Part shown: positions 1 to 64,000 of the stretch, piece after piece | Numbering within the stretch: position 1 is the stretch's first letter | How the letters are laid out: each line of letters starts with the position of its first letter | Source of the DNA: Clostridiales bacterium | GTDB taxonomy: Bacteria > Bacillota > Clostridia > Oscillospirales > CAG-272 | Assembly: GCA_012841635.1 (NCBI GenBank) | Contig: DUUJ01000001.1 | Coordinates: 159-64,158, forward strand | Reading direction: 5' to 3' | Length of the DNA: 64,000 nucleotides | The notes under the pieces: model-generated | What the model saw: only the letters and a program-made list of their open reading frames with translations | What the model was told of the DNA's origin: nothing | Database searches by the model: none | Program-made: the position numbers and the translations under genes

Positions 1-808
1 TTATATATTCGACTGTCTTTTGGAGGTTGCCGGCGTACGACCAGTTGGAGCCAGTCGGAATCTGATCGAAACCGCGGTCGGCAAGCTCGTTATAGTAACC
101 CTGATATTTGTCGTCGGGATTGAAATTACCGTAGTACCAGTTGGACTGAACCACTTCTTTTGACATGCGGGCGTAGAATTCCTCCGGGTGATGCCAGACA
201 TAATCCGACCAGATCCACGGACGCGCTCCCGCCTGTTCCACCGCCTCGCACATAATCCCGAAATCATACCACCACTGGTCGCCCTGCCGGATAACGCAGT
301 AGTTGTAGTTCTGCTGGTGCGAATAGGTCTCTTCATCCATTCCGATATGGAAAAGCTCCGGATGGGAGAAGAGTTCGGCTGTTTCGGCAATAAGGTCGCG
401 GACGGTTTTATAATAGCCCTTTGTCGACAGCATATACGCCCATTCGCCGAGCCAGTAGTCGTGGCAGGCGGAGAAGTTCAGCTTCGGGATCACTTCAAAT
501 CCCATTCCTCTGAGCCTTGAAAGCTCATCATAGAGCTTCTGCTTTGACCAGGAGCCTTCGACCGCAAGTTCGGGGTGGCTGTCGTATTTGACTCCCTCGC
601 CAAGGTCAAGCACTATCGTGTTTGCGCCGGCGGCTTTCAGGTCGTCGGTGATCTTATGCCATGCGTCCTCATCGAAACGCAGCTTATATGATGCGATGGT
701 CTGCGGCATTGTCGTCGGCTGACCGCGAAGTCCGTTTTTATCGACCGCCGGATCGCCCCACATATTATATCCGAGGTGCGCAAGATAAACCCATCTGAAT
801 TTACTCAT
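1..808 (-). CDS. glycoside-hydrolase-like TIM-barrel protein (GH20-like H-I-G-x-D-E motif), C-terminus cut by window edge
   Basis: Absent from the ORF track because no stop lies in the window. My reverse-strand translation from the ATG at 806-808 reads MSKFRWVYLAHLGYNMWGDPAV...ELFHIGMDEETYSHQQ...WIWSDYVWHH and stays open to position 2. AAGGAAAGG RBS ~8 nt upstream. Confidence 0.7.
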   Translation of the reverse strand, partial: MSKFRWVYLAHLGYNMWGDPAVDKNGLRGQPTTMPQTIASYKLRFDEDAWHKITDDLKAAGANTIVLDLGEGVKYDSHPELAVEGSWSKQKLYDELSRLRGMGFEVIPKLNFSACHDYWLGEWAYMLSTKGYYKTVRDLIAETAELFSHPELFHIGMDEETYSHQQNYNYCVIRQGDQWWYDFGIMCEAVEQAGARPWIWSDYVWHHPEEFYARMSKEVVQSNWYYGNFNPDDKYQGYYNELADRGFDQIPTGSNWSYAGNLQKTVEYI

Positions 809-858
809 GTTTACCGCCTTTCCTTTGCTGCCTGATTTCTGTTTTTAAATTATTGATA

Positions 859-887
859 TTGAAATTTAATAATATATATGGTAAAAT
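859..887 (+). promoter_or_regulatory. sigma70-like promoter for the MFS gene
   Basis: TTGAAA (859-864), 17-nt spacer, TAAAAT (882-887), ~30 nt upstream of the ATG at 919. Confidence 0.4.
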
Positions 888-918
888 ATTATTTGATATC
901 TATGACCGGAGATAAAAT

Positions 919-2094
919 ATGTCACAACTGCCATCCGCAAAACATCGCATCTTGGGACTGTTCATAGCGAACGGTCTTGTTTACGGGCTCAACACCTTCT
1001 ACAACTGCTTCATCCCGCTCTACCTCGGAAAGTATCATTCCGAGAGCCGCGTCGGGATAATAATCGCATCGGCTTCCATGGTTGCCATTGTTTTTCCGCT
1101 GATCTGGGGAATGGCGGCGGACCGGGCGAAATATAAAAACAACGTGCTGCTGACGGCGGTCCTGCTTTCTGCCGTGGTCTTCACCCTTGTCGGGCTGAAC
1201 CAGTCCTTTCCGTATCTGTTGCTGATACTTATGCTGCTGATGGCCGTGATGTCGCCTTTTGCCGGGCTTATCGACACGATAACCCTTGAATACAGCTCCT
1301 CGGCGGGGGTAAAATACGGTCCGATCCGCAACACCGGAACCGTTATGTACGGTATTATCGGGATAATACTCAGCCTTATAACCGGAAGCGGCATGAAGGC
1401 TATTTTTCCTGCATTCGTCGTAACGGCGGCCGTCTGCGCTTTCGGAATAATGATCTCGCCGAAAGTTGAGGGACACAGCCACGGGCGAAAGAAATTTGAT
1501 ATAAAGCCGCTGTTCAAATATAAAAAGCTTTTTGTTATCTACGCGATTTTGTCGCTTTCGATGTTCGGGTGGAGCGTTTATTCCAACTTCTTCCCTACTT
1601 ACATGACGGAGACGCTCGGACTTCCCGGCTGGGTCTGGGGGGTGAATGTCGCGCTGTCGGTATTCGGAGAGATACCCTTCTTCCTGTTTTTTGACCGGAT
1701 ATTCGACAGGCTCGGGATCAAGGGCGTGCTGCTTTCAAGCTCGGTCGTTTTAACCCTTCGCTGCGTTATGGTCGCTTTTTTCAAAACCTCCGGCGGCATC
1801 TTTTTGACGGCTCTCCTTACCGGACCGGCAATAACCATTACCATGTATTGCGCGGCGGTCTTCTGCAACAGGTATGTCGAGCCGGAACTCAAAGCGACCG
1901 GACACAGCCTGAGCCAGGCGCTTCCGATGGGCGGAACGCGCGTTCTGGCGGCGCTGCTCGGCGGGTTTCTCTGTCAGTATCTCAGCTTTCCCGGAGCGAT
2001 GCTTATCTGCGCCGGGCTCTCGGTTCTGTCGATCGTTCTCTGGTTCTTCTTTATCAGAACCGACAAAACCGGCCGCCTCGATCCAAAGAAATAA
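919..2094 (+). CDS. MFS transporter (MFS_1_like type)
   Basis: 391-aa ORF with ~12 hydrophobic segments; the N-terminal LFIANGLVYGLNTFYNCFIPLYL pattern is typical of MFS_1_like proteins. Confidence 0.75.
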   Translation: MSQLPSAKHRILGLFIANGLVYGLNTFYNCFIPLYLGKYHSESRVGIIIASASMVAIVFPLIWGMAADRAKYKNNVLLTAVLLSAVVFTLVGLNQSFPYLLLILMLLMAVMSPFAGLIDTITLEYSSSAGVKYGPIRNTGTVMYGIIGIILSLITGSGMKAIFPAFVVTAAVCAFGIMISPKVEGHSHGRKKFDIKPLFKYKKLFVIYAILSLSMFGWSVYSNFFPTYMTETLGLPGWVWGVNVALSVFGEIPFFLFFDRIFDRLGIKGVLLSSSVVLTLRCVMVAFFKTSGGIFLTALLTGPAITITMYCAAVFCNRYVEPELKATGHSLSQALPMGGTRVLAALLGGFLCQYLSFPGAMLICAGLSVLSIVLWFFFIRTDKTGRLDPKK

Positions 2095-2103
2095 GAGGCG
2101 GGC

Positions 2104-2340
2104 TTACATATTGCGCTCGATATAATCGCAGACGTCCCGGAAGGTATGCAGCTCTATGAGGTCCTCGTCGGGAATGTTTACGCCGAAATCCTCTTCGATC
2201 GCCATCAGCATTTCAATGACGTCAAGCGAGTCGGCTCCCAGATCGTCCATAATGTCGGTGAAATCGTTTATATCATCCGGGTCGGCGTGCAGCTTGTCAA
2301 TTAAAATATCGCGAATCGTATCCTTAATCGTTTCATCCAT
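2104..2340 (-). CDS. acyl carrier protein (stand-alone)
   Basis: 78 aa, acidic, with the phosphopantetheine-attachment motif LGADSLDVIEMLMAIEEDFG. Confidence 0.85.
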   Translation of the reverse strand: MDETIKDTIRDILIDKLHADPDDINDFTDIMDDLGADSLDVIEMLMAIEEDFGVNIPDEDLIELHTFRDVCDYIERNM

Positions 2341-2593
2341 AATGTTTCACCTCTTGCAGGGCGCCTGTTATTCTGATTCAGTCTTTTTCGCCCTTGTTGC
2401 ACTTATGCTTTATAACTTAAAAAGTATATTTATATATCCTGCTCTTTAAAGCCGGCATTTTATCTGTTTTCGGAACGGTTTTCGTTTCTTGGCTTTATTA
2501 TATCTTATGTCTATACAATTTGCAATACCTTTTTTAGATTTTTTTTGATTGTTGTCGAATATCGGCGCATTAAACAGGAAAAAGGGGGATTTT

Positions 2594-3517
2594 ATGACCG
2601 ATTCTGCCGGATATCCTGTCAGACCGGAAAATGTTATGATCATTTCCGATGTTATACTCAAATCCCGCGTACCTCTGAGCAAGGCGGAGATCGCCGACCT
2701 GACCCGGTTAAGTGTTATGACGGTCGGAAAGGTGTCTGACGAGCTTTACAAAGCCGGTCTTGTCGAAATGACGAAAGACGGCGGGGCGGAAGCCGGACGC
2801 AAAGCAGTGCTGTTTTCCCCGAACCCAAAAGTACAGATTGCCGCCGCGGAACTGTTCGAAGGGCATATTGCCCTTTCCTTATACAGTCTTGTTCCGGAGC
2901 TTCAAAAAAAAGAAACGGCGGCGGTAAACACAAAGGACGGAAGGGCGATATTCACGGCTCTTAGAACTCTTTGCGATAATATGAAAGCGCATCCTTCCTG
3001 CTGCGTTATTTTGGCCGACGACCTCATATCCGATGCCGAAACCGGGCGGCTGTCATCGGCCCGGACATCGGCGGGAGGCGACCTCGGAGAGCTTATATCC
3101 GGAGCGCTTATGACCGATGTTTTATTTGCTTCGGATACTCAGACGGCTGAAGCGATGTCGGAGGCCGAGAATATTGACGGCACGGTTTTTTATATCAATT
3201 CCTCATCGAAATTCAGCCGGGTGATAAGCGGCGGGAAACCGCAGAAATACGGAGACATATCCCTTTTGGGATTCTTTCCGGAAGAAAATGACGCGCTTTC
3301 CTTTATCGTATCGGCAACTGCGCGGCTCTGTCTTGCCGACATCGTAAAAATAAAGACAAAAAACCAGGAACTTTTCAGGGCAATTTCCGCCGCAGCCGCG
3401 CCTATCAAAACCGAACCGGCATTGAAGGATCCCCTTTCATATCCGGTTAAAATCGCAAGGGAACGGCTTGTCAGACGGCTGATTCGCCGGGGCAGAAACC
3501 GTGGGCGCAAATTGTGA
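2594..3517 (+). CDS. ROK-repressor-like transcriptional regulator (N-terminal winged HTH, degenerate C-terminal domain)
   Basis: Start moved to the ATG at 2594, preceded by AAAGGGGGA. The segment ISDVILKSRVPLSKAEIADLTRLSVMTVGKVSDELYKAGLV resembles the wHTH of ROK/MarR repressors. I did not see the ROK zinc or ATP motifs in the C-terminal part. Confidence 0.5.
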   Translation: MTDSAGYPVRPENVMIISDVILKSRVPLSKAEIADLTRLSVMTVGKVSDELYKAGLVEMTKDGGAEAGRKAVLFSPNPKVQIAAAELFEGHIALSLYSLVPELQKKETAAVNTKDGRAIFTALRTLCDNMKAHPSCCVILADDLISDAETGRLSSARTSAGGDLGELISGALMTDVLFASDTQTAEAMSEAENIDGTVFYINSSSKFSRVISGGKPQKYGDISLLGFFPEENDALSFIVSATARLCLADIVKIKTKNQELFRAISAAAAPIKTEPALKDPLSYPVKIARERLVRRLIRRGRNRGRKL

Positions 3518-3543
3518 ATTGACGGTAAATAATAAAAATTGTC

Positions 3544-3572
3544 TTGACAAGGGATCGTGAAAGTGTTATAAT
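3544..3572 (+). promoter_or_regulatory. consensus sigma70 promoter driving the T-box leader
   Basis: TTGACA (3544-3549), 17 nt, TATAAT (3567-3572). Confidence 0.7.
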
Positions 3573-3579
3573 ATAAAAT

Positions 3580-3945
3580 AATCAAAAAGCGATGACCGAA
3601 AAACAGAGTCAATGCCTCCGCCGCCGGAAACCCCGGCAGAATGCCAAAAAGCGCGGATAAAGGCAAACCGCTCTGACACGGATCTTGTAGGACACAGAGA
3701 GCTGCCGGTTGGTGAAAGGCGCGCCGCACACGATCATGTGGTTACTTTTCGAGAGCTCTGCACCGAAAAATGGCTTAAGTAGGCTGCAGCGGCCGCGACC
3801 GTTATAGCGCAGGGGATATAAGTCCGCGTGATGAGCAAAGGAACCGTATCCCGACAAGCGGCAGACAGATTATACGTCTGCAATCGAGGTGGCACCGCGG
3901 ATATTATCCGTCCTCGTATCGAAAGATACAAGGGCGGATTTTTTA
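3580..3945 (+). promoter_or_regulatory. T-box riboswitch leader (tRNA-sensing transcription attenuator), unusually long
   Basis: Stem I base/K-turn-like AGCGAUGA...GAAAA (3588-3602) facing UUUUCGAGAGCU (3745-3756). S-turn-like AGAGUC (3604-3609). AG bulge AGAGA plus distal loop GGUUGGUGAAAG (3696-3718). T-box sequence AAUCGAGGUGGCACCGCGG (3882-3900). Terminator hairpin AUCCGUCCU/AGGGCGGAU followed by UUUUUU (3906-3945). Confidence 0.8.
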
Positions 3946-3989
3946 TATCATTTTTATTTATTTTTTTATTTATACGGAGGATACCCGCC

Positions 3990-5495
3990 ATGTTCTGGAA
4001 AATTATGATGATTGCGATCTTCTTCATCGTCACTTTCGGAATCGGTATTTATTATCGCAAATCAGCCAAAAATTCGTCCGACTTTATGCTCGGCGGCCGT
4101 AATGTAGGCCCCTGGCTTTCCGCCTTCGCTTACGGCACCACTTATTTCTCCGCCACGGTATTCGTCGGATATGCGGGACAGTTTGGCTGGACATTCGGCG
4201 TATCCGCCGTATGGGTCGGAATCGGAAATGCCCTTATAGGCTCGCTGCTTGCCTGGATGCTCCTCGGACGCCGCACCCGTATCATGACAAAATGGACGAA
4301 CAGTTCGACGATGCCGAACTTCTTCGAACAGCGCTACAACAGCCGCGGGCTTAAGCTCTTTTCTTCGCTTATTATTGTGATATTCCTCGTTCCCTACTCA
4401 GCTTCGGTCTACAAAGGTCTTTCCGAAATCTTTGCCCGGACTTTCAACATCGACTTTATCTGGTGCATTATCGGAATGGCGGTTCTGACGGGAGCTTTCG
4501 TCATCGCCGGCGGCTACATGGGCACGGCGGTCAACACCTTTATTCAGGGCATTATAATGCTCGTCGGAATGGCGCTCGTCATCGCAGGCGTACTCCGCGC
4601 AAACGGCGGACTGCAGGGCTCATTTGAAGCGCTTTCAAAATTCCGCTCCGACGCTATGCCGGAATTCGACGGGGTCTATGTTTCATTGCTGGGAACTTCC
4701 CCGATCGACCTTATATCCGTCTTCATTCTGACATCACTCGGAACCCTCGGATTGCCTCAGATGGTATCCAAATTCTACGCGATAAAAAACGAGAAAGCGA
4801 TACGCACCGGAACTATAATCTCAACTGTATTTGCCACTGTTATCGCCGGCGGATCTTACTTCATCGGCGCCTTCGCCCGGCTTTTCTGGGACAAAGGAGA
4901 ACCGGTATTTGACCTGCTTGTGCCGAATATGATCTCCAAAGCTTTGCCGGATGCAATGATAGGCCTTGTGCTGCTGATGGTGCTCTCGGCTTCGATAAGC
5001 TCGCTTGCCGCGCTTGCGCTGACTGCCGGCTCGACATTTATAGTCGATCTTGTGCAAAGCGTGAAAAAAGAGAAGCTTGAACCGAAAAAAGAGGTCCTTG
5101 CGGTTAAAGCGGTCTGCGGAATATTCATACTCGTATCGGTTATAGTCGCCGTTATTCCGAATTCACTTATCACGGCGCTTATGGGACTTTCCTGGGGCGC
5201 GCTGGCAGGCGCATTCTTAGGGCCGTTTATCTACGGTCTCTTCTGGAAGAAAACTACCACCGCAGCCTGCCTTGCATCGATGATATTCGGCGTCGGATTT
5301 GTGACGGCGAATCAGATATTCCATTTCCTCAGCCCTTCGATGGCAGGCTCTGTCGCGATGCTGGCTTCGCTTGTTATAGTACCGGTAGTATCGCTGTTCA
5401 CACCGCGTCTTGACGCCGGTTATGTCGACAAGATATTCGCCTGCATGGAAGAGAAAGTCATAGCTCCCGCAAAGGACGTGCTTGAAGAAAATTGA
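3990..5495 (+). CDS. sodium:solute symporter family (SSF) transporter, probable amino-acid uptake
   Basis: Start moved to the ATG at 3990, with a GGAGG RBS at 3976-3980; the track's 3828 start would read through the T-box terminator. ~13 TM segments with SSF-like sequence (GGRNVGPWLSAFAYGTTYFSA). Confidence 0.8.
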   Translation: MFWKIMMIAIFFIVTFGIGIYYRKSAKNSSDFMLGGRNVGPWLSAFAYGTTYFSATVFVGYAGQFGWTFGVSAVWVGIGNALIGSLLAWMLLGRRTRIMTKWTNSSTMPNFFEQRYNSRGLKLFSSLIIVIFLVPYSASVYKGLSEIFARTFNIDFIWCIIGMAVLTGAFVIAGGYMGTAVNTFIQGIIMLVGMALVIAGVLRANGGLQGSFEALSKFRSDAMPEFDGVYVSLLGTSPIDLISVFILTSLGTLGLPQMVSKFYAIKNEKAIRTGTIISTVFATVIAGGSYFIGAFARLFWDKGEPVFDLLVPNMISKALPDAMIGLVLLMVLSASISSLAALALTAGSTFIVDLVQSVKKEKLEPKKEVLAVKAVCGIFILVSVIVAVIPNSLITALMGLSWGALAGAFLGPFIYGLFWKKTTTAACLASMIFGVGFVTANQIFHFLSPSMAGSVAMLASLVIVPVVSLFTPRLDAGYVDKIFACMEEKVIAPAKDVLEEN

Positions 5496-5523
5496 TAAAT
5501 ACCGCCTGATTCATGGATTTTTG

Positions 5524-5552
5524 TTGAAAATTCCCGCCGAATCTGGTATAAT
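5524..5552 (+). promoter_or_regulatory. possible internal promoter for tyrS
   Basis: TTGAAA (5524-5529), 17 nt, TATAAT (5547-5552) in the 105-nt gap. I saw no terminator between the symporter and tyrS. Confidence 0.45.
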
Positions 5553-5600
5553 ATAATACGGAAACTCAAAAGAACAATATTATAATCGGGAGACAGATAA

Positions 5601-6827
5601 ATGTCTAATGTTTACAATGAATTCGTCGAACGGGATCTGATAGCTCAGGCCACCGATGAAGAAGCCATAGCGAAACTGCTTGAAACCGAACAGGTCACTT
5701 TCTATATCGGCTTCGACCCGACCGCCGATTCGCTTCATGTCGGTCATTTCCTGCAGATGATGATCATGGCGCGGATGCAGCGCGCGGGACACCGTCCGAT
5801 AGCTCTTTTCGGCGGCGGAACCGGTATGATCGGCGATCCCTCCGGAAAGAGCGATATGCGCAAGCTGCTGACAAAGGAGATTATCGATCACAACATCGGC
5901 TGCTTTAAGAAGCAGATGTCGAAATTCATCGACACATCAGACGGCAAGGCGCTGTTTCTGAACAACGGCGACTGGCTGCTCGATCTCAATTACATCGAAT
6001 TTATCCGCGAGATCGGAGTGCATTTCTCGGTAAACCGCATGCTCGGCGCCGAGTGTTACAAAAAACGCCTCGAGACCGGTCTTACCTTCCTTGAATTCAA
6101 CTATATGCTGATGCAGAGCTATGATTTCTACAAGCTGAATCAGGATTACGGCTGCAAGCTTGAGTTCGGCGGCGATGATCAGTGGTCGAATATTTTAGGC
6201 GGCGTTGACCTTATCCGCCGCAAATCCGGCAAAGAAGCTTACGGCATGACCTTCCGGCTCCTCACCAACTCCGAGGGCAACAAGATGGGTAAGACCGAGC
6301 GCGGCGCCGTCTGGCTGGATCCGGAGAAGACCTCTCCTTACGACTTCTTCCAGTATTGGCGCAATGTCGGCGACGCAGACGTAATTAAATGCCTCAAGAT
6401 GCTTACCTTCCTGCCTATCGAAAAGATAAACGAATACGCCAAGCTTGAAGGCGCGGCGCTTAACGAAGCGAAGGAAACATTGGCTTATGAGCTGACGAGA
6501 CTGGTTCACAACCAAGCTGAAGCCGACAAGGCGCTTGACGCCGCCCGGGCGCTCTTTGCATCCGACGGCGATGCAGAGCATATGCCGACTACCGAACTTT
6601 CCCCGGAAGACTTTACCGACGGCGCCATCACTCTGATCGATATGCTTGTCAAGGCAAAACTCTGCTCATCAAAGGGCGAGGCGCGTCGGCTCATCACGCA
6701 GAACGGCGTCGCATTCAAAGGCGATACCGTCGCCGATATCGCCGCTTCTTTTACCCCTGCGGATTTCGTAGACGACGCAATAATCCGCAAGGGCAAGAAA
6801 GTTTTTCACCGCTTCATTTTAATATAA
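5601..6827 (+). CDS. tyrS: tyrosine--tRNA ligase
   Basis: 408 aa with class I signatures HVGH (SLHVGHF) and a KMSKS-like KMGKT; S4-like C-terminal domain; overall TyrS-like sequence. Confidence 0.93.
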
Positions 6828-6842
6828 AAGAGGAAAGGTCAT

Positions 6843-7682
6843 ATGACAATCGATGCAATTTTTGCCGAGCTTGAAACGCTTGAATCCAAGCTGCTTTGGA
6901 TCGACGCCGAAAGGCTGCTCAAAACCGCAATAGAAGCTTATCCCGAAAGCGAGGAGCTCAAAGAAAGGCTTATTTCGGTCATGTTTCAGCTGATCCGACG
7001 CAACCGTCCGGATTACTACCGCGAAAAGCTGGCGCTTGAAATCGGCGAAGCGCTTGTCAAAAGCTCGGATAATTATGAAATTATAAACTCGGTCAACCGA
7101 AACCTCTGCTTCATAGAGGCGCTTCACGGAAACACGGAAGAAGCCAAAAAATATTATGACCGGCTTCCTTCCCTGGATGCGACACGCGAATTATACGCCG
7201 CTTATGTCATGGACGGAAATGAGCTGAAGGCTCAGCTCCAGCGCAACATCGAAAACTACATAATCGCTGCCGCCACTACCGCAAAACAGCTTGCTTTCCG
7301 CGAAAGCGGGGAGAAAGCCTGCCGGCTCCTTGAAAAAACCATCGACTTGTATGAGCTTTTATATGAGGGAGACGAGTGCGGACCTTATCTTTCTGATATG
7401 GCGGTGTGCGCCCTCGATATCGCCTCCATAAAGGCAAAGTGCGGCGATATCGAAGGTTCGATTTCATCGCTTGAACGCGCCGTTGACCTGGCAGAGCGCT
7501 ATAATACATCCGAAGACAGCGGTAAGCGCAGTTCGGTTTTTGTCGACAGAATTCAGCGTAGGGCAAATTACGGCGGAACAAACATCGCCGAAATCATAAA
7601 AGATGCCGTAAATACCTCCGACAACTTCGCCGATGTCCGCCGCGACGAAAGGCTGAAACCGATACTCGCAAAACTCAGTTGA
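6843..7682 (+). CDS. hypothetical helical-repeat (TPR-like) protein
   Basis: 279-aa ORF with coding-like composition and an RBS (AAGAGGAAAGG) upstream. No motif recognised. Confidence 0.55.
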   Translation: MTIDAIFAELETLESKLLWIDAERLLKTAIEAYPESEELKERLISVMFQLIRRNRPDYYREKLALEIGEALVKSSDNYEIINSVNRNLCFIEALHGNTEEAKKYYDRLPSLDATRELYAAYVMDGNELKAQLQRNIENYIIAAATTAKQLAFRESGEKACRLLEKTIDLYELLYEGDECGPYLSDMAVCALDIASIKAKCGDIEGSISSLERAVDLAERYNTSEDSGKRSSVFVDRIQRRANYGGTNIAEIIKDAVNTSDNFADVRRDERLKPILAKLS

Positions 7683-7748
7683 TCAGATCATACCGTTTGC
7701 CGCGGCATACCGCCGCGGCTTGCAATTTTATATCATTAATTAAATCAG

Positions 7749-8828
7749 ATGAACGAATATAAAACCGTCCGAGTAGCATCCGGCGGTTATGATGTCCTTA
7801 TCGGCCGGGGGCTGCTTTATGACGCGGGTCGGCTTATATCCCTATGTCATCTGGTTTGCAAGATACTAATCGTAACGGACGACAACGTCGCTCCGCTTTG
7901 GCTTGACAGAGTCGTTTCATCCCTCTGCGCCGCCGGATTTGAGACGGAAACCGCAATACTGCCGCACGGAGAGGGCTCAAAAAGCCTTGGATGCTACGGC
8001 CGGATTCTTGAACGCTGCGCCGAAGCCGGGCTGACACGCGGGGATATGATCGCGGCTCTGGGCGGCGGCGTTATCGGCGATATCGCCGGTTTTGCCGCGG
8101 CGACATATATGCGCGGGATAGCTTATGTTCAGCTTCCCACTACCCTGCTTGCCGCCGTCGATTCGTCGGTGGGCGGGAAAACCGCTATCGACATAAAAGC
8201 CGGGAAAAATCTCTGCGGCGCATTTCATCAGCCGAAGCTTGTGATCTGCGATCTTGACACTTTTTCGACACTGCCGGATAAAATTCTGTCCGACGGAGCG
8301 GCGGAGGTAATAAAATACGGCGTTATCGCCGACCGGGTGCTGTTTTCCGCGATGCTTAAAGGAAAGCCGGATTTTGATGCGGAATATGTCGTTGAAACCT
8401 GCGTCAGAATCAAAGCCGATATCGTCGACCGGGATTTATACGACCGGGGAGAGCGGCGGCTGCTCAATTTCGGCCATACCGTCGGACACGCGATCGAAAA
8501 GCTTTCCGATTATGAAATCCCGCACGGTCACGCTGTCGCGGCGGGGATGGTTTATGAAGCCGCTGCCGCGGTGGCAGATAACCTTTGTCCCGAAAACATT
8601 GCCACGGAGATAACCGAAGCGAATAAGGCTTGGGAACTGCCGGTCAAGACTGCTTTTACCGCGGCGGAACTGGCGGCCGCCGCAATGCTCGATAAGAAAA
8701 TAGACGGCGGCAAGCTGGCGATTATTGTTCCGAAATCGGACGACAAGGCTGAAGTTCGAGTGATTAAAGCTGTTGATTTTTCCGATTATCTGCAAGCAGG
8801 GGAAAGACTGCTCTCAGAGGAGATATGA
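7749..8828 (+). CDS. aroB: 3-dehydroquinate synthase
   Basis: GGGVIGDIAGFAAATYMRGIAYVQLPTTLLAAVDSSVGGKTAID and the HGHAV metal-binding region are typical of AroB. Confidence 0.9.
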   Translation: MNEYKTVRVASGGYDVLIGRGLLYDAGRLISLCHLVCKILIVTDDNVAPLWLDRVVSSLCAAGFETETAILPHGEGSKSLGCYGRILERCAEAGLTRGDMIAALGGGVIGDIAGFAAATYMRGIAYVQLPTTLLAAVDSSVGGKTAIDIKAGKNLCGAFHQPKLVICDLDTFSTLPDKILSDGAAEVIKYGVIADRVLFSAMLKGKPDFDAEYVVETCVRIKADIVDRDLYDRGERRLLNFGHTVGHAIEKLSDYEIPHGHAVAAGMVYEAAAAVADNLCPENIATEITEANKAWELPVKTAFTAAELAAAAMLDKKIDGGKLAIIVPKSDDKAEVRVIKAVDFSDYLQAGERLLSEEI

Positions 8829-10054
8829 TGAATATCCGCATCGTTCCTCATGCCTTGCGCGGCTGTGTGAAGGCGCCGCCGTCGAAGTCGCAGGCTGTGC
8901 GGCTGATTATCTGCGCCGCCCTCGCAGACTTGCCGACCCGTATCAATATCGGCGGGGTTTTACCGGACGACATAAAAGCCGCGCTCGACGCGGCTGCAGC
9001 GCTCGGATGCGGGATTGTTGAAGGCGACGGGTATGTTCTGATCTCCCCGCCGGAAGAATATCCGAATAAAGCAGATATTTTCTGCCGGGAATCTGGCGCG
9101 GTCGCGAGATTTATACTTCCCGCCGCCGCGGCGTTATGCGATGAGGTTTCAATCGACGGAGACGCGGGGCTTCGCGCGCGGCCGATGGGTGAGCTTATAT
9201 CCGAGATGGAGCGTCACGGATGCTCAGCCGACGGCGATTCCCTGCCGTTCAGGATTAAAGGGCGGCTGCGGCCCGGCGAATATATGTCCGGCGGAAATAT
9301 AAGCTCACAATACGCAAGCGGACTGCTGCTGGCTTTGTCGGTTTTGCCGGGTGAATCTGTTCTGACCGTTGATGACAGCCTTGAAAACTCCGGATATATC
9401 GCAATGACGGTCGAAGCGCTTCGGCTTTTCGGCGCAGATATCAAAATTCGAGGGGAAAACTTTTATATCAAAGGCGGCAGGCTGAAATCTCCCTGTTCGG
9501 TCGATGTTGAGGGCGACTGGTCGGGCGCGGCGTATCTTTTAAGCTGCGGGCGGGGAGTTGAATTGACCGGTCTATACCCGGAATCCTGTCAGAGAGATAA
9601 AGAAATTGTTCCGCTGCTTTCTAAAATACGGACTTTACAAGGCGGAGAACTAAACATAGACTGCGGGGAGATACCGGATTTGGCGCCGGCTTTGGCCGCC
9701 GCGGCTGCCTCCTGCCGGGGAATTGTCAGGTTCTTTAACATAGAACGGCTGAGATTCAAGGAAAGCGATCGGATCAAGGCTATTTGCGAGACTTTGACCG
9801 CTTTAGGCGCGGATATATCACTTTACGAGGAAGGACTTGCAATCCGCGGCGCTGATAAGCTTCACAGCGCTGTCGTTTCGTCTTTCGGCGACCATCGGAT
9901 GGTTATGGCTGCTGCCGTCGCTGCCGCTGCTGCGGCGGAAAACGGAAAATTTGACGGAGAGCTTATAATCCGCGGCGCCGAGGCGGTCAAAAAATCCTAT
10001 CCGGGCTTCTTTTCCGACTATGAATCATTGGGAGGGGAAATATATGGGCTTTAA
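8825..10054 (+). CDS. aroA: 3-phosphoshikimate 1-carboxyvinyltransferase (EPSP synthase)
   Basis: PPSKSQAVRLIICAAL N-terminal motif, LFGADI and RMVMAAAVAA regions; start overlaps the aroB stop by 4 nt. Confidence 0.88.
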   Translation: MMNIRIVPHALRGCVKAPPSKSQAVRLIICAALADLPTRINIGGVLPDDIKAALDAAAALGCGIVEGDGYVLISPPEEYPNKADIFCRESGAVARFILPAAAALCDEVSIDGDAGLRARPMGELISEMERHGCSADGDSLPFRIKGRLRPGEYMSGGNISSQYASGLLLALSVLPGESVLTVDDSLENSGYIAMTVEALRLFGADIKIRGENFYIKGGRLKSPCSVDVEGDWSGAAYLLSCGRGVELTGLYPESCQRDKEIVPLLSKIRTLQGGELNIDCGEIPDLAPALAAAAASCRGIVRFFNIERLRFKESDRIKAICETLTALGADISLYEEGLAIRGADKLHSAVVSSFGDHRMVMAAAVAAAAAAENGKFDGELIIRGAEAVKKSYPGFFSDYESLGGEIYGL

Positions 10055-11144
10055 TTTCGGAGAAGCGCTCCGAGTTCAGATATTCGGAGAATCTCACGGG
10101 GAAGCTGTCGGCTGCGTAATCGAGGGATTGCCGGCAGGAATGCCGCTTGATCTTCAAAAGGTCGGGCGTTTCCTTTCCCGCCGCTCCCCCGGAAAAAGCA
10201 GCATTTCAAGCGGCAGAGCCGAGACGGACAAACCAAAGATAATTTCCGGGCTGAAAGACGGACATCTTACCGGCGCGCCGTTTGCTGCGATTTTCGAAAA
10301 TCATGATGTTCGTTCCGGCGATTATGAGGCTATATCCGACACTCCGCGCCCGAATCATGCCGATTACGCGGCTTTTGTCAAATACGGCGTATATTCGGAC
10401 AGGCGCGGCGGCGGGCAGTTTTCCGGGCGGCTGACGGCTCCGCTCTGCTTTGCGGGAGCCTGCGCGCTGCAGTTTCTCGAACACTCCGGCGTTCATATCG
10501 GGGCGCATATCGAACGGATAGGCGATGTGGCTGACTTACGATTTGACCCTTTGAACATAAGTGTTGAATTTCTCGAAAACCTTGCTTTGAAAGATTTTCC
10601 GGTAATCGACGATGTCAAAGGCGGGCAGATGAAAGCCGTGATAGAAGCGGCGCGGGAGGAGCTTGATTCCGTCGGCGGCGCCGTTGAGTGCGCGGCGATC
10701 GGATTGCCTGCCGGGCTCGGTGAGCCGCGATATTACGGAATTGAAAGCGCCGTTGCCCGGATAATCTTCGGCATCCCGGCTATAAAGGGGCTTGAATTCG
10801 GACTCGGATTCGGTTTTGCCGAAGCTTACGGCTCTGATGTAAACGACGGCATGACAATGAAGGACGGTCGACCCGCATTTTTGTCAAACAACTGCGGCGG
10901 GTGCGCCGGCGGGATAACCGACGGCCGACCGCTTATCTTCCGCTGCGCTTTCAAACCGACGCCTTCTATCGGTAAAAAACAGAACACCGTAAACCTTAAA
11001 ACCCGCGAAAATACCGAAATTGAGATCAAGGGACGACACGATCCCTGCGTTGTCCCGCGCGCAGTCCCGGCGGTAGAAGCTGCCGCCGCGCTCGCGACAG
11101 CCGATCTTATGCTTTTGGCAAAACCGGCGTTCGGAGGGAAATAA
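10044..11144 (+). CDS. aroC: chorismate synthase
   Basis: Start moved to the ATG at 10044, after GGGAGGGG. MGFNFGEALRVQIFGESHGEAVGCVIEGLPAG and GRHDPCVVPRA motifs. Confidence 0.9.
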   Translation: MGFNFGEALRVQIFGESHGEAVGCVIEGLPAGMPLDLQKVGRFLSRRSPGKSSISSGRAETDKPKIISGLKDGHLTGAPFAAIFENHDVRSGDYEAISDTPRPNHADYAAFVKYGVYSDRRGGGQFSGRLTAPLCFAGACALQFLEHSGVHIGAHIERIGDVADLRFDPLNISVEFLENLALKDFPVIDDVKGGQMKAVIEAAREELDSVGGAVECAAIGLPAGLGEPRYYGIESAVARIIFGIPAIKGLEFGLGFGFAEAYGSDVNDGMTMKDGRPAFLSNNCGGCAGGITDGRPLIFRCAFKPTPSIGKKQNTVNLKTRENTEIEIKGRHDPCVVPRAVPAVEAAAALATADLMLLAKPAFGGK

Positions 11145-11429
11145 ATGAGCGAAAATACAGAGAACCTGAATCTCAATAAAATTAGAGCGAAAATCAACGC
11201 CGCCGATGACGAGCTGAAAAGAGCCTTTCTTATAAGGATGGAGCTTGTAAAGCAGGTCGCCGAATATAAAAAAACCCGCGGCACGGCGATAATCGACGCC
11301 GGACGCGAGCGGGAGATTATTGAGCGGGTGACTTGCGGCGAGGATGAGCGGACGAAGAAATATCTGACGGAGTTTTTCTCCGCCATTTTCGATATTTCAA
11401 AAGAATTTCAGAGAGAAGAATTACAGTAA
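11145..11429 (+). CDS. chorismate mutase (AroQ-type, monofunctional)
   Basis: 94 aa. LNKIRAKINAADDELKRAFLIRMELVKQVAEYKK is the AroQ helix pattern. Start abuts the aroC stop. Confidence 0.85.
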   Translation: MSENTENLNLNKIRAKINAADDELKRAFLIRMELVKQVAEYKKTRGTAIIDAGREREIIERVTCGEDERTKKYLTEFFSAIFDISKEFQREELQ

Positions 11430-11436
11430 TATAATG

Positions 11437-11465
11437 CGGGCGCCCGAAAGCGCCCGTTGTTTTTT
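11437..11465. terminator. bidirectional intrinsic terminator
   Basis: CGGGCGC-CCGAAA-GCGCCCG hairpin followed by a T tract, lying between convergent genes. Confidence 0.75.
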
Positions 11466-12513
11466 ATACTTCTTCAAAACCCAGAGGCGGCTGTCCGGTC
11501 CAGCGGCAGAGCTTTACATTGGAATCGCTTAATCCCTCCGGCGTTGTTCCGTGATAACCGATATAAAAATATCCGTCTCCGAGGCTTGCGATGCCGGTCG
11601 AGCCATGCGGCCATTCCCATCCCCAGACACCGCTTTTCCCGTCGTATATCCCGTCTTCGGCAAGGCTTAACACCGGATGGACTTCCGGAGTTTTTTGTCC
11701 CCAAATCGCGGTTCTGACCGGCGCCTTTGCGCCGTCGATCATGTACAGAGGGAAATTCGGAAAGGTTTTTTTCTTACCCGGATAAACGCACATCAGCCAG
11801 CGGCGGGAGTATTCGTCGTATTCGAGGTTCTGGACGCCGTAGGTCGTGTTGCCGGTGAAAACGAAGTATTTCTCGTCGGCGCGAAGACCGCTCTTATGCG
11901 GTGCGTCCTGATTCAGCGGCTTTTCGCAGTCTTTGAAGCGCCGCCAGTCGTATTGAACGATTATCTGATAATCGTTGTCGGTGCGGCTGTTGTTGCGGTA
12001 GATGCCGTACGCTATCATCAGCATTTTCGGCGAATTGGGGGCTTCTCCGAACACCGGGCCGAAGGCGGTGCCGTCGATGCCGGAGCAGCCGTAGCGGTGG
12101 TCGGGGGTATCGGCGGTGTCGCCGTCAAATACTCCGCTGCCGTCCGTAACTTCGCAGAAGTCCTCTACGACATCGGGCAGATAGACGGTTTTCATAATTC
12201 CGTCTTCTTCGGCGCTCATTCCGGGGCGGTCGATTTTATCGACGTCGAATACGGCGCAGTAAAAGGCCTTTTTCGCTTTATATTCAAGCGAGCCGTAAAC
12301 TTTACCGTCATCGTCGTTGAAATCAATGCAGCCGAGATGACCGGTGAGCCCTCCGCAGCTTCCTATCAGATTTCCCGACAGGTCGGTTTTGACGAGCATG
12401 GTGGTATAGGAAAAATAGATGTATTTTCGCTCGGTGTCGATGGCGATACCCTGGCAGTGCGGGGTTTTGAAGGCGCCGCTGTATATATTATGCGGCAGGG
12501 ATGTAACGGACAT
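11464..12513 (-). CDS. hypothetical protein (possibly beta-propeller-like)
   Basis: 349-aa ORF with normal composition. The overlapping 310-aa plus-strand ORF has a V/A/G-rich antisense-type composition. No motif recognised. Confidence 0.65.
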   Translation of the reverse strand: MSVTSLPHNIYSGAFKTPHCQGIAIDTERKYIYFSYTTMLVKTDLSGNLIGSCGGLTGHLGCIDFNDDDGKVYGSLEYKAKKAFYCAVFDVDKIDRPGMSAEEDGIMKTVYLPDVVEDFCEVTDGSGVFDGDTADTPDHRYGCSGIDGTAFGPVFGEAPNSPKMLMIAYGIYRNNSRTDNDYQIIVQYDWRRFKDCEKPLNQDAPHKSGLRADEKYFVFTGNTTYGVQNLEYDEYSRRWLMCVYPGKKKTFPNFPLYMIDGAKAPVRTAIWGQKTPEVHPVLSLAEDGIYDGKSGVWGWEWPHGSTGIASLGDGYFYIGYHGTTPEGLSDSNVKLCRWTGQPPLGFEEV

Positions 12514-12650
12514 ATCAGGCGCTCCTTTCGATTTATATCTTTCCGAGTATATTATATCACTTTAAGTATAAAAATTCTTTTTTATATTGTAAATCCGGCG
12601 GCTATATGATATAATTGTAGCAGAAATCATGTGTTTTGAGGAGTATGAAA

Positions 12651-14846
12651 ATGAAACCTTATAAGATTTACATGGATCAGCCGGCCGCCGAATGGGAGAC
12701 GGCAACTCCGATAGGCAACGGCCGGATGGGCGCGATGATTTACGGTATTCCCGGCTGCGAGAGGATACAGCTCTCCGAGGAGCGCATCTGGGCGGGAAAG
12801 AAACAGGACGCAGTAAATCCCGGGTTCCGCGACAAGCTGGAATATCTGAGGCGGCTGCTGCTCGCAGGAAGAGGCGCGGCGGCGGACGAATGGGCGAACG
12901 CAAACATGGCCGGAGATTTTCACCGCGTTTCTTCGTATGAAACCGCCGGCGATCTGATCATCAACACCGGCGATACCGACGAAGACGGTGTTGCTCAGAG
13001 CTACCGCCGGTATCTTGACCTGATAAGCGGTTCGGCGCAGGTATCGTATATCCGCAAAGGTCATATCCGCTCGAGCGAGTATTTCGCCTCGTATCCCGAT
13101 GACATAATCGCGGCTCGGTTTTCCGGTCTTGACAAGACAAGAACGGTAAAAATCAGTTACGAGCGGGAAAACATCAAGAGCGTCAAGGCAGAAGGCAACA
13201 TTCTGCGGATTGACGCCGCTACCGCCGACGATCTTCACAACTTTACCGTGCTTATAAAGGTAATTACGAGCGGCAAAGTAACGGCTGCGGAAAACAGTCT
13301 CGAACTGACCGGCGCGGCGGATATGTTTCTTCTCATTACCGCGGCGGTCGGACGTGTTCCGGTATTTCCGGTTTCCGAAGACTGGACACGCTTACGCGAA
13401 AGATCGGAGGCAGATCACCGCGCTATTATGGAGCGGTCGGAGATACTGCTGTCCGAAGGCGACTCACCCGAGCTTGCGACTCTTCCGATCCGTGAAAGGC
13501 TTAACCGCATACGAGCCGGCAAAACCGACGGAGGACTGCTCGAGCTTTACTATCAGTTCGGAAAACACCTGCTTGTCGGCTCCAGCCGCTACGGCACGCT
13601 GCCCGCCAACCTTCAGGGCGTCTGGAACGGTTTTATTACGGCGCCGTGGAACTCCGACTATCACACGAATATCAATCTCCAGATGAACTATTGGCCGGTC
13701 GAAGCGGCTAATATCCAGGAATGCGCCGCCCCGCTGTTCGACTACATGAACACAAACCTGCTTGAATCGGGGCGGGAAACGGCAAAGGTCAACTACCGCT
13801 GCCGCGGCACCGTATGCCATCATTTGAGCGATATATACGAGTTCACCGCTCCGGCGGACGGGGTCTGGGGACTCTGGCCGCTCGGTTCTGCGTGGCTCTG
13901 CTTCAATATGTATGAGCATTACCTCTACTCCGGAGACCTTGATTTCCTCGCAAACACTGCTTATACGTTCATTCACGACTCGGCGCTCTTCTTCCTCGAC
14001 TATATGTACGAGGCGGATGAAGATGGCCAGCCGATCCTGCTGACCGGTCCTTCGGCTTCTCCGGAAAATCGGTATTTCGATGTGGAAGGCAAGCCCGCGT
14101 ATCTCTGCATGTCGCCGACAATGGATGTTCAGATCGTTTCCGGGCTTCTCAGGATGTATATCGAGTGCGAGGAGATGCTCTCTCGCGATCCTGCGCAGAA
14201 AGCGCGGGCGGAAAAGGCGCTCGCCAAGATGCCGAAGCTTCAAATCGGCCGCAAGGGGAATTTAATGGAGTGGCTGGTCGATTACGATGAGCCGGAACCC
14301 GGTCACCGTCATATCTCGCATATGTTCGCCCTCTATCCCGATTCTGCAATCAGCCGCGACACCCCCGAGCTTTTTGAAGCCGCAAGGAAAACTATTGAAC
14401 TCCGGCTTGCGAACGGCGGCGGACACACCGGCTGGTCCTGCGCATGGCTTATCAGTCTGTTCGCCCGTCTGGGCGACGGCGCCGGGGTTTCGGATATGCT
14501 GCGCAAGCTGCTCTCCAATTCAACCAAGGACAATCTCTTTGATATTCATCCTCCCTTCCAGATTGACGGAAACTTCGGCGGCTGCGCCGCGATAATCGAG
14601 ATGCTGCTCCAGAGCCACAACGGCAGGATCGAGCTGCTCCCCGCCCTGCCGAAGGAGCTGCCGTCCGGAAGTTTCAGAGGCTTGCGCGCCCGAGGAGGGC
14701 TTACCGTAAACGCCGTCTGGCAGAAAGGCAGGATAAAATCTGCCGAGATTACTGCGGCGAGGGATGCCGAATTTATATTCATGGCAAACGGCGAAGAAAA
14801 AGCGGTGTCGCTCAAGGCGGGGGAAGTTTACGAATACATCGCCTGA
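12651..14846 (+). CDS. glycoside hydrolase family 95 (alpha-L-fucosidase-like)
   Basis: Start at 12651, after GAGGAG. N-terminal [16 protein letters not shown] signature of GH95/GH65-N domains; length and the HRHISH region fit GH95. Confidence 0.8.
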
Positions 14847-14864
14847 CAACATATACGCTGAAAC

Positions 14865-14898
14865 AAAAAAGAAGAGGCGCGATGCCTCTTCTTTTTAT
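14865..14898. terminator. bidirectional intrinsic terminator
   Basis: A tract, AGAAGAGGC-GCGAT-GCCTCTTCT hairpin, then a T tract. Confidence 0.8.
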
Positions 14899-14907
14899 TG
14901 TTGCCGT

Positions 14908-15699
14908 TTAAACGGTAAGCGCCGCAACGTCCTTCCACGCTTCCGCGGTCGGCTTTGTTACGCGCGACTCGACGCCGACATATTTCTTATAGCCGGACTC
15001 GGCAATCGCCGCAAAGACATTGCGGTAGTTGATCTCGCCGGTGCCGGGTTCAAGACGTCCCGGAACGTCGGCGGTGTGGAAGTGGCCGATAAGCTCGATA
15101 TTCTTCCTGATTGTCGGAATAAGGTTGCCTTCGGTTATCTGCTGGTGATAGACGTCGTAGAGCACGCGGACGTTCTTCTGATCGGCTTCCTCAATCATTG
15201 CGAAAGCTTCATATGAAGACGGCAGGAAGTAGCCGTGATGGTCGGTGAGAACGTTCAGAGGCTCGAGAACCAGCGTTACTCCGGCGTCAAGAAGCATCGG
15301 GCCTGCGGCTTTGAGACAGCGAACCACGTTGAGATGCTGTTCATAGCGGGTGGCGTCTTTGCGTTCGTTGCCGGTCGTTACTATCAGCGTTCTAACATCA
15401 AGTTCTTTTGCGACTGTAATCGACTGCTCGACAACCTTTACGAAATACTCAGGGCTTTCCCGGTGAAGCATGGCGAACTTGTGCCACTGCTCCTTTACTG
15501 CGAGGTCGAGGGTATCGACGCACATTGCGGCAATCGGAAGTTTGTATTCGGTTTTGAGCTCTTTTATCCTGCCGATATCAAGTCGGCTCCAGCCCCAGAA
15601 TTCCACCGCTTTTACGCCGGCGTCATGGGCGGCTTTGAAGCGATCGTAGAATTCATGCTCAGAAAAGAGCATCTCGATGCAGGCGGAAAGATTGATCAT
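14908..15699 (-). CDS. hydroxypyruvate isomerase-like xylose-isomerase-fold TIM-barrel protein
   Basis: MINLSACIEMLFSEHEFYDRFKAAHDAGVKAVEFWGW matches the Hyi/OtnI-type N-terminus. Confidence 0.75.
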   Translation of the reverse strand: MINLSACIEMLFSEHEFYDRFKAAHDAGVKAVEFWGWSRLDIGRIKELKTEYKLPIAAMCVDTLDLAVKEQWHKFAMLHRESPEYFVKVVEQSITVAKELDVRTLIVTTGNERKDATRYEQHLNVVRCLKAAGPMLLDAGVTLVLEPLNVLTDHHGYFLPSSYEAFAMIEEADQKNVRVLYDVYHQQITEGNLIPTIRKNIELIGHFHTADVPGRLEPGTGEINYRNVFAAIAESGYKKYVGVESRVTKPTAEAWKDVAALTV

Positions 15700-15872
15700 T
15701 TGAGTTCCTTTTCTTTATTTAACTGAGTTTATTCTTATTTTATGATGACTGCCCCTGAATGCGGCACGGTACAAGCAATGCGCAAATATGATACAAGTCA
15801 GAGACATGCGGCGGTTTACCGGCACTTTCGCGGTCGGAATTTGCGGTATATGAATTGAAATTTGTCTGTAAT

Positions 15873-17666
15873 TTACGGATTAAGCCACTCGTCGGATACA
15901 TTTATCATATAAACTTCACGAACGTGACATAATGAATTCTGCCAATGAGTGCCGACCCAGATGACTTTGCCGTCGGCAAAGATGGGATCGTGGCTGAAAA
16001 GCTTAAAATCCTGTTCAATTATAGGGCTGATAAAATTCCCTCGCACGTCAAGGACAACATATTCATAGACCGTTGTTTCGTCGTCTGTATACCAGATCTT
16101 CCGCGCCGGTTTTGCAGTGTCTTGATACCGCTTCTTCCACAGGAGCATAAATCTGTCTCCGGTAAGTTTTACGACCTTAGGCTCGGAATAACTTTGTGAA
16201 TCAAGCTGACAATCGGTGATTTTCTTAATGCTGAACGAATAGTTAAATTTATCGACTATACAGATATATACATCTCTTGAACTGTCTTTGCCTCCGCTTT
16301 CTCTGCTGAAACCGAAGACATATTCCCCATCCATATCGACTGCCCCGCCCATGGTAATGCCGGTCCAGTTATCGCCGATCTCTCCCGGTATATCGATCAG
16401 CGAAACTCCTTTTAAAACTTCCCTGCCGGTTGTATCCATGATATGGAGAATCAAACTCCTCGGATATGCGTCGCCGTGGTCAAACAAGACAAGTTTGTCA
16501 TAGTTATAAAAGGCAAACTGATTGAACGAGTGGCTGACATGATTCGGCTGAAATCGTCCGAGATCGTTTTCCACCTGCATTATGTTCGTATTTACAACTA
16601 TCGTTATCTGGCTCTGGTGATTCAAACCGTCATCGGTAAGATATCTCTTTCTTGCCGTGTGTATGGTCAGGTATTCTCCGTATTCGGCAAAAGATACCGA
16701 GCCGAAATCAAAAGGTATGCAGGTAAAAGCATTGCCGATATTCAACGAATTTATGATGTTAAAATCGTGATCCGTTTGAATCAGCCTGAACACCGGAAAA
16801 GAATCGCTTTCATTCGCATTTTCATTTCCGAGGATAAAATAGTTGTAATTAATGCCGTGGTAAAATCCCCCGTAATAACCGTCGGTAAATGCAAGCTCTT
16901 TTTTATCCGCCAGGTTCCAGTTCTCATCGAATTTTTCTATCGTTACTCCTGATGTATCAGGCAATTTGGTCAATATGAAATAATAACCGTTATCATAATA
17001 GGCGCTTTCCTTGGGGCACGTCCCCCATGTGCGGTTAGGTTCCCAGGAACTGGTGTATTTATTGTCCAAAGGCTCAAGAGTGATAACGCCCTTCCCCAAT
17101 TTTGCCGAAAGAGCGCTGCCATCCCTGCAAAGTGGTCGGGTGATAACATCCCAGATATAAGTAAATGCCTCCCTGCGGGAAAGATCTTTATTTTCTATCG
17201 GAATCCCGAGCTGCATGAGCTTTTGATCGACATCATCCCACGGAACATCATACCCCATGGCTCTGAGCATGACTGCGCCGAGCTGCTTGCCTTTGACTAC
17301 GCTCTTAGGGGCAAATATGTTATTCCCGACGCCCTGCATAAGTCCGCTCTGCGTACAATAAGCGACAAAAGGTCTTGCCCAATCGCTGATTTCATCGGTG
17401 TCGCTGTATTGCGAGGACAAATTCACAATCAGCGCCACATCTTTTAATGCGTTTATCTCAAGAATTATGGAAGCAAGCTGTTCTCTCGTAAGCGGCTCTG
17501 ATTCATTCAGCGCCATGGCGGAATCGCTCATCCCCTTGATAAACCCCGCCTTATAGAGCCTCTCCCCGCCATATGCATAAACGGGATTTATCATCGAAAC
17601 GACAATAAGAAGAGTCAAAATAAATGCAAAACAAATTTTACACAGATGATTAAGACTTTTGTTCAC
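15873..17666 (-). CDS. secreted SLH-domain protein with large uncharacterised C-terminal domain
   Basis: Signal/anchor segment LCKICFAFILTLLIVVSMINPVYA. SLH-like repeats (YSDTDEISDWARPFVAYCTQSGLMQGVGNNIFAPKSVVKGKQLGAVMLRAMGY). Confidence 0.65.
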   Translation of the reverse strand: MNKSLNHLCKICFAFILTLLIVVSMINPVYAYGGERLYKAGFIKGMSDSAMALNESEPLTREQLASIILEINALKDVALIVNLSSQYSDTDEISDWARPFVAYCTQSGLMQGVGNNIFAPKSVVKGKQLGAVMLRAMGYDVPWDDVDQKLMQLGIPIENKDLSRREAFTYIWDVITRPLCRDGSALSAKLGKGVITLEPLDNKYTSSWEPNRTWGTCPKESAYYDNGYYFILTKLPDTSGVTIEKFDENWNLADKKELAFTDGYYGGFYHGINYNYFILGNENANESDSFPVFRLIQTDHDFNIINSLNIGNAFTCIPFDFGSVSFAEYGEYLTIHTARKRYLTDDGLNHQSQITIVVNTNIMQVENDLGRFQPNHVSHSFNQFAFYNYDKLVLFDHGDAYPRSLILHIMDTTGREVLKGVSLIDIPGEIGDNWTGITMGGAVDMDGEYVFGFSRESGGKDSSRDVYICIVDKFNYSFSIKKITDCQLDSQSYSEPKVVKLTGDRFMLLWKKRYQDTAKPARKIWYTDDETTVYEYVVLDVRGNFISPIIEQDFKLFSHDPIFADGKVIWVGTHWQNSLCHVREVYMINVSDEWLNP

Positions 17667-17706
17667 TGTTATTTTCCCCCAAACCCCTCTTAAAGTCTGT
17701 TAAGGT

Positions 17707-18573
17707 TTATTTCTTCTTTTTAAGGATAACTGCTCCGGAAAGAGCGGCTGCTGCGAGGGTAAGCGCGAAGATATCGAAGGTCTGCGGCGAGGGCGCTGCG
17801 GCGGCAGGAACTGCTTCGGCTGCGGGCGCCGGTTCTGCTGCTGCTTCGGGAGCTGCTTCGGCTGCCGGTTCTGCTGCCGGTTCGGTTTCAATTATTACCG
17901 GTTCCTCAAATATAACTTTACCGAACACCGAGGGATCCTGCCAGGCGGTGTTGTCCCCGTCGGACCAACCGTAAGCGCCTGTGCGGCTGGTGGCATCGGC
18001 AGACTGGTTGTTGATCTGGATATCGAAACCGATGACAGTTCCGGCTTTCATATTGACTCCGCCGTTGAAGGTTTTGAGAGCGAAGGAAGCTTCATATATG
18101 AAACCGGTTTCGGTTACGACGGAAACCAGCTTATAGCAATTCTGAAACGCTTCGATGCCGGCGTCGGTACCGGTGAAGCTGGTGTTGTCAACATCGTCGG
18201 CTTTAAAGCCAAAATAAACGACGTCATCTGTCGAGTAATCGTTTACATCGGTGTCGAGCGGGTCGAAATAGATCTCGGCGCCGTCGCCCCAGGAAACGTT
18301 ACCGTCAAAATTATGCTCGGTATCGTTTACTTCGATGTAGAAATAAAAAGCATTCTCATCCCAGAGAGCGCGCCATACGGCGGTAACGCCGCCGTCTTCG
18401 CCGTCTTTGAGTTTGTCTATCTTATACTCTTCGGCAGTCTGCCAGACATCGTCCATAACACCGTCGACAACGGGAGTGCCGTAAGCGGCTTTGGCGACAG
18501 GAACATCCGCAAATGCGGGGATTGCGAGCAGCGCTATAAGCGCGGCTGCAAGCAGCACGGTAAACTTTCTCAT
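17707..18573 (-). CDS. secreted CBM9/DOMON-like carbohydrate-binding protein with Pro/Ala/Glu linker and C-terminal sorting-signal-like anchor
   Basis: Signal peptide; AAYGTPVVDGVMDDVWQTAEEY...WRALWDENAFYFYIEVND is CBM9-like. C-terminus reads SPQTFDIFALTLAAAALSGAVILKKKK. Confidence 0.65.
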   Translation of the reverse strand: MRKFTVLLAAALIALLAIPAFADVPVAKAAYGTPVVDGVMDDVWQTAEEYKIDKLKDGEDGGVTAVWRALWDENAFYFYIEVNDTEHNFDGNVSWGDGAEIYFDPLDTDVNDYSTDDVVYFGFKADDVDNTSFTGTDAGIEAFQNCYKLVSVVTETGFIYEASFALKTFNGGVNMKAGTVIGFDIQINNQSADATSRTGAYGWSDGDNTAWQDPSVFGKVIFEEPVIIETEPAAEPAAEAAPEAAAEPAPAAEAVPAAAAPSPQTFDIFALTLAAAALSGAVILKKKK

Positions 18574-18667
18574 TTTCTTTTCCTTTCGGTTTTAATAAAT
18601 ATATTTGGTTTAATTATGCGCCAAATGCGGAAAAGAGGGATGATTCCCCCTTTTCCTGCGTATTTTA

Positions 18668-19666
18668 TTAATAGTTGAACACCTTGCCGGTCTTAATCGA
18701 CTCGTTGGCGTCTATGCAGAGACGGAGAGTCTTGAGAGCGTCGGAATAGGGAGAACGGATGGCCGAGCCGTCGCCGGATTTGACTGCGTCGATGAATACG
18801 CGGTCTTCGGTGACGCCCTGGTCTTCCTGGCGGGCGAACTGCTCATCGCTGTCAGCGGTGCGGAAACGGACTCCCGAGCGGAGACGATACTCAACGGTAG
18901 CGTCCTTGCAGTTGATGGTCATGCCGCTGCCCGGAATGCCGCCGACTCCGACGTTGTAGCAGGAGGTAAAGATATTGGCGATAACGCCGTTTTCAAATGT
19001 CAGAACGCAGGAGGAATAATCGTCGACGTTGTAGCCGGGAACGTTGTATTCCGGGGCTTCCGGCTCAACTATGCCGCGGCCGCCGGCGCAGTAAAGCGTC
19101 TTGACTTCGCCGAAGAGATAGCGGGCCATATCGAACAGGTGAACGTTCTGCTCAACGATCTGTCCGCCGGATGTGCCCTGACGTCTCCACCAGGCTACGC
19201 CGGGGATTCCGCCGATCCATGCGGCCTGAACCAGACCTACTTTGCGGTCGGCGATGAAGTCTTTGATGCGGTCGGTGATGTCCTGATATCTGTCCTGGAA
19301 GCCGACGCCGGTCAGAAGACCCTTCTTCTCTGCCTGCGCACAGATGTCGGCTGCAAGGTCATAATCGAGCGCCATCGGCTTCTCAACGAAGAAATGGCAG
19401 CCTTTATCGATTACATAATACTCGATTTCGCCGTGGCAATAAGGCGGAACGCAGATGTAAACCACTTCCGGTTTGGTTTCGTTGATCATCTGACGGAAAT
19501 CGGAATAGGACTCGCCGGTGCCGGCTCTTTCTTTAAAGCTGTCAGCCTTCGATTTGACTGTATCGGCAAAACCGACAAGCTCTACATCATCGAAGTTTAC
19601 GAGGTGACTGAAATGATATCCGCCGATTCCGCCGCATCCGACGATGGCTACTCTTACTTTGCTCAT
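18668..19666 (-). CDS. Gfo/Idh/MocA family oxidoreductase
   Basis: Start moved to MSKVRVAIVGCGGIGG (Rossmann GxGxxG), with a GGAGAAAG RBS. Confidence 0.85.
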   Translation of the reverse strand: MSKVRVAIVGCGGIGGYHFSHLVNFDDVELVGFADTVKSKADSFKERAGTGESYSDFRQMINETKPEVVYICVPPYCHGEIEYYVIDKGCHFFVEKPMALDYDLAADICAQAEKKGLLTGVGFQDRYQDITDRIKDFIADRKVGLVQAAWIGGIPGVAWWRRQGTSGGQIVEQNVHLFDMARYLFGEVKTLYCAGGRGIVEPEAPEYNVPGYNVDDYSSCVLTFENGVIANIFTSCYNVGVGGIPGSGMTINCKDATVEYRLRSGVRFRTADSDEQFARQEDQGVTEDRVFIDAVKSGDGSAIRSPYSDALKTLRLCIDANESIKTGKVFNY

Positions 19667-19938
19667 AATAAACCGCTTTCTCCGACGCATTTTATGTATA
19701 TTTTAAACGGTCATCCCGACTTTTCCGGCGCCGGTCGGAAAGCCGGGTTTTCCAACCCTATGATAACACAAATATCCCTTTTTGTCAAGAGAATTCAGAA
19801 AAATGAGTTTCTTTATATCAGAGTATCAAAACAATAAAAAGTTTACAATTATTTGCCCCGGCAAGGCTTTAATAAAACCGATATATATTGTATAATAAAG
19901 GATAAGTTTATATCAATATCGGGAGTTAATGCAGTCAA

Positions 19939-20370
19939 ATGATTTTTGAAAACATCCTTGCGCTGACGCTTGCGGAAGCCGCAGCTGCTCCAGGAATGAC
20001 CGGGTACGGCAGCTGGACGACACTTATAATGCTGGCAATCGTTGCAGCGGTGTTCTATTTCTTCCTCTACCGCCCGCAGAAAAAGCAGGAGGCGGAGACA
20101 AACAAGATGCGCAACAGCCTTGAAGTCGGCGACGAAGTTACTACCGTCGGCGGCATCATCGGAGCCGTGGTTTCAATTAAGGGCGAGACCGTCACCATCG
20201 AGACCTCTGCCGACCGCACGAAAATAAGGGTTCTCCGCGATTCGATCCGTTCAATTGACGTCCCGATCAATCCCAAGAAGGAAGAACCCAAGACCCCCGC
20301 AAAATTAAAGAAAGCCGAGAAGGCTGAAAAAGTCGAAGATGGCAAAAAATCCGACGACGCAAAAAAGTGA
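19939..20370 (+). CDS. yajC: preprotein translocase subunit YajC (with Lys/Glu-rich C-terminal extension)
   Basis: FYFFLYRPQKKQEAETNKMRNSLEVGDEVTTVGGIIGAVVSIKGETVTIET is the YajC core. The exact start is uncertain. Confidence 0.8.
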   Translation: MIFENILALTLAEAAAAPGMTGYGSWTTLIMLAIVAAVFYFFLYRPQKKQEAETNKMRNSLEVGDEVTTVGGIIGAVVSIKGETVTIETSADRTKIRVLRDSIRSIDVPINPKKEEPKTPAKLKKAEKAEKVEDGKKSDDAKK

Positions 20371-20401
20371 GTTAATATTAAAGTATTCAGAGGTAACTGA
20401 A

Positions 20402-20551
20402 ATGAAAAACGTAAAAACGCTCAATAAATCCACCTACGCAAAGAAGTCAGTAAACGCCGGATGCGGCGAATGCCAGGTAAGCTGCCAGTCTGCATGCAAG
20501 ACCAGCTGCACCGTTGCCAACCAGAAGTGCGAGAAGAAGAATAAGAAATAA
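20402..20551 (+). CDS. scfA: six-cysteine ranthipeptide precursor SCIFF
   Basis: 49-aa peptide MKNVKTLNKSTYAKKSVNAGCGECQVSCQSACKTSCTVANQKCEKKNKK, hidden inside the track's 70-aa ORF. It has six Cys with the GCGECQ.SCQSACKTSC core typical of SCIFF and lies immediately upstream of a SPASM radical SAM gene. Confidence 0.9.
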   Translation: MKNVKTLNKSTYAKKSVNAGCGECQVSCQSACKTSCTVANQKCEKKNKK

Positions 20552-20557
20552 TCAATA

Positions 20558-21931
20558 ATGCTGCATCAGTTTGAACAAAACGGATATAACATTGCATTGG
20601 ACAGCGCTTCCGGCGCTGTCCATGTTTTAAGCCCTCTCGCCGCGTCGGTATTGCGGCAGATGGCTTCCCTGCCCCTGCCGCCTTCAAAGCAGCCGCCGGA
20701 GGGTTATTCGGAAGAAAAAGCCGAATGCTGGGATGACCTTTATTCCCTTTACGAAGACGGCACGCTTTTCTCGGATGATATCGACATGGAGAACGCCTCA
20801 TACGCGAGCGGTCTCATCAAGTCGATGTGCCTGCATGTCAGCCATGACTGCAATATGCGCTGCCGCTACTGCTTTGCCGGTACCGGTGACTTCCACCGTG
20901 GCAGACAGCTGATGGATCTCGAAACCGGAAAAAAGGCGATAGATTTCCTTTTAAAAGAATCGGGGCCAATCAAGAATCTCGAGCTTGACTTTTTCGGCGG
21001 AGAGCCGCTTTTGAATTTCGACGTCGTAAAAGAGCTTGTCAGATACGGACGGGAAAAAGAAGCGCCTCTCGGCAAGAATATCCGTTTCACGATAACCACC
21101 AACGGCGCCCTGCTTGACGACGACAGCATTGCGTTCATCAACGAACATATGTACAACGCCGTATTAAGCGTTGACGGCCGCCGCGAAGTAAACGACCTCA
21201 ACCGCCCCTTTGAAGACGGAAGCGGCAGTTACGATACGATAATCCCGAAATTCAAGCGGCTTGTCAAAGACAGGAACGCCGACTGGTATGTTCGCGGAAC
21301 ATACACCCGCGACAACCTTGATTTTGCCGAGGATGTGCTTTCGCTGAATGACGAAGGGTTTGATCAGATCTCGGTCGAGCCGGTGGTGCTGCCGGAAGAT
21401 AATCCGATGGCGCTGAGAGAAGAAGATCTGCCGGTGATTGAGGCGGAATATGAGCGGCTTGCGAAGGAAATGATCGAGCGTTACCGCGAAGGAAGACCCT
21501 TTACCTTCTTCCACTTCATGATCGACCTTGACGCCGGTCCCTGCGTTTACAAACGGCTCAAGGGCTGCGGATGCGGCGCGGAATATGTCGCGGTCACTCC
21601 CGGAGGGGATATCTATCCATGCCATCAGTTCGTTGAATATCCCGAATATAAGATGGGCAATGTAAACGAAGGCAAAGTCGACCGCGCAGCCCAGAGGAAA
21701 TTCATGCGCTGCGCCATTACCAGGAACAGCGAATGCAAGCTCTGCTGGGCCAAATATTTCTGCGGCGGCGGCTGTCCCGCGAATAATTACGGCTTCAACC
21801 GCGATATCGAAAAACCTTATAAGTTAGGCTGCGATATCGAACGCAAGCGTGTCGAATGCGCGCTTATGATAAAGGCTGCCGAAGCGGAAATAGACGAAGA
21901 ACGCGAAAACTCATTGATAGCCGGCATATAA
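20558..21931 (+). CDS. scfB: thioether-forming SCIFF peptide maturase (radical SAM/SPASM)
   Basis: CNMRCRYC (CX3CX2C) radical SAM motif; C-terminal SPASM cysteines (GCGCGAEY...CHQF...CKLCWAKYFCGGGCPANN); adjacent to scfA. Confidence 0.9.
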   Translation: MLHQFEQNGYNIALDSASGAVHVLSPLAASVLRQMASLPLPPSKQPPEGYSEEKAECWDDLYSLYEDGTLFSDDIDMENASYASGLIKSMCLHVSHDCNMRCRYCFAGTGDFHRGRQLMDLETGKKAIDFLLKESGPIKNLELDFFGGEPLLNFDVVKELVRYGREKEAPLGKNIRFTITTNGALLDDDSIAFINEHMYNAVLSVDGRREVNDLNRPFEDGSGSYDTIIPKFKRLVKDRNADWYVRGTYTRDNLDFAEDVLSLNDEGFDQISVEPVVLPEDNPMALREEDLPVIEAEYERLAKEMIERYREGRPFTFFHFMIDLDAGPCVYKRLKGCGCGAEYVAVTPGGDIYPCHQFVEYPEYKMGNVNEGKVDRAAQRKFMRCAITRNSECKLCWAKYFCGGGCPANNYGFNRDIEKPYKLGCDIERKRVECALMIKAAEAEIDEERENSLIAGI

Positions 21932-21949
21932 ACGCCGGTTACGGACAAC

Positions 21950-22006
21950 AAAAAAACGAGGACAGTACGGAAATGGATTCCGTTTCTGTCCTCGTTTTGG
22001 TTTTTT
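21950..22006. terminator. bidirectional intrinsic terminator
   Basis: A tract, ACGAGGACAG...CTGTCCTCGT long hairpin, then a T tract between convergent genes. Confidence 0.8.
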
Positions 22007-22007
22007 G

Positions 22008-22436
22008 TTATCTGGATAACACGTCGTCAAATATCTTTTTCGCCCAGCTTTCGATTTTTTCTTTTTCTTCGGGTTTAAGTTTTTTTATGAAGCTGAGGAA
22101 GGGGACATCGACATACAGGGTCTCGCCGACCACTTGGGTCCCGGCTTCGCGAAGAGTGTTGGCGACTGCGTCAACCGTCGCTTTGTCTCCGTTGGCGAAG
22201 ATGGCGACATAGGTTGCCCTCGATTTATCCATCGAGCCGCAGAAAAGCCGAAGATCGTCCGGAAGCTGCTTGCCGACTTTTACTCCGATATAGACAAGGC
22301 GGTCATTGTTGCAGGAATACGCCGGAGGTATCTTGTCTACCGGCTTTTCTCCGCCCAGCATATCATAAATAGCTTCGCCGTAGCTCCTGATCTTGCCGGT
22401 TTCCGGATATACAAGCACACGTGTTTTGATAGCCAT
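22008..22436 (-). CDS. hypothetical protein (flavodoxin-like fold guess)
   Basis: Start moved to MAIKTRVLVYPE, after a GGGAGTG RBS. No motif recognised. Confidence 0.55.
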   Translation of the reverse strand: MAIKTRVLVYPETGKIRSYGEAIYDMLGGEKPVDKIPPAYSCNNDRLVYIGVKVGKQLPDDLRLFCGSMDKSRATYVAIFANGDKATVDAVANTLREAGTQVVGETLYVDVPFLSFIKKLKPEEKEKIESWAKKIFDDVLSR

Positions 22437-22597
22437 AATTTTCACTCCCATCATAATATTTTGCTTGTATTATTATAACATATTCCGAACGGTAATGTTA
22501 TACTTTTGGCGTAAATATTTTATTTTTGTAAATAATCATAAAATCAGATAGCTGTATTTGTGCATTATGCCAAACAGGCTATCTACCTTTAATCGCT

Positions 22598-22626
22598 TGA
22601 CAATTCTTCTCCCGTGTGGTATACTG
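22598..22626 (+). promoter_or_regulatory. sigma70-like promoter
   Basis: TTGACA, 17 nt, TATACT, ~35 nt upstream of the sulfotransferase start. Confidence 0.5.
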
Positions 22627-22659
22627 ATTTCAAACTGTTCAGACGGAAGGTATTATAAT

Positions 22660-23376
22660 ATGTTAATAACCATAATCGGCCGCGGTCACAGCGGTACCCG
22701 CGCCATAAGCAACACTCTTAAGGATTCCGGCGTATATATGGGAGAGCCGCTCAACGGCTCGTATGACCTTATCCCTCCGGACGATATGTATGAGGCGGCG
22801 AGGGTTTTCAGTTTTTATGTCAAATATAAGGGAAACCTTGAGTGGGATTTTTCAAGAGTGCTTGAAGGTCCCATCGACCCGAAATTCAAGCAGCTGATCG
22901 AAAGCTACCTTCATACCGTGCTTTCCTCGAAAGCGGCTTACCGCGGCTGGAAAATTCCCGAGACAACCCTTGTTTACCCCTGGATACAGCGGATGTTTCC
23001 GGAAATATTCTACATTTACTGGGTCCGCGACCCGCGCGACTGCATTTTGAATTCCCATGTAACCGACGATCTCTCGTTTTTCAACGTACCCTATGACCAC
23101 ACCGATAATCTGCGTCTCCGCCGGGCGATAAGCTGGAAATATCAGCGTGAAATAGTGAAGGCAACGCCCAGACCGAGATTCTGGCATACAACCCGATTCG
23201 AAGACATGGTTTTGGAGCAGGAGAAGACGCTTAAGAGCCTTGAAAGCTATCTCGGAATACCGCTTGCAAGAATCGAGATGCGGCCGGAATCGGTCGGCAG
23301 ATACAAGACCGCGGAAGGCGAATATATGTTTGATTTCTTCAAAGAAGACATGGACGAATGCGGATATAAATATTAA
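22660..23376 (+). CDS. sulfotransferase family protein
   Basis: Start moved to MLITIIGRGHSGTR (5'-PSB-like P-loop) with a GGAAGG RBS. The later WVRDPRDCILN resembles the 3'-PB motif. Confidence 0.6.
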   Translation: MLITIIGRGHSGTRAISNTLKDSGVYMGEPLNGSYDLIPPDDMYEAARVFSFYVKYKGNLEWDFSRVLEGPIDPKFKQLIESYLHTVLSSKAAYRGWKIPETTLVYPWIQRMFPEIFYIYWVRDPRDCILNSHVTDDLSFFNVPYDHTDNLRLRRAISWKYQREIVKATPRPRFWHTTRFEDMVLEQEKTLKSLESYLGIPLARIEMRPESVGRYKTAEGEYMFDFFKEDMDECGYKY

Positions 23377-23392
23377 AGGGGGAAAAAATTAC

Positions 23393-24193
23393 ATGAGAAA
23401 ATTCAGCGATTGGCGGGTAGGCGCCTCCACAGCCTGTTTCGGCGCCTGGACACCCGAGTTGTGCGCGGAATATCGTGACGCCGGGATAAAGTCTATGGAG
23501 CTTTCACAGGGTTACGATTCTCTTTTAAATCAGCTTTTATTTATTGATCGGGCAGAACATATAGGCGAGACTACCCGCTCATACGGGGTCGAGCTGCGTT
23601 CGCTGCACCTGCCTTTCAGCGGAGAACTTGATCTCAGCCGTCCCGACGAATTTGCGGAGAAAACGGTCGAGCTCCACCTGAGGCTTATCGAAGCTTCCAA
23701 AAGAGCCGGGATACCGCTTATGGTGGTTCATCCTTCTTCCGAGCCGATAAAAGACGAAGACAGACCTACGCGGCTGGAGATATCAAAGAAAAATCTGAAG
23801 GTACTCGGCGAGAGATGCACCGAATACGGAATTAAGCTCTGTGTTGAGAATCTGCCGCGCACCTGTCTGGGGCGCTGCTCCGGCGATCTTATTTATCTTA
23901 TCGGAGACGAGCCGAACATTTTCTGCGTATACGACACAAATCACCTGCTGATGCAGGATAACATTGAATTCATCCGTGAAATCGGGCATAAAATCATCGC
24001 CCTGCACGTATCCGACTACGATTTCATCGACGAGCGGCACCTGATCCCGGGGATGGGTAAAAACGACTGGAAAGGGATAATAAACGCGCTCGAAGCTGCC
24101 GGATATCCGGGAGACTGGACTTACGAGCTTAAGCGGGAATGGACCGCAAAGCAGGTTTATGAAAACAAAAAACAGCTTGAAGAGCTGCTGTGA
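23393..24193 (+). CDS. sugar phosphate isomerase/epimerase (xylose-isomerase-like TIM barrel)
   Basis: Start moved to the ATG at 23393, after GGGGGAAAA. Shows the LHLPF...MVVHP...CVENL...HVSD metal-ligand pattern of AP_endonuc_2-fold proteins. Confidence 0.7.
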   Translation: MRKFSDWRVGASTACFGAWTPELCAEYRDAGIKSMELSQGYDSLLNQLLFIDRAEHIGETTRSYGVELRSLHLPFSGELDLSRPDEFAEKTVELHLRLIEASKRAGIPLMVVHPSSEPIKDEDRPTRLEISKKNLKVLGERCTEYGIKLCVENLPRTCLGRCSGDLIYLIGDEPNIFCVYDTNHLLMQDNIEFIREIGHKIIALHVSDYDFIDERHLIPGMGKNDWKGIINALEAAGYPGDWTYELKREWTAKQVYENKKQLEELL

Positions 24194-24204
24194 GGAGGGT
24201 AATC

Positions 24205-25278
24205 ATGACCATTTCCGAAGAAATCAGACGGCTGAATCTGCCGCCGATTCTGAAATTCGCCGACGGCCGCGATGTGACCGCCGAAAACTGGCCTCAGCGC
24301 CGTGAAGAGATCCTCGGAATTTTCGAGGAACACGAATACGGCCGCACGCCGCGCGGACCGTTTGAAGTCACGGGAGAGCTTGTCTCGAAACGTGAGGACG
24401 ATTACGCAAATAAGGTGCTGACCGAAAGATACACCCTTAACGTTTGCGACACTGCCGAAAACGTCAAATTCAGCTTCCCGGTTGTTTTTCACACCCCCTA
24501 CGGCGGACGCAAAAAACCGCTTTTTGTATTCATCAACTTCCGCGCGCAGACGCCCGATGAGTACATGCCGGTCGAGGAGATAACCGACCGCGGCGCGGCC
24601 GTCGCGATGATATACTACAACGACGTGGCTCAGGACGCCAACGACGACTTCAAATCCGGCGTAGGACCGCTCTATCCGCGCGATAAATACGACTGGTCAA
24701 AGATCGGGATGTGGGCTTGGTCTATGTCAAGAACCCTTGATTTTGCGCTGTCGCTCGGCAGATACGATGAAAGAAAAATCGCCTGCGTCGGCCATTCGAG
24801 GCTCGGCAAGACTTCCCTCTGGTGCGGCGCTCAGGATGAGCGGTTCAAATATGTGTTCGTCAATGACAGCGGCTGCTCCGGCGACGCCGTAACCCGCGGC
24901 AAGACCGGCGAGAGGATAGTGCATATAACGAACGCCTTCCCCGTCTGGTCAAACGAAAAATACAAGGAATACCGCGGCCGGGAAGAGGAAATGCCCTTTG
25001 ATCAGCATATGCTTGTCGCTGCGGTCGCCCCGAGATATGTCTACGGCGGAACCGCGGTTCTGGATACCTGGGCTGACCCTTATTCGCAGTATATGTCATA
25101 TTACCTTGCAAACGACGTTTACCGCCTGCTCGGAATGAAGCCTGCCGATTTCCCCGACCGCCGTCCGGAAACCGGAGAGCGTTTCTCCGGCGGTTCGATC
25201 GGATTCCATATGAGGCACGGCGCGCATTTCTTCAGCCGCGAAGACTGGCAGTGCTACCTGAGTTTTATGGAGCTGTAA
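24205..25278 (+). CDS. alpha/beta hydrolase, glucuronoyl-esterase (CE15)-like
   Basis: Start at 24205, after GAGGAGGG. The nucleophile elbow CVGHSRLGKTSLW resembles the CE15 G-C-S-R-x-G motif. Confidence 0.55.
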   Translation: MTISEEIRRLNLPPILKFADGRDVTAENWPQRREEILGIFEEHEYGRTPRGPFEVTGELVSKREDDYANKVLTERYTLNVCDTAENVKFSFPVVFHTPYGGRKKPLFVFINFRAQTPDEYMPVEEITDRGAAVAMIYYNDVAQDANDDFKSGVGPLYPRDKYDWSKIGMWAWSMSRTLDFALSLGRYDERKIACVGHSRLGKTSLWCGAQDERFKYVFVNDSGCSGDAVTRGKTGERIVHITNAFPVWSNEKYKEYRGREEEMPFDQHMLVAAVAPRYVYGGTAVLDTWADPYSQYMSYYLANDVYRLLGMKPADFPDRRPETGERFSGGSIGFHMRHGAHFFSREDWQCYLSFMEL

Positions 25279-25281
25279 ACG

Positions 25282-25740
25282 GTGATTACGGAAATTGTCA
25301 TCACCAATATGGTAATGGTCGAGGATAAAGCCGCCGGCAAGGTGCTGGCTCAGCGCCGCGTCAAGAGCTGGTGCGGAGTTGCTTTCCCGGGAGGGCATCT
25401 CGAAAACGGCGAGAGCCTCGAGCAGTCCGCGATTCGCGAAGTATACGAAGAAACCGGCCTTGTTATAAGCGATCTGAAGTTCTGCGGTATCGTCCACTGG
25501 ACAAACTCAGACACCGGATACAATGAACTGATATTTTACTATTCGACATCCGTCTTTTCAGGAGAGCTGAAGCAGAGCGAAGAGGGGGAGAATTTCTGGG
25601 TCAGCATCGATGAGCTTCGCCGGCTTGATCTGTCTCCCGGATTTGATACTCAATTGGAGCTGTTTTTAAATGACAATGTTCACGAGTTGCTTATAAAGTT
25701 TGACGACAGCGGCTCGCCGCTTATCCATCAATGGTTCTGA
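25282..25740 (+). CDS. NUDIX hydrolase
   Basis: Nudix box GGHLENGESLEQSAIREVYEETGL; apparent GTG start 4 nt after the preceding stop. Confidence 0.8.
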   Translation: MITEIVITNMVMVEDKAAGKVLAQRRVKSWCGVAFPGGHLENGESLEQSAIREVYEETGLVISDLKFCGIVHWTNSDTGYNELIFYYSTSVFSGELKQSEEGENFWVSIDELRRLDLSPGFDTQLELFLNDNVHELLIKFDDSGSPLIHQWF

Positions 25741-25759
25741 AAAAACAGCCGGTTTTTGC

Positions 25760-25790
25760 GCCGGAGCGAACAATTTCGCTCCGGCTTTTC
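25760..25790 (+). terminator. intrinsic terminator
   Basis: GCCGGAGCGAA-CAAT-TTCGCTCCGGC hairpin followed by TTTT. Confidence 0.75.
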
Positions 25791-25889
25791 TTATCTTATA
25801 ATATTTCATAATTTACGAGCTTGTATTTTGTTTATAACAGAGATTTTCATACATTTTAAGAATAAAATTATTTATGCTTAATTTCAGAC

Positions 25890-25918
25890 TTGATTTTTTT
25901 GTATTTTTTAGGTATAAT
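25890..25918 (+). promoter_or_regulatory. promoter of SBP paralog 1
   Basis: TTGATT, 17 nt, TATAAT; the same element recurs at 27749-27777. Confidence 0.55.
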
Positions 25919-26006
25919 ATTCAAGATAACACTATCTGTAATCACAGTTTTATTATCTTGTTATTTTTTTAATTCACAGTAATCTTTCACTTATGAAGGA
26001 GCAATT

Positions 26007-27497
26007 ATGAAAAAAAGAATCATGGCTGCCTTTCTGCTCGGAGTTATGCTCTTTTCCTTCGCTGTTTCCTGCGGAAAGAACAACAAGAGCAATCCGGCGT
26101 CAATTACGACCGCACCGAACGCTGACGTTACCGACGCCTCTGCAGACGGCACAACCGCCGAAATCGAGCTTCAGCCGGAACTGCCGGATTATGACTGCGG
26201 CGGCGCTGCATTTACCTTCCTTGTCCGCGGACCTGCATTCAATGAATGGGAATCGCAGGACATCAAAGCCGAGGAAGAAAACGGAGAACCGGTAAATGAC
26301 TCGGTTTTCTCCCGCAACCTTTATATCAACGAAAAGTATAATGTTGAGATAACCGCTGCCGGTGTCGGCGATCCCGGAAACTCGGCAAAGAAGGCGGTAC
26401 AGGCGGGAGACCAGTCCTACGACATATTCATGGCCAACACAAGCGAATCCGCGACTCTTGCCACACAGGGATTTGTTTATAATCTCCACGATATCCCTTA
26501 TCTGAACCTTGAAGCTCCCTGGTGGGATCAGCAGTCGGTGAAGGATCTTTCGATGGCTAATCGCCTTTATTTTTGCACCGGCGACATATCCATCATGTGC
26601 AACGACGCGACCTGGATTCTGATGTTCAACAAGCAGATCGCCGAGGACTTCAAGCTCAATGACATATACGATAAGGTAAAGGAAGGCAAATGGACATTCG
26701 ATCAGATGATCGAATATATGGAAATAGTTTCCGCCGACCTGAACGGCGACGGCGTCATATCTCCGAAAGATGACCGCCTCGGTTTCGCGACACATACATC
26801 CTCTATTGAGGGGCTCTTCTTCGGCGCCGATCTCAAGACCACGTCAAAGGATGACAAGGACATTCCGTATATCGACATGGATACCGATAAGATCGTCAAT
26901 GTCATAGAAAAAGCCAATACCATTATGTGCGACACGAACATCGCATTCAATTTAAGCTCGAATAAATTCGGACTGTCAAGCCCGATAGAGCATCTTCAGC
27001 CGGTATTTGAAAACGGACATTCGCTCTTCTACGGAGAGGTAATGCAGTGTATCATCCGTCTCCGCGCCATGGAGACAAACTTCGGCGTAATTCCCTTCCC
27101 GAAGGCTGACGAACACCAGGAAAATTACAGCCACTTCGTTCACACCACCGGATGCATGGTCTCGGTTCCGCTTTCCAGCGCCGACACCGAGCGCGCCGGC
27201 ATAATCCTCGAAGCCATATCCGCGAAATCCCGTTATACCCTCCGCCGCGCTTATTACGACATCTGTCTTGAAGGCAAGTTCATGCGCGACGTTGAGTCGG
27301 AAGATATGCTCGATATCATTCTCGCTTCCCGCAGCTGGGACCTCGGATATATATACGGCTGGGGCGGTCTCTTCTCCGCATTCAGCAACTGCGTATCCAA
27401 GAACAACACCGACTTTGCATCAAGATACGCATCCGCCGAAACAAAGGCTCAGACGGCTTTGGATAAGACCCTTACCGCATGGGAAGAAAATTCCTGA
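26007..27497 (+). CDS. ABC transporter extracellular solute-binding lipoprotein (LplA-like, ~500 aa), paralog 1a
   Basis: Lipobox FAVSCGK; size and sequence typical of family-1 sugar SBPs; near-identical to the next gene. Confidence 0.8.
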   Translation: MKKRIMAAFLLGVMLFSFAVSCGKNNKSNPASITTAPNADVTDASADGTTAEIELQPELPDYDCGGAAFTFLVRGPAFNEWESQDIKAEEENGEPVNDSVFSRNLYINEKYNVEITAAGVGDPGNSAKKAVQAGDQSYDIFMANTSESATLATQGFVYNLHDIPYLNLEAPWWDQQSVKDLSMANRLYFCTGDISIMCNDATWILMFNKQIAEDFKLNDIYDKVKEGKWTFDQMIEYMEIVSADLNGDGVISPKDDRLGFATHTSSIEGLFFGADLKTTSKDDKDIPYIDMDTDKIVNVIEKANTIMCDTNIAFNLSSNKFGLSSPIEHLQPVFENGHSLFYGEVMQCIIRLRAMETNFGVIPFPKADEHQENYSHFVHTTGCMVSVPLSSADTERAGIILEAISAKSRYTLRRAYYDICLEGKFMRDVESEDMLDIILASRSWDLGYIYGWGGLFSAFSNCVSKNNTDFASRYASAETKAQTALDKTLTAWEENS

Positions 27498-27530
27498 TTC
27501 TTGCCTTGAAAATAATTTCAAATAACGTAT

Positions 27531-27569
27531 CGTCTGACATCGGAATTCCGGTGTCAGACGATTATTTTT
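27531..27569 (+). terminator. intrinsic terminator
   Basis: CGTCTGACA...TGTCAGACG hairpin followed by a T tract. Confidence 0.75.
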
Positions 27570-27748
27570 GTATTAAAATATATATATTGATTCTTTTGCA
27601 ATGTTATTCCATATTAATTATATAAGCTTCTTCCGTAATTTTTGTATCAAGCTTTAATAATACATTTTTCTTTATGAGCCGATATTTTGTATATAACGGA
27701 GATTTTTTTGTTTTTTTGCCGTTTTGTAAATAACGCTTAATTTCTGAC

Positions 27749-27777
27749 TTGATTTTTTTGTGTTTTTTAGGTATAAT
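27749..27777 (+). promoter_or_regulatory. promoter of SBP paralog 2
   Basis: TTGATT, 17 nt, TATAAT; a duplicated copy of 25890-25918. Confidence 0.55.
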
Positions 27778-27868
27778 ATTCTTTATAACAGCATATTATT
27801 ACAGAGCTTTTTATAAAGTAAAGAATCTGTTAATGCGCAAATATAACATATCTTGTAAGGGGGATATT

Positions 27869-29359
27869 ATGAAAAAGAGAATCATTGCCGCAATACTGTT
27901 GAGCGCCATGCTCTTTTCCTTCGCCGTTTCCTGCGGAAAGAGCGATAAAGGCAACCCGGCATCGGTTACGACGGCGGCAAATGCCGACGCAACCGCAACC
28001 TCGGCAGACGGAACGACCGCCGAAGTTGAGCTGCAGCCGGAACTTCCGGAATATGACTGCGGCGGCGCAACTTTTACCTTCCTTGTCCGCGGCCCTACAT
28101 TCAACGAATGGGAATCGCAGGATATCGGAGCTGAGGAAGAAAACGGCGAACCGGTTAACGACTCAGTTTTCTCCCGCAATCTCTATATCAACGAAAAATA
28201 TAATGTCGAGATAGCCGCTGCCGGTGTCGGCGACCCCGGCGCTTCGGCAAAGAAAGCGGTTCAGGCAGGAGATCAGTCCTACGACATCTTTATGGCCAAC
28301 ACAAGTGAATCCGCGACTCTTGCCACACAAGGATTTGTTTACAACCTTTACGACATCCCATATCTGAACCTTGAAGCTCCCTGGTGGGATCAGCAGTCGG
28401 TGAAGGACCTTTCGATGGCAAATCTTCTTTATTTCTGCACCGGCGACATATCCATCATGTGCAACGACGCTACCTGGATTCTGATGTTCAACAAACAGAT
28501 CGCCGAAGACTTCAAGATCAGCGGCATTTATGATCAGGTCAAGGAAGGCGTCTGGACATTCGACCAGATGATCGAATACATGGAGCTGGTTTCCGCCGAT
28601 CTTAACGGCGACGGCGTCATATCTCCGAAAGATGACCGCCTCGGATTTGCGACGCACGCTTCTTCCATTGAAGGTCTCTTCTTCGGCGCCGATCTCAAGA
28701 CCACTTCAAAAGATGACAAAGACATTCCGTATATCGACATGGATACCGATAAGATCGTCAATGTCATCGAGAAGGCTAACGTTATAATGTGCGACACCAA
28801 CATTGCCTTTAACCTCAGCTCAAACAAATTCTCAATGTCAAACTGCCTTACCGACCTTCAGCCGGTATTTGAAAACGGACATTCGCTCTTCTACGGAGAG
28901 GTTATGCAGTGCATTATCCGACTCCGCGCCATGGAGACCAACTTCGGCGTCATTCCCTTCCCGAAGGCTGATGAAACTCAGGAGCGTTACAGTCACTTCG
29001 TTCACACCACCGGATGCATGGTTTCGGTACCGCTTTCCAGCGCAGATACCGAGCGCGCGGGTATAATTCTGGAAGCTATGGCTGCTAAATCCCGCTATAC
29101 CCTCCGCAGAGCTTACTACGACATCTGCCTTGAAGGCAAGTTCATGCGCGACGTTGAGTCGGAAGATATGCTCGATATCATCCTCGCTTCCCGCAGCTGG
29201 GACCTCGGATATATCTACGGCTGGGGCGGTCTCTTCTCCGCATTCAGCAACTGCGTTTCCAAGAACAACACCGACTTCGCTTCGAAGTTCGCATCCGCAG
29301 AAACAAAGGCTCAGACGGCTCTCGATAAGACTCTTTCCGCATGGGAAGAAAACGCCTGA
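27869..29359 (+). CDS. ABC transporter extracellular solute-binding lipoprotein, paralog 1b
   Basis: Start moved to MKKRIIAAILLSAMLFSFAVSCGK (RBS AAGGGGGA). Collinear with 26007-27497 and nearly identical over the C-terminal half. Confidence 0.8.
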   Translation: MKKRIIAAILLSAMLFSFAVSCGKSDKGNPASVTTAANADATATSADGTTAEVELQPELPEYDCGGATFTFLVRGPTFNEWESQDIGAEEENGEPVNDSVFSRNLYINEKYNVEIAAAGVGDPGASAKKAVQAGDQSYDIFMANTSESATLATQGFVYNLYDIPYLNLEAPWWDQQSVKDLSMANLLYFCTGDISIMCNDATWILMFNKQIAEDFKISGIYDQVKEGVWTFDQMIEYMELVSADLNGDGVISPKDDRLGFATHASSIEGLFFGADLKTTSKDDKDIPYIDMDTDKIVNVIEKANVIMCDTNIAFNLSSNKFSMSNCLTDLQPVFENGHSLFYGEVMQCIIRLRAMETNFGVIPFPKADETQERYSHFVHTTGCMVSVPLSSADTERAGIILEAMAAKSRYTLRRAYYDICLEGKFMRDVESEDMLDIILASRSWDLGYIYGWGGLFSAFSNCVSKNNTDFASKFASAETKAQTALDKTLSAWEENA

Positions 29360-29393
29360 TTTTGATATTCTGATACGCAGATATAACCAAAAT

Positions 29394-29430
29394 ACGGCTC
29401 AGACCGGAATTCCGGTCTGAGCCGTTTATT
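29394..29430. terminator. bidirectional intrinsic terminator
   Basis: ACGGCTCAGACCGG-AATT-CCGGTCTGAGCCGT perfect hairpin followed by a T-rich tract. Confidence 0.8.
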
Positions 29431-29434
29431 ATTT

Positions 29435-29635
29435 TCAGTTGAACAGCATACAGCCCTGTGAGCGGTAATACTCTACCATTTCTTTCAGCCGCGGGATGTC
29501 GGTTTTGAATTTCGCCGCGAGGCAGTCAAAACAGAGAAATTCGGTTACGGCGCGGGAAATAAGCTTTCTCGTAAGACCGATCTCGTCCTGCAAGAGCGTT
29601 TTTCCGCAAACGGAACAGCGGGGCATTTCAGGCAT
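29435..29635 (-). CDS. small CxxC...CxxC zinc-ribbon-like protein
   Basis: 66 aa with two CxxC pairs (CSVC, CFDC); lies 6 nt downstream of the GH27 gene on the same strand. Confidence 0.5.
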   Translation of the reverse strand: MPEMPRCSVCGKTLLQDEIGLTRKLISRAVTEFLCFDCLAAKFKTDIPRLKEMVEYYRSQGCMLFN

Positions 29636-29641
29636 CGCGGC

Positions 29642-30775
29642 TTATATCTTAACAAGCTTCGCGCGATAGAGCAAAGTTTCGTGGGAGTCAACTACCGGGC
29701 ACATGTAATCGCTCTTGATTCCGATGTTTTCTCCGGTAAAGACGTCCGTCATATCAAATCCGTATCCGGAGGAGGCGGGAACGCCGGCGTCGAAGAAATA
29801 GAGCGGCACCTTGGCTTTGTGATCGCTCATGTTGAAGAACGCGAAGGCGTATTCGTTGTCAGCGAGCATCTTCACCAGAACTTTGCAGCGGTTGTTCCAG
29901 GGGTGAGTCGTCGCAACAAAGGGCGGACGCACGTCGGGATCCTGGTTTATCGCGATCAGATCCTTATTCGTCAGCAGCGCTTTTGCGGCGTCGGACATAT
30001 TGCGGACATCGCAGCCGATCATGAGCGGAGCCGAATACATGCACCAAAGGACAAACTGCATCTTATAGTCGATATCGTTGCAGCCGGTGCTTCCGACATT
30101 TCCTTTGCCGTACATTCCGATAGTCAGCATATCAATGTCGTTGAAGCAGTTGGGAGCCGAATAGCAAAGCTTGTCTATCTGGCTTCCGGCAATTTCGGTA
30201 AACGACTCAAAACTGTCGTTGATATCGTAGGTAGAGCGATACATGTGGGCGCCGGTCGAGCGGATCCAGCTGTGAACATCATCTACGCCCCAGTTGCAGG
30301 CGGAGAAGAGGATATCGCGTCCGCAGGCGCGGAGCGCCATGCCCATGCGTCTGTAAAGCATAGGACCGTTTGCCGTTTGCGGCTTGAAGCAGAAATCGTA
30401 TTTTAGGAAGTCAACGCCGTATTCGGCAAATGTCTCGGCATCAAGGAATTCATAGTCAAAGCTGCCGGGATAATCGGCGCAGGTGCGGACGCCGGCGCAG
30501 GAATACATTCCGAACAGCAGTCCCTTTGAATGGACATAGTCGCTGACATACTTCATTCCGTTCGGAAATTTTTCCTTGCACGGGACGATTTTCTTGGTAA
30601 CGGGATCGCGTTCATACTCGCTCCAGCAGTCGTCGATTACCAGATATTTATATCCGGCTTCGAGCAAACCGTTTGCGACCATCGCGTCGGCGGTTTCCAT
30701 AACGACCTTTTCGTTTATGGAGGCACCGAAGGTGTTCCAGGTGTTAAAACCCATTGGCGGCAGCATTACGTTCAT
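29642..30775 (-). CDS. alpha-galactosidase, glycoside hydrolase family 27
   Basis: Start moved to MNVMLPPMGFNTWNTFG (GH27 PPMGWNSWN motif) with an AAAGAGG RBS. YLVIDDCW and FLKYDFC motifs. Confidence 0.85.
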   Translation of the reverse strand: MNVMLPPMGFNTWNTFGASINEKVVMETADAMVANGLLEAGYKYLVIDDCWSEYERDPVTKKIVPCKEKFPNGMKYVSDYVHSKGLLFGMYSCAGVRTCADYPGSFDYEFLDAETFAEYGVDFLKYDFCFKPQTANGPMLYRRMGMALRACGRDILFSACNWGVDDVHSWIRSTGAHMYRSTYDINDSFESFTEIAGSQIDKLCYSAPNCFNDIDMLTIGMYGKGNVGSTGCNDIDYKMQFVLWCMYSAPLMIGCDVRNMSDAAKALLTNKDLIAINQDPDVRPPFVATTHPWNNRCKVLVKMLADNEYAFAFFNMSDHKAKVPLYFFDAGVPASSGYGFDMTDVFTGENIGIKSDYMCPVVDSHETLLYRAKLVKI

Positions 30776-30824
30776 GATTAATACCTCTTTTATTTGATAA
30801 TTCAGTTGCTTTGTTATTTTATAG

Positions 30825-31322
30825 TCATTCGTTGAAAACGAGCACAACAGCCGCGAAAATCAGGAAAAGGAGAGTGGCTGCCGTGGCGATGATTCTCAAT
30901 ACGTTTTCAAGCCGCGTGCGATTTTTGAATATCCGCGCAAGAAGGAGGAAAATCAGCGTTCCCAGCGCGGTACCCAGAGTATTTGTTATCAGGTCGGTTA
31001 TATCGGTTACTCCGACGCCGAGGATGTATTGGAAAAGCTCCAATACCGCGCTGAGTCCGAAGCCGGAAAGTATCGAATATAAAGGTTTTACGCCGAGCAG
31101 GCTGAGATACAGACCGAGCGGGACGAATATAAGTATATTGTCCCTGACCTCGGCGAAATGACCGGTTGTTTCTATGTCGTAATAAAACGGAATCAGGTTA
31201 ATTTCGCGCTGATAGCCTAAATTTAGGCGGAAATCAAGCTTAAACAGGATAATCCATATCAACACCAGGAGATAAACCGAAAGAAGGATGATTGTAAATG
31301 TTTTCTTATTCTTTTCTGTCAA
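30825..31322 (-). CDS. VanZ family membrane protein
   Basis: 165 aa, 4-5 TM segments; NILIFVPLGLYL and ELFQYILGVGVTDITDLITNTLG are VanZ-like. Confidence 0.75.
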   Translation of the reverse strand: MTEKNKKTFTIILLSVYLLVLIWIILFKLDFRLNLGYQREINLIPFYYDIETTGHFAEVRDNILIFVPLGLYLSLLGVKPLYSILSGFGLSAVLELFQYILGVGVTDITDLITNTLGTALGTLIFLLLARIFKNRTRLENVLRIIATAATLLFLIFAAVVLVFNE

Positions 31323-31461
31323 AACAGCCTCCGTATGTAAGATTAATCAACGGATAAATTATATCACCCGCTTCCCTGTTTGTCAAGTATTTTATTTTAT
31401 TAAGCGATTTGCCGCATAAAGCAATAAAGGCACAGCCGAAGCCGTGCCTTTATATTTTGGA

Positions 31462-32544
31462 TTATTCTGCGGTAAGACCCGAACGCTCAATTCCCTGAAC
31501 AAGGAACTGCTGGCCGAACAGGTATACGATTATTAGCGGAGCAATAATCATGAGACCGCAGGTATTTCTTATAGCCGCGACATACAGGTTTTGACCTGCA
31601 TACTGAGTGTCGAGTGACTTCGGAACCGCTACAACGTCGGGCATCAGTTTTATTCCTTCGGTGGTAAAGAATATCTCCGTATAGAAGTTATCCGTCCACT
31701 GCCATGCAAATACAAAGAGGAATATTGTGATCATCATCGTAAAGGAGTTCGGGATGATAATTGCCCAGAAGGTGCGGTAAACCGAATAGCCGTCGATGTA
31801 GGCAGATTCTTCCAGCTCGTTGGGGAAGCCTTTGAAGAACTGACGCATCATGAAGATGTAAAGTCCGTTCTTGAAGCCGAGTCCCGTCATAGAGAGGAGC
31901 GCCAGCGGCCAGAAGGAGTTATTGAGGTTGAGCGAGGTAAACGGGAGTATCTTGGGCAGGTGTCCCAGAACCTTGCCGAACAGCTTGATATCGCCGCCGC
32001 CAAGGAGGTTAAAGATGCCGAAGATATCGAAGTAGCGGAACTTCATGAACATGGAAAGCTGCAGCGTCTGATGCGGTACTACCATCGTGAATATAACGAT
32101 GAAGAAGAGCAGCTTATTGCCCTTGAAGTTGAATTTTGCAAATCCGTAGCCGATTATCGTACATATCAACGTTTGAGTAAAGGCGCAGAATGTAGACAAT
32201 ATAAACGTATTGAACAAGGCCTGGAAGTAGAAGTTGTCGTTGATAATTGCCCGATAGGTATCGAGTGTCGGATATCGCGGAATCAGCTTTACCGTAACAT
32301 CGACGAAGTCGTTCCTGCTCATGAATGATGAGGAAACCTTCGCGAAGAAGGGGTAAAGGATGACATAGGAGATACCGATAAGGAATACGGTGCGGAAGAT
32401 AACGAAAACCGTGTGACCGAGGAAACCGACGTTAAGATATTTAATCTTCCATCTTTCCCATCTTGACGTTTTCACATAGTCCGTATTATAGACTTCCTTA
32501 TCTCTCCTGCGGACCTTGGTATCGGAGGCAGCCGTGTTATTCAT
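31462..32544 (-). CDS. carbohydrate ABC transporter permease (LplC-like)
   Basis: EAA-type loop ESAYIDGYSVYRTFWAIIIP; 6 TM segments. Confidence 0.85.
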   Translation of the reverse strand: MNNTAASDTKVRRRDKEVYNTDYVKTSRWERWKIKYLNVGFLGHTVFVIFRTVFLIGISYVILYPFFAKVSSSFMSRNDFVDVTVKLIPRYPTLDTYRAIINDNFYFQALFNTFILSTFCAFTQTLICTIIGYGFAKFNFKGNKLLFFIVIFTMVVPHQTLQLSMFMKFRYFDIFGIFNLLGGGDIKLFGKVLGHLPKILPFTSLNLNNSFWPLALLSMTGLGFKNGLYIFMMRQFFKGFPNELEESAYIDGYSVYRTFWAIIIPNSFTMMITIFLFVFAWQWTDNFYTEIFFTTEGIKLMPDVVAVPKSLDTQYAGQNLYVAAIRNTCGLMIIAPLIIVYLFGQQFLVQGIERSGLTAE

Positions 32545-32558
32545 TTTTCATTCCTCCT

Positions 32559-33545
32559 TTAATCACGTCTCTGATAGAAGATGTATCCGGAAATCACTGC
32601 TGCAATCGCGGCGACTATCAGGATAACTATAAGGAAGTATATCCATGACATCGCGGAGCTTACCACGTTTCCTCCGGCCTGGTTATAAACATCACCGATG
32701 TATGTCATAACCCGGTTGGTTGAGCTTGTAAAGCTGTCGATGACGGTATAGACGGTGTTGACGAGAATCATCGGAGAGACCATCGGGAAGGTGATCTTCC
32801 AGAAGGTTTCCCAGGTGGTCGCGCCGTCTATCGCGCAGGATTCATAGATGGCGGGGTTGATAGACTGAAGACCGGCCAGGAATACAAGCATCTGAACGCC
32901 GGCGCGGTTGATTATGTTATAGATGTTGTTGATCATCTGTGTAACATATGAAACCATGCCGCCGCCGATTTTCATAGTCTGGAACAGCCAGCTGATATCG
33001 GTCATCGATACTATTTCGGTAACCGCGCTGTTTTCGGTTCCGGTTTCAATCGTTTCCGAGGTGTTTTCCATATACTCAAGCAGGGTGTTGCCTTCGTCGA
33101 TACGAGCGACAAGACCGGTGTTGAGTATGACCGGGATGAAGAATATGGCGCGGAACGCGGCGCGTCCGAACATATCCTGGTTCAGAAGAACCGCCATGAA
33201 CAGAGCGAAGATGACTATCGCCGGGATATCAAACAGCAGCTGCTGGACACCGGATGTCAATGTCTGCACAAAGCTCGGGTCAACGAAGAGAGCTTCCTGA
33301 TAGTTCTCCCAGCCTACGAAGGTGAGGCTGTAGCCTCCTCCCTGAAGGATGTTGATCTTGTTGAAGCTGTACTTAATAGAGTCGAGTACAATCGGAAAGT
33401 AAATTATTACAAGTCCGATTATAAACGGCATTACAAATACCCAGCCGGCCCGGGCTTTACGCGCTGCCAGCGAGGCGCCCCTTCTCTTCTTTTTCGGGGC
33501 AGCGGATACAGTTTTATTCATTGGTATATCGTGCTCCTTCCTCAT
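32559..33545 (-). CDS. sugar ABC transporter permease (LplB-like)
   Basis: ESCAIDGATTWETFWKITFPMVSP loop; basic N-terminal tail typical of LplB-type permeases. Confidence 0.85.
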   Translation of the reverse strand: MRKEHDIPMNKTVSAAPKKKRRGASLAARKARAGWVFVMPFIIGLVIIYFPIVLDSIKYSFNKINILQGGGYSLTFVGWENYQEALFVDPSFVQTLTSGVQQLLFDIPAIVIFALFMAVLLNQDMFGRAAFRAIFFIPVILNTGLVARIDEGNTLLEYMENTSETIETGTENSAVTEIVSMTDISWLFQTMKIGGGMVSYVTQMINNIYNIINRAGVQMLVFLAGLQSINPAIYESCAIDGATTWETFWKITFPMVSPMILVNTVYTVIDSFTSSTNRVMTYIGDVYNQAGGNVVSSAMSWIYFLIVILIVAAIAAVISGYIFYQRRD

Positions 33546-36500
33546 CCTACTCGAATGAACTGCAGAGCTTCGATGGTCTGACCTTCAACCGTAACATTGA
33601 AGCTGTTGAAGTTGAGGTAGAAGACAACACCGTTGGAATAGCTGACTTTTGCAACAGTTCCGAGAGCGGTTGTATACTTGGTCTTCTCGTATTCTTTGGG
33701 AGCGTCTGCTTCTTCGGCTGCGGCGTCTGCTTCTTCGGCGGCAGCATCGGCTTCGCCTTCGGCAGCGGCTGCGTCATCGGCAGCGGTTTCTTCGGCGGCG
33801 GCTTCGGCAGCAGCAGCTTCAGCCTCAAGGTCAATGCCCAGCTCAGCAGCTTCCTCAGCGGCTTTACGTTCTTTAAGAGCAGCAGCTCTTGCGGCTTTCT
33901 CTTCCTTCTTGGCGAGAGCTTCGGCTTCTTCCTGAGCTAAGAGATCGGCTTCGGCCTTGTCGGCAGCGATTTCGTCGTCTGTCGGGATTCGCTCGGCATA
34001 AAGGAATTCGCAGCCTTCGAGTGTCGCACTCTGGCAATCCTTAAGAGCATCATTCAGTATGTTATAATATTTTATGAGGTCGTCGAACCAGATTTCATAA
34101 GATACGGAATAGTATCTCGAAAGGCGCCAGTCTTCTTTCAGCTTCTGGATATTCTGATAGCTCAGCAGGAAGTAAGGCGATGCGCCGCTCTGGATTATCT
34201 TCAGCATCTCATATCTTATATCACCGGCTTCGTTTGTCGGAGTTCCGGCATACTGAACATAACCGTGGAGGATCATGCCCATGAACGGCACCGGCTGGCT
34301 GGAGTAGTAATACAGCGAGCTGTCAAGCGACATATTAAGGATGTGGTCGGCATATTTCAGAGCATAAGCGTTGCCGCAGTCGATCATGAGAGAACCGTAA
34401 TCGGCTTTGATTTTGTCAAAGAGGTCTATGGTAAACTCTCTTGCGTCTTCGCGGTTGTAGGGATCTTTCTTGTCGAAGTCGGAGTTCAGGTCGGAGCCGA
34501 GCGTCGAGACTGAGATACCCATATGATTCAATTTGCCGAACGATTTGTTGAACTTCTCATAAAGTTTGGTGTATACCGAGGGAGATATGGCAACAAGCCA
34601 GGTTCTGCGGTAGGTCTGTTCAACGGAGTCATAGCGGCGTTTGGTGGTATAACGGTTATCGATGGTCTTGATGGCGTCGGTGCGGTGGCTGAAACCGTCT
34701 ATAAGACGTGTGCCGGAAACATAGGCCAAGTCAAAGTCGGGATAGACGGAAATCCCTTTGGATTTGGCATAGTCTATCAGTTCATTGAAGCCTCTGTTGC
34801 CGCCCGCTTTTCTTTCAAACTTAACACGGGTCGGAATGGTGAATTGCATACCGCCGTTGTAGTATCCGGTGAGACGATAGATGACGTTCTTAATGCCGGA
34901 AGCGGCAAGTTCGTCGGTCATCGTCTGGATATCCTCGAAAGTGGTCAGCGGGGTCTTAACCATAACCGGAATCGAAAGAATCGTTGTCTTTGTATCGATA
35001 ACGCCGAAAGTCTCAAGATACAGAGGAATATCACCGGAGGTTCTCGCGGAATCGAGCGGGACAAGGTCGCCCTTGTTTACGAGGTAATCGCGGTAGGCCT
35101 TGGCCATGCCTTCCCAGGAAACCGAGTAATAATCCTTGATGTTGTTTTCTTTCGCCTTGTTTTCGTCGGTCAGCATAATATACTTAATTCTGTAAGAACC
35201 GGTATATTTACGCTTGGAGACGACCGTCCAGGTTGCGTTCTGTCCGACCGAGATAGATTCAGCCAGGTTATAGCTGTCCTTCGGACGCGGATAGAACTGA
35301 GTATAAACGGTTGCGTATTTGTGGAGCGCGCCGCCGTGAGAGGTGGTGATATTCGCCATGGCGTCGCCCTCGGTGATGATTGCGAGGTAGCCGTGATCTT
35401 CATCCAGCGAAGCTTCGTTGTCGACTTCAACTTCTACTTCTTTGCCGGTATCATCAACGGACATCTCGGTGGTTTTGTACTTCACCGTTCCTCTGGCGTT
35501 TTCAACAACGCCGTATACGGGAAGTCTCATCGGCTGCTGATGCGCGCCGCTGATTTCGTGGTAGGCAAAGTCCTGACCGTAGATCTTACCGGAAATCGTA
35601 AGGTTCTTTCCGGCGAAATCTTCGAATCTGACAATCGAGCCGGAGCCGTCCGGAATGAAGGTGTAACCCTTATTCAGATACGAACCGCAGCCGATATACG
35701 GCAGGAACTGGATATAAGTGAGCGAATAGTGGGATTCGTCAAAACGAATTCCGTTAGCCGGGAGTCTGACCTCAAGTCCGTCGTCCTGGAGGCGGTATTC
35801 GAGCGCGAGCTTGAACATCGCAGGCGCGGTTCCGGAGGCGGTATATTCGGTCATCTGATGGTCATAGTCGAGCTCGGAGTAAGAATACTGGGTGCAGTAT
35901 GTCTTGACATAGGACTCGATGAGGTTGACTTCACGCTGTGAAGCGTAGGGGTCAAAGACGTAGACGGCCATCTTGTTGGTGATCGGGAAGGTAGCTTGAA
36001 GCTCCTTGATACCGCGGACCGTAAGTTTCGGGTCAGCCGGGTCTTTTAAGGTATAGAACGCGCTGATCTTCTTGAGAGCGGTTTCATCGGTAATTAAGGA
36101 AAGAATCTGTTCCTCGAAACGGGACTTTTCGATAAGTCTCGGAATGAGCGAACGGGTTTCTTCTTTACCTATGGTATATTCAACGCGGATACCGTTCTTT
36201 ATATTCTTAACATAAATCTGCTCTCTCTTTGCAGCTTCGATGTAAGAATAATAGTTCTTTTCCTGATCGTTGTCGGTAAACTTTATGATTACCTGCGAGA
36301 GCAGCTGAGACTTTGTATCATCCGAGCCGGTCGTCGTGGCTACATCATAGGGGTTTGTGAAGAGGATCTGGCCGCTCTTCTTATTCTTAAGGGCGACCTC
36401 TCCGGAATATTCTTCATAATAAAGCTCATAGTTATCGTTGCTCTGTTTGAGCACCATTGCTTCAAGCTTCTGTTCCGGAGTATTATACACCTGGGTATAA

Positions 36501-36652
36501 TAATCGATTATCTTCTTTTCTTCTTCCTCGCCCTTCTTAGCCGGAGCAGCGTAAACCGGAAGTATTCCGACAGAGCTTAATACTCCGACAACGGAAATCA
36601 CGGAAAGGAAGACTGATACCAATTTTATGAATTTGTTTTTCATATCGGTCAT
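33542..36652 (-). CDS. 1036-aa secreted protein of unknown function (possibly DUF5696-type, hydrolase-like), Ala/Glu-rich insert near the C-terminus
   Basis: N-terminal signal/anchor (KLVSVFLSVISVVGVLSSVGILPVYA). Long uninterrupted ORF whose start overlaps the upstream gene's stop region. The family assignment is from memory of similar operons, not from a search. Confidence 0.7.
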   Translation of the reverse strand: MTDMKNKFIKLVSVFLSVISVVGVLSSVGILPVYAAPAKKGEEEEKKIIDYYTQVYNTPEQKLEAMVLKQSNDNYELYYEEYSGEVALKNKKSGQILFTNPYDVATTTGSDDTKSQLLSQVIIKFTDNDQEKNYYSYIEAAKREQIYVKNIKNGIRVEYTIGKEETRSLIPRLIEKSRFEEQILSLITDETALKKISAFYTLKDPADPKLTVRGIKELQATFPITNKMAVYVFDPYASQREVNLIESYVKTYCTQYSYSELDYDHQMTEYTASGTAPAMFKLALEYRLQDDGLEVRLPANGIRFDESHYSLTYIQFLPYIGCGSYLNKGYTFIPDGSGSIVRFEDFAGKNLTISGKIYGQDFAYHEISGAHQQPMRLPVYGVVENARGTVKYKTTEMSVDDTGKEVEVEVDNEASLDEDHGYLAIITEGDAMANITTSHGGALHKYATVYTQFYPRPKDSYNLAESISVGQNATWTVVSKRKYTGSYRIKYIMLTDENKAKENNIKDYYSVSWEGMAKAYRDYLVNKGDLVPLDSARTSGDIPLYLETFGVIDTKTTILSIPVMVKTPLTTFEDIQTMTDELAASGIKNVIYRLTGYYNGGMQFTIPTRVKFERKAGGNRGFNELIDYAKSKGISVYPDFDLAYVSGTRLIDGFSHRTDAIKTIDNRYTTKRRYDSVEQTYRRTWLVAISPSVYTKLYEKFNKSFGKLNHMGISVSTLGSDLNSDFDKKDPYNREDAREFTIDLFDKIKADYGSLMIDCGNAYALKYADHILNMSLDSSLYYYSSQPVPFMGMILHGYVQYAGTPTNEAGDIRYEMLKIIQSGASPYFLLSYQNIQKLKEDWRLSRYYSVSYEIWFDDLIKYYNILNDALKDCQSATLEGCEFLYAERIPTDDEIAADKAEADLLAQEEAEALAKKEEKAARAAALKERKAAEEAAELGIDLEAEAAAAEAAAEETAADDAAAAEGEADAAAEEADAAAEEADAPKEYEKTKYTTALGTVAKVSYSNGVVFYLNFNSFNVTVEGQTIEALQFIRVG

Positions 36653-36676
36653 AATTTTTCTCCTGTTTCTTTCCGT

Positions 36677-38851
36677 TTACAACCGGTACGATATTTCGGT
36701 CACTATCGCGCCTATAAACGAGACTATCTTGGTGATAAGTCCGGTAAAGAGCAGGATAATGAACATTATAAATGCCATGCCGATTATTGTTCCGACTGAG
36801 GTGAGTATGTTTTTGCCGAGTGTGTAGTCATGCGTGGTCATCATTCCGGTGAAGATCAGTATAGCCATCCATACATAAGCAAAGGTGGTAAGCAGGGTGA
36901 CTACGTTGCCTTCGGCGAGGGTAACCATGTGGGTCGCGATGACTGACGGTATAATAAGCAGCGGAAGCGGGATAACCGAATAGCAGGTCGCTATGAAGAT
37001 ATCCTTGAAGCTTCCTTCGCCGTCGAATAGCGTTGTAAGACACCAGTTCGCGGTAACCCAGAGCAGCAGCGGAACCAGAAGACCCGTCGTCTGAATGAAG
37101 ATGGAGGCATATCCGCCGTGCGGGTTGAAAAGGTAGGACTTACCGATCGCCTGATAGGTGAAGGTAAGAATCGTAACAGCAAGCCAGAAGAAAGCTGCGC
37201 GAACCGAGCCGCGGCGCTCATGCTTGAGGTCCCAGAACCCGTCGAACGGATGGAAGATCACATGGAATCCATAGAGAACTTCCTGCCAGAAAGTGCGTCT
37301 TTCGGTGGAGACGGCGACTCTTCTGTTTACCCTTCCAGCGAATTTGAAGAACTGGCTTATAAGTATTGCGCCTATGACAACAAGAATCGGTATGAGCCAA
37401 ATTATCTTGGAGACAACGTCTTTACGCCACATCTTGAAAGCTGCGGAGTAATTTTCGGTCTCGTATGCGAATTTGTAATACTTCATCGCGCCTTCCCAGT
37501 CGCCGGCGCGATAAAGCGCCTTTCCGATGCCGACGTAAGCGGCGTCGAAATTGGAGTTGCGCTGGAGTATGGCCTGCCAGTCATCTACTGCCTTGTCATA
37601 CTTACGGTCGTTGTTGTTGCGAAGCGCGTTGATGAGGATATCGCCGTATTCGGTGCGGTTATAGACAGTGAAGCTGTCGCGGGTCTTGTCGAGGAGCAGG
37701 AGTTTGTCACCCTGATAAGCGACCGCTTCGATGGAGCTGATGTTGCCCAGCTGCATTCCGGTGTCGCCGAAGGTGAAGAGCATCTTGCCGTCGCCGTCAT
37801 AGGTGTAAACGCGGCTGCGCTTCTCGTCGATAATGGACCAGGTATTTTCCGGACCTATCGCAACGTCGATAATCTTTGACGCGCCTGTGGGAGTGTTGGT
37901 ATCGTATGCAATGCCGCGAACGCTGACTTCGCCGTTCGGAGCAAAGAAGCCGTTGCGGTGCATGATGTCGGCGCCCGAGCTGTTGAGCTTCTTTACCGGG
38001 GCGTAGTCGCCGGACTTGGACCGGATGGCACTCTGCTGCTGCCATTCCTCGATAGAGGAAGTGGTAACATAGATGAAGCCCTTATGGTCGATTGTGATAT
38101 TGTTAAACTCGGTGGATACGTTTTGAACCGAGAGAGCTCTCTGCTCTTCGGTCTGGAACTGTCTCCAGATTATCTGCCACCAGGAAGCGGTTACTTTCTG
38201 CGCGCCGATAAATCCGACGAAGGATCCGTCTGCGTTCAGCGAAATAACGCCCATGTAGGTGGTAGAGGAAATGACATATATACGGCCGGTCGAGTCGACG
38301 GCGCAGGCGACGGGCTTATAGATGCTGTTCGCCGGCATGACGTCGGATTTCGGCTCATGGATGATGCGCTTGAATTCGCCTTCAAGGTCGAAAACAACGA
38401 GACGGTTGTTTTCGGTATCGCAGACGAAGATCTCGTCGGTGGTGACATAGACGCCGGAGGGAGTGTTGAGGCTGTCCGGAACGCCCTGGTCGTTATTGAA
38501 TTCCTTTATGGCGAATTTATACTTGTAATATTCGTTAAGGACGACTATCCGGCTGTTGGCGCCGTCCGCGATGTAAACGTTCTTGTTCTGGTCGACGAAA
38601 AGATCGCGGGGGTCGTCAATCGGAGGGGCTATGCCCTTGCCTGTCGTCTTATCAATCTCAAGATCGGTGACGCCCATATAGACGGAGTCTATTTCAATTT
38701 CGGGGGTATATGCGTCCGGGGAAGCCATATCAAAACCGTCAACCGAGTAGGTATAGGTAAGATAGGATGCCGAACCGAACATCGAGATTGAACCCAACAG
38801 CATTACGGCGCAGAGGGCAGTCGCCGTGAAAATTGTGAATTTTCTTTTCAT
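36677..38851 (-). CDS. NHL-repeat beta-propeller / TPR / Yip1-domain membrane fusion protein
   Basis: Signal peptide. NHL-like blades (VYIADGANSRIVVLN, IFVCDTENNRLVVFD, GRIYVISS). TPR-like AYVGIGKALYRAGDWEGAMKYYKFAYE. C-terminal 5-TM Yip1-like region beginning YGFHVIFHPFDGFWDLKHERRGS. Confidence 0.7.
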   Translation of the reverse strand: MKRKFTIFTATALCAVMLLGSISMFGSASYLTYTYSVDGFDMASPDAYTPEIEIDSVYMGVTDLEIDKTTGKGIAPPIDDPRDLFVDQNKNVYIADGANSRIVVLNEYYKYKFAIKEFNNDQGVPDSLNTPSGVYVTTDEIFVCDTENNRLVVFDLEGEFKRIIHEPKSDVMPANSIYKPVACAVDSTGRIYVISSTTYMGVISLNADGSFVGFIGAQKVTASWWQIIWRQFQTEEQRALSVQNVSTEFNNITIDHKGFIYVTTSSIEEWQQQSAIRSKSGDYAPVKKLNSSGADIMHRNGFFAPNGEVSVRGIAYDTNTPTGASKIIDVAIGPENTWSIIDEKRSRVYTYDGDGKMLFTFGDTGMQLGNISSIEAVAYQGDKLLLLDKTRDSFTVYNRTEYGDILINALRNNNDRKYDKAVDDWQAILQRNSNFDAAYVGIGKALYRAGDWEGAMKYYKFAYETENYSAAFKMWRKDVVSKIIWLIPILVVIGAILISQFFKFAGRVNRRVAVSTERRTFWQEVLYGFHVIFHPFDGFWDLKHERRGSVRAAFFWLAVTILTFTYQAIGKSYLFNPHGGYASIFIQTTGLLVPLLLWVTANWCLTTLFDGEGSFKDIFIATCYSVIPLPLLIIPSVIATHMVTLAEGNVVTLLTTFAYVWMAILIFTGMMTTHDYTLGKNILTSVGTIIGMAFIMFIILLFTGLITKIVSFIGAIVTEISYRL

Positions 38852-38864
38852 ATGTAACCCTCCC

Positions 38865-39737
38865 TCAGTCTTTCAGGCCGGAGGTCGACATAGTTTCGAT
38901 GATGTTCGACTGAGTGATAACGAAAACCGTTATCGGAACGATCATCATCAGCACCGTCGAAGCAGCGGACGCGCCCGCACGGGCAACGCCTCCCGAAATG
39001 ATCTGGCTGATTGCATAGTTGAAGGTCTTGAGCTGCTCGGAGTAGATATAGATGGAGGCTCCCGAGTTCCAGAGTCCCTGGAAGGAATACACTATAAGCG
39101 TAAGCCAGGCCGGCTTAACCATAGGCATTGCAATATTCAGGAAGGTATAGAATTCGGAGGCTCCGTCGAGTCTTGCCGATTCAAGCACCGAGTCGGATAC
39201 AGAGCTGTCCATAAACTGCTTCATCAGGAAGAGACCCAGGGTCGAGCAGAAAGCCGGGACTATAACCGCAAGATAGGTGTCTATCCAGCCTAAAAGGGTC
39301 ATGGTGATGAAGTTGGTTATGGCGGAGACGGTGGTGTTGAACATCAAGGATTTGATGATCATTTCGAACATCCAGCCGCGGCCCGGGAAATCAATCTTCG
39401 AGAGCGCGTAGGCGCACATGGACGAGAGTATCAGATTTCCGAGGGTTCCGAACACCGAGATAAGAACGGTGTTGAATATGTAGCGGGAGAACGGCACCCA
39501 CGAGTCACTCATTAGAGTGAACAGGTCGGAGAAGTTCTGAAGCGTCGGACGAACGACATAAAAGCGCGGAGGGTACACGAAGAGCTCGTCGAAGGGCTTA
39601 AGCGACTGAAGTATGACATATAGCATCGGCAGGAACATGAACGCGCCCATAATTATCAGTATGGCGCTTATTCCTACGTCGCCTCCGACGGAGCGGTTCA
39701 GTACGACGCGATGTTTTCTTGTTCTTAATTTTGCCAT
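38865..39737 (-). CDS. carbohydrate ABC transporter permease
   Basis: ESARLDGASEFYTFLNIAMPMVKP EAA loop. Confidence 0.85.
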   Translation of the reverse strand: MAKLRTRKHRVVLNRSVGGDVGISAILIIMGAFMFLPMLYVILQSLKPFDELFVYPPRFYVVRPTLQNFSDLFTLMSDSWVPFSRYIFNTVLISVFGTLGNLILSSMCAYALSKIDFPGRGWMFEMIIKSLMFNTTVSAITNFITMTLLGWIDTYLAVIVPAFCSTLGLFLMKQFMDSSVSDSVLESARLDGASEFYTFLNIAMPMVKPAWLTLIVYSFQGLWNSGASIYIYSEQLKTFNYAISQIISGGVARAGASAASTVLMMIVPITVFVITQSNIIETMSTSGLKD

Positions 39738-39738
39738 C

Positions 39739-40734
39739 TTACTGACCTACCTTCGAAAGCAGCTTGTTAACCAACAGGTTTGCGCCGATCATTATAAGGA
39801 AGAGCAGCGTTGCGATTGCCGAGGCGTAACCGACCTCGAAACGCTGTCCGCCGTAGTCCTCAAGATGGTGCATGATGGTCCACGCGCTGTAGTTTACGGA
39901 CGGGAAGCCGGCAAGCGCGGTAACAATACCGCCGAAGCCGAACGAACCGGTGATTGACATAACGGCGCCGAAGAGAAGCTGCGGCTTCATCGACGGCAGG
40001 GTAATGAACCAGAGCTCCTGCCAGCGGTTGCGGACACCGTCGACAGCTCCCGCTTCATACAGCGAGCGGTCAACCGTCTGCAGTCCGGCAATGAAGCTCA
40101 GGAACGCAGTTCCAAGTGAAGTCCATAACGCGACTACGATACACAGCGGCATTACGAATGTTTCGTTTCTGAAGAATTGTATCGGAGTCGATATAAGCCC
40201 AAGGTAGATAAGTATACCGTTTACATATCCGTATGCGTCGCCCGAGAACATCGTCGCCCAGATAAGGTAGACGGCTCCGGAAATTGACGGCGCGTAGAAT
40301 ATGAGGGTTACAAATGCCCTGACTTTTGGCGCAAGTTCGTTTATAAACCACGCCATCATGAAAGACATCAGGTAGGAAGTCGGTCCCGTTATAGCGGCGA
40401 AGATAAGCGTGTTCTTTACGGCTATAACGAAGATATCGTCGTCAAGGAAGAGTCTTACATAGTTGTCCATGAAGACGAAATTAGGCCATTCAAGCATGTT
40501 GAATGTGGTAAAACTGAGTAAAAGCGAAAGCACGACCGGGATTACCGTGAATATGAAGAACAGGATCATGAACGGCGCTATCAAAGCATATGCTACTTTG
40601 TTGCGCTTCATTTCCTTCCAGGTCCATGCCGCTCTGCTCATATCGCCGCGGTTAACAGCGTGTTTTACAGCAGTAGCCGCTCCGCCGGACTGTTCGGCGG
40701 CAACGGTGGTTTTTTCGGTGTTTTTATCCGGCAT
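39739..40734 (-). CDS. sugar ABC transporter permease
   Basis: EAGAVDGVRNRWQELWFITLPSMKP EAA loop; 6 TM segments. Confidence 0.85.
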   Translation of the reverse strand: MPDKNTEKTTVAAEQSGGAATAVKHAVNRGDMSRAAWTWKEMKRNKVAYALIAPFMILFFIFTVIPVVLSLLLSFTTFNMLEWPNFVFMDNYVRLFLDDDIFVIAVKNTLIFAAITGPTSYLMSFMMAWFINELAPKVRAFVTLIFYAPSISGAVYLIWATMFSGDAYGYVNGILIYLGLISTPIQFFRNETFVMPLCIVVALWTSLGTAFLSFIAGLQTVDRSLYEAGAVDGVRNRWQELWFITLPSMKPQLLFGAVMSITGSFGFGGIVTALAGFPSVNYSAWTIMHHLEDYGGQRFEVGYASAIATLLFLIMIGANLLVNKLLSKVGQ

Positions 40735-40755
40735 TAACGATCCTCTCCTTCTTTA

Positions 40756-43731
40756 TTATTCGGCATTGGCGTCGCTGTCAGCCAAGCTCGGATCGACGAT
40801 CTCGCCTTCAGCGTTCTCAACAAAGCTGGTCGAATAGGATATCTCGTAGTATTCAAGGCCAAACTCCTTGCGCTTACGGGAGATTTCTTTGTTGATTTCG
40901 GTTATGTTGTCAAGCATTGATTCAACGGGGTCGGCATTATTGTTATAAGCATCCATGAATGCGAAGTCAACATAACGCGCGATGATGTAGCCGCCCGGAT
41001 ATTCCGGAACCGCGGCAAGATGCTGCATCTGAGCCTGAAGCGCTTTATACTCGGATGCCGTCCACGGCAGCTCGGCAAGAGCCTCCATGTTGGCGGTGTT
41101 GTATTTTGCGGCGGGTCCCATGACGGCGACAAGCTCGTTTGCATACTGAGCCTGAGGCTTGGCGTCGGTAAACCAGCCGATAAGCTTCCAGGCGGATTCA
41201 AGGTTCTTCGCGCCTCTCGGCATGACTACCGCGGATACGCCGGCGGGTGAAATGTGACTTACCGTTCCGTCATCTCTTTCCCAACCGAGTACAGGCACCA
41301 TTTCCCAGAGATTGGCAAGCTCGGAAGCATATACTATAAGGGTGTTGTAGGTGGTGTAGTCGACGATTCCGAGCGGCATCTCACCGGTACGGAAACGTGT
41401 GGGGAAGTCATAGGATACCGGGAAGCGGTAAGCGGTAAAGAGGTCGCAGATGGTTGAGAAGGCAGTAAGCGCAAGGTTGGAGTCAAGGTTGATGCGCTTT
41501 CCGTCATCGGCGTAAAGCTCGCCGCCCATCTGATACAGGGTGAAGATAGTTCCGCCGAGGTTGGACGGGAATGCAATATCCATCTTGTTGTTCTGAAGGA
41601 TCGGCAGGATGTTGAACATATCCGACCATGTATTGGGAAGATTGATTTCAAGCTCCGCAAATACATCCATGCGATAGAACATCATGCTGAAGGAGAGCGT
41701 TGACGGGATACCGTAAGTGGTTCCGTAAAGGGTCAGCGGAATCATTGCGGCAGGGCTGAACCTTGCCGTGACCTCGTCGAAGCCCTCGTAATCATTAAGA
41801 GGAAGAACGGCGGAACGAATAGCATAGTTGATGGTATCCGCCGAACCCAGGAAGGTGACGTCGGGACCGACGCCTGCGAGGATTGACGGGAGCAGTGAGC
41901 CGCCGGCGACGAGCTTGAGCTCGACTGCGACGTTCGACTCGGGAGTGAACTCATAGTCAATGAGCTGACGCAGGATCTGAGCCTGGTCGCGGCCTGCGGT
42001 GTACCACATGGTTACCGCTTCGTCGGATTGAACTTCGGATGTTGCTCCGATGGTGTTATAATCGCTGTAGAAGGAAGCGGCAAAGGTTCTTAGCTCATAC
42101 CACACCGCCTGATACCATGTGGCTTTGGCGCGCGGGAGCTTGGAGCCTACCTGCTGTACCGTGATATAGTCGAGCTCAAGCGACTGCTTCTGAGCGGTAT
42201 AAATCCAGGTTCCCAAAGTACCTAAGTAAGATTTGAGGTTTCCGAGGTTCTTGGCTAACTCGTCCTCGTCTCCCGACATGCGCTCGACAAGGTTTGCGAT
42301 GGTATCGAGCGTCGCGACGTTCTGGCCGCGTCCTTTGTTGATTTCGGCAAGATTGTTGGCTATTTCCCTGATAACCTTCGCTTCGTCCGCCATCGCCATA
42401 ATGGTTTCGGGGATAAGACGTCCGAAGTTATAGTCGCGGTATGCGTCAGGCGATGCGCCCGTGATCATAAGGATCTTGAGGTAAGCTGCGTTGAGGGTGG
42501 CAAGGCTGTCGGAAATCCTCGAAAGGATGTCAGCCATTTCACCCAGGTTAACTTCGAACTCAATGGTATTTTCGCCGGCTTTGAGAAGGAATTCGAAACC
42601 TTCGTGATAGCCGTCGTTAAGCGCGCATGACTGCCATGCGTCGTTATAAAGGAAACGGAGATAACTGGCTTCCTTGAACGGAACTTCGCCGTTTATGCGT
42701 ACCTGGCGGGACACATACATACCGGTCAGGATCTCCTGACGGTAACGGACGGCGATATTGTAAAGACCATCTTCGGGAACGGTCACAGTGTAACGGATCC
42801 ACTGTCCGACGGTTTCCCATTTGTCCGATCCGATGGTGTTCAGCTTTATGCGGCTGGCATCCTGCGGTTCGGTTATCGGCGAGCTGCGGTCATATATCGG
42901 ATATATAACCTGCTCTGAAGTATTGGTCGGGTTCTCTGCATTAATCTTGATCGGCTCCGCAAGAGTAACCTGCTTATATCCGGCGGCTTGGGCGGCTGCC
43001 AGATATTCTTCGTAAGTAGGCAGATTCACGACCGGAATGAAGCTTATCTTGCCTATTCCGACAGGTTCGCGGACAGCTTCAAGAGTAATCGTATGTTCGC
43101 CTTTTGTAAGATAGAATTCAAACGGTTCGACGATGAATCCGGTTGAATCGCAGGCGATATAGGTGCGCCATTCCGGAGTTTCGGCTTTGGTTGTGCGGAG
43201 ATCGTTTCCGGTGATATCGGTGCCAAAGACTCCGAATTCGCCCGGATATCGGTCGGCCCATACTTTGGTCATCTTAAGCGAACGGGCTTCATCAAACGGA
43301 ACTTTGCCGTCGATATAAAGCGAGCGCTCGATTGATGTTGCTTTGCCTTCGACGGGATAATACTCGATCTTGAAACAGTATTTTCCGTCGGACGGAACCG
43401 AGATCTTCCACGAAACCTTATCGGTTTCCGGAATGTAAAGGGCGGTGCGCCCTTCGAAGTTTTCGGTTTTTACTGCTGCGGTGGTATTTTCGGAATCGTA
43501 AGCCGTTCCGTCTACTTCACCGGCTGACGCTGCGTACGGATCATCCGCATGTTTTGCCTGATATTCGTTGTAGGAATCTGTGCCAAGCAGTTCCTTAACT
43601 TCTTCCAGGCTGCGCGAGAATGACGTCGTATCTGTTTCACCCGCCGCGTTTGACACGACCGGGAGAACACCGAGCAGCATAACCGCAACCAAGGAGAACG
43701 CGAGCATCCGTTTTGCTCTGGTTTTGTTCAT
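40756..43731 (-). CDS. giant (~990 aa) extracellular solute-binding protein with two N-terminal CBM-like beta-sandwich modules
   Basis: Start moved to MNKTRAKRMLAFSLVAVMLLGVLPVVSNA (GGAGG RBS at 43741-43745). Two internally repeated modules (SWKISVPSDGKYCFKIEYYP...FEFYLTKGEHTITLEAV and WIRYTVTVPEDGLYNIAVRY...FEFLLKAGENTIEFEV). The C-terminal ~550 aa are SBP-like. Confidence 0.75.
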   Translation of the reverse strand: MNKTRAKRMLAFSLVAVMLLGVLPVVSNAAGETDTTSFSRSLEEVKELLGTDSYNEYQAKHADDPYAASAGEVDGTAYDSENTTAAVKTENFEGRTALYIPETDKVSWKISVPSDGKYCFKIEYYPVEGKATSIERSLYIDGKVPFDEARSLKMTKVWADRYPGEFGVFGTDITGNDLRTTKAETPEWRTYIACDSTGFIVEPFEFYLTKGEHTITLEAVREPVGIGKISFIPVVNLPTYEEYLAAAQAAGYKQVTLAEPIKINAENPTNTSEQVIYPIYDRSSPITEPQDASRIKLNTIGSDKWETVGQWIRYTVTVPEDGLYNIAVRYRQEILTGMYVSRQVRINGEVPFKEASYLRFLYNDAWQSCALNDGYHEGFEFLLKAGENTIEFEVNLGEMADILSRISDSLATLNAAYLKILMITGASPDAYRDYNFGRLIPETIMAMADEAKVIREIANNLAEINKGRGQNVATLDTIANLVERMSGDEDELAKNLGNLKSYLGTLGTWIYTAQKQSLELDYITVQQVGSKLPRAKATWYQAVWYELRTFAASFYSDYNTIGATSEVQSDEAVTMWYTAGRDQAQILRQLIDYEFTPESNVAVELKLVAGGSLLPSILAGVGPDVTFLGSADTINYAIRSAVLPLNDYEGFDEVTARFSPAAMIPLTLYGTTYGIPSTLSFSMMFYRMDVFAELEINLPNTWSDMFNILPILQNNKMDIAFPSNLGGTIFTLYQMGGELYADDGKRINLDSNLALTAFSTICDLFTAYRFPVSYDFPTRFRTGEMPLGIVDYTTYNTLIVYASELANLWEMVPVLGWERDDGTVSHISPAGVSAVVMPRGAKNLESAWKLIGWFTDAKPQAQYANELVAVMGPAAKYNTANMEALAELPWTASEYKALQAQMQHLAAVPEYPGGYIIARYVDFAFMDAYNNNADPVESMLDNITEINKEISRKRKEFGLEYYEISYSTSFVENAEGEIVDPSLADSDANAE

Positions 43732-43744
43732 GGACTTTTCCTCC

Positions 43745-44350
43745 TGAAAAGAATTGGGGATGCCGGGTAAACAAAGTACCGTTTCCCGTAGTCGGCACCG
43801 GCTGCGTCTCATGACGGCCGGGAGCCCGGCGGACGGGAATTCCGCCTCTCCGGAGTTATTCCGGCTTCAGGGCAAGTCGGGATACGCTTTACAGCGGGAT
43901 TCCGCGGCGATCCGTGCGGGTCGGCCCCGCACGACGCCGTAAGGTCAGTTACAGCGCGCTTCAAGGGACGTGCTTTCAGCCCTTCAAGCCCATATGCCGC
44001 ATCATAATGCGGCAAATATGTCCTACGCTGCATACATGGTATGCTGCCCATACAAAACACTTGGCGTCGCAGACCGGAGACTTGACTTTTCCGGTCCGGG
44101 CAGCCAACCGTGTATGCGGCGTACCGTGCGCCGGCAGGATTTCCCTTCGGTAATTTGCCCTGTTGCTAAGTTCCACGGGTCATCCCCTCGGAACACCCGC
44201 AAAATCCGGTACTGCTGCTCTTAATGCAGCGGCGGCGGATTCACGGATGCGGAAATAACAGGCAAGGAACACAGCCCCGCTTCGGCCTGCCCGATCGTTT
44301 GCCGGGTAAGGAAGCCGGGTGCGTCCCGTTGATGATTATTCCCGCTTATT
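43745..44350 (-). ncRNA. candidate large structured RNA / ornate 5' leader of the giant-SBP operon (unclassified)
   Basis: ~600 nt, GC-rich, with no credible ORF in six frames. At least 14 hairpins or helices are readable by eye (listed in the findings). It lies between a minus-strand promoter at 44359-44387 and the operon RBS. Strand is assigned from context and is not certain. Confidence 0.45.
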
Positions 44351-44358
44351 ACTTAATA

Positions 44359-44387
44359 TGATATCATAGCCTGAGCCGGATGTCAAT
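44359..44387 (-). promoter_or_regulatory. sigma70-like promoter reading toward the structured leader and SBP operon
   Basis: On the minus strand: TTGACA (44387-44382), 17 nt, TATCAT (44364-44359). Confidence 0.5.
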
Positions 44388-44810
44388 AGTAAAAATATTC
44401 GTATCGGAAGGAATTTTTATGCAAATCGCGTTGTTTTTGGCCGTTTTTCACATAAAATGCGGTTTTTTCGGATACCGGCGGCAGTTTTTTACAAAATTTC
44501 TACATTATATATAAAGCTGATAAAACGCTCTTTCTTCGGCGCCGGCCGGGGATAAAAACATTGTTTTTCTTATCCGCGGCAAACCCGGGATACGGTTTTT
44601 ACCTTATTTTCCGCGATTTGCCGGGTATTTTTATTCACGCAGCCGGATAAATTATGCCTTTTGGGACGAATACCCCAAAGGGGATGATTGTTGTTTTATC
44701 CCGATATGTTCAATGGCGGAACATTGCATTAATTTTGCACAAACTTTGCGTTGTATTTTGAATTGCCAATATATAATGTTATTTCTAATGAGTTTTAACA
44801 TAGAAATCGA

Positions 44811-44842
44811 CAAAAACGGCTGACCTTAATTTAAGGTCAGCC
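44811..44842 (-). terminator. intrinsic terminator of the ABC-2/GldG/DUF4340 operon
   Basis: GGCTGACCTTAA-ATT-AAGGTCAGCC hairpin followed on the minus strand by GTTTTTG. Confidence 0.8.
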
Positions 44843-44857
44843 GGGGCTATATTTCTA

Positions 44858-45814
44858 TCAATATTCAACACCCAAAACAGAGAGAACCGTTTTTGCGGCT
44901 TCCGCATCCGCCGAGTAGACAAGGCCGCTGCCGCAGGTGAAATATCCGCTGCCGTCGACGACTCCGACGGTAAATGAGGCGGTTTTGTCGACATGGACAG
45001 TCGAAGTGTAGCTTGATGTCTGTCCCGAGTTGTCGGCGTTTTCCACCGTCTGCGCTTCTTTGCAGGCGATATCGACGGTGGCTCCGCGGTCGAAGCCGTA
45101 AGCCGTCATCGAGGCTTCTGCGGTGCTGCCGGGGCTGATATAGCCGACTGTGGCAAGTCCTCCGCGGACAATATCCGAAAACGCGGTTACGAGTTCTGCG
45201 GTTTTTTCGCTGTCAATCAATTCCGCCGCGAATGTCATCTCAATCGAGTTATATTTATCTTCGTCGAGCACCGGGGGGATATCGACATCCGCCAGATCGA
45301 GCAGCGAGTATTCGAAGAACGGATTCAGCCCGGTCGGTATTATATACACCTTGTCGGTGCCGCCGATGTTGAAGTAGTAGCCGTCAAGCATCTTGTTGTA
45401 GTCGCCGATCTTGTAATTTCTCTCGGCGTCTTCAAATACCGCGGTGATGTCGAGATAGGGGGAAGCGAGACCGTATTCGGCGAAATTCTCTTTCGTTTCC
45501 TCGACCAGCCGGTTGGCTTTTATCTTGCTTATCGCCGACGCCATCGAGGCGGGGAGCTCGAATTTTACCGGGAAGGAAGGATCTTCGGTATACTGCCATT
45601 TATAGAGAATGTCGTCGAATCTGAGAGCTATCATTTCGCCGTTCAGCGTGTATTTTATCTCTTTTATTTTTGACGGGTCGTCGTCGGCTATCATCATGTC
45701 TCCCGCGGGAGCCGGGGGCGGCGCTTCGGTTTTTGTGAGAGCTCTGACGAGGAAATACCCGCCTATCAGCGCCGCCATTACAACGGCGGCGATTATCAGA
45801 TTTTTAATTCGCAT
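44858..45814 (-). CDS. DUF4340-like protein (N-terminal anchor), last gene of the GldG-type operon
   Basis: Single N-terminal TM segment (LIIAAVVMAALIGGYFLV). Position after a GldG-like gene matches the conserved ABC/ABC-2/GldG/DUF4340 operon. Confidence 0.6.
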   Translation of the reverse strand: MRIKNLIIAAVVMAALIGGYFLVRALTKTEAPPPAPAGDMMIADDDPSKIKEIKYTLNGEMIALRFDDILYKWQYTEDPSFPVKFELPASMASAISKIKANRLVEETKENFAEYGLASPYLDITAVFEDAERNYKIGDYNKMLDGYYFNIGGTDKVYIIPTGLNPFFEYSLLDLADVDIPPVLDEDKYNSIEMTFAAELIDSEKTAELVTAFSDIVRGGLATVGYISPGSTAEASMTAYGFDRGATVDIACKEAQTVENADNSGQTSSYTSTVHVDKTASFTVGVVDGSGYFTCGSGLVYSADAEAAKTVLSVLGVEY

Positions 45815-45835
45815 TTTAAGAATACCGAAAATCCA

Positions 45836-47317
45836 TCAGGCGCGGCGGCGCTTTATCCAGACGCGCAGACCGATAAGGATAACCGTGATCGGGATGATTG
45901 CCGCTATCACGACGCTCCAGATATTCTTCTCAGTTTCGGTAAGCACCAGAGCCGCGACCTGGAGCTGTTTTGTCGCGATCGAAACCGATTCGCTTTTGCC
46001 GCCTATCCAGCCCATCGAAGTAAGGAAGAAGGTGCTGTTTCCGCCGGCGACATACTGATCGATGGTTTCATCAAGCAGATAGGGAGAGGTGAACCAGAGG
46101 AATCTGGTGTTCCCTTCCTCGGCTATTGCGGCTATCGCAAACGGTCCTTCGGTATCCCCGTCTCCGGGTTCAAGGTCGGATATTTCACCGTGTTTTGAAT
46201 AGGCGCTGTTTGAGGTATAAAGAAGGCTCGTCACATTGACAGTCGCCCTCGGAGCCGTTTCTGCGACTTTGATGCCCATCGAATACGGCATCATGACAAA
46301 GAAGTTCTCGGTTGGCATCGAGCTTATGATATCATGCGCGCCTATCTTCGGCAGCAGGAAATAGGGGTAGGTGTTATAGTGATTTGCCGAACCTTCAACG
46401 ACAAGTCCCCAGTCTCCCGTCATTCCGAAATATTCGCCGAGCTTCTGAATGTTCGGCCTCGGCGTGTCGTCGGAGAAGCCGGTAAACAGCACCAGAGAGC
46501 CGCCGCCCTTAAGGTAGTTCAGCAGCATATCGCTTTCGGTCGGGTTGATGTCCGCCGTCGGGAAATTGATAAGGACGCAGTCGGCGTCCGCCGGAACCGA
46601 TTCCGATGTAAGCAGATTAAGATCGGCAAGCTCGAAGTTATCGTCGCGGAGATAATTCTTCATCGTTTCGGTAAGTTCGGCTTCGCCGTGCCCGCCTAAA
46701 ATGTATATCTTGGGTATATCGTCGGTCGTGACATATTTGAGCGCCGATGTAAGCCTCGCTTCGCCGGCGTAGCTTGAGCTGGTTTTTATCTGATAAGTAT
46801 TCTCGTCTATGCTGTAATCGGTAACATAGATATCATTGTAGTCTATTACCTGGGAACGCTTGGCGCTTTCAACGATTACGGAAGAATCGGAGAGCGTCGC
46901 GGCTGTGTATTTCTCGGTGAAATTCGGATAAAGCGCCGGGTCGATCTGGCGGTATTTTATCTTGCTGTTGAGCCCGGTATACCTGCCTATCAGCTCGACT
47001 ATCGTATTGTCTTCGCTTCCCTGTTCGGCGACAAGATATATCATGACATCCTCGCCGACGCTTTTGGCAATCTCCTCCGATTCGGGAGTTATCGAGTAAA
47101 GACCGACCGAGCTGTTGTCGATTCTTGTGTATTTCGAAGGAATCCGGTTGACGATGAGGTTTACGAAAACCGCGGCTATAATGACTATCGCCGTTATAGC
47201 GACGCTGTAACCGCCCATGCGGAGACTGCGGCCGGAAAGGCTGTCCCGGTTATTTTCCGGCTTCCTTTCCTTTTCATTCAAATTCATTTTATCTTCCATT
47301 ATTATAATACCCCGCAA
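45836..47317 (-). CDS. GldG family protein (ABC-type uncharacterised transport system auxiliary component)
   Basis: N- and C-terminal TM anchors; large extracytoplasmic domain; operon context. Confidence 0.65.
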   Translation of the reverse strand: MRGIIIMEDKMNLNEKERKPENNRDSLSGRSLRMGGYSVAITAIVIIAAVFVNLIVNRIPSKYTRIDNSSVGLYSITPESEEIAKSVGEDVMIYLVAEQGSEDNTIVELIGRYTGLNSKIKYRQIDPALYPNFTEKYTAATLSDSSVIVESAKRSQVIDYNDIYVTDYSIDENTYQIKTSSSYAGEARLTSALKYVTTDDIPKIYILGGHGEAELTETMKNYLRDDNFELADLNLLTSESVPADADCVLINFPTADINPTESDMLLNYLKGGGSLVLFTGFSDDTPRPNIQKLGEYFGMTGDWGLVVEGSANHYNTYPYFLLPKIGAHDIISSMPTENFFVMMPYSMGIKVAETAPRATVNVTSLLYTSNSAYSKHGEISDLEPGDGDTEGPFAIAAIAEEGNTRFLWFTSPYLLDETIDQYVAGGNSTFFLTSMGWIGGKSESVSIATKQLQVAALVLTETEKNIWSVVIAAIIPITVILIGLRVWIKRRRA

Positions 47318-48181
47318 TTATGACCAGCGGCGCTTTTCGACGGACTGAACCGTGAGTACCATGAAAACCGAGCAGACGGTGATATAGTAAACGACGGCGG
47401 TGATATCGAAAATACCGAACACGAAGTTATCAAGCCTTGACCAGAACGACAGGGCGTTGAGAGTTTTTGCGAACAGACCTTCAAAGCGCGCGCTTCCGGT
47501 GAAATAAAAGACGGCGAGGATAAGCTCAAGTATCGCTGCCGCGGCAAAAGCCGTCCAATAGCTCTTTGTCATATAATATATGATCAGAGCCAGGATAAGT
47601 ATCACAACGGCGAAAGATATGTATGACGCCGATGCGGCGGACGGAATCAGTGATGAAAGCGAACTCATCATATATATGACCAGCATCGCGCCGAAACTGA
47701 TGACGGCGGCTATCAGCTGGCTTTCGGTCAGGCTCGACATGAACTCGCCGACCGCGATAAGCGACGCTCCGAGCAGGAAGAAGCCGACCATGGCTCCGTA
47801 AGCCGAAACAAAGCTCACCTTTCCGTAAAACGACATGATAATCGGATAAACGCACATTACGGCGCAGGGGATGGCAAAGACCGTCAGAGCCGCGAAGTAT
47901 TTGCCCAGCACTATCTCTTTTACCGAGATAGGCAGCGAATAGAGCAGCTGGTCGGTTTTCGAGTGGCGTTCCTCCGCGAAAATGCGCATTGTAAGGATCG
48001 GAACCACGAACAGAAGTATCATCGAGATCGAGCCGAGGGAATATTCAAAATTCGGATACCCCTGGCGGAAATTGGTTGCGGTTATAAAGATGCCGGCTAT
48101 CAGCAGCACAAAGGCGATAAATATATAACCGACCATGCCTGAGAAAAAGGTCCGGAGCTCTTTGCGATATACGGCTCTCAT
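47318..48181 (-). CDS. ABC-2 family transporter permease
   Basis: 287 aa, 6-7 TM segments; start overlaps the ATPase stop by 4 nt. Confidence 0.75.
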   Translation of the reverse strand: MRAVYRKELRTFFSGMVGYIFIAFVLLIAGIFITATNFRQGYPNFEYSLGSISMILLFVVPILTMRIFAEERHSKTDQLLYSLPISVKEIVLGKYFAALTVFAIPCAVMCVYPIIMSFYGKVSFVSAYGAMVGFFLLGASLIAVGEFMSSLTESQLIAAVISFGAMLVIYMMSSLSSLIPSAASASYISFAVVILILALIIYYMTKSYWTAFAAAAILELILAVFYFTGSARFEGLFAKTLNALSFWSRLDNFVFGIFDITAVVYYITVCSVFMVLTVQSVEKRRWS

Positions 48182-49494
48182 TTGTTATCTTCCCCCTTAT
48201 CGTCGTCGCTTATGGTGAAGAGCGAACGGTATTCGCCGTCATCCTGCTTTTTGCGCGGCTGATTTTCGGCAGGCGGCTCTTTCTTCCGGAGCCTTGCGGC
48301 CATCTCCGCCTCCGCCTTTGCCTTTTCTTCGGCTTCGGCGGCTTCAAGCGCTTCAATATCCGGTTCCTCGTCCGTCATATCTTCTTCGTCATCATCGTCT
48401 GACTCGTCATCCCGCAGACCGGCTTCGGATTCTCCGGCACTAAACAATGAATCATAAGTGACCGGTTCGTCATCCTCCGCTTCGGTTTCGGTTTCGTCGG
48501 AAACCGACGCAGGCATGGCGTCCGCTTCTCTTGAAGCTGCTTCGTCTTCGTCATGGCTGTCCTGAGTAAGCATCAGGAAGACATCTTCAAGCGAAAGGCT
48601 TTCCGTAGTCATCGAAAGAATGGTGCAGCCGTTTTCAACGAGGGCGTTCGAAAGCCGGGCGCGGATATCGGTATCGCGCGGGATAGTGATCTCGGCTGCA
48701 AGATACTGAGGTTCGTCCTTGTCATAGCCGTAAGTATAATCGGTTAAGCTGTCTTTTACCGTATCTATCGCCATCCGGAGGCCGCCTTCCTCTCCGGAAA
48801 CCAATACGCGAACGGTCGCGCTTGATGTATAGTGGGCGGAAAGGTTTTCAAGCGTGTCCTGCGCGACAAGTTTGCCTTTTGATATGATAAGCACATAATC
48901 GCAGACGGCGCTTATCTCGGAAAGAATATGGGAGCTTAAGATAACCGTGTGGGTCGTGCCGAGTGATTTTATCAGCTCGCGGATTTCGATTATCTGCTTG
49001 GGGTCGAGACCGACGGTCGGTTCGTCGAGAATAATCACTTCCGGATCTCCGAGCATTGCCTGCGCAATTCCGACGCGCTGACGGTAACCCTTCGAAAGGT
49101 TCTTTATCAGCCTGTCCTGCATATCGGTAATGCCGGTTTCTTTCATTACCTGCTCGATCTTTTCGTCTACAAGTCCCCTGTCTACTTCCTTTGCCTCCGC
49201 GACGAAGCGGAGATACTCATATGGGGTCATGTCCAGATAAAGCGGAGGGAATTCCGGCAGGTAACCGATGCTCCGTTTTGCTTTTATCGGCTCTTTGTAA
49301 ATGTCGTAGCCGTTTATTTTGACGGTTCCTTCCGTCGCGGCAAGGCAGCCGGCTATGATATTCATAGTCGTGGATTTTCCGGCGCCGTTGGGACCGAGAA
49401 ATCCGTATATGTGACCGCTCTTGACGTTGAAATTCAGACGGTCGATCGCGTAATGCGACCCGTATTTCTTTGTAAGATCCTTTACTTCTATCAA
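48178..49494 (-). CDS. ABC transporter ATP-binding protein with ~130-aa acidic, low-complexity C-terminal extension
   Basis: Walker A GPNGAGKST, signature LSKGYRQR, Walker B ILDEP. The tail is rich in D/E (DDESDDDDEEDMTDEEPD...). Confidence 0.9.
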   Translation of the reverse strand: MIEVKDLTKKYGSHYAIDRLNFNVKSGHIYGFLGPNGAGKSTTMNIIAGCLAATEGTVKINGYDIYKEPIKAKRSIGYLPEFPPLYLDMTPYEYLRFVAEAKEVDRGLVDEKIEQVMKETGITDMQDRLIKNLSKGYRQRVGIAQAMLGDPEVIILDEPTVGLDPKQIIEIRELIKSLGTTHTVILSSHILSEISAVCDYVLIISKGKLVAQDTLENLSAHYTSSATVRVLVSGEEGGLRMAIDTVKDSLTDYTYGYDKDEPQYLAAEITIPRDTDIRARLSNALVENGCTILSMTTESLSLEDVFLMLTQDSHDEDEAASREADAMPASVSDETETEAEDDEPVTYDSLFSAGESEAGLRDDESDDDDEEDMTDEEPDIEALEAAEAEEKAKAEAEMAARLRKKEPPAENQPRKKQDDGEYRSLFTISDDDKGEDNK

Positions 49495-49657
49495 ATCAAG
49501 TCATCTCCCGAAATTGTTTTGCTTTTTCTGCGCGGAGCGCCGATGACGCTCCGCAGTTTGCCTGTTTTATATTTTACCTCAACAATGTGATAACGATGTG
49601 ATTGTTCCTATAATATTTATTTCTCTCTTGTAAATCCGGTGTAAAATTAAATCGCTT

Positions 49658-50095
49658 TTATCTGCGGCGGTAATACGATATCTCGAACCCCGCCTCGGTT
49701 GAAAGATTTTCGAGGGCGTCGAGCTTTTCTGTATCCTCCCTTGATGTTTTATGTGAATAGGGGGTCATGTCGAAAAGAGCGCGGATGTCGCTTTTATCCG
49801 AAAGAGTCAGCTTGTATTCGACCCTCTCGGTTTTCTTATAAGCGAAGCCGGGCATCGGCGGGCGGGTTTCGTCGTTTTCGTAGGGCTTTTCGTAAACCGC
49901 GCTTTTAAGTCCCCACAAATGCCTTGCAGTCGGGGTAACCCGGATAAGCAGTCCGCCGGGGATAAGCACCCTTGAAAATTCCGCCGCCGCGAGCGGGGCG
50001 AACACCGACAGGACGGCGGAAAACGAGTTTTCGGCGAAAGGAAGGGCGTTTACCGATGCAGCGCTGATGTCGAGAAGCGATAAACAGAACCGCTC
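49658..50095 (-). pseudogene. rlmA: C-terminal fragment of a 23S rRNA (guanine-N1)-methyltransferase RlmA-like gene
   Basis: The frame reads ...GERFCLSLLDISAASVNALPFAENSFSAVLSVFAPLAAAEFSRVLIPGGLLIRVTP..., collinear with the RlmA motif IV-VIII region. There is no start codon or motif I upstream of it. Confidence 0.65.
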
Positions 50096-51059
50096 CCCTG
50101 AGAAGAAGTCGAAAATAAAACGCTGTTTTTGGCTGTTTTTACATTAATAAAACCCGGTTAAATCAACCTTTTCCGAGTATAGCATTTGTCTGATATCAGG
50201 GGTTTTAACGAATTCCGGTACAACTGACCGGAAGCTGTCATGCTTCTAATATCCTTCTTACAGCAACAATGACAAGCGGGGCATACATAAAAATCAGATT
50301 AAGCCTTTGCCACAATCCTTCATTGTCAATAATTGTGTTAGAAAATCTGTCTTTATCAGCCATAATAAATAAAATAAAAAAGATAATTGCCGCAGCAAAG
50401 CAAAGAATGCTTATATAACCTATAATGTTTTCTCTATTAATGAAAGAAAGAATTGCTGCCAACAAAGGTACGAACAGAAAGAGTATGAAACCCAAAACAG
50501 AACCTACTCCATGAATTTTAGATGCAATTGTAACAATATCTTTTGATTCGTTCACGCTGAAAAAACAAGTAAAAATACATGCTCCAATTGCAAAAAAAGC
50601 TATTAATGCAATCATCGTGTTTGTGATTCCGCCTGCCACCGGATGATAATACTTGTATACTGCCGGCAATGCGAGTAAAAAAAGTATTCCTTCTGTAAGC
50701 ATCCAAAAATTAAACGGCAATCTTACCGGACTTTGGGGGTTTCCCAATGCGCTGATTGACATTTTCAAATTACTATAATTTCCATAAAACAACGAAAACA
50801 ACCAAGAGACAATAACGTCTCCAATGATAGCAGCAATTAAAAAGTACCAACCATATACATTAATATTGTCTTTCATCTACCCCTCCGATCGTACCGGTGT
50901 TTTCAGATACAGTTGCTATTTTAAATACTATCGCTACTTTGGCTAAAACTTAATCCGGTAAGCCGCATAAATTTTCACATTTTTTCTGTCTTATTCCTTC
51001 AGTTTTTCATATTTCGAACTTTGTTGAAGTTCTGAAACCCCATTGGTTACTGTGTCTTG
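50096..51059. other. AT-rich ~1-kb insertion splitting rlmA (possible horizontally acquired cassette)
   Basis: Composition drops visibly compared with both flanks. It carries one membrane-protein gene. Imperfect inverted repeats GGGGTTTTAACGAATTC (50199-50215) and GAAGTTCTGAAACCCC (51026-51041) bracket the gene. Confidence 0.45.
50238..50876 (-). CDS. DUF998-like integral membrane protein
   Basis: 212 aa, 6 TM segments; the ISALGNPQSP motif resembles DUF998; AT-rich codon usage unlike neighbouring genes. Confidence 0.55.
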   Translation of the reverse strand: MKDNINVYGWYFLIAAIIGDVIVSWLFSLFYGNYSNLKMSISALGNPQSPVRLPFNFWMLTEGILFLLALPAVYKYYHPVAGGITNTMIALIAFFAIGACIFTCFFSVNESKDIVTIASKIHGVGSVLGFILFLFVPLLAAILSFINRENIIGYISILCFAAAIIFFILFIMADKDRFSNTIIDNEGLWQRLNLIFMYAPLVIVAVRRILEA

Positions 51060-51407
51060 TCACTTTAGCATTATTATGACATCCTCCCTCGCAGCCGAAT
51101 CGATATATTTCGAATAATAGCCCTCTCCGCAGCCTGCGTCAAGCACTTCGCCAATGTTTTCGGCAAGAGCGGCTGCCAGAGCCTTTGCAAGCGGCAGGTA
51201 ATAACCCTTTTCGAGGAAAGCTCTTCTCGAGCGCAGCATCTCGCGGCTGTCGCCGTGACCGCGCCTTCCCAGAAGGTTTACCGCTCCCTTTGAAGAAATA
51301 TCAAAGCAGTGGCTATTTTCGCAATAAAATGAACCCATCGGGGGCCCGCCGCTCTCCGCCCGCCGATAAAGCGGACGAGAGCAGAGCGGGCAGATAAATA
51401 CGGACAT
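51060..51407 (-). pseudogene. rlmA: N-terminal fragment of the RlmA-like methyltransferase (zinc-ribbon + SAM motif I), truncated
   Basis: MSVFICPLCSRPL...FYCENSHCFDISSKGAVNLL...MLRSRRAFLEKGYY...VLDAGCGEGYY parallels the E. coli RlmA N-terminus, then terminates shortly after motif I. Confidence 0.7.
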
Positions 51408-51410
51408 CGC

Positions 51411-52922
51411 TTACCTTTCGCTCAGCTCCTCGAATTTCCCGAGCAGCTTATCTAGTGATTTTTCAAACCTGGAGACCTGCTTGTCGATGGTCGACTGCCA
51501 GTCAAGTTTTCTTCCGTCCATCAGCGAACGCCAGAGATGGATAAGGTCGTTCAACGAATTCGAATTTACGACGCCGAAGTTGAAGCTGCGGCCGGCAAGG
51601 ATCAGGTCGTACATTTCCGCGTCGTTGTCGCCGCGGGCGTATTTGCGCTTGAGGGCAATCTCGAAATAAGCCGGGGTTACATAGCGGTAGGAATACTCGC
51701 CCATCGCTTCAAGCACCGCAGACGCCGCTTCAATCTGAGGACAGGAGGCTGAGATGCCGAAAATCGAATAGAAGTCGTGAGCCGTTGTGTGGTATTCCGG
51801 CTGAGCTTCATCCCATTTGAATACCGGCAGCACGCCGTAATCGTCCTCCATATCACGCAGGAGGTCGGTCGTAACAAACATATCGATGAGGAAGGTCGAA
51901 CGCCCTTCAAGGAAAGCCTTTTCTGACGCTTCGATGGACTCTATGGTGTAATACCCGGGATTTACGCCGTTGTTGTTGAAATAGAGATCATAAACCTTCT
52001 GATATGCCTGCGCGGTCTTCTCATTATTATATACAAGCTGAGGAGTACCGTCTCCGTCCTTTTCGGTTATCGGCAGGTTGAGAGACGCCTGGAAGGAATC
52101 GAGCGGGATCGAAGCGGTCGGGGCGAACCAGGCGAAGAAGTCCTCGTCGTCTCGCTCTCCGTTGCCGTTGAGGTCGCTGTATCCGTCTTTTACCAGCTCG
52201 CCGAAGCGGTCGATCGTCCATTTGCCGCTGTAGACTTCGTCATAGAAATCAAGGTCTTTATAATAATCCTCGTGAAGCTTCTTGTTAAAGAAAGTCGCAT
52301 AGACGCGGTTGGTGGCGGTAAGCGAAATGTCGCCGGTAATGGTCCAGAGGCAGCCGAAGATGGTAAGCTCCTCGACAAACGACTTATTCCACCAGGGACT
52401 TGATTCGTTGAAGTATTCGGTCGTCAGAAGGTCGGTAAAATATCCTTCCGCCGCGAGCGGCGAGCCGTAATAAGCGTACATAGGAATGATATCGTAGGCT
52501 CCGTCGCCGGCAGTAACCGACTTCTTGATGTTATTCAAATAAGTGTCGTTGTCTTCGGTTCCCGTAGTGATAAAATTCAGATTAACATTAAGCCTCTCTT
52601 CAACTTCGCGATTGCGTTTGAAAATAGCGTCGTTGATGATTTCGCCGTTCTCCGTTTCGGCTAAAAACTCATATGATGACTCGGCGGGCCGGTATAAATG
52701 ATTAATCGTCGTTCCGCCGAAATCAAGGTCGTCGGGCAGACTGCTTGCCACGATAGGTCTTCCGAATTCGTCGGCCGGTTCGGTCGTCTCGGCTTCGGTG
52801 GTTTCCGTTTCGGCGTTCGGAGGCGCCGATTCGGGGGCTGATGCGTCCTGACCGCAGGAGACAAAAGCCGATAAGAGTATCAATGCGGAAAGAATAAGCG
52901 CAAAAATCCTTTTGTGTTTCAT
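51411..52922 (-). CDS. ABC transporter extracellular solute-binding lipoprotein, paralog 2a
   Basis: Start moved to MKHKRIFALILSALILLSAFVSCGQ (lipobox; RBS GGGAGGG). Same family as 26007-27497. Confidence 0.8.
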   Translation of the reverse strand: MKHKRIFALILSALILLSAFVSCGQDASAPESAPPNAETETTEAETTEPADEFGRPIVASSLPDDLDFGGTTINHLYRPAESSYEFLAETENGEIINDAIFKRNREVEERLNVNLNFITTGTEDNDTYLNNIKKSVTAGDGAYDIIPMYAYYGSPLAAEGYFTDLLTTEYFNESSPWWNKSFVEELTIFGCLWTITGDISLTATNRVYATFFNKKLHEDYYKDLDFYDEVYSGKWTIDRFGELVKDGYSDLNGNGERDDEDFFAWFAPTASIPLDSFQASLNLPITEKDGDGTPQLVYNNEKTAQAYQKVYDLYFNNNGVNPGYYTIESIEASEKAFLEGRSTFLIDMFVTTDLLRDMEDDYGVLPVFKWDEAQPEYHTTAHDFYSIFGISASCPQIEAASAVLEAMGEYSYRYVTPAYFEIALKRKYARGDNDAEMYDLILAGRSFNFGVVNSNSLNDLIHLWRSLMDGRKLDWQSTIDKQVSRFEKSLDKLLGKFEELSER

Positions 52923-52988
52923 TGAATTACCCTCCCATTTATGTTTCCCCAATATATAAACAACGTTTTTTATCTTCGAAGCATTACA

Positions 52989-53093
52989 TCACATCAATGG
53001 TCGTTTCGGCAAAAAACACCTCCTATCCGAACCGCCGCTCTTCGTCCGACGGAAAAGCGGCGGAGAGCAGATCGGGCAGATAAATATAGACAT
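52989..53093 (-). pseudogene. rlmA: duplicated 5' remnant of rlmA
   Basis: Encodes MSIFICPICSPPLFRRTKSGG..., matching MSVFICPLCSRPLYRRAESGG of 51407 downward. The flanking DNA (GGCAGATAAATA.AGACATCGCTTA.CTTT) is also duplicated. Confidence 0.7.
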
Positions 53094-53096
53094 CGC

Positions 53097-54620
53097 TTAT
53101 CTTTGGCTCAGCTCCTCAAATTTCCCGAGCAGTTTATCCAATGATTTTTCAAACCTGGTGACCTGCTTGTCGATGGTCGACTGCCAGTCAAGTTTTCTCT
53201 TATCCATCTGCGACCGCCAGAGATGGATAAGATCGTTTAACGAATTCGAGTTTACGACGCCGAAGTTGAAGCTGCGGCCGGCAAGGATCAGGTCATACAT
53301 CGCCGCGTCGTTGTCGCCGCGGGCGTATTTGCGCTTAAGGGCGATCTCGAAATAAGCCGGGGTGACATAGCGGTAGGAATATTCGCCCATCGCTTCAAGC
53401 ACCGCAGACACCGCTTCAACCTGCGGGCAGGAAGCGGAAATCGCGAAGATCGAATAGCAGTCATGAACGGTGGTGTGGTATTCCGGCTGAGCTTCATCCC
53501 ATTTGAATACCGGCAGCACGCCGTAATCGTCTTCCATCTCGCGGAGAAGGTCGGTGGTGACGAACATATCGATGAGGAAGGTCGATCTTCCTTCAAGGAA
53601 AGCCTTGTCCGCCGCTTCGATGGACTCGAAGGTGTAGTATCCGGCATTTACGCCGTCGTTGTTGAAATAAAGGTCATAAACCTTCTGATACGCCTGCGCG
53701 GTTTTTTCATTATTATATACGAGGCGCGGGATTCCGTCTCCGTCCTTCTCGGTTATCGGAAGGTTGAGAGACGCCTGGAAGGAATCGAGCGGAACCGACG
53801 CTGTCGGGGCAAACCAGGCGTAGAAGTCCTCGTCGTCGCGCTCGCTGTTGCCGTTGAGGTCGCTGTATCCGTCTTTTACCAGCTCGCCGAAACGGTCGAT
53901 CGTCCACTTGCCGCGGTAGACTTCATCATAGAAATCGAGGTCTTTATAATAGGATTCCTGAAGCTTTTTATTGAAGAAAGTCGCATAGACGCGGTTGGTC
54001 GCGGTAAGCGAAAGGTCGCCGGTAATAGTCCAGAGGCAGCCGAAGATGGTAAGTTCTTCAACAAAGGATTTGTTCCACCAGGGGCTTGATTCGTTGAAGT
54101 ATTCGGTTGTCAGAAGGTCGGTGAAGTATCCTTCCGCCGCGAGAGGAGAGCCGTAATAGGCGAACATCGGAGTTATATCATAAGCTCCGTCGCCTGCCGT
54201 GACCGACTTTTTGATGTTGTTCAGATAGGCGCCGTTGTCATCGGTGCCCGGATCGACGAAGTTCAGGACAACGTTAAGCCTCTCTTCAACATCGCGGTTG
54301 CGCTTGAAGACGGCGTCGTTGATGACTTCGCCGTTTTCCGATTCAGCCAGAAACTCATACGCCGACTCCACCGAGTTTACGATAGGGCGGTATACAAGAT
54401 TGACCGTCGCTCCGCCCAAATCAAGGTCGGCGGGCAGACTGCTTTCCACTATGGGTCTTCCGAATTCATCGACCGGTTCGGTCGTCTCGGCTTCGGTGGT
54501 TTCCGTTTCGGCATCCAACGGCGCCGATTCGGGGGCTGATGAGTCCTGACCGCAGGAGACAAAAGCCGAGAAGAGTATCAGCGCGGATAGGATAAGAGCC
54601 AAAAGCCTCTTGTGATCCAT
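53097..54620 (-). CDS. ABC transporter extracellular solute-binding lipoprotein, paralog 2b
   Basis: Lipobox SAFVSCGQ; collinear and near-identical to 51411-52922. Confidence 0.8.
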   Translation of the reverse strand: MDHKRLLALILSALILFSAFVSCGQDSSAPESAPLDAETETTEAETTEPVDEFGRPIVESSLPADLDLGGATVNLVYRPIVNSVESAYEFLAESENGEVINDAVFKRNRDVEERLNVVLNFVDPGTDDNGAYLNNIKKSVTAGDGAYDITPMFAYYGSPLAAEGYFTDLLTTEYFNESSPWWNKSFVEELTIFGCLWTITGDLSLTATNRVYATFFNKKLQESYYKDLDFYDEVYRGKWTIDRFGELVKDGYSDLNGNSERDDEDFYAWFAPTASVPLDSFQASLNLPITEKDGDGIPRLVYNNEKTAQAYQKVYDLYFNNDGVNAGYYTFESIEAADKAFLEGRSTFLIDMFVTTDLLREMEDDYGVLPVFKWDEAQPEYHTTVHDCYSIFAISASCPQVEAVSAVLEAMGEYSYRYVTPAYFEIALKRKYARGDNDAAMYDLILAGRSFNFGVVNSNSLNDLIHLWRSQMDKRKLDWQSTIDKQVTRFEKSLDKLLGKFEELSQR

Positions 54621-54846
54621 TTTTTAATCCTCCGATTTATATTGTCACGTCTGATTCAAAGATTTTTAGCTTCAAAATATTATATCACATCATGAACAGC
54701 TTGTCAACGATTGTAAACGATTTATAATAAACGCCAAAATTGATGAAAATCTTACAATATTATTAAATAAACATCTTGTTTTCTTGTTTTTGATATGATA
54801 TAATAGTATAAAGTTTTATTACGCTAAACAAACGAGGAGGTACCAG

Positions 54847-55308
54847 ATGAAATACTGCCCCAACTGCCAGCAGACTTTTCCGAATCAGGCCAATACTTGC
54901 GGAAGCTGCGGCGGACCGCTGACATATATCCCTGATCAGAATACGGTTCAGCCGGTAGTAAATTTAAACGACCACACCGCAGAATTTGATCCCGCGGACA
55001 TATCCGACAACAAAATTTTTGCTATGCTGCTCTATCTTTTAAGCATAGCCGGCGTAATCATCGCCATGCTCGGCGCTCCCGACTCTCCGTTTACAAAGTA
55101 TCATATCAAGCAGTCGCTGAAGATTACGGTTACCGAATTCCTCGTAGCCATCCTTTCGGCTGTTCTGGCATTCACCATCATAGTTCCCATCGCCGGTGCG
55201 ATCTGCCTCGGAATCCTGAGCGTTATAAACATTATCTGCTTCTTCCGGGTATGCAGCGGCAAAGCCATCGATGCTCCCATCATTAGTTCGCTTAAGTTTC
55301 TGAATTAA
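54847..55308 (+). CDS. zinc-ribbon / DUF4870-like membrane protein
   Basis: N-terminal CPNC...CGSC ribbon; the TM region with FAMLLYLLSIAGVIIAML...HIKQSL is typical of DUF4870. Confidence 0.65.
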   Translation: MKYCPNCQQTFPNQANTCGSCGGPLTYIPDQNTVQPVVNLNDHTAEFDPADISDNKIFAMLLYLLSIAGVIIAMLGAPDSPFTKYHIKQSLKITVTEFLVAILSAVLAFTIIVPIAGAICLGILSVINIICFFRVCSGKAIDAPIISSLKFLN

Positions 55309-55325
55309 TCACGAGAATCAATTGA

Positions 55326-55367
55326 CCGGCATCAAAGCCCATAATCGGAGCTTTGATGCCGGTTTTT
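55326..55367. terminator. bidirectional intrinsic terminator
   Basis: CCGGCATCAAAGC...GCTTTGATGCCGG hairpin followed by TTTTT. Confidence 0.8.
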
Positions 55368-55389
55368 CTTCAGGCTTTATTATGCGGAG

Positions 55390-56271
55390 TCAGTTCTGAC
55401 AAGCCTCGATCCTGTCTTCAAAAAAGCTGAAAACGACTTCGCCCTGACGGGTAAGATAGGTTTTTACGTTATATCTCTCGAGCAGCAGAAGGGTTGCTAT
55501 ATCCTCCGGTTCGGCTGCCGAACTTGTTATGACGGCGTATTCCGGGGATGTGCGGGATACAAAATCGATCAGCGCGCCTCTGTATTCGCCGTGAGAAGGT
55601 ATCTTCAAAAGGTCGCAGGAAATGTCGTCTTCAAGCGCGGAAAGCTCCTTGAGCCTGTCCTTTTCGGCGTCTCCGGTGAAAAACGCGGAGCGGCCGCCGA
55701 CCCGGATCATAACTGCGATCGAGCTGTTGTTGGAGGTGTTGTTTTTGCCGTAGTCGCTTTTTTGCGGCGGGTAGACGGTTATCCGGGCATCTCCCCACTC
55801 AAATTCGGTCTTTGAAACCACCGTCTCGGTCTTGACGCCGGCATCGGCAGCCGCCTTTAAATAGGCGTCGTATTCCACGCTTTCGCTGTATTCAAACGAA
55901 GTGTATATCTTGCCGACCGGCAGCGTGTTTATTATCTTCGCCGCGCCGCCGACATGATCTTTATCAAAGTGTGTTATGAAAAGACAGTCGATCTCCCCGA
56001 TGCCGTTTTCTTTGAGGCAGTCGAGTATCATCGCGCCGCCGATGGCTTCGCCGCAGTCGACAACGGCAGCGCGTCCGCCAGCGGTGATGATAAAGGCGTC
56101 GGCTTTGCCGACATTAAGGGCGAAGACTTTCATCAGCGGCGGCTCGTTCGATTTCATCTGCGAATCGGTCTGAGTTATAATGAGCGCCGCGACCAGAACT
56201 ATCAGGGCGGCAGCCAGCAATATTACGAAAAGCGCCCTCTGCTTTCCCGCAGAGCCTTTTTTGGTCGTCAT
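55390..56271 (-). CDS. membrane-anchored MBL-fold metallo-hydrolase (ComEC C-terminal-domain-like)
   Basis: N-terminal TM segment; ALNVGKADAFII...CLFITHFDKDHVGG (HxHxDH-like) motif. Confidence 0.7.
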   Translation of the reverse strand: MTTKKGSAGKQRALFVILLAAALIVLVAALIITQTDSQMKSNEPPLMKVFALNVGKADAFIITAGGRAAVVDCGEAIGGAMILDCLKENGIGEIDCLFITHFDKDHVGGAAKIINTLPVGKIYTSFEYSESVEYDAYLKAAADAGVKTETVVSKTEFEWGDARITVYPPQKSDYGKNNTSNNSSIAVMIRVGGRSAFFTGDAEKDRLKELSALEDDISCDLLKIPSHGEYRGALIDFVSRTSPEYAVITSSAAEPEDIATLLLLERYNVKTYLTRQGEVVFSFFEDRIEACQN

Positions 56272-57245
56272 ACGGCTGACACCCTGCAGAAGACGATATC
56301 GCGTCTTTTATATGTGTAGGTTACAAGAAAATCACTTCCGTCGGCGACTACTGTCGGATAGGAATATTCCCCTTCCCCGTCTTCAAGCGTGATGCCGTCG
56401 TCAAAATTGTCTCCGCCGTCGGAGCTGAACAGCAGCTTCAGAGGGGTGCGCTCGGAAGTTGAAACGGGATTAAGGCAGAGGGCGAGTATGTTTTCCGAAT
56501 TCACGGCGCAGCAGATACCGCTGTTGTTGTTCGGAATTTCGGTGCGATAAGCGGGAGACCAGTCGATGCCGTTTTCGCTGTCGGAGCGGTAAACGGCGCC
56601 CCATGTAGAGCGCATGAAAGCATGAACGCCGCGGCTTTCCCGCCAGAGGGCGGGTTGGATTATGCCGTTGCGCTTCTGCGTTTTAAAGGCTTCTCCGAGT
56701 ATATTGTCATATTTGTAATCGAGCGGTTTTGTGATATGCCAGCTTTTGCCGCCGTCGAAACTGATGTCAAACTCGGTCGTCCAGGCCGTATGCGTTTCGA
56801 CCGATCTCGGACCGATAAGGGTTCCGTCGGGGAGCGGCAGCGGAGGGTTTTTTACCGGACCCCGGCCGCCGGATATATCGCCCGGCACAAGCGGCTGCGG
56901 TTCCGTCCAATTAACTCCGTCAGATGATTCGGCGACGTAAGTCACCCAGCCGGGAATAGTCTTTCCCGCTTTGAACCAGAGGGTGAATTTCCCTCCCAAA
57001 GCCGACAGCACCGGATTCCAGTGCGCTTCCTCGCTTATCTTTATTTTTGTCGGCGGGAGAAATCCTTTATCACCTTTCATCGAAACGAAGATGCCGACGT
57101 CATCCCGGCCTTCCGCGGTGCCGCCGAAAGCCGCGGCGCAGATTCCGGCGCCGGGAAGATAAGCCACGGTCGATGCGTGGCAGCTTTTGAAATATTTATC
57201 CTCGCCGAAAACAAACATTTTTTCGGCAACAGCGAATTTTTTCAT
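56268..57245 (-). CDS. BNR/Asp-box repeat exo-alpha-sialidase-like protein (no signal peptide)
   Basis: Start moved to MKKFAVAEKMFVF. Asp-boxes SSDGVNW, SFDGGKSW, SENGIDW and SSDGGDNF. Confidence 0.7.
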   Translation of the reverse strand: MKKFAVAEKMFVFGEDKYFKSCHASTVAYLPGAGICAAAFGGTAEGRDDVGIFVSMKGDKGFLPPTKIKISEEAHWNPVLSALGGKFTLWFKAGKTIPGWVTYVAESSDGVNWTEPQPLVPGDISGGRGPVKNPPLPLPDGTLIGPRSVETHTAWTTEFDISFDGGKSWHITKPLDYKYDNILGEAFKTQKRNGIIQPALWRESRGVHAFMRSTWGAVYRSDSENGIDWSPAYRTEIPNNNSGICCAVNSENILALCLNPVSTSERTPLKLLFSSDGGDNFDDGITLEDGEGEYSYPTVVADGSDFLVTYTYKRRDIVFCRVSAV

Positions 57246-57368
57246 TATTATATATGTTAATGTCGGCGGCTGACCGCCGGGGCCTCCTTTCATGAGGATT
57301 TTATTATTTTATCACACTTAATTACAAGTTTCAAGCCGTGATTTTTGCGGTAAAGTAAACAAAAAAAG

Positions 57369-57397
57369 CGGCGAAGCTCATTATTCGAGCTTCGCCG
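57369..57397 (-). terminator. intrinsic terminator
   Basis: CGGCGAAGCTC...GAGCTTCGCCG 11-bp hairpin flanked by A and T tracts. Confidence 0.8.
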
Positions 57398-57407
57398 GAA
57401 GTTTTTG

Positions 57408-58277
57408 TCAGCCTTCTACTCGCTTGATGAACTGGATCTTCTGGAACTGGACGTTGCCGCTGTCGGCGGAGGACGGGTCGATGCGGAAGGCATTGAAGAG
57501 TCCTGCCCAGTCGGGGCTCTCGGAGGTATCGAAATCGCAGATCTCGAAGTCTGCGGTGCCGGTTTCGGCTGTAGTTTTAAGTGATGCGGACTCGTTATAT
57601 CCGGTCACGGTATCGGTGAGGAAGAAGAGCTGCATCGAGCCGTCGCTCGCGGTCGACTTGAAATAGAAGCGGATGATGCCTATATCGGCTGCGTTAAGCC
57701 CCATTTTTTTGTCATGATATTCCATATACGGGTCGCCGCCGGTTATGTCGGAGGTGAAGATACCGTTTTCGACTTTGCCGGAAGACATCGAGTGATAACC
57801 CCTGAAATATTTGGCTTCGGGATCGGTAAAGGCGATTTCTTTTATAATCTGTTCTTCATAAACCGAAATCTCGGTCTCGGCGGTAATGCCGTCGGACGTT
57901 GTGACGGTTATGGTCGCTTTGCCGAGGGCAACGCCCTTTATCACAATCGCAGCTTTTCCGTCATCGCCGGGAGTGGCCGATGCGGCCGCTGCGGCAGCTA
58001 CGTTCTCATCGGATGAAGCGATTGTCAGGGCGGCGTCCTTGGACGGATCTATCTTGAGGCGGGCGGTTATCTCTCCCTCGGCTCCGGCAAGGATCTTAAT
58101 TGCTTTGTTAACTTTAAGCTCGGTTTCGATCGGCGGTTCGGTTTCTTCCACCGTAGTGGTTTCGGCTGCCGTGGTTTCCTCGGCTGCGGTCTCCGCCGCT
58201 TCCTCTCCGCAGGCAAGCAGTACTGTCAGCAGCAGCAAAACGGATAAAACAAGAGCAAGCAATTTAAAAGATTTCAT
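57408..58277 (-). CDS. lipoprotein with Ig-like (Big_2-type) domain and C-terminal beta-sandwich domain
   Basis: Lipobox LLACGEE; LTIASSDENVA...GKATITVTTSDGITAETEISV is Big_2-like. Confidence 0.6.
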   Translation of the reverse strand: MKSFKLLALVLSVLLLLTVLLACGEEAAETAAEETTAAETTTVEETEPPIETELKVNKAIKILAGAEGEITARLKIDPSKDAALTIASSDENVAAAAAASATPGDDGKAAIVIKGVALGKATITVTTSDGITAETEISVYEEQIIKEIAFTDPEAKYFRGYHSMSSGKVENGIFTSDITGGDPYMEYHDKKMGLNAADIGIIRFYFKSTASDGSMQLFFLTDTVTGYNESASLKTTAETGTADFEICDFDTSESPDWAGLFNAFRIDPSSADSGNVQFQKIQFIKRVEG

Positions 58278-58399
58278 ATCGTTACCCCTTTCAAATATTA
58301 TTATTGTTATTGTTTTCGCCGGTACAGATATAGTATACCATATTTTCGCACAAATGCAAGGGTTTCGGCGATTTTTTCGGAATTTTTATAAAAATGTCT

Positions 58400-59185
58400 T
58401 CATGAACGGAAGAGCGCGTCGTTCATATTATCCGCTTCAATCTCATAGGTGCGGCCGTCGATTATCTTCATGTAAGGCTTTGTAGCCGTATACGGCAGCT
58501 GATGCCGCTCGACAAGCTCCACCCGGAACCGGATCGGCTTGTCATAAACGACCGGTTTTATCTTGTCGGCGTTTTTATACGCTTCGTATGCGGTGTCTTC
58601 GATCAGCTTATGCGCCTTTGCAAGCGGCAGCAGCATTCCGCCGAAGGAAGTGACGCCCTTTTTGACTTCGGCGCAGTATACGCCGGGGATAAGCGCTCTC
58701 GCCTCCGCGCAGACTTTGTCGTCGCCGGAGACCATTATCACCGGCTTACCGAAATCGCCGGCGATGCCGGCGTCGATTGCGGTTTCTCCCGCCTTTTGTC
58801 CGTTTATCCAATAATTTTGAATAGATGAACTCGACATGCTATGCTCAAGGATCGCAGACGGCGTTCCCGCCATCGCGTGATAACCGAGCAGTATTACCGC
58901 TCCGCAGTCGTCAAGGCTTAAAAAGCGCTCCTGACCGGTTGCCCCGAGGATCAAATAATCAACATCGTCGGATATCTGATCCTGAAGCAGCGTATAGCTG
59001 CCGCCGTGGCAGTCGCGGACATAGACTTTTTCCGCGCCGGCGCGCTTCAGTCCGCGGACGCAGGCGTTGATATCCGCCGTCATGAAGGCGCGTCCCTCGG
59101 AAAATCTCCGCTCTCCGGGTATTACTTGATCGGTCGAGTAAATTCCGCTGATTCCCTCAAGGTCTGTCATTATAAGTACGTTCAT
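58400..59185 (-). CDS. M55 family D-aminopeptidase (DppA-like)
   Basis: Start moved to MNVLIMTDLEGISGI (DppA N-terminal motif) with an AAAAGGAG RBS. Confidence 0.75.
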   Translation of the reverse strand: MNVLIMTDLEGISGIYSTDQVIPGERRFSEGRAFMTADINACVRGLKRAGAEKVYVRDCHGGSYTLLQDQISDDVDYLILGATGQERFLSLDDCGAVILLGYHAMAGTPSAILEHSMSSSSIQNYWINGQKAGETAIDAGIAGDFGKPVIMVSGDDKVCAEARALIPGVYCAEVKKGVTSFGGMLLPLAKAHKLIEDTAYEAYKNADKIKPVVYDKPIRFRVELVERHQLPYTATKPYMKIIDGRTYEIEADNMNDALFRS

Positions 59186-59475
59186 TGTCCGGCTCCTTTT
59201 TATCAAATTATCAAAAACTAATAACTCTGAAAAAGACGGCAGAGTATGCTGTCCCGTGTATATTATATCATTTTGAGAGACAAAGCGCAAGCCGTAAAAC
59301 TATAATCATATATCGAAAATATTGATTTTATGAGATTCCTGCTTTTCCCGCAGAGATGTTTTTTGTCGGATCCGATTTAAAATATCAAAAATTTTGGTTG
59401 CATTCGACAACTATATATGATATACTATGGTATAATAATTTAATACGAACAAATTTGTCCGAGGTATACAACATA

Positions 59476-60423
59476 ATGTTTCAGGAAAAAATAAAACCTT
59501 TCTGCGACGCTTTAAACGCGAGCGTCGGCTCCGTTATTTTCGGTAAAGACAGTCAGATCCGGCTTGTAACGACGGCGCTCATCTGCTCCGGGCACGTGCT
59601 GCTCGACGACATTCCCGGAACCGGAAAAACATCCCTTGCCAAGGCGCTTGCAAAGTCGCTCGACTGCTCTTTCAAGCGTATCCAGTTTACTCCCGACCTG
59701 CTTCCCTCCGACGTTACCGGCATCAACTTTTTCAACCAGAAAGAGCAGGAATTCCGGTTCAGAGAGGGACCGATTTTCACCGACATCCTGCTTGCCGATG
59801 AAATAAACCGAACCACCCCGCGCACTCAGTCGGCTCTTTTAGAAGCGATGGAAGAGCGGCAGGCGACTATTGACGGGGTGTCTTATCCCCTCTCCGACAG
59901 CTTTTTCGTAATAGCTACCCAGAACCCGGTTGAGTCGACGGGCGTTTTCCCGCTGCCTCAGGCTCAGATCGACCGATTCCTGATGCGGCTGACGCTGGGA
60001 TATCCGGATAAGGCGGAGGAAAAAAGAATTCTCGACGAATACCGGACGCAAAGTCCTCTCGATGATATAAAACCCGTCGCTTCAAAAAACGAACTTAACG
60101 AAGCCCGCGCGGCGGTAAGACAGATAACCGTCTCGGAAAGCATAAAGAATTACATCGTTTCCCTTGCAAACGCAACGAGAAGCGCGGAAAGCGTGCGGAT
60201 AGGCGTCTCCCCCCGCGGCTCGCTTATGCTGATGCGTGCGGCGCAGGCTTACGCCGGGAGCAGCGGCCGCGACTACGTCATTCCCGACGACATCAAGGCG
60301 GTCGCCCGCGCAGTCTGGGCGCACAGAATAGTCCCGCGCTCGCAGAATACGATAAGGATGGCCGATTCCGGGGCAAACATTATAGATTATATCCTCGATT
60401 CGACCCCCGCGCCCATAGAATAA
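59476..60423 (+). CDS. MoxR family AAA+ ATPase
   Basis: Start moved to the ATG at 59476. Walker A DIPGTGKTSLAKALA, Walker B LLADEINR, VIATQNP sensor region. Confidence 0.9.
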   Translation: MFQEKIKPFCDALNASVGSVIFGKDSQIRLVTTALICSGHVLLDDIPGTGKTSLAKALAKSLDCSFKRIQFTPDLLPSDVTGINFFNQKEQEFRFREGPIFTDILLADEINRTTPRTQSALLEAMEERQATIDGVSYPLSDSFFVIATQNPVESTGVFPLPQAQIDRFLMRLTLGYPDKAEEKRILDEYRTQSPLDDIKPVASKNELNEARAAVRQITVSESIKNYIVSLANATRSAESVRIGVSPRGSLMLMRAAQAYAGSSGRDYVIPDDIKAVARAVWAHRIVPRSQNTIRMADSGANIIDYILDSTPAPIE

Positions 60424-60424
60424 C

Positions 60425-61618
60425 ATGTATTTTATCGCTCTTTGCATGGCGCTGCTGATAGTCTTTTTCCTGCAGCGGCATATCTATCGAAAATACATTT
60501 TTGCCGGGATGAATTACAGGGTGACCGTAAGCGCGGAGGAAGTGTTTGAAGGCGACGACGTATATATCTACGAAGAGCTCTCAAACGACAAGGCGCTGCC
60601 GGTGCCGAACGCCAAAGTCGAAGCGCAGATTCCCGACGGGCTGGCGCTCCGGCTGCTGACCGACGACGGCGGAGAACAGCTCTGCCGCTCGGTGCAGTCG
60701 ATCTTTGTTTTAGGCTCTCACCGGGTGATAAAGAGACGCTGGAGAATAAAATGCCTCCGCCGCGGGGTGTATAATTTCGGCTCGGCGCTCGTCGTAACTA
60801 ACGATCTTTTCGGCATGGATACAAAGTCTAAACGCCTTATCGACGAGCCGGCGGCGCACAACCGGGTAGTGGTGCTGCCAAAGATAGTCAGAATCAGCGA
60901 AGAGATGACCCCCTCCCTCTGGCTTACCGGCGGAAAAAACACGATGCGCTCGATACATACCGACCCGCTGATGATAGCCGGTTCCCGCGAATATACCCTC
61001 GAAGACCCGATGAACCGGATCAACTGGAAATCCACCGCCGTCCACAATCAGCTGATGGTAAACATCGAGGAATTCACCCGCCGCGGGCAGTTCAATTTAG
61101 TGCTGAACATGCAGTCGCGCTCTCCGGAGAAAGATCCGACCACCCCCGCTTCTCCCGATCATATCGAGCGGTGCATTACCGCCGCCGCTTCTCTTATCGA
61201 CCATGTCGCGGACGAGGATTCCCCGCTGCGGCTTTACATCAACACGCCTCCCGAGTCGATCGAAGCCGCTTACATCGAAGAAAATCAGACCGACGACCTG
61301 AATGCGAAACGTATCGTCGTGACTCGGCTTTATCACGGAAAGCGCGATTTTATCGACGCCCTGAGGCTGCTTGCCGACATTAAAATGCAAATATCCGTCA
61401 CGACGGAACAGCTTATGGATACAATCGCCGCTGCCGCCGATTATTACTGCGGCGGGGGAGATCTTATCATGGTCTCGTCATATATCGACGCAAGGATGCT
61501 GAATTTCCGGGATATCATGAAAAGTTCCGGCGTGAATGTCATATTCATGCTGACGACGACATATACACCGCTCTCGCAGCATCAGCTGAGGGACGCAGAG
61601 ATTCATTACATGCCATGA
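60425..61618 (+). CDS. DUF58 domain protein (MoxR partner)
   Basis: N-terminal TM segment; the REYTLEDPMNRINWKSTA motif is typical of DUF58; adjacent to MoxR. Confidence 0.8.
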   Translation: MYFIALCMALLIVFFLQRHIYRKYIFAGMNYRVTVSAEEVFEGDDVYIYEELSNDKALPVPNAKVEAQIPDGLALRLLTDDGGEQLCRSVQSIFVLGSHRVIKRRWRIKCLRRGVYNFGSALVVTNDLFGMDTKSKRLIDEPAAHNRVVVLPKIVRISEEMTPSLWLTGGKNTMRSIHTDPLMIAGSREYTLEDPMNRINWKSTAVHNQLMVNIEEFTRRGQFNLVLNMQSRSPEKDPTTPASPDHIERCITAAASLIDHVADEDSPLRLYINTPPESIEAAYIEENQTDDLNAKRIVVTRLYHGKRDFIDALRLLADIKMQISVTTEQLMDTIAAAADYYCGGGDLIMVSSYIDARMLNFRDIMKSSGVNVIFMLTTTYTPLSQHQLRDAEIHYMP

Positions 61619-63168
61619 AAAACGCAGTCAATTCAATTTTCAAAAGCGGAAACCGGCGGCTGTCGGGCAGCTTTTCGGCGCTTTACAAGGCGCTTGCCGT
61701 CGCGGCGGTTTTATGTTCGGTGCTGCCTCTGCTTGAGACGATTACCACAAGATCGCTCGGACTGCCGAAGATAACCGCGGTCATTTTCGCCGTCCTCTTC
61801 TGTACAATCGGTTATTCGATCATGCATTTTTACGCCCGGATAACGAAACTTGAGCAGCAGGAGACGGATTTTTCATACGAAGGCCATGTAAAATTCTTCG
61901 ACCTCAAATCGGCGGCGCTGCCGCTCGCGGTTTCGGTATTGCCGATACTTCCCGTTTATTCGCTCTGCAATTCATATATGCGAATGAGATATGAAACCGG
62001 AATCGACAGATATTTTGACGCAAACTCCGCCTGGCCGATTTTCCTTACCCTTCTTGCCTTTGCTTTCTGCGCTTTGGGTATATTTCTCTGGTTCTTTCCT
62101 TATTACAGGATAATAAGCGCCCGCACCTTCTTCTGGCTGCTCGCGCCGCTCGGCATCGGATTTGCCGCAAGCTTTGAAGATACCGGTTTTCTTACCGTCT
62201 GCGCCGCATTCTATCTGTTTTTCGCCTTTATTGTAATAAACCAGTCCGAACTTATTCAGTCGGTGGTTCTGGCCGACTCGGCAACCCGCGGCAAATTAAG
62301 CGACAGAAACACAAAAGGGCTTGCCCCCGACCGCTTATTCGGAGTTGTAACGCCGGCGATGCGGCTTTACAACATCGCCCTGCTGCTGCTTACATCGGCT
62401 GCCATCGCGGCTGTGCTTTTCCTCTGCGTTACCGTTGTCGTCGGTTTTACCTCTCTTATGCGGCTTTTGCTGTTTGTTATCCTGAGCGCTGTTTTCAAGG
62501 ACGCCGACGAAGGCTATTACGAGGCTGAAGAAGCCGCCGAAAAAGCCGAGAGATTCGCTTTCAATCCTATGATATACAACCTTAACAGCGAAACCGAGAC
62601 AAAGGCTTATTTCTGGGTTTTCGTTCTGTTATGCATCGGCGTTATGGCATTCTTTATAATTGCCGCACGCAGGGGGCTGTTTAAAAAGATCGGGCAGTTT
62701 TTCACCGCGCTGTATAGGTTGATATTAAATTTTATCACCATGCTTTTCAATCTCCGCCACAAACCCAAGGAAAAAGCTCCTCAGCCGCAGAATATCGGTT
62801 ATCAGGACATCGAAAGCGAGATTGACGAAGACGAATCGAGGAGAAGAAAGCTGGCAGCAACCCCCGAAGACATCAGCTATCGCGGATTTTTGCGGCGGAT
62901 AAATTCGGTAAAAGACTTGGGCGAGCGGTTCTGCCGCGCATACGCGGAACTTGCCGCCGCCTGGCGGCGGACGGGATACGGACTGCATCCCGGCGATTCG
63001 CCGCGTCAGCTCCGAAGGAGCGTCGAGGAGAAGACAACCGTCGCCGGTCTCGGTGAAATTACAGAACTTTACGAGCGGACCCGCTACGGCGAAATAGCTC
63101 CCGACGAAAAGGAAGCCGCCGCAAAAACCGACGAAATAAGCGGCATAATGAGAAAATACGCCGAATAA
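61615..63168 (+). CDS. polytopic membrane protein with C-terminal DUF4129-like domain
   Basis: Multiple TM segments. The C-terminal ...FCRAYAELAAAWRRTGYGLHPGDSPRQL...LYERTRYGE matches the DUF4129 pattern. Third member of the MoxR/DUF58 triad. Confidence 0.65.
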   Translation: MKNAVNSIFKSGNRRLSGSFSALYKALAVAAVLCSVLPLLETITTRSLGLPKITAVIFAVLFCTIGYSIMHFYARITKLEQQETDFSYEGHVKFFDLKSAALPLAVSVLPILPVYSLCNSYMRMRYETGIDRYFDANSAWPIFLTLLAFAFCALGIFLWFFPYYRIISARTFFWLLAPLGIGFAASFEDTGFLTVCAAFYLFFAFIVINQSELIQSVVLADSATRGKLSDRNTKGLAPDRLFGVVTPAMRLYNIALLLLTSAAIAAVLFLCVTVVVGFTSLMRLLLFVILSAVFKDADEGYYEAEEAAEKAERFAFNPMIYNLNSETETKAYFWVFVLLCIGVMAFFIIAARRGLFKKIGQFFTALYRLILNFITMLFNLRHKPKEKAPQPQNIGYQDIESEIDEDESRRRKLAATPEDISYRGFLRRINSVKDLGERFCRAYAELAAAWRRTGYGLHPGDSPRQLRRSVEEKTTVAGLGEITELYERTRYGEIAPDEKEAAAKTDEISGIMRKYAE

Positions 63169-63195
63169 AAACCATATCTGACGAAGGAAAATATC

Positions 63196-63969
63196 ATGTT
63201 CACTCCGGGAATAGTATCGGTTACTTTCAGAGAACTTTCAATAGATAAAATAATCTGCCTCTGCCGTGAAAACGGCCTTCTTGCGATCGAAGTCGGCGGA
63301 GATGTGCATCTGCGCCCGGGAGATCTGCGGGAGGCGGAGAGGATATCCGCACTATGCCGCGACGCGGGGGTACTGCCTGTCTCTTACGGCTCATACTGCC
63401 GATGCGAAGAAAATTCGGGAGCGGAAGATGTGATTGATACCGCCGCCGCCCTCGGCGCTTCGAATATCCGCATCTGGGCGGGAAATATCGGCTCTGCCGC
63501 CTTATCCGGGGATCTTAACCTGAGAAATCGGGCGAATGTCGCTGCCGCCGCGAGGAATTTCTGCCGCGCCGCGGCAAAAAAAGAAATGAGCGTTTCCTTC
63601 GAGTGGCATCAGAATACCCTGACCGACACCCTTGATTCAGCGCTGCGGATTGTCGAAGAAATAAACGAACCGAACCTTTCCCTTTACTGGCAGCCGAACC
63701 AGTTCAGGGAATTTGAAACGAATATTTTTGAGCTTACGGCTGCCCTGCCATATGTCAGCAATGTTCATGTATTTGCATGGCGCGGCAATGACAAATTCCC
63801 TCTCTGCGAGCAGGCGGCGGAATGGGAAAGCTATCTTTCCGTCCTTTCGTCCGACGGCAGAGAGCGGGCGCTGCTGCTGGAATTCATGCCGAACGGCAAA
63901 CCGGAAGAGCTTGTCCGCGAAGCCGCGGCGCTTAAGTCGCTGATAGAAGGAACAAGCTGCAAATCCTGA
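63196..63969 (+). CDS. sugar phosphate isomerase/epimerase (xylose-isomerase-like TIM barrel)
   Basis: 257 aa with the IEVGGD...IRIWAG...FEWH...LLLEF pattern of AP_endonuc_2-fold proteins. Confidence 0.65.
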   Translation: MFTPGIVSVTFRELSIDKIICLCRENGLLAIEVGGDVHLRPGDLREAERISALCRDAGVLPVSYGSYCRCEENSGAEDVIDTAAALGASNIRIWAGNIGSAALSGDLNLRNRANVAAAARNFCRAAAKKEMSVSFEWHQNTLTDTLDSALRIVEEINEPNLSLYWQPNQFREFETNIFELTAALPYVSNVHVFAWRGNDKFPLCEQAAEWESYLSVLSSDGRERALLLEFMPNGKPEELVREAAALKSLIEGTSCKS

Positions 63970-64000
63970 AGCGATAACATCGGCTTATGTTAATTTTTCA

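Follow-up and report, generated by a model that had tools for sequence, protein, structure and literature searches.

A seven-gene block conserved across Clostridia and Bacilli encodes a probable surface and membrane unit for glycan capture, trimming and import

The seven genes found at 31462-43731 of the analysed window, a stretch of 64,000 nucleotides from a Clostridiales bacterium (GCA_012841635.1 DUUJ01000001.1:159-64158), belong to an apparently unstudied operon that hundreds of Gram-positive genomes carry as an uninterrupted block. We consider it probable that the module is a surface and membrane unit that captures, trims and dually imports glycans of plant or host origin, and that Clostridia and Bacilli have inherited it as one block. 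The genes and the signals flanking them are listed below in transcription order.

44358..44386, minus strand: putative sigma-70 operon promoter (TTGACA, 17 nt, TATCAT, with a TG extension; 11/12 hexamer matches)
43732..44357, minus strand: long 5' leader, rich in GC (~620 nt), from the promoter to the SBP start codon
40756..43731, minus strand: giant solute-binding protein (SBP), 991 aa, Pfam SBP_bac_1 (E 4.5e-16); ORF listed as 40756-43812, biological start at the ATG at 43731
39739..40734, minus strand: permease A1, MalF/UgpA-like, 331 aa, Pfam BPD_transp_1
38865..39737, minus strand: permease A2, MalG/UgpE-like, 290 aa, Pfam BPD_transp_1, with NCBIfam UgpE and MalG matches
36677..38851, minus strand: NHL-TPR-Yip1 protein, 724 aa, Pfam Yip1 and NHL
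33542..36652, minus strand: DUF5696 protein, 1036 aa, Pfam PF18952 (E 2.9e-149)
32559..33545, minus strand: permease B1, MalF-type, 328 aa, with a long external loop, Pfam BPD_transp_1
31462..32544, minus strand: permease B2, MalG-type, 360 aa, Pfam BPD_transp_1 (E 1.2e-11)
31424..31453, minus strand: stem-loop of 13 pairs with a T-poor tail, directly 3' of the last stop codon, probable operon end

The ORF listing of the window returned these seven tightly packed ORFs on the minus strand, and the distances calculated from their coordinates (21, 1, 13 and 24 nt, a 4-nt overlap and 14 nt) agreed with the gaps of 1-25 nt or overlaps described in the initial annotation, whose protein sizes (991, 724 and 1036 aa) and end coordinate (43731) also matched the ORFs. 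The ATG at 43731 is located 8 nt after an AGGAGG motif and gives an SBP of exactly 991 aa. The terminator that closes the preceding operon is at 44843-44817, just upstream of the putative promoter (44386-44358), and a perfect promoter, TTGACA-17-TATAAT, occurs at 31386-31358, after the operon-end stem-loop. On these sequence signals, the seven genes are a predicted single transcription unit with its own promoter and terminator. The 5' leader returned a predicted RNA fold of -289 kcal/mol (z = -7.5 against shuffles), matched no Rfam family and was conserved at the nucleotide level only in the closest relative, L001. Its listed short ORFs measured 21-84 aa, and no conserved small ORF was found in the equivalent leader region of related loci.

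The conservation of the arrangement was evaluated on 80 related loci, 64 of which were long enough to show seven genes, the other 16 being cut by contig ends. All 64 complete loci were colinear for the seven genes at 44-92% identity, and Spearman correlations of 0.41-0.62 linked the identity of the DUF5696 protein to its window counterpart with the corresponding identities of all other components. Lachnospiraceae and Paenibacillaceae, including cultured Butyrivibrio, Paenibacillus and Cohnella, kept the gene order at an identity of about 26%, and Butyrivibrio fibrisolvens D1 as well as Paenibacillus cellulosilyticus had a specific ortholog of every component. The recurrence in Clostridia and Paenibacillus put forward in the initial annotation was thus verified by the neighbourhood survey, and the association is not specific to one genome. 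The statement that such operons lack a functional study was likewise supported, as full-text literature searches for papers naming DUF5696 or PF18952 returned none. The deep divergence of the permease pairs, each of which might function by itself given an SBP of its own, would fit two independent ABC importers that lie next to two unrelated passenger genes by accident; this reading is highly improbable, however, against a content and order invariant in 64/64 loci and retained across the Bacilli-Clostridia divide, where identity is about 26%, with genes 1-24 nt apart or overlapping. The seven-gene arrangement is far beyond chance. The earlier proposal of one conserved integrated unit is supported by the strict co-conservation of the seven genes and their order, and it is this co-conservation that suggests a possible physical integration.

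The domain assignments proposed earlier were reproduced by Pfam, which returned SBP_bac_1 in the first gene, BPD_transp_1 in the four permeases, and Yip1, NHL and TPR in the protein of 724 aa. The SBP_bac_1 domain scored 60.2 bits against a cut-off of 26, as expected for a family-1 SBP of the CUT1 class, and the two BPD_transp_1 subunits with EAA loops typical of this class were found twice, all four above the Pfam cut-off. The loops read EAGAVDG...LP from residue 227 in A1, ESARLDG from residue 186 in A2, ESCAIDG from residue 235 in B1 and EESAYIDG from residue 245 in B2, while the NCBIfam UgpA and PotB matches of A1 fell far under the equivalog cut-offs. Each of the two pairs is thus predicted to form the full membrane dimer of a type I importer, and its loops for ATPase docking are intact. 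Identity amounted to only 38% over 58 aa between B1 and A1 and to 22% over 279 aa between B2 and A2, and B1 is the specific ortholog of the Butyrivibrio and Paenibacillus B1 genes; the sequence comparison points to ancient paralogs rather than a recent duplication.

No ABC ATPase gene occurs in the operon, as already annotated, and the window's single such gene, at 48178-49494, is part of an ABC-2/GldG-like operon nearby. Within the retrieved flanks, which extended at most 10 kb to either side, only 3 of the 80 related loci had an ATPase-like ORF, each on the opposite strand, and a UgpC gene lies directly upstream of the module in one relative, P. cellulosilyticus. A missing ATPase is ordinary for CUT1-type transporters, and the sharing of MsmX-type ATPases is well documented in Firmicutes (PMC7658222, PMC5730181). 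CUT1 importers with a shared MsmX/MsmK/UgpC ATPase, e.g., those of B. subtilis, have the same SBP_bac_1 protein, MalF- and MalG-like EAA permeases and lack of an ATPase gene in the operon (PMC7658222, PMC5730181), whereas the module differs from them in its two diverged permease pairs, its SBP of about 1000 aa that bears a helical bundle and two CBM35-like modules, and the conserved extracytoplasmic propeller, Yip1 and DUF5696 components inserted between the pairs.

The giant SBP begins with a signal or anchor without a lipobox, and the SBPs of most members, likewise, are not lipoproteins. The AlphaFold2 model of the window SBP (pLDDT 84.5) placed two CBM35-like beta-sandwiches at ~70-233 and ~260-395, followed by a four-helix bundle (399-514), and residues 519-960 formed a MalE-like oligosaccharide-binding domain; the best Foldseek matches were the oligosaccharide SBPs 5ci5, 9xf5, 3uor and 5ysf. 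The single sequence matched Pfam CBM35 with 19.7 bits, below the cut-off of 28, and a profile built from the N-terminal part of 26 orthologs retrieved the CBM35 of CITase (5x7g, E 1.9e-5) and that of CsxA (2vzp, E 0.015). The protein is therefore predicted to carry two CBM35-like modules with putative sugar binding, which supports the capture step suggested in the initial annotation.

The genes surrounding the module were then considered, both in the window and in its relatives. The window neighbours are the following.

30825-31322, minus strand: VanZ-like membrane protein, Pfam VanZ
29642-30847, minus strand: GH27 alpha-galactosidase, Pfam Melibiase_2 (E 1e-59), probable start near 30775
26007..29359, plus strand: tandem orphan lipoprotein SBPs, 91% identical, Pfam SBP_bac_1, lipobox AVSCG
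51411..54620, minus strand: tandem orphan lipoprotein SBPs, 88% identical, Pfam SBP_bac_1, lipobox FVSCG

The window also encodes SLH-domain proteins. The VanZ-GH27 unit (29642..31322) has its own promoter, separate from the operon. Just two of the related loci, L001 and L002, carry such a unit after the module, and we class it as a lineage-specific accessory outside the conserved module. The GH27 enzyme has no signal peptide and is thus predicted to be cytoplasmic. The four nearby orphan SBPs noted at first are real and turned out to be lipoproteins in two tandem pairs (88-91% identity). No permease lies beside the 26007..29359 pair, and Pfam scans of the main ORFs of the window detected no further BPD_transp_1 permease outside the operon. 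In Lachnospiraceae and Paenibacillaceae, small lipoprotein SBPs with lipoboxes are located next to the module, the one from Butyrivibrio sharing only about 25% identity with the window orphans. This gene adjacency in other lineages suggests the 26007..29359 SBPs as candidate partners of permease pair B. The view that one SBP serves two permease pairs is therefore probably incomplete.

In distant relatives the module is accompanied by accessory enzymes: three Paenibacillaceae have cytoplasmic GH26 and GH113, a Roseburia MAG has GH53, and Lachnospiraceae have GH43, GH35 and GH42. LacI or histidine kinase/response regulator genes adjoin it in the Lachnospiraceae and Paenibacillaceae versions. No recurrent glycosidase was found in the flanks of the window's own subfamily, which consist of housekeeping genes, and no regulator adjoins the window operon or recurs in the 80 close loci. 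These two absences, the presence of NifS/IscU, AlaRS, VanY and SpoIIP among the housekeeping and envelope genes of window-type flanks, and the SLH-domain and VanZ proteins of the window would all suit a module that remodels or recycles the cell's own envelope glycopolymers instead of external nutrients. We regard this as quite improbable, since the distant subfamilies reside in polysaccharide loci with LacI or two-component regulators, mannanase, galactanase and galactosidase, and the SBP domain is most similar to dietary oligosaccharide binders.

The 1036-aa protein, first described as unknown, is a member of Pfam DUF5696 (498.9 bits against a gathering cut-off of 25.6), and the earlier description stood insofar as no GH family membership emerged by sequence. 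It matched no PDB sequence, no GH Pfam family was matched in 28 DUF5696 members at E values up to 10, and a profile search reached residues 293-360 of NagBb at a non-significant E of 1.4. In this protein an N-terminal signal or anchor precedes a beta-sandwich and a (beta/alpha)8 barrel, which are followed by an Ala/Glu-rich insert, helical or disordered, at ~890-986 and by some 45 aa of conserved beta structure at the C terminus. The AlphaFold2 model (pLDDT 79, pTM 0.75) was submitted to Foldseek, which returned GH129 5opq (E 2e-26, target TM 0.67) and NagBb 5wzq (E 4e-20), followed by GH101 (about 1e-12), GH36 and GH31, with listed E values ranging from 2e-26 to 1e-11. On this pLDDT 79 model, the predicted three-domain (beta/alpha)8 fold, made up of beta-sandwich, barrel and C-terminal beta domain, is common to DUF5696, GH129 (NagBb, ZgGH129) and GH101 (EngBF, SpGH101). 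DUF5696 differs from these families in its identity of about 10%, its lack of HMM membership, its membrane anchor or signal, its variable helical insert and its obligate linkage to ABC permeases. The profile and structure searches recommended for this protein thus ended in a DUF5696 assignment, a GH129/GH101/GH36-like fold and no CAZy-type family by sequence.

Glycosidase active sites are located at the C-terminal ends of the barrel strands, and in GH129 and GH101 the nucleophile Asp follows strand 4 and the acid/base residue follows strand 6. Six residues (D335, D361, D725, R734, N761 and N807) are invariant across DUF5696 subfamilies; in the secondary structure of the model D725, N761 and N807 fall at C-terminal ends of barrel strands, D725 after predicted strand 4. 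D777 is conserved in the window subfamily and not invariant family-wide. DUF5696 is therefore enzyme-like, with a predicted glycosidase-type barrel of GH129/GH101/GH36 architecture, and the modelled fold supports the processing step of the earlier proposal; as no GH family was matched at the sequence level, catalysis and the catalytic residues are putative, drawn from fold and conservation. A module that binds and imports glycans cut by other enzymes, with DUF5696 as an inert, glycosidase-shaped binder or scaffold, is rather unlikely. Such a role would agree with the missing GH sequence match, with an insert whose length varies from 0 to about 1500 aa across members, as in a spacer, and with the chemically unrelated accessory glycosidases of different lineages: one conserved core paired with mannan, galactan and arabinogalactan is awkward for a substrate-specific hydrolase. 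Against it, inert homologs usually lose active-site-type residues of this kind, while the Asp, Asn and Arg residues of DUF5696 are invariant at 26% identity, three of them (D725, N761 and N807) at predicted strand ends.

The 724-aa protein consists of a signal peptide, a predicted external propeller and TPR region (~70-475), a TM helix (480-498) and a multi-pass Yip1 domain (529-697), according to hydropathy and Pfam. The Yip1 profile (PF04893) was covered in full with 46.1 bits against a cut-off of 28.6, over four to five predicted hydrophobic segments, and NHL scored 43.4 bits against a cut-off of 20. PDB sequence matches included the NHL domains of Thin, PknD and TRIM71 (E 4e-14 to 1e-9) as well as TPR proteins. 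The YknWXYZ system of Bacillus resembles the module in the genetic coupling of a Yip1-domain membrane protein to an ABC transporter, and there YknW is reported to act as an assembly factor that modulates the assembly of its ABC complex (PMC4887032). Unlike the module, YknYZ belongs to the MacB-type exporters and has a membrane fusion protein, and the system has no propeller/TPR ectodomain, SBP or glycan context (PMC4887032). In Lachnospiraceae and most Paenibacillaceae, separate NHL (~490 aa) and Yip1 (206 aa) genes replace the single gene. The window protein is predicted to have a Yip1 membrane domain on which it displays the NHL propeller and the TPR region.

Surface capture, extracellular cleavage, import and cytoplasmic finishing are encoded together in the Gram-positive PULs of Lachnospiraceae and the Sus-like systems of Bacteroidota. 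Compared with these, the module has a fixed seven-gene core with swappable accessory enzymes and no SusC/SusD homolog, and the linked regulator of a Gram-positive PUL is lacking in the window version and present in the Lachnospiraceae and Paenibacillaceae versions. A bolder arrangement would be a single physical surface complex of all seven proteins, the Gram-positive equivalent of a Sus-type 'utilisome', in which DUF5696, as founder of a new GH family, sits on the NHL-TPR-Yip1 scaffold and passes its products directly to pair B without a classical SBP, while the giant SBP serves pair A and the insert spans the cell wall. This arrangement is doubtful; if true, the DUF5696 insert would be a variable spacer reaching through the cell wall.

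In the capture, trimming and dual import that we favour, the CBM-like modules of the SBP would retain the glycan, as polymer or long oligosaccharide, at the membrane surface, where DUF5696 would trim or cleave it. Permease pair A would be fed by the giant SBP and pair B by separate small lipoprotein SBPs, which in the window would be the unlinked orphans, with the NHL-TPR-Yip1 protein as a scaffold for assembly and a trans-encoded MsmX/UgpC-type ATPase driving both pairs. Cytoplasmic glycosidases, GH27 in the window, would complete the breakdown. Alpha-galactosides or galactomannan are candidate substrates in this organism, as suggested by the adjacent GH27 gene, and sugar specificity appears to be set by accessory genes that vary between lineages.

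The seven minus-strand genes constitute an ABC glycan-import locus with a rigidly conserved, previously undescribed accessory set, encoding in order a giant solute-binding protein (SBP), permeases A1 and A2, an NHL-TPR-Yip1 protein (36677-38851), a DUF5696 protein (33542-36652) and permeases B1 and B2. The ORF list and a consensus scan for promoters and terminators returned the following features, all on the minus strand:

44843-44817, minus: terminator of the preceding operon, just upstream of the next promoter
44386-44358, minus: TG-extended promoter TTGACA-17-TATCAT, upstream bound of the unit
43812-31462, minus: seven consecutive ORFs
31453-31424, minus: 13-bp stem after the last stop codon of the operon
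31386-31358, minus: perfect consensus sigma-70 promoter TTGACA-17-TATAAT, driving the VanZ and GH27 genes
31322-30825, minus: VanZ-like membrane protein
30847-29642, minus: cytoplasmic GH27 alpha-galactosidase, whose mechanical ORF overlaps VanZ by 23 nt

According to the coordinates, the seven genes are separated by 21, 1, 13 and 24 nt, followed by a 4-nt overlap and a last gap of 14 nt. Since the operon has its own promoter and stem and a separate promoter precedes VanZ and GH27, the seven genes form a unit of their own, while VanZ and GH27 constitute a separate downstream unit, the true start of GH27 probably being the ATG near 30775. The mechanical SBP frame starts at 43812; as the ATG at 43731 is preceded by an AGGAGG motif at a distance of 8 nt and the N-termini of the orthologs align at this methionine, the protein consists of 991 aa, exactly the size proposed in the initial annotation. 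The strong terminator at 44843-44817 belongs to a neighbouring minus-strand operon of four genes (44858-49494), coding for an ABC ATPase, an ABC-2 membrane protein, a GldG-like ABC_transp_aux/DUF7088 protein and a DUF4340 protein.

The conservation of the module was investigated by a genome scan. At least 492 relatives were confirmed and 80 loci were retrieved, for the most part from Clostridia MAGs of guts, rumens and digesters. The seven genes were colinear on one strand with short gaps in all 64 loci long enough to contain them, and in the remaining 16 genes were missing only at contig ends; the association is not specific to the window genome.

Table. Median identity of the related proteins to the window protein
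SBP: 47%
Permease A1: 71%
Permease A2: 74%
NHL-Yip1: 57%
DUF5696: 48%
Permease B1: 63%
Permease B2: 59%

Among these close relatives of the window operon (the window-type subfamily) the flanks consist of heterogeneous housekeeping genes. Three module-bearing MAG bins carry unlikely taxonomic labels, namely L021 (Methanocorpusculum), L020 (Selenomonadaceae) and L043 (Bulleidia); the small leader ORFs of L021 are identical to those of the Oscillospiraceae locus L024, which indicates mis-binned contigs rather than true hosts.

The Pfam analysis confirmed the BPD_transp_1 domain in the four permeases, all of which contain an EAA loop and gave only sub-threshold UgpA/UgpE/MalG-type matches in NCBIfam. 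A recent duplication was considered as the origin of the two pairs and ruled out, because A1 and B1 share 38% identity over 58 aa and A2 and B2 22% over 279 aa, as expected for distantly related proteins. Essentially no linked ATPase was found in the fetched flanks of the 80 loci, an ABC-ATPase-like ORF occurring in three of them and always on the opposite strand. An operon devoid of ATPase is ordinary for this type of system: in Firmicutes, multitask MsmX-type ATPases are shared by numerous importers of the kind (PMC7658222, PMC5730181), and in one relative a UgpC gene lies directly upstream of the module.

The initial annotation had also pointed out that a single SBP accompanies two permease pairs. 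The window contains four orphan SBPs that flank the operon on both sides, without permeases of their own:

26007-29359, plus: two tandem orphan lipoprotein SBPs, a recent duplicate pair with 91% identity
51411-54620, minus: two tandem orphan lipoprotein SBPs, a recent duplicate pair with 88% identity

Pfam scans of the main ORFs of the window detected no sugar permease beyond the four in the operon. Small lipoprotein SBPs also adjoin the module in other lineages and directly follow permease B2 in the related loci L056 and L067; the Butyrivibrio protein shares only about 25% identity with the window orphans, a level that does not establish orthology. On the basis of this adjacency and of the lack of any other permease for the window orphans, separate small lipoprotein SBPs probably resolve the puzzle.

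The giant SBP contains an SBP_bac_1 domain (Pfam) and a single N-terminal hydrophobic segment, and most of its orthologs have no lipobox. Its structural model (pLDDT 84.5) consists of two beta-sandwiches, a four-helix bundle and a MalE-like domain, whose closest solved structures bind cycloisomalto-oligosaccharides, sophoro-oligosaccharides and maltodextrins. The protein had been described as fused to a carbohydrate-binding module; although the CBM match of the single sequence was below the Pfam threshold, a profile built from the first 345 residues of 26 orthologs matched the CBM35 of CITase (E 1.9e-5) and, at weaker E-values, other CBM35 and CBM6 modules, so that the description is reasonable. 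The literature search returned nothing relevant on CBM35 together with an SBP.

The 1036-aa protein, called unknown in the initial annotation, was assigned to DUF5696 (Pfam, E 2.9e-149), with one N-terminal hydrophobic segment, no NCBIfam match and no similar sequence in the PDB. An AlphaFold2 model built on 50 homologs (pLDDT 79, pTM 0.75) showed a beta-sandwich followed by an alpha/beta barrel of eight strands; next comes a long helix with a disordered stretch rich in Ala and Glu (892-986), and a beta segment closes the chain. When the model was compared with the PDB by Foldseek, the first match was the GH129 structure 5opq (E 2e-26, target TM 0.67), followed by NagBb of the same family (5wzq, E 4e-20), the GH101 enzymes EngBF and SpGH101 (E about 1e-12) and several GH36 and GH31 entries (E about 1e-10 to 1e-9), all at about 10% identity; nothing meaningful was found in a viral structure library. 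Sequence-level methods place DUF5696 in no glycoside hydrolase family: its profile retrieved only NagBb from the PDB, at E 1.4, 28 family members matched no GH Pfam model in a permissive scan (E up to 10), and hhalign against the window GH27, tried as a way of locating catalytic residues, gave no signal.

Six residues, D335, D361, D725, R734, N761 and N807, are invariant in an alignment spanning both the window-type subfamily and the distant Lachnospiraceae and Paenibacillaceae versions (26-30% identity). D725, N761 and N807 follow strands 4, 5 and 7 in the secondary structure of the model, and the related GH families carry their nucleophile after strand 4. From fold and conservation we infer that DUF5696 is a putative active retaining-type glycosidase, and the locus probably includes a new family of glycoside hydrolases.

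DUF5696 is a large family: searching with its profile at E up to 1e-3 yielded 5515 clusters (50% identity), of which 3066 remained at E up to 1e-30, and many of its members are 1200-2545 aa long. Four of the longest homologs (1839-2545 aa) showed no additional Pfam domain; in these and in a fifth of 1455 aa (P0288, P0278, P0266, P0249 and P0247) the extra length is an Ala/Glu/Lys-rich helical sequence inserted after the catalytic module and ahead of a conserved C-terminal stretch of about 45 residues; in the window protein the insert corresponds to residues about 890-986. The length of this insert varies enormously, an oddity of the family, from absent in Lachnospiraceae and Paenibacillaceae to about 100 aa in the window protein and up to about 1500 aa, and it may bridge the cell wall or S-layer as a spacer.

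The 724-aa protein combines Yip1, NHL and TPR domains (Pfam), and its hydropathy profile displays a signal peptide and a helix at 480-498, while the Yip1 domain itself accounts for four to five more segments. In the YknWXYZ system a Yip1-family protein is known to modulate the assembly of an ABC transporter (PMC4887032), the only precedent found by which the NHL-Yip1 protein might, by analogy, serve as a scaffold. In the literature searched, which left subscription journals mostly outside its scope so that absence is no proof, DUF5696 and PF18952 were not mentioned and nothing relevant was found on Yip1 combined with NHL, a permease or an SBP; a transcriptome paper on Butyrivibrio refers to neither NHL nor Yip1.

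The predicted window leader (43732-44357, minus) is a GC-rich sequence of 619 nt, predicted to be strongly structured (z = -7.5 versus shuffled sequence), which gave only sub-threshold chance matches in Rfam and is conserved at the nucleotide level only in locus L001 (75% identity). Oddly, the window-type subfamily has no linked regulator but an extended gap upstream of the operon (median about 760 nt). In 58 of the 80 loci plus the additional locus L081 this gap contains a single copy of a conserved element of about 70 nt, invariably on the operon strand (L006:2369-2458 and L007:2350-2428 are examples) and located 460-800 nt before the start of the giant SBP within L003-L081; it was not detected in the window. 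The element carries two TTTGTGCA repeats spaced by about 45 nt, of which the 3' repeat forms the dyad TTGTGCA-N3-TGCACAA, and an invariant GTAGAAAA between them, and no conserved small ORF occurs between the element and the SBP gene in the related loci. It may serve as an alternative promoter or as the operator for a regulator that is not linked to the locus.

As for the substrate, the GH27 neighbour, common only to the window and loci L001 and L002, hints at alpha-galactosides or galactomannan as candidates. Elsewhere in the window, 12636-25278 is rich in genes related to glycans (GH95 fucosidase, CBM9-like, SLH-domain, radical SAM/SPASM enzyme, sulfotransferase and glucuronyl-esterase-like genes), and a BNR sialidase-like gene occurs at 56268-57293. 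Distant relatives showed a variety of accessory genes.

Table. The module and its neighbours in distant relatives
Butyrivibrio fibrisolvens D1: divergent histidine kinase and response regulator, GH43, SBP (977 aa), two permeases, NHL (498 aa), YIP1 (206 aa), DUF5696 (839 aa, WP_073386913.1), two permeases, two small SBPs
Paenibacillus cellulosilyticus: UgpC ATPase, SBP (986 aa), two permeases, YIP1 (719 aa), DUF5696 (757 aa, WP_110042929.1), two permeases
Acetatifactor-type contig (neighbours): GH43, two small SBPs
Paenibacillus alkalitolerans (neighbours): LacI, small SBP, GH113
Cohnella nanjingensis (neighbours): LacI, small SBP, GH26
Paenibacillus catalpae (neighbours): GH26, GH113
Roseburia MAG (neighbours): LacI, GH53 on both sides, small SBP
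Contig recovered from a sequencing run (neighbours): GH43, small SBP, GH35, LacI, GH42

B. fibrisolvens D1 and P. cellulosilyticus came from a tblastn search of plasmid and chromid records, which returned their two DUF5696 genes at 26% identity. Every component of these two loci is specifically orthologous to its counterpart in the window, and for the permeases this extends to the distinction between A and B. As the accessory genes beside the module vary, the seven-gene core is reused with interchangeable enzymes, and it is odd that one conserved catalytic core accompanies chemically different glycans. The small GH26, GH113, GH53 and GH35 proteins have no signal peptide; the presence of cytoplasmic endo-acting enzymes suggests that fairly long oligosaccharides are imported.

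Firmicutes rely on ABC-based glycan uptake in their competition for fibre in guts, rumens and digesters, and the surface organisation of this uptake is far less understood than that of the Bacteroidota Sus systems. The module described here is widespread and rigidly conserved and appears unstudied. Its hosts include the cultured and sequenced B. fibrisolvens D1, P. cellulosilyticus, P. catalpae and C. nanjingensis, which makes these questions directly testable. Characterization of the module would probably define a new glycoside hydrolase family, assign bacterial NHL-Yip1 proteins their first role in the uptake of nutrients and account for the joint occurrence of two permease pairs. It would probably also make it possible to recognise in genomes a reusable import unit that takes its specificity from the neighbouring enzymes, for which it would supply a marker.

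What the first reader, a model, noticed from the sequence alone, without database searches (positions are those of the whole stretch)
43745..44350. ~600-nt ORF-free, GC-rich, hairpin-dense element between a promoter and the giant-SBP operon: candidate large structured RNA
Seen in the sequence: the 1.1-kb gap upstream of the operon has two parts. One is AT-rich (44.39-44.86 kb). The other is a GC-rich ~600-nt block (43.75-44.35 kb) with coding-like composition, but all six frames hold only short Arg/Pro-rich ORFs with no protein-like character. A minus-strand TTGACA-17-TATCAT promoter (44387-44359) sits immediately upstream of the block, and the operon RBS sits immediately downstream.

Helices I could read by eye (plus-strand coordinates):
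- 43766-43788: GGGUAAAC / GUUUCCC
- 43818-43831
- 43829-43847: GGCGGA / UCCGCC
- 43851-43865
- 43879-43905: CGGGAU...CGCU-UUAC-AGCG...AUUCCG
- 43914-43934: 8 bp
- 43964-43985
- 43997-44014: 7 bp
- 44031-44045: 6 bp
- 44074-44096: 6 bp
- 44171-44195
- 44198-44253: composite 18-bp hairpin, CCGCA / AAUCCG / CUGCUGC paired with GCAGCGG / CGGAUU / UGCGG
- 44262-44304
- 44317-44329
- a long-range pairing, 43933-43944 with 44061-44070, which encloses five of these hairpins

The 9-mer TGCCGGGTA occurs near both ends of the block (43762, 44301) and again at 44620.

Strand clues conflict. The promoter context and a GUAA (GNRA) tetraloop at 43890-43893 favour the minus strand. Two G-U pairs that would become A-C mismatches favour the plus strand.

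Inference: size and helix density are in the range of the ornate large RNAs (OLE, ROOL, GOLLD, raiA classes), but I recognise no signature of those, nor of RNase P, tmRNA, SRP RNA or common riboswitches. A 600-nt structured leader on a sugar-uptake operon would itself be unusual.
Basis: partly seen in the sequence, partly recalled or inferred. Interest (0 to 1): 0.8.

Follow-up and report, generated by a model that had tools for sequence, protein, structure and literature searches.

The report
Large structured leader of sugar-uptake operon
The 620 bases between a strong promoter and a sugar-uptake operon are a real, hairpin-packed, non-coding mRNA leader whose helices are kept by selection, but it occurs only in three closely related uncultured Clostridia and looks like a fast-evolving leader, not a new ancient "ornate" RNA.

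Summary
Window 43732-44352 (minus strand) is ORF-free and GC-rich, up to 66% against 50% for the window. It folds far better than shuffles (z -6.5). It lies between a near-consensus extended -10 promoter (44386-44358) and the AGGAGG/ATG of the 991-aa binding-protein gene.

Nothing known matches. Rfam gave no hit. No Pfam family reached significance, and six-frame ORFs found nothing among 5.8 billion protein clusters. Phage and plasmid records gave no match.

Full-length homologues exist in only two other lineages, both anaerobic-digester MAGs with 93-94% identical binding proteins. All three fold independently into the same architecture. Paired columns are 84% invariant and unpaired columns 62%, which is near the neutral 60.5%. 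Indels fall in loops, and double changes in helices keep pairing 16:2. The variable tips stay hairpins although their sequences differ.

Orthologous operons in about 70 other Clostridia have the same promoter type. Their leaders are 85-680 nt, mostly structured and unrelated in sequence.

Best reading: a lineage-specific, cis-acting structured 5' leader that acts on mRNA stability or read-through and on ribosome access. Its function is untested. It is not a member of OLE, ROOL, GOLLD or raiA.

The parts
44358..44386 (-). Sigma-A type promoter: TTGACA, 17-nt spacer, TG-n-TATCAT (extended -10). The predicted transcript start is about 44352-44350.
   Evidence: 11 of 12 matches with TG, and the only promoter-like site in 43400-45000. 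The -35 hexamer, the spacer except one base and the TG are identical in L003 and L004; the -10 hexamer is TATTAT in L003. The same promoter type is found in 69 of 75 loci of the operon family.
43732..44352 (-). The whole leader, about 620 nt, from the predicted transcript start to the base before the ATG.
   Evidence: MFE -290 kcal/mol, z -6.5. Homologous leaders in L003 and L004 give z -7.9 and -7.0 with the same domain layout. No Rfam hit. No protein hit.
44249..44345 (-). 5' domain P1, a long irregular hairpin that starts about 8 nt after the predicted 5' end. The base (GCGGGAAUAAUC / GUUAUUUCCGC) is invariant and the tip (44325-44268) is variable.
   Evidence: helices 2 and 3; segment V1 folds as a hairpin in all three lineages although the sequences differ.
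44195..44240 (-). Variable hairpin V2. Its length is 50, 33 and 41 nt in the three lineages.
   Evidence: helix 4.
44170..44194 (-). Conserved hairpin A: GUUCCGAGGGGAUGACCCGUGGAAC. It is invariant apart from the single mismatched position (A in the window and L004, G in L003).
   Evidence: helix 5; 9 pairs that never vary. Invariant runs of 12 and 19 nt.
43868..44162 (-). Large multi-branched domain closed by CAGGGCA / UGCCCUG.
   Evidence: helices 6 and 7. The same closure appears in the independent folds of L003 and L004.
43952..44133 (-). Core three-way junction. It comprises the closing helix CGGCGC/GCGCUG, a long helix of 22 pairs (44123-44024) with a conserved C-A mismatch, the hairpin at 44020-43991 and the hairpin at 43983-43964. 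It holds the 37-nt and 53-nt invariant runs.
   Evidence: Model R1 scores 184-216 bits in the three lineages and finds the core nowhere else in about 1 Mb of related loci. The helix ACGCCGCAUACAC...UGUAUGCAGCGU is the only part shared with L005.
43906..43938 (-). Variable hairpin V5. It is a 17-bp perfect stem in L003. In L004 it is replaced by a longer hairpin module with a U-tract.
43764..43864 (-). Four 3' hairpins in a row: 43864-43850, 43847-43827, 43826-43794 and 43788-43764.
   Evidence: helices 18-22. Helix 21 has two pairs with changes on both sides. L004 carries an extra hairpin-sized insertion after the first of the four (segment V6).
43685..43776 (-). The last leader hairpin, CAUCCCC, the ribosome-binding site AGGAGG (43745-43740), the ATG (43731-43729) and the first 15 codons. 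This is one 92-nt stretch identical in all three lineages.
   Evidence: the longest invariant run in the 12-kb alignment; the first three bases of the ribosome-binding site have a predicted unpaired probability of only 0.1-0.4 in all three lineages.
40756..43731 (-). Gene for the 991-aa extracellular solute-binding protein. It is the first gene of the operon, which continues with 2 permeases, a Yip1/NHL protein, a DUF5696 protein, 2 permeases, a VanZ-like protein and an alpha-galactosidase (Pfam Melibiase_2).
44817..44843 (-). Intrinsic terminator of the upstream ABC-2 transporter operon. It marks the far end of the intergenic region.
   Evidence: 12-bp stem followed by TTTTTG.

Best explanation
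The block is the 5' untranslated leader, about 620 nt, of the giant-binding-protein glycan-uptake operon. It is transcribed on the minus strand from the strong promoter at 44386-44358.

It folds into a compact chain of helical domains: a 5' long hairpin, two hairpins, a large multi-branched domain with a three-way-junction core, and four 3' hairpins. The last of these abuts the ribosome-binding site.

Selection acts mainly on the helices, not on loop or junction nucleotides. I therefore think it works in cis as a structural leader, in two ways:
1. It keeps a long untranslated 5' region compact. That would shield the mRNA from 5'-end-dependent decay and from Rho loading, and so set the level and lifetime of the operon transcript.
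2. Its invariant 3' module, together with the first codons, holds the ribosome-binding site in a partly paired state that tunes or gates translation initiation.

The invariant three-way-junction core may be a docking site for a lineage-specific factor.

Shown here: non-coding; structured; helices under purifying and compensatory selection; promoter and operon context; no known family.

Inferred only: that it is transcribed, and every functional step.
For: Context:
- Promoter with 11 of 12 matches plus TG, directly upstream, retained in L003 and L004 with one change in the -10 hexamer and one in the spacer of L003.
- AGGAGG and the ATG lie directly downstream.
- No strong intrinsic terminator in the window's leader. 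The scan flags only a 6-bp hairpin with two G-U pairs inside P1, and 5 terminator-like sites against 2.4 expected for the whole region.

Structure:
- z = -6.5, -7.9 and -7.0 in the three lineages, with the same domain order in independent folds.
- 97.1% of cells paired.
- 10 pairs with changes on both sides, against 6.1 +/- 1.5 in shuffles (2 of 500 reach it) and 0-4 when partners are slid.
- All seven variable segments refold as hairpins at the same place.

Selection:
- Neutral benchmark: 60.5% of four-fold sites in the binding-protein gene are identical in all three lineages.
- Paired columns are 84% invariant and unpaired columns 62%. Of 109 gap columns, 94 are unpaired.
- Changed pairs keep pairing in 57.6% of cases against 28.7% expected. 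Double changes are 16 kept to 2 broken.
- Invariant runs of 53, 48 and 37 nt.
- The 92-nt invariant run across the translation start is the longest in 12 kb.
- The ribosome-binding site is predicted to be mostly paired.

Strand: minus.

Family habit: 69 of 75 orthologous loci have the same promoter type 85-680 nt upstream of the ATG. Of 16 leaders sampled, 10 have z <= -3.1 and 12 have z <= -2.

Not coding and not mobile.
Against: - There are no transcript data, so the 5' end, read-through and processing are all inferred.
- Only three effective lineages exist. Covariation is modest, and the structure was derived from the same sequences, which biases the pair counts.
- A purely structural role does not explain why both strands of a 22-pair helix, and runs of 37-53 nt, are invariant while neutral sites have diverged by about 40%. 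That hints at sequence-specific recognition.
- Runs of 50-89 invariant nt also occur in the coding sequence, so these runs are not unique.
- The hairpin nearest the 5' end starts about 8-10 nt from the predicted start. That is further than in the classical 5' stabilisers I know of (my knowledge).
- The predicted pairing of the ribosome-binding site is weak and rests on thermodynamic prediction alone.
Confidence: 0.6

Rival explanations
1. A sensing regulatory RNA, like a riboswitch or a protein-dependent switch. The invariant three-way-junction core binds a glycan-derived ligand or a dedicated RNA-binding regulator. Binding changes the pairing around CAUCCCC and AGGAGG, or read-through, and so switches the operon on.
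For: - No regulator gene lies in or next to the operon.
- The core is as conserved as the best-conserved coding sequence, and a C-A mismatch is kept in four lineages.
- The invariant GGGGAUG in hairpin A is perfectly complementary to CAUCCCC just upstream of the ribosome-binding site. That would give a three-element switch.
- Other sub-families of the operon have leaders with a hairpin plus U-tract (L018, L021, L069), or with paired CCUCC/GGAGGC elements.
Against: - No aptamer-like core is shared with the orthologous operons, although their binding proteins are homologous.
- Unpaired nucleotides as a whole evolve at the neutral rate.
- Complementary 7-mers among the invariant blocks are expected by chance (about 6 by my estimate).
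- No conserved strong terminator.
- No over-represented repeated motif.
- A 10-fold enriched TGTGCA motif upstream of the promoters points to control at the DNA level.
Confidence: 0.2
2. An independent non-coding RNA gene: a trans-acting RNA, or an ornate large RNA in the sense of OLE, ROOL or GOLLD, that merely lies upstream of the operon.
For: The size (about 600 nt), the multi-domain fold and the lack of any ORF fall in the range of those RNAs.
Against: - No terminator lies between the block and the ribosome-binding site in the window or in L003.
- The conserved sequence runs without a break into the translation start.
- No Rfam match, even at E <= 10.
- Only three lineages carry it, always at the same locus.
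- Leaders at the orthologous position in other taxa vary from 85 to 680 nt.
Confidence: 0.07
3. A DNA-level element: a set of operator or roadblock sites, or an inserted repeat of the REP or MITE type, and not an RNA structure.
For: - Long invariant blocks.
- The 9-mer TGCCGGGTA occurs three times, only in this gap.
Against: - G-U pairs are strongly asymmetric between the strands.
- Compensatory changes and hairpin-for-hairpin replacement.
- No second copy in the window, in about 1 Mb of related loci, or in plasmid and phage records. The metagenome scan, made with the core-helix pattern only, found just the same locus in the L003 and L004 lineages.
- No cre-like site in the leader.
- Two of the three 9-mer copies are not conserved.
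Confidence: 0.05
4. A decayed protein gene, or an unannotated small protein gene.
For: Coding-like GC content, and stop-free stretches of up to 118 codons.
Against: - No Pfam family reaches significance; the best E-values are 0.04, far below the families' cut-offs.
- The concatenated six-frame ORFs (936 aa) have no hit at E <= 0.01 among 5.8 billion protein clusters.
- Of 34 gap runs in the three-lineage alignment, 29 are not multiples of three, and no frame is preserved between lineages.
Confidence: 0.02

Closest known systems
Long structured 5' leaders of polysaccharide-utilisation operons in Clostridia, and 5' stabiliser leaders of Firmicutes mRNAs (for example the cip-cel leader of Ruminiclostridium cellulolyticum and the aprE leader of Bacillus subtilis). 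These examples come from my own knowledge and were not checked in the paper library.
   Same: A cis-acting untranslated leader between a strong promoter and the first gene of a highly expressed extracellular or uptake operon. It is rich in stem-loops and free of terminators. Selection acts on the helices rather than on particular loop nucleotides.
   Different: There is no sequence relationship. It is much larger and more branched than the classical stabilisers, with about 170 predicted pairs in 23 helices. It contains an invariant three-way-junction core of about 180 nt. Its first hairpin starts about 8-10 nt from the predicted 5' end. No experimental data exist.
Ornate large bacterial RNAs: OLE, ROOL, GOLLD and raiA (Rfam families; cryo-EM structures in PMC12286853).
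   Same: Size range, absence of ORFs, many helices, and the fact that it stands out as a long GC-rich intergenic region.
   Different: No covariance-model match. It is contiguous with an mRNA start rather than a free-standing gene. It occurs in three close lineages only. Its loops and junctions are on average no more conserved than neutral sites. It is not conserved in the orthologous loci of related taxa.
Riboswitches and protein-dependent leader switches (T-box, RAT/antiterminator and ANTAR types).
   Same: Position in a 5' leader. It has a conserved core next to a conserved module at the ribosome-binding site. Alternative pairings are possible.
   Different: No match to any Rfam riboswitch or leader family. 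No conserved terminator/antiterminator pair. The core does not recur across taxa that share the homologous transporter.
The other leaders of the same operon family found here, for example the 325-674-nt leader family of loci L046 and L048-L054.
   Same: The same promoter type, the same place in front of the homologous binding-protein gene, mostly strong predicted structure, and growth and shrinkage by hairpin-sized insertions.
   Different: No sequence similarity beyond chance, and no match to the core model.

Membership tests
OLE / ROOL / GOLLD / raiA (Rfam covariance models) | A match of sequence and secondary structure to the family's covariance model at or near its gathering score. | tested here: not met
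   cmscan of 43400-45000 at E <= 10 returned none of these families; inside the block the only match was Termite-flg at 17.9 bits against a threshold of 40. No gathering-level hit anywhere in the 64-kb window.
OLE / ROOL / GOLLD / raiA (as a kind) | Wide phylogenetic distribution, with conserved junction and loop nucleotides and abundant covariation. | tested here: not met
   Only three close lineages carry it. Unpaired columns are 62% invariant against a neutral 60.5%. Only 10 pairs show changes on both sides.
Any Rfam riboswitch or cis-regulatory leader family | A covariance-model match. | tested here: not met
Riboswitch (generic) | An aptamer core conserved wherever the regulated gene family is conserved. 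| tested here: not met
   Core model R1 finds nothing in 80 loci of the binding-protein family outside the three lineages. Local similarity to 13 other leaders gives z = -1.1 to 2.0.
Riboswitch (generic) | An expression platform: mutually exclusive terminator/antiterminator pairing, or pairing that sequesters the ribosome-binding site. | tested here: inconclusive
   No conserved strong terminator. The ribosome-binding site is predicted to be partly paired. The GGGGAUG / CAUCCCC complementarity exists but is within chance expectation.
Riboswitch (generic) | Direct ligand binding. | not testable with these tools
   This needs in-line or SHAPE probing with candidate ligands.
Transcription attenuator with an intrinsic terminator | A stable GC-rich hairpin followed at once by a U-tract inside the leader, conserved among relatives. 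| tested here: not met
   The window has only a weak 6-bp hairpin with two G-U pairs, inside P1. A good candidate exists only in the L004 lineage, as an insertion, and is absent from the window and L003.
5' mRNA stabiliser leader (Firmicutes) | A stable stem-loop at, or within a few nucleotides of, the 5' end of the transcript. | tested here: inconclusive
   The base of P1 starts at 44345, about 8 nt after the predicted start, and is invariant. The start itself is only predicted from the -10 box.
5' mRNA stabiliser leader (Firmicutes) | A longer mRNA half-life that depends on the leader. | not testable with these tools
   This needs half-life measurements with and without the leader.
REP / MITE-type repeated palindromic elements | Many dispersed copies per genome. 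| tested here: not met
   One copy in the 64-kb window and one per related locus. The metagenome pattern scan found only the orthologous site. The complete genome was not available.
Protein-coding gene or pseudogene | A reading frame preserved between relatives, or similarity to known proteins. | tested here: not met

The most novel reading that the evidence does not exclude
The giant-binding-protein glycan-uptake operons of uncultured Clostridia may be controlled by a previously undescribed set of large, fast-evolving, multi-domain leader RNAs. On this reading the window's 620-nt version, through its invariant three-way-junction core, senses a carbohydrate-derived signal or a dedicated partner and gates translation through the GGGGAUG / CAUCCCC / AGGAGG elements. 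It would be a carbohydrate-responsive RNA switch of unusual size.
Probability: 0.12. Interest if true: 0.75.

Novelty: new variant of a known kind. Interest (0 to 1): 0.45.

Why it matters
If the reading is right, this is an unusually large structured 5' leader (about 620 nt and 23 helices), and one can watch it evolve. Helices are kept, loops drift at the neutral rate, and whole hairpins are gained and lost between species whose binding proteins are 93-94% identical.

With the roughly 70 related loci, it shows that one family of glycan-uptake operons in gut, rumen and digester Clostridia is always preceded by a near-consensus promoter and a leader that is usually structured. That points to post-transcriptional control as a regular part of how these uncultured polysaccharide degraders express their transporters.

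It also gives annotators a warning. Gene callers extend the binding-protein ORF into the leader: 1049 aa are called where 991 are real.

It would matter much more if the invariant core proved to bind a ligand or a protein. Nothing here shows that.

Tried and rejected
- **Rfam.** Searched at gathering threshold and at E <= 10, with no result.
- **Plasmids and phages.** blastn gave no match.
- **Pfam.** The seven longest ORFs gave nothing significant.
- **Protein collection.** One search with all six-frame ORFs of at least 30 aa joined into a single 936-aa query gave no hit.
- **More homologues.**
  - The genome scan with the binding-protein alignment returned 80 loci, but only L003 and L004 carry the leader.
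  - The metagenome scan with the two-part helix pattern returned three contigs, all identical to the L003 or L004 type.
  - Look-ups of proteins P0001 and P0003-P0006 gave the L004-type variant L001/L002, plus leaders of other types only.
  - No route to further members was left, so R-scape-grade covariation is out of reach.
- **Core model.** The covariance model of the three-way-junction core was run against about 1 Mb of related loci and found no remote member, not even the L005 helix.
- **Local alignment.** Comparison of the leader with 13 other leader types gave chance-level scores.
- **Repeated motifs.** A search for repeated protein-binding motifs found only a mild excess of CCGGA and CCGCA, and GGA 17 times against 11.6 expected. 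I rejected a sponge of the CsrB type.
- **cre sites.** None in the leader or promoter region.
- **Long-range complementarity among invariant blocks.** Several 7-8-nt matches exist, but their number is what chance would give. I list them as leads, not findings.
- **Consensus fold of the second leader family's 3' part.** Uninformative.
- **Literature.** Nothing on DUF5696, and nothing on such leaders.
Full report
**What is at the coordinates**

The giant solute-binding-protein gene runs from 43731 down to 40756 on the minus strand. It encodes 991 aa that start MNKTRAKR, with AGGAGG at 43745-43740. The ORF listed up to 43812 is only an open frame upstream of the real start. The upstream gene, for a DUF4340 protein, ends at 44858 and has a clean intrinsic terminator at 44843-44817. 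That leaves a 1126-nt gap.

The half of the gap next to the operon reaches 66% GC against 50% for the window, the highest of any intergenic stretch here. At its upstream edge lies the only promoter-like site of the region: TTGACA-17-TATCAT with a TG extension, at 44386-44358. A transcript starting at about 44352 would carry roughly 620 untranslated nucleotides.

**Is the hairpin density more than chance?**

Yes. The 620 nt fold at -290 kcal/mol against -234 +/- 9 for dinucleotide shuffles, so z = -6.5. The plus strand gives z = -6.2. In 300-nt windows the block reaches z = -6 to -8, while the flanking coding sequence mostly gives about 0 to -3. The exceptions are listed in the observation check.

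**Known families and coding potential**

- Rfam 15 gives nothing at gathering thresholds in the whole window. In the block it gives nothing but noise at E <= 10.
- Plasmid and phage records have no similar DNA.
- The longest ORFs match no Pfam family at a significant level; the best E-values are 0.04.
- All six-frame ORFs of at least 30 aa, joined into one query, found no protein at E <= 0.01 among 5.8 billion clusters.
- Between relatives no frame is kept.
- Of 34 gap runs in the three-lineage alignment, 29 are not multiples of three.

**Relatives**

A protein search shows a large family of about 1000-aa binding proteins in uncultured Clostridia. I collected about 90 loci.

Only two other lineages carry a leader homologous over its whole length:
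- L003, identical to L093. This is MAG Clostridiales AS10tlH2TH_327, with a 94% identical binding protein.
- L004, identical to L091 and L092 and nearly identical to L001 and L002. This is MAG AS21ysBPME_12, at 93%.

A metagenome scan for the core helix found only these same lineages.

The next relative, L005 (79%), has its own consensus promoter and a 422-nt GC-rich leader. That leader shares just one helix (ACGCCGCAUACAC...UGUAUGCAGCGU, including its C-A mismatch) and the region of the ribosome-binding site.

**Selection**

In the binding-protein gene, 60.5% of four-fold degenerate sites are identical in all three lineages. I use this as the neutral benchmark.

The leader is a mosaic. It has invariant runs of 53, 48, 37, 20 and 19 nt (three runs of 19). 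Between them lie stretches that are 10-40% invariant and full of indels.

Sorted by the consensus structure:
- Paired columns are 84% invariant and unpaired columns 62%, which is about neutral.
- Of 109 gap columns, 94 are unpaired.
- Between pairs of lineages, base pairs that changed stayed paired in 57.6% of cases. The expectation is 28.7% if stems mutated as the unpaired columns do.
- Changes on both sides are 16 kept to 2 broken.

On the four-row alignment:
- 97.1% of cells are paired.
- 10 pairs carry changes on both sides, against 6.1 +/- 1.5 in shuffles (2 of 500 reach it) and 0-4 when the partners are slid.

Each of seven variable segments folds into a hairpin at the same place in each lineage, although sequence and length differ. 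One example is 33, 18 and 39 nt at the tip of the long helix. Another is a 17-bp perfect stem in L003 where the window has a shorter one.

Independent single-sequence folds of L003 and L004 (z = -7.9 and -7.0) give the same domain order as the window.

Two caveats apply. There are only three effective lineages, and the structure was derived from these same sequences. Also, invariant runs of 50-89 nt occur in the permease genes, so the conserved blocks are comparable to well-conserved coding sequence and are not unique.

**Strand**

The promoter points to the minus strand. So does the consensus energy, -200.8 against -188.3 kcal/mol. So do the 65 G-U cells against 9 A-C cells in the minus-strand consensus.

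**Architecture (minus strand, 5' to 3')**

1. P1, a long hairpin at 44345-44249 with an invariant base and a variable tip.
2. Variable hairpin, 44240-44195.
3. Invariant hairpin A, 44194-44170.
4. Large multi-branched domain, 44162-43868. Its core (44133-43952) is a three-way junction holding a long helix of 22 pairs, two hairpins and the longest internal invariant runs.
5. Variable hairpin, 43938-43906.
6. Four 3' hairpins, 43864-43764.
7. CAUCCCC, the ribosome-binding site and the ATG.

The stretch 43776-43685 is identical in all three lineages. It covers the last hairpin, the ribosome-binding site and the first 15 codons, and it is the longest invariant run in the 12-kb alignment. The first three bases of the ribosome-binding site have a predicted unpaired probability of only 0.1-0.4.

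**The wider operon family**

In 69 of 75 loci a TTGAC[AT]-17-TGnTAnnAT promoter lies 85-680 nt upstream of the ATG; the median leader is 207 nt. Of 16 leaders sampled, 10 have z <= -3.1 and 12 have z <= -2.

The window's leader has no similarity beyond chance to 13 other leader types. The covariance model of its core finds nothing outside the three lineages.

A second leader family (L046, L048-L052 and L054; 325-674 nt) shows the same behaviour: a conserved core plus hairpin-sized insertions. Some sub-families carry a hairpin with a U-tract right after the 5' end.

So a strong promoter followed by a structured leader is the rule for this operon. The sequence and size of the leader turn over quickly.

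**Mechanism**

*What is shown.* The block is non-coding and structured. Its helices are under purifying and compensatory selection. It is contiguous with the translation start. The window's leader has no conserved strong terminator, no repeated motif and no cre-like site. No regulator gene lies in the operon.

*What I infer.* The leader acts in cis. Helices are what is conserved while loops drift, and unrelated structured leaders occupy the same place in related operons. The most economical reading is therefore a structural leader. It would keep a long untranslated 5' region compact, which gives resistance to 5'-end-dependent decay and to Rho. It would also set ribosome access through the invariant module at the translation start.

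I give about 0.6 to the combined statement. That splits into about 0.85 that it is a transcribed structured leader of the operon, and about 0.35-0.4 that stability and translation tuning is the main function.

*The main rival (0.2)* is a switch that binds a factor or a ligand and is centred on the invariant core. The strict sequence invariance of both strands of the 22-pair helix fits this better than a purely structural role does. Three observations count against it: the absence of a shared core across orthologous operons, the neutral loops, and a probable DNA-level control site upstream.

**Novelty**

The block belongs to no described RNA family. As a kind, a structured cis-acting mRNA leader, it is known. 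Its size, its branching and its visible mode of evolution are unusual. I rate it a new variant of a known kind, of moderate interest.

Noticed in passing
window 44736-44741; related loci, mostly 500-700 nt upstream of the binding-protein ATG: The hexamer TGTGCA/TGCACA is about 10 times more frequent in the 1 kb upstream of the binding-protein genes than inside them (2.29 against 0.22 per kb). It is present in 54 of 61 loci. The window's copy lies about 350 nt upstream of the -35 box. It may be a transcription-factor site of this operon family.
   Followed up: partly
L003-L087, upstream of the binding-protein gene: In 69 of 75 loci a near-consensus extended -10 promoter (TTGAC[AT]-17-TGnTAnnAT) lies 85-680 nt upstream of the ATG. 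Of 16 leaders sampled, 10 fold with z <= -3.1.
   Followed up: yes
L046, L048, L049, L050, L051, L052 and L054: the leader upstream of the binding-protein ATG (for example L051 4305-5000): This is a second, better-populated leader family: seven species, 325-674 nt. It has conserved blocks (AUAAAUACGGGGGGAGACC, CUCUCCCGGUACUUGGGACG, GUUUGCGCCUCC, GGAGGCAYGAA) and whole hairpins inserted or deleted. GCCUCC and GGAGGC could form a mimic of the ribosome-binding-site pairing. It is a better target for covariation analysis than the window's family.
   Followed up: partly
L018, L021 and L069 leaders, about 120-140 nt upstream of the ATG: These short leaders start with AAAUAYGGUGAC. A GC-rich hairpin and UUUUU follow directly, which looks like an attenuator.
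   Followed up: no
L016, L025, L026 and L033 leaders, the last ~90 nt before the ATG: There is a conserved motif next to the ribosome-binding site: ACCCGGAG..GAUUCGGCG.UUCCGGGU...CGCCGAAUC. It could form a pseudoknot, since the loop UUCGGCG pairs with the downstream CGCCGAA (read by eye).
   Followed up: no
window 43685-43776: The longest run identical in all three lineages across 12 kb (92 nt) covers the last leader hairpin, the ribosome-binding site and the first 15 codons, synonymous sites included. This suggests constraint on RNA structure or sequence at the translation start.
   Followed up: partly
window 43761-43769, 44300-44308 and 44619-44627: TGCCGGGTA occurs three times in the 64-kb window, all in this gap, against 0.22 expected. 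Two copies share 11 nt. Only the copy at 43761 is conserved in L003 and L004. Unexplained; it may be a recent local duplication.
   Followed up: partly
window 36073-36086 and 42528-42541, and 9 other places: Sites like the catabolite-responsive element (TGWAANCGNTNWCA, at most 1 mismatch) give 15 matches on the two strands, at 11 places, against 3.7 expected. Two places lie inside genes of this operon, and none lies in the leader or promoter region.
   Followed up: no
L004 4760-4790 (also L001, L002, L091 and L092): The L004 lineage has a lineage-specific insertion in variable hairpin V5. It is a tandem hairpin followed by CGGUUUUUU, which is terminator-like. It is absent from the window and from L003.
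   Followed up: partly
P0001 (1049 aa) against window 40756-43731 (991 aa): Public gene calls extend the binding-protein ORF by 58 codons into the GC-rich leader, because the frame happens to stay open. In the window the open frame reaches 43812. This is an annotation artefact.
   Followed up: yes
window 31462-43731: The operon combines the giant binding protein with two pairs of permease genes, a Yip1/NHL/TPR membrane protein, a 1036-aa DUF5696 protein, a VanZ-like protein and an alpha-galactosidase (Pfam Melibiase_2). No ATPase gene or regulator gene was seen among them. The paper library holds nothing on DUF5696.
   Followed up: no
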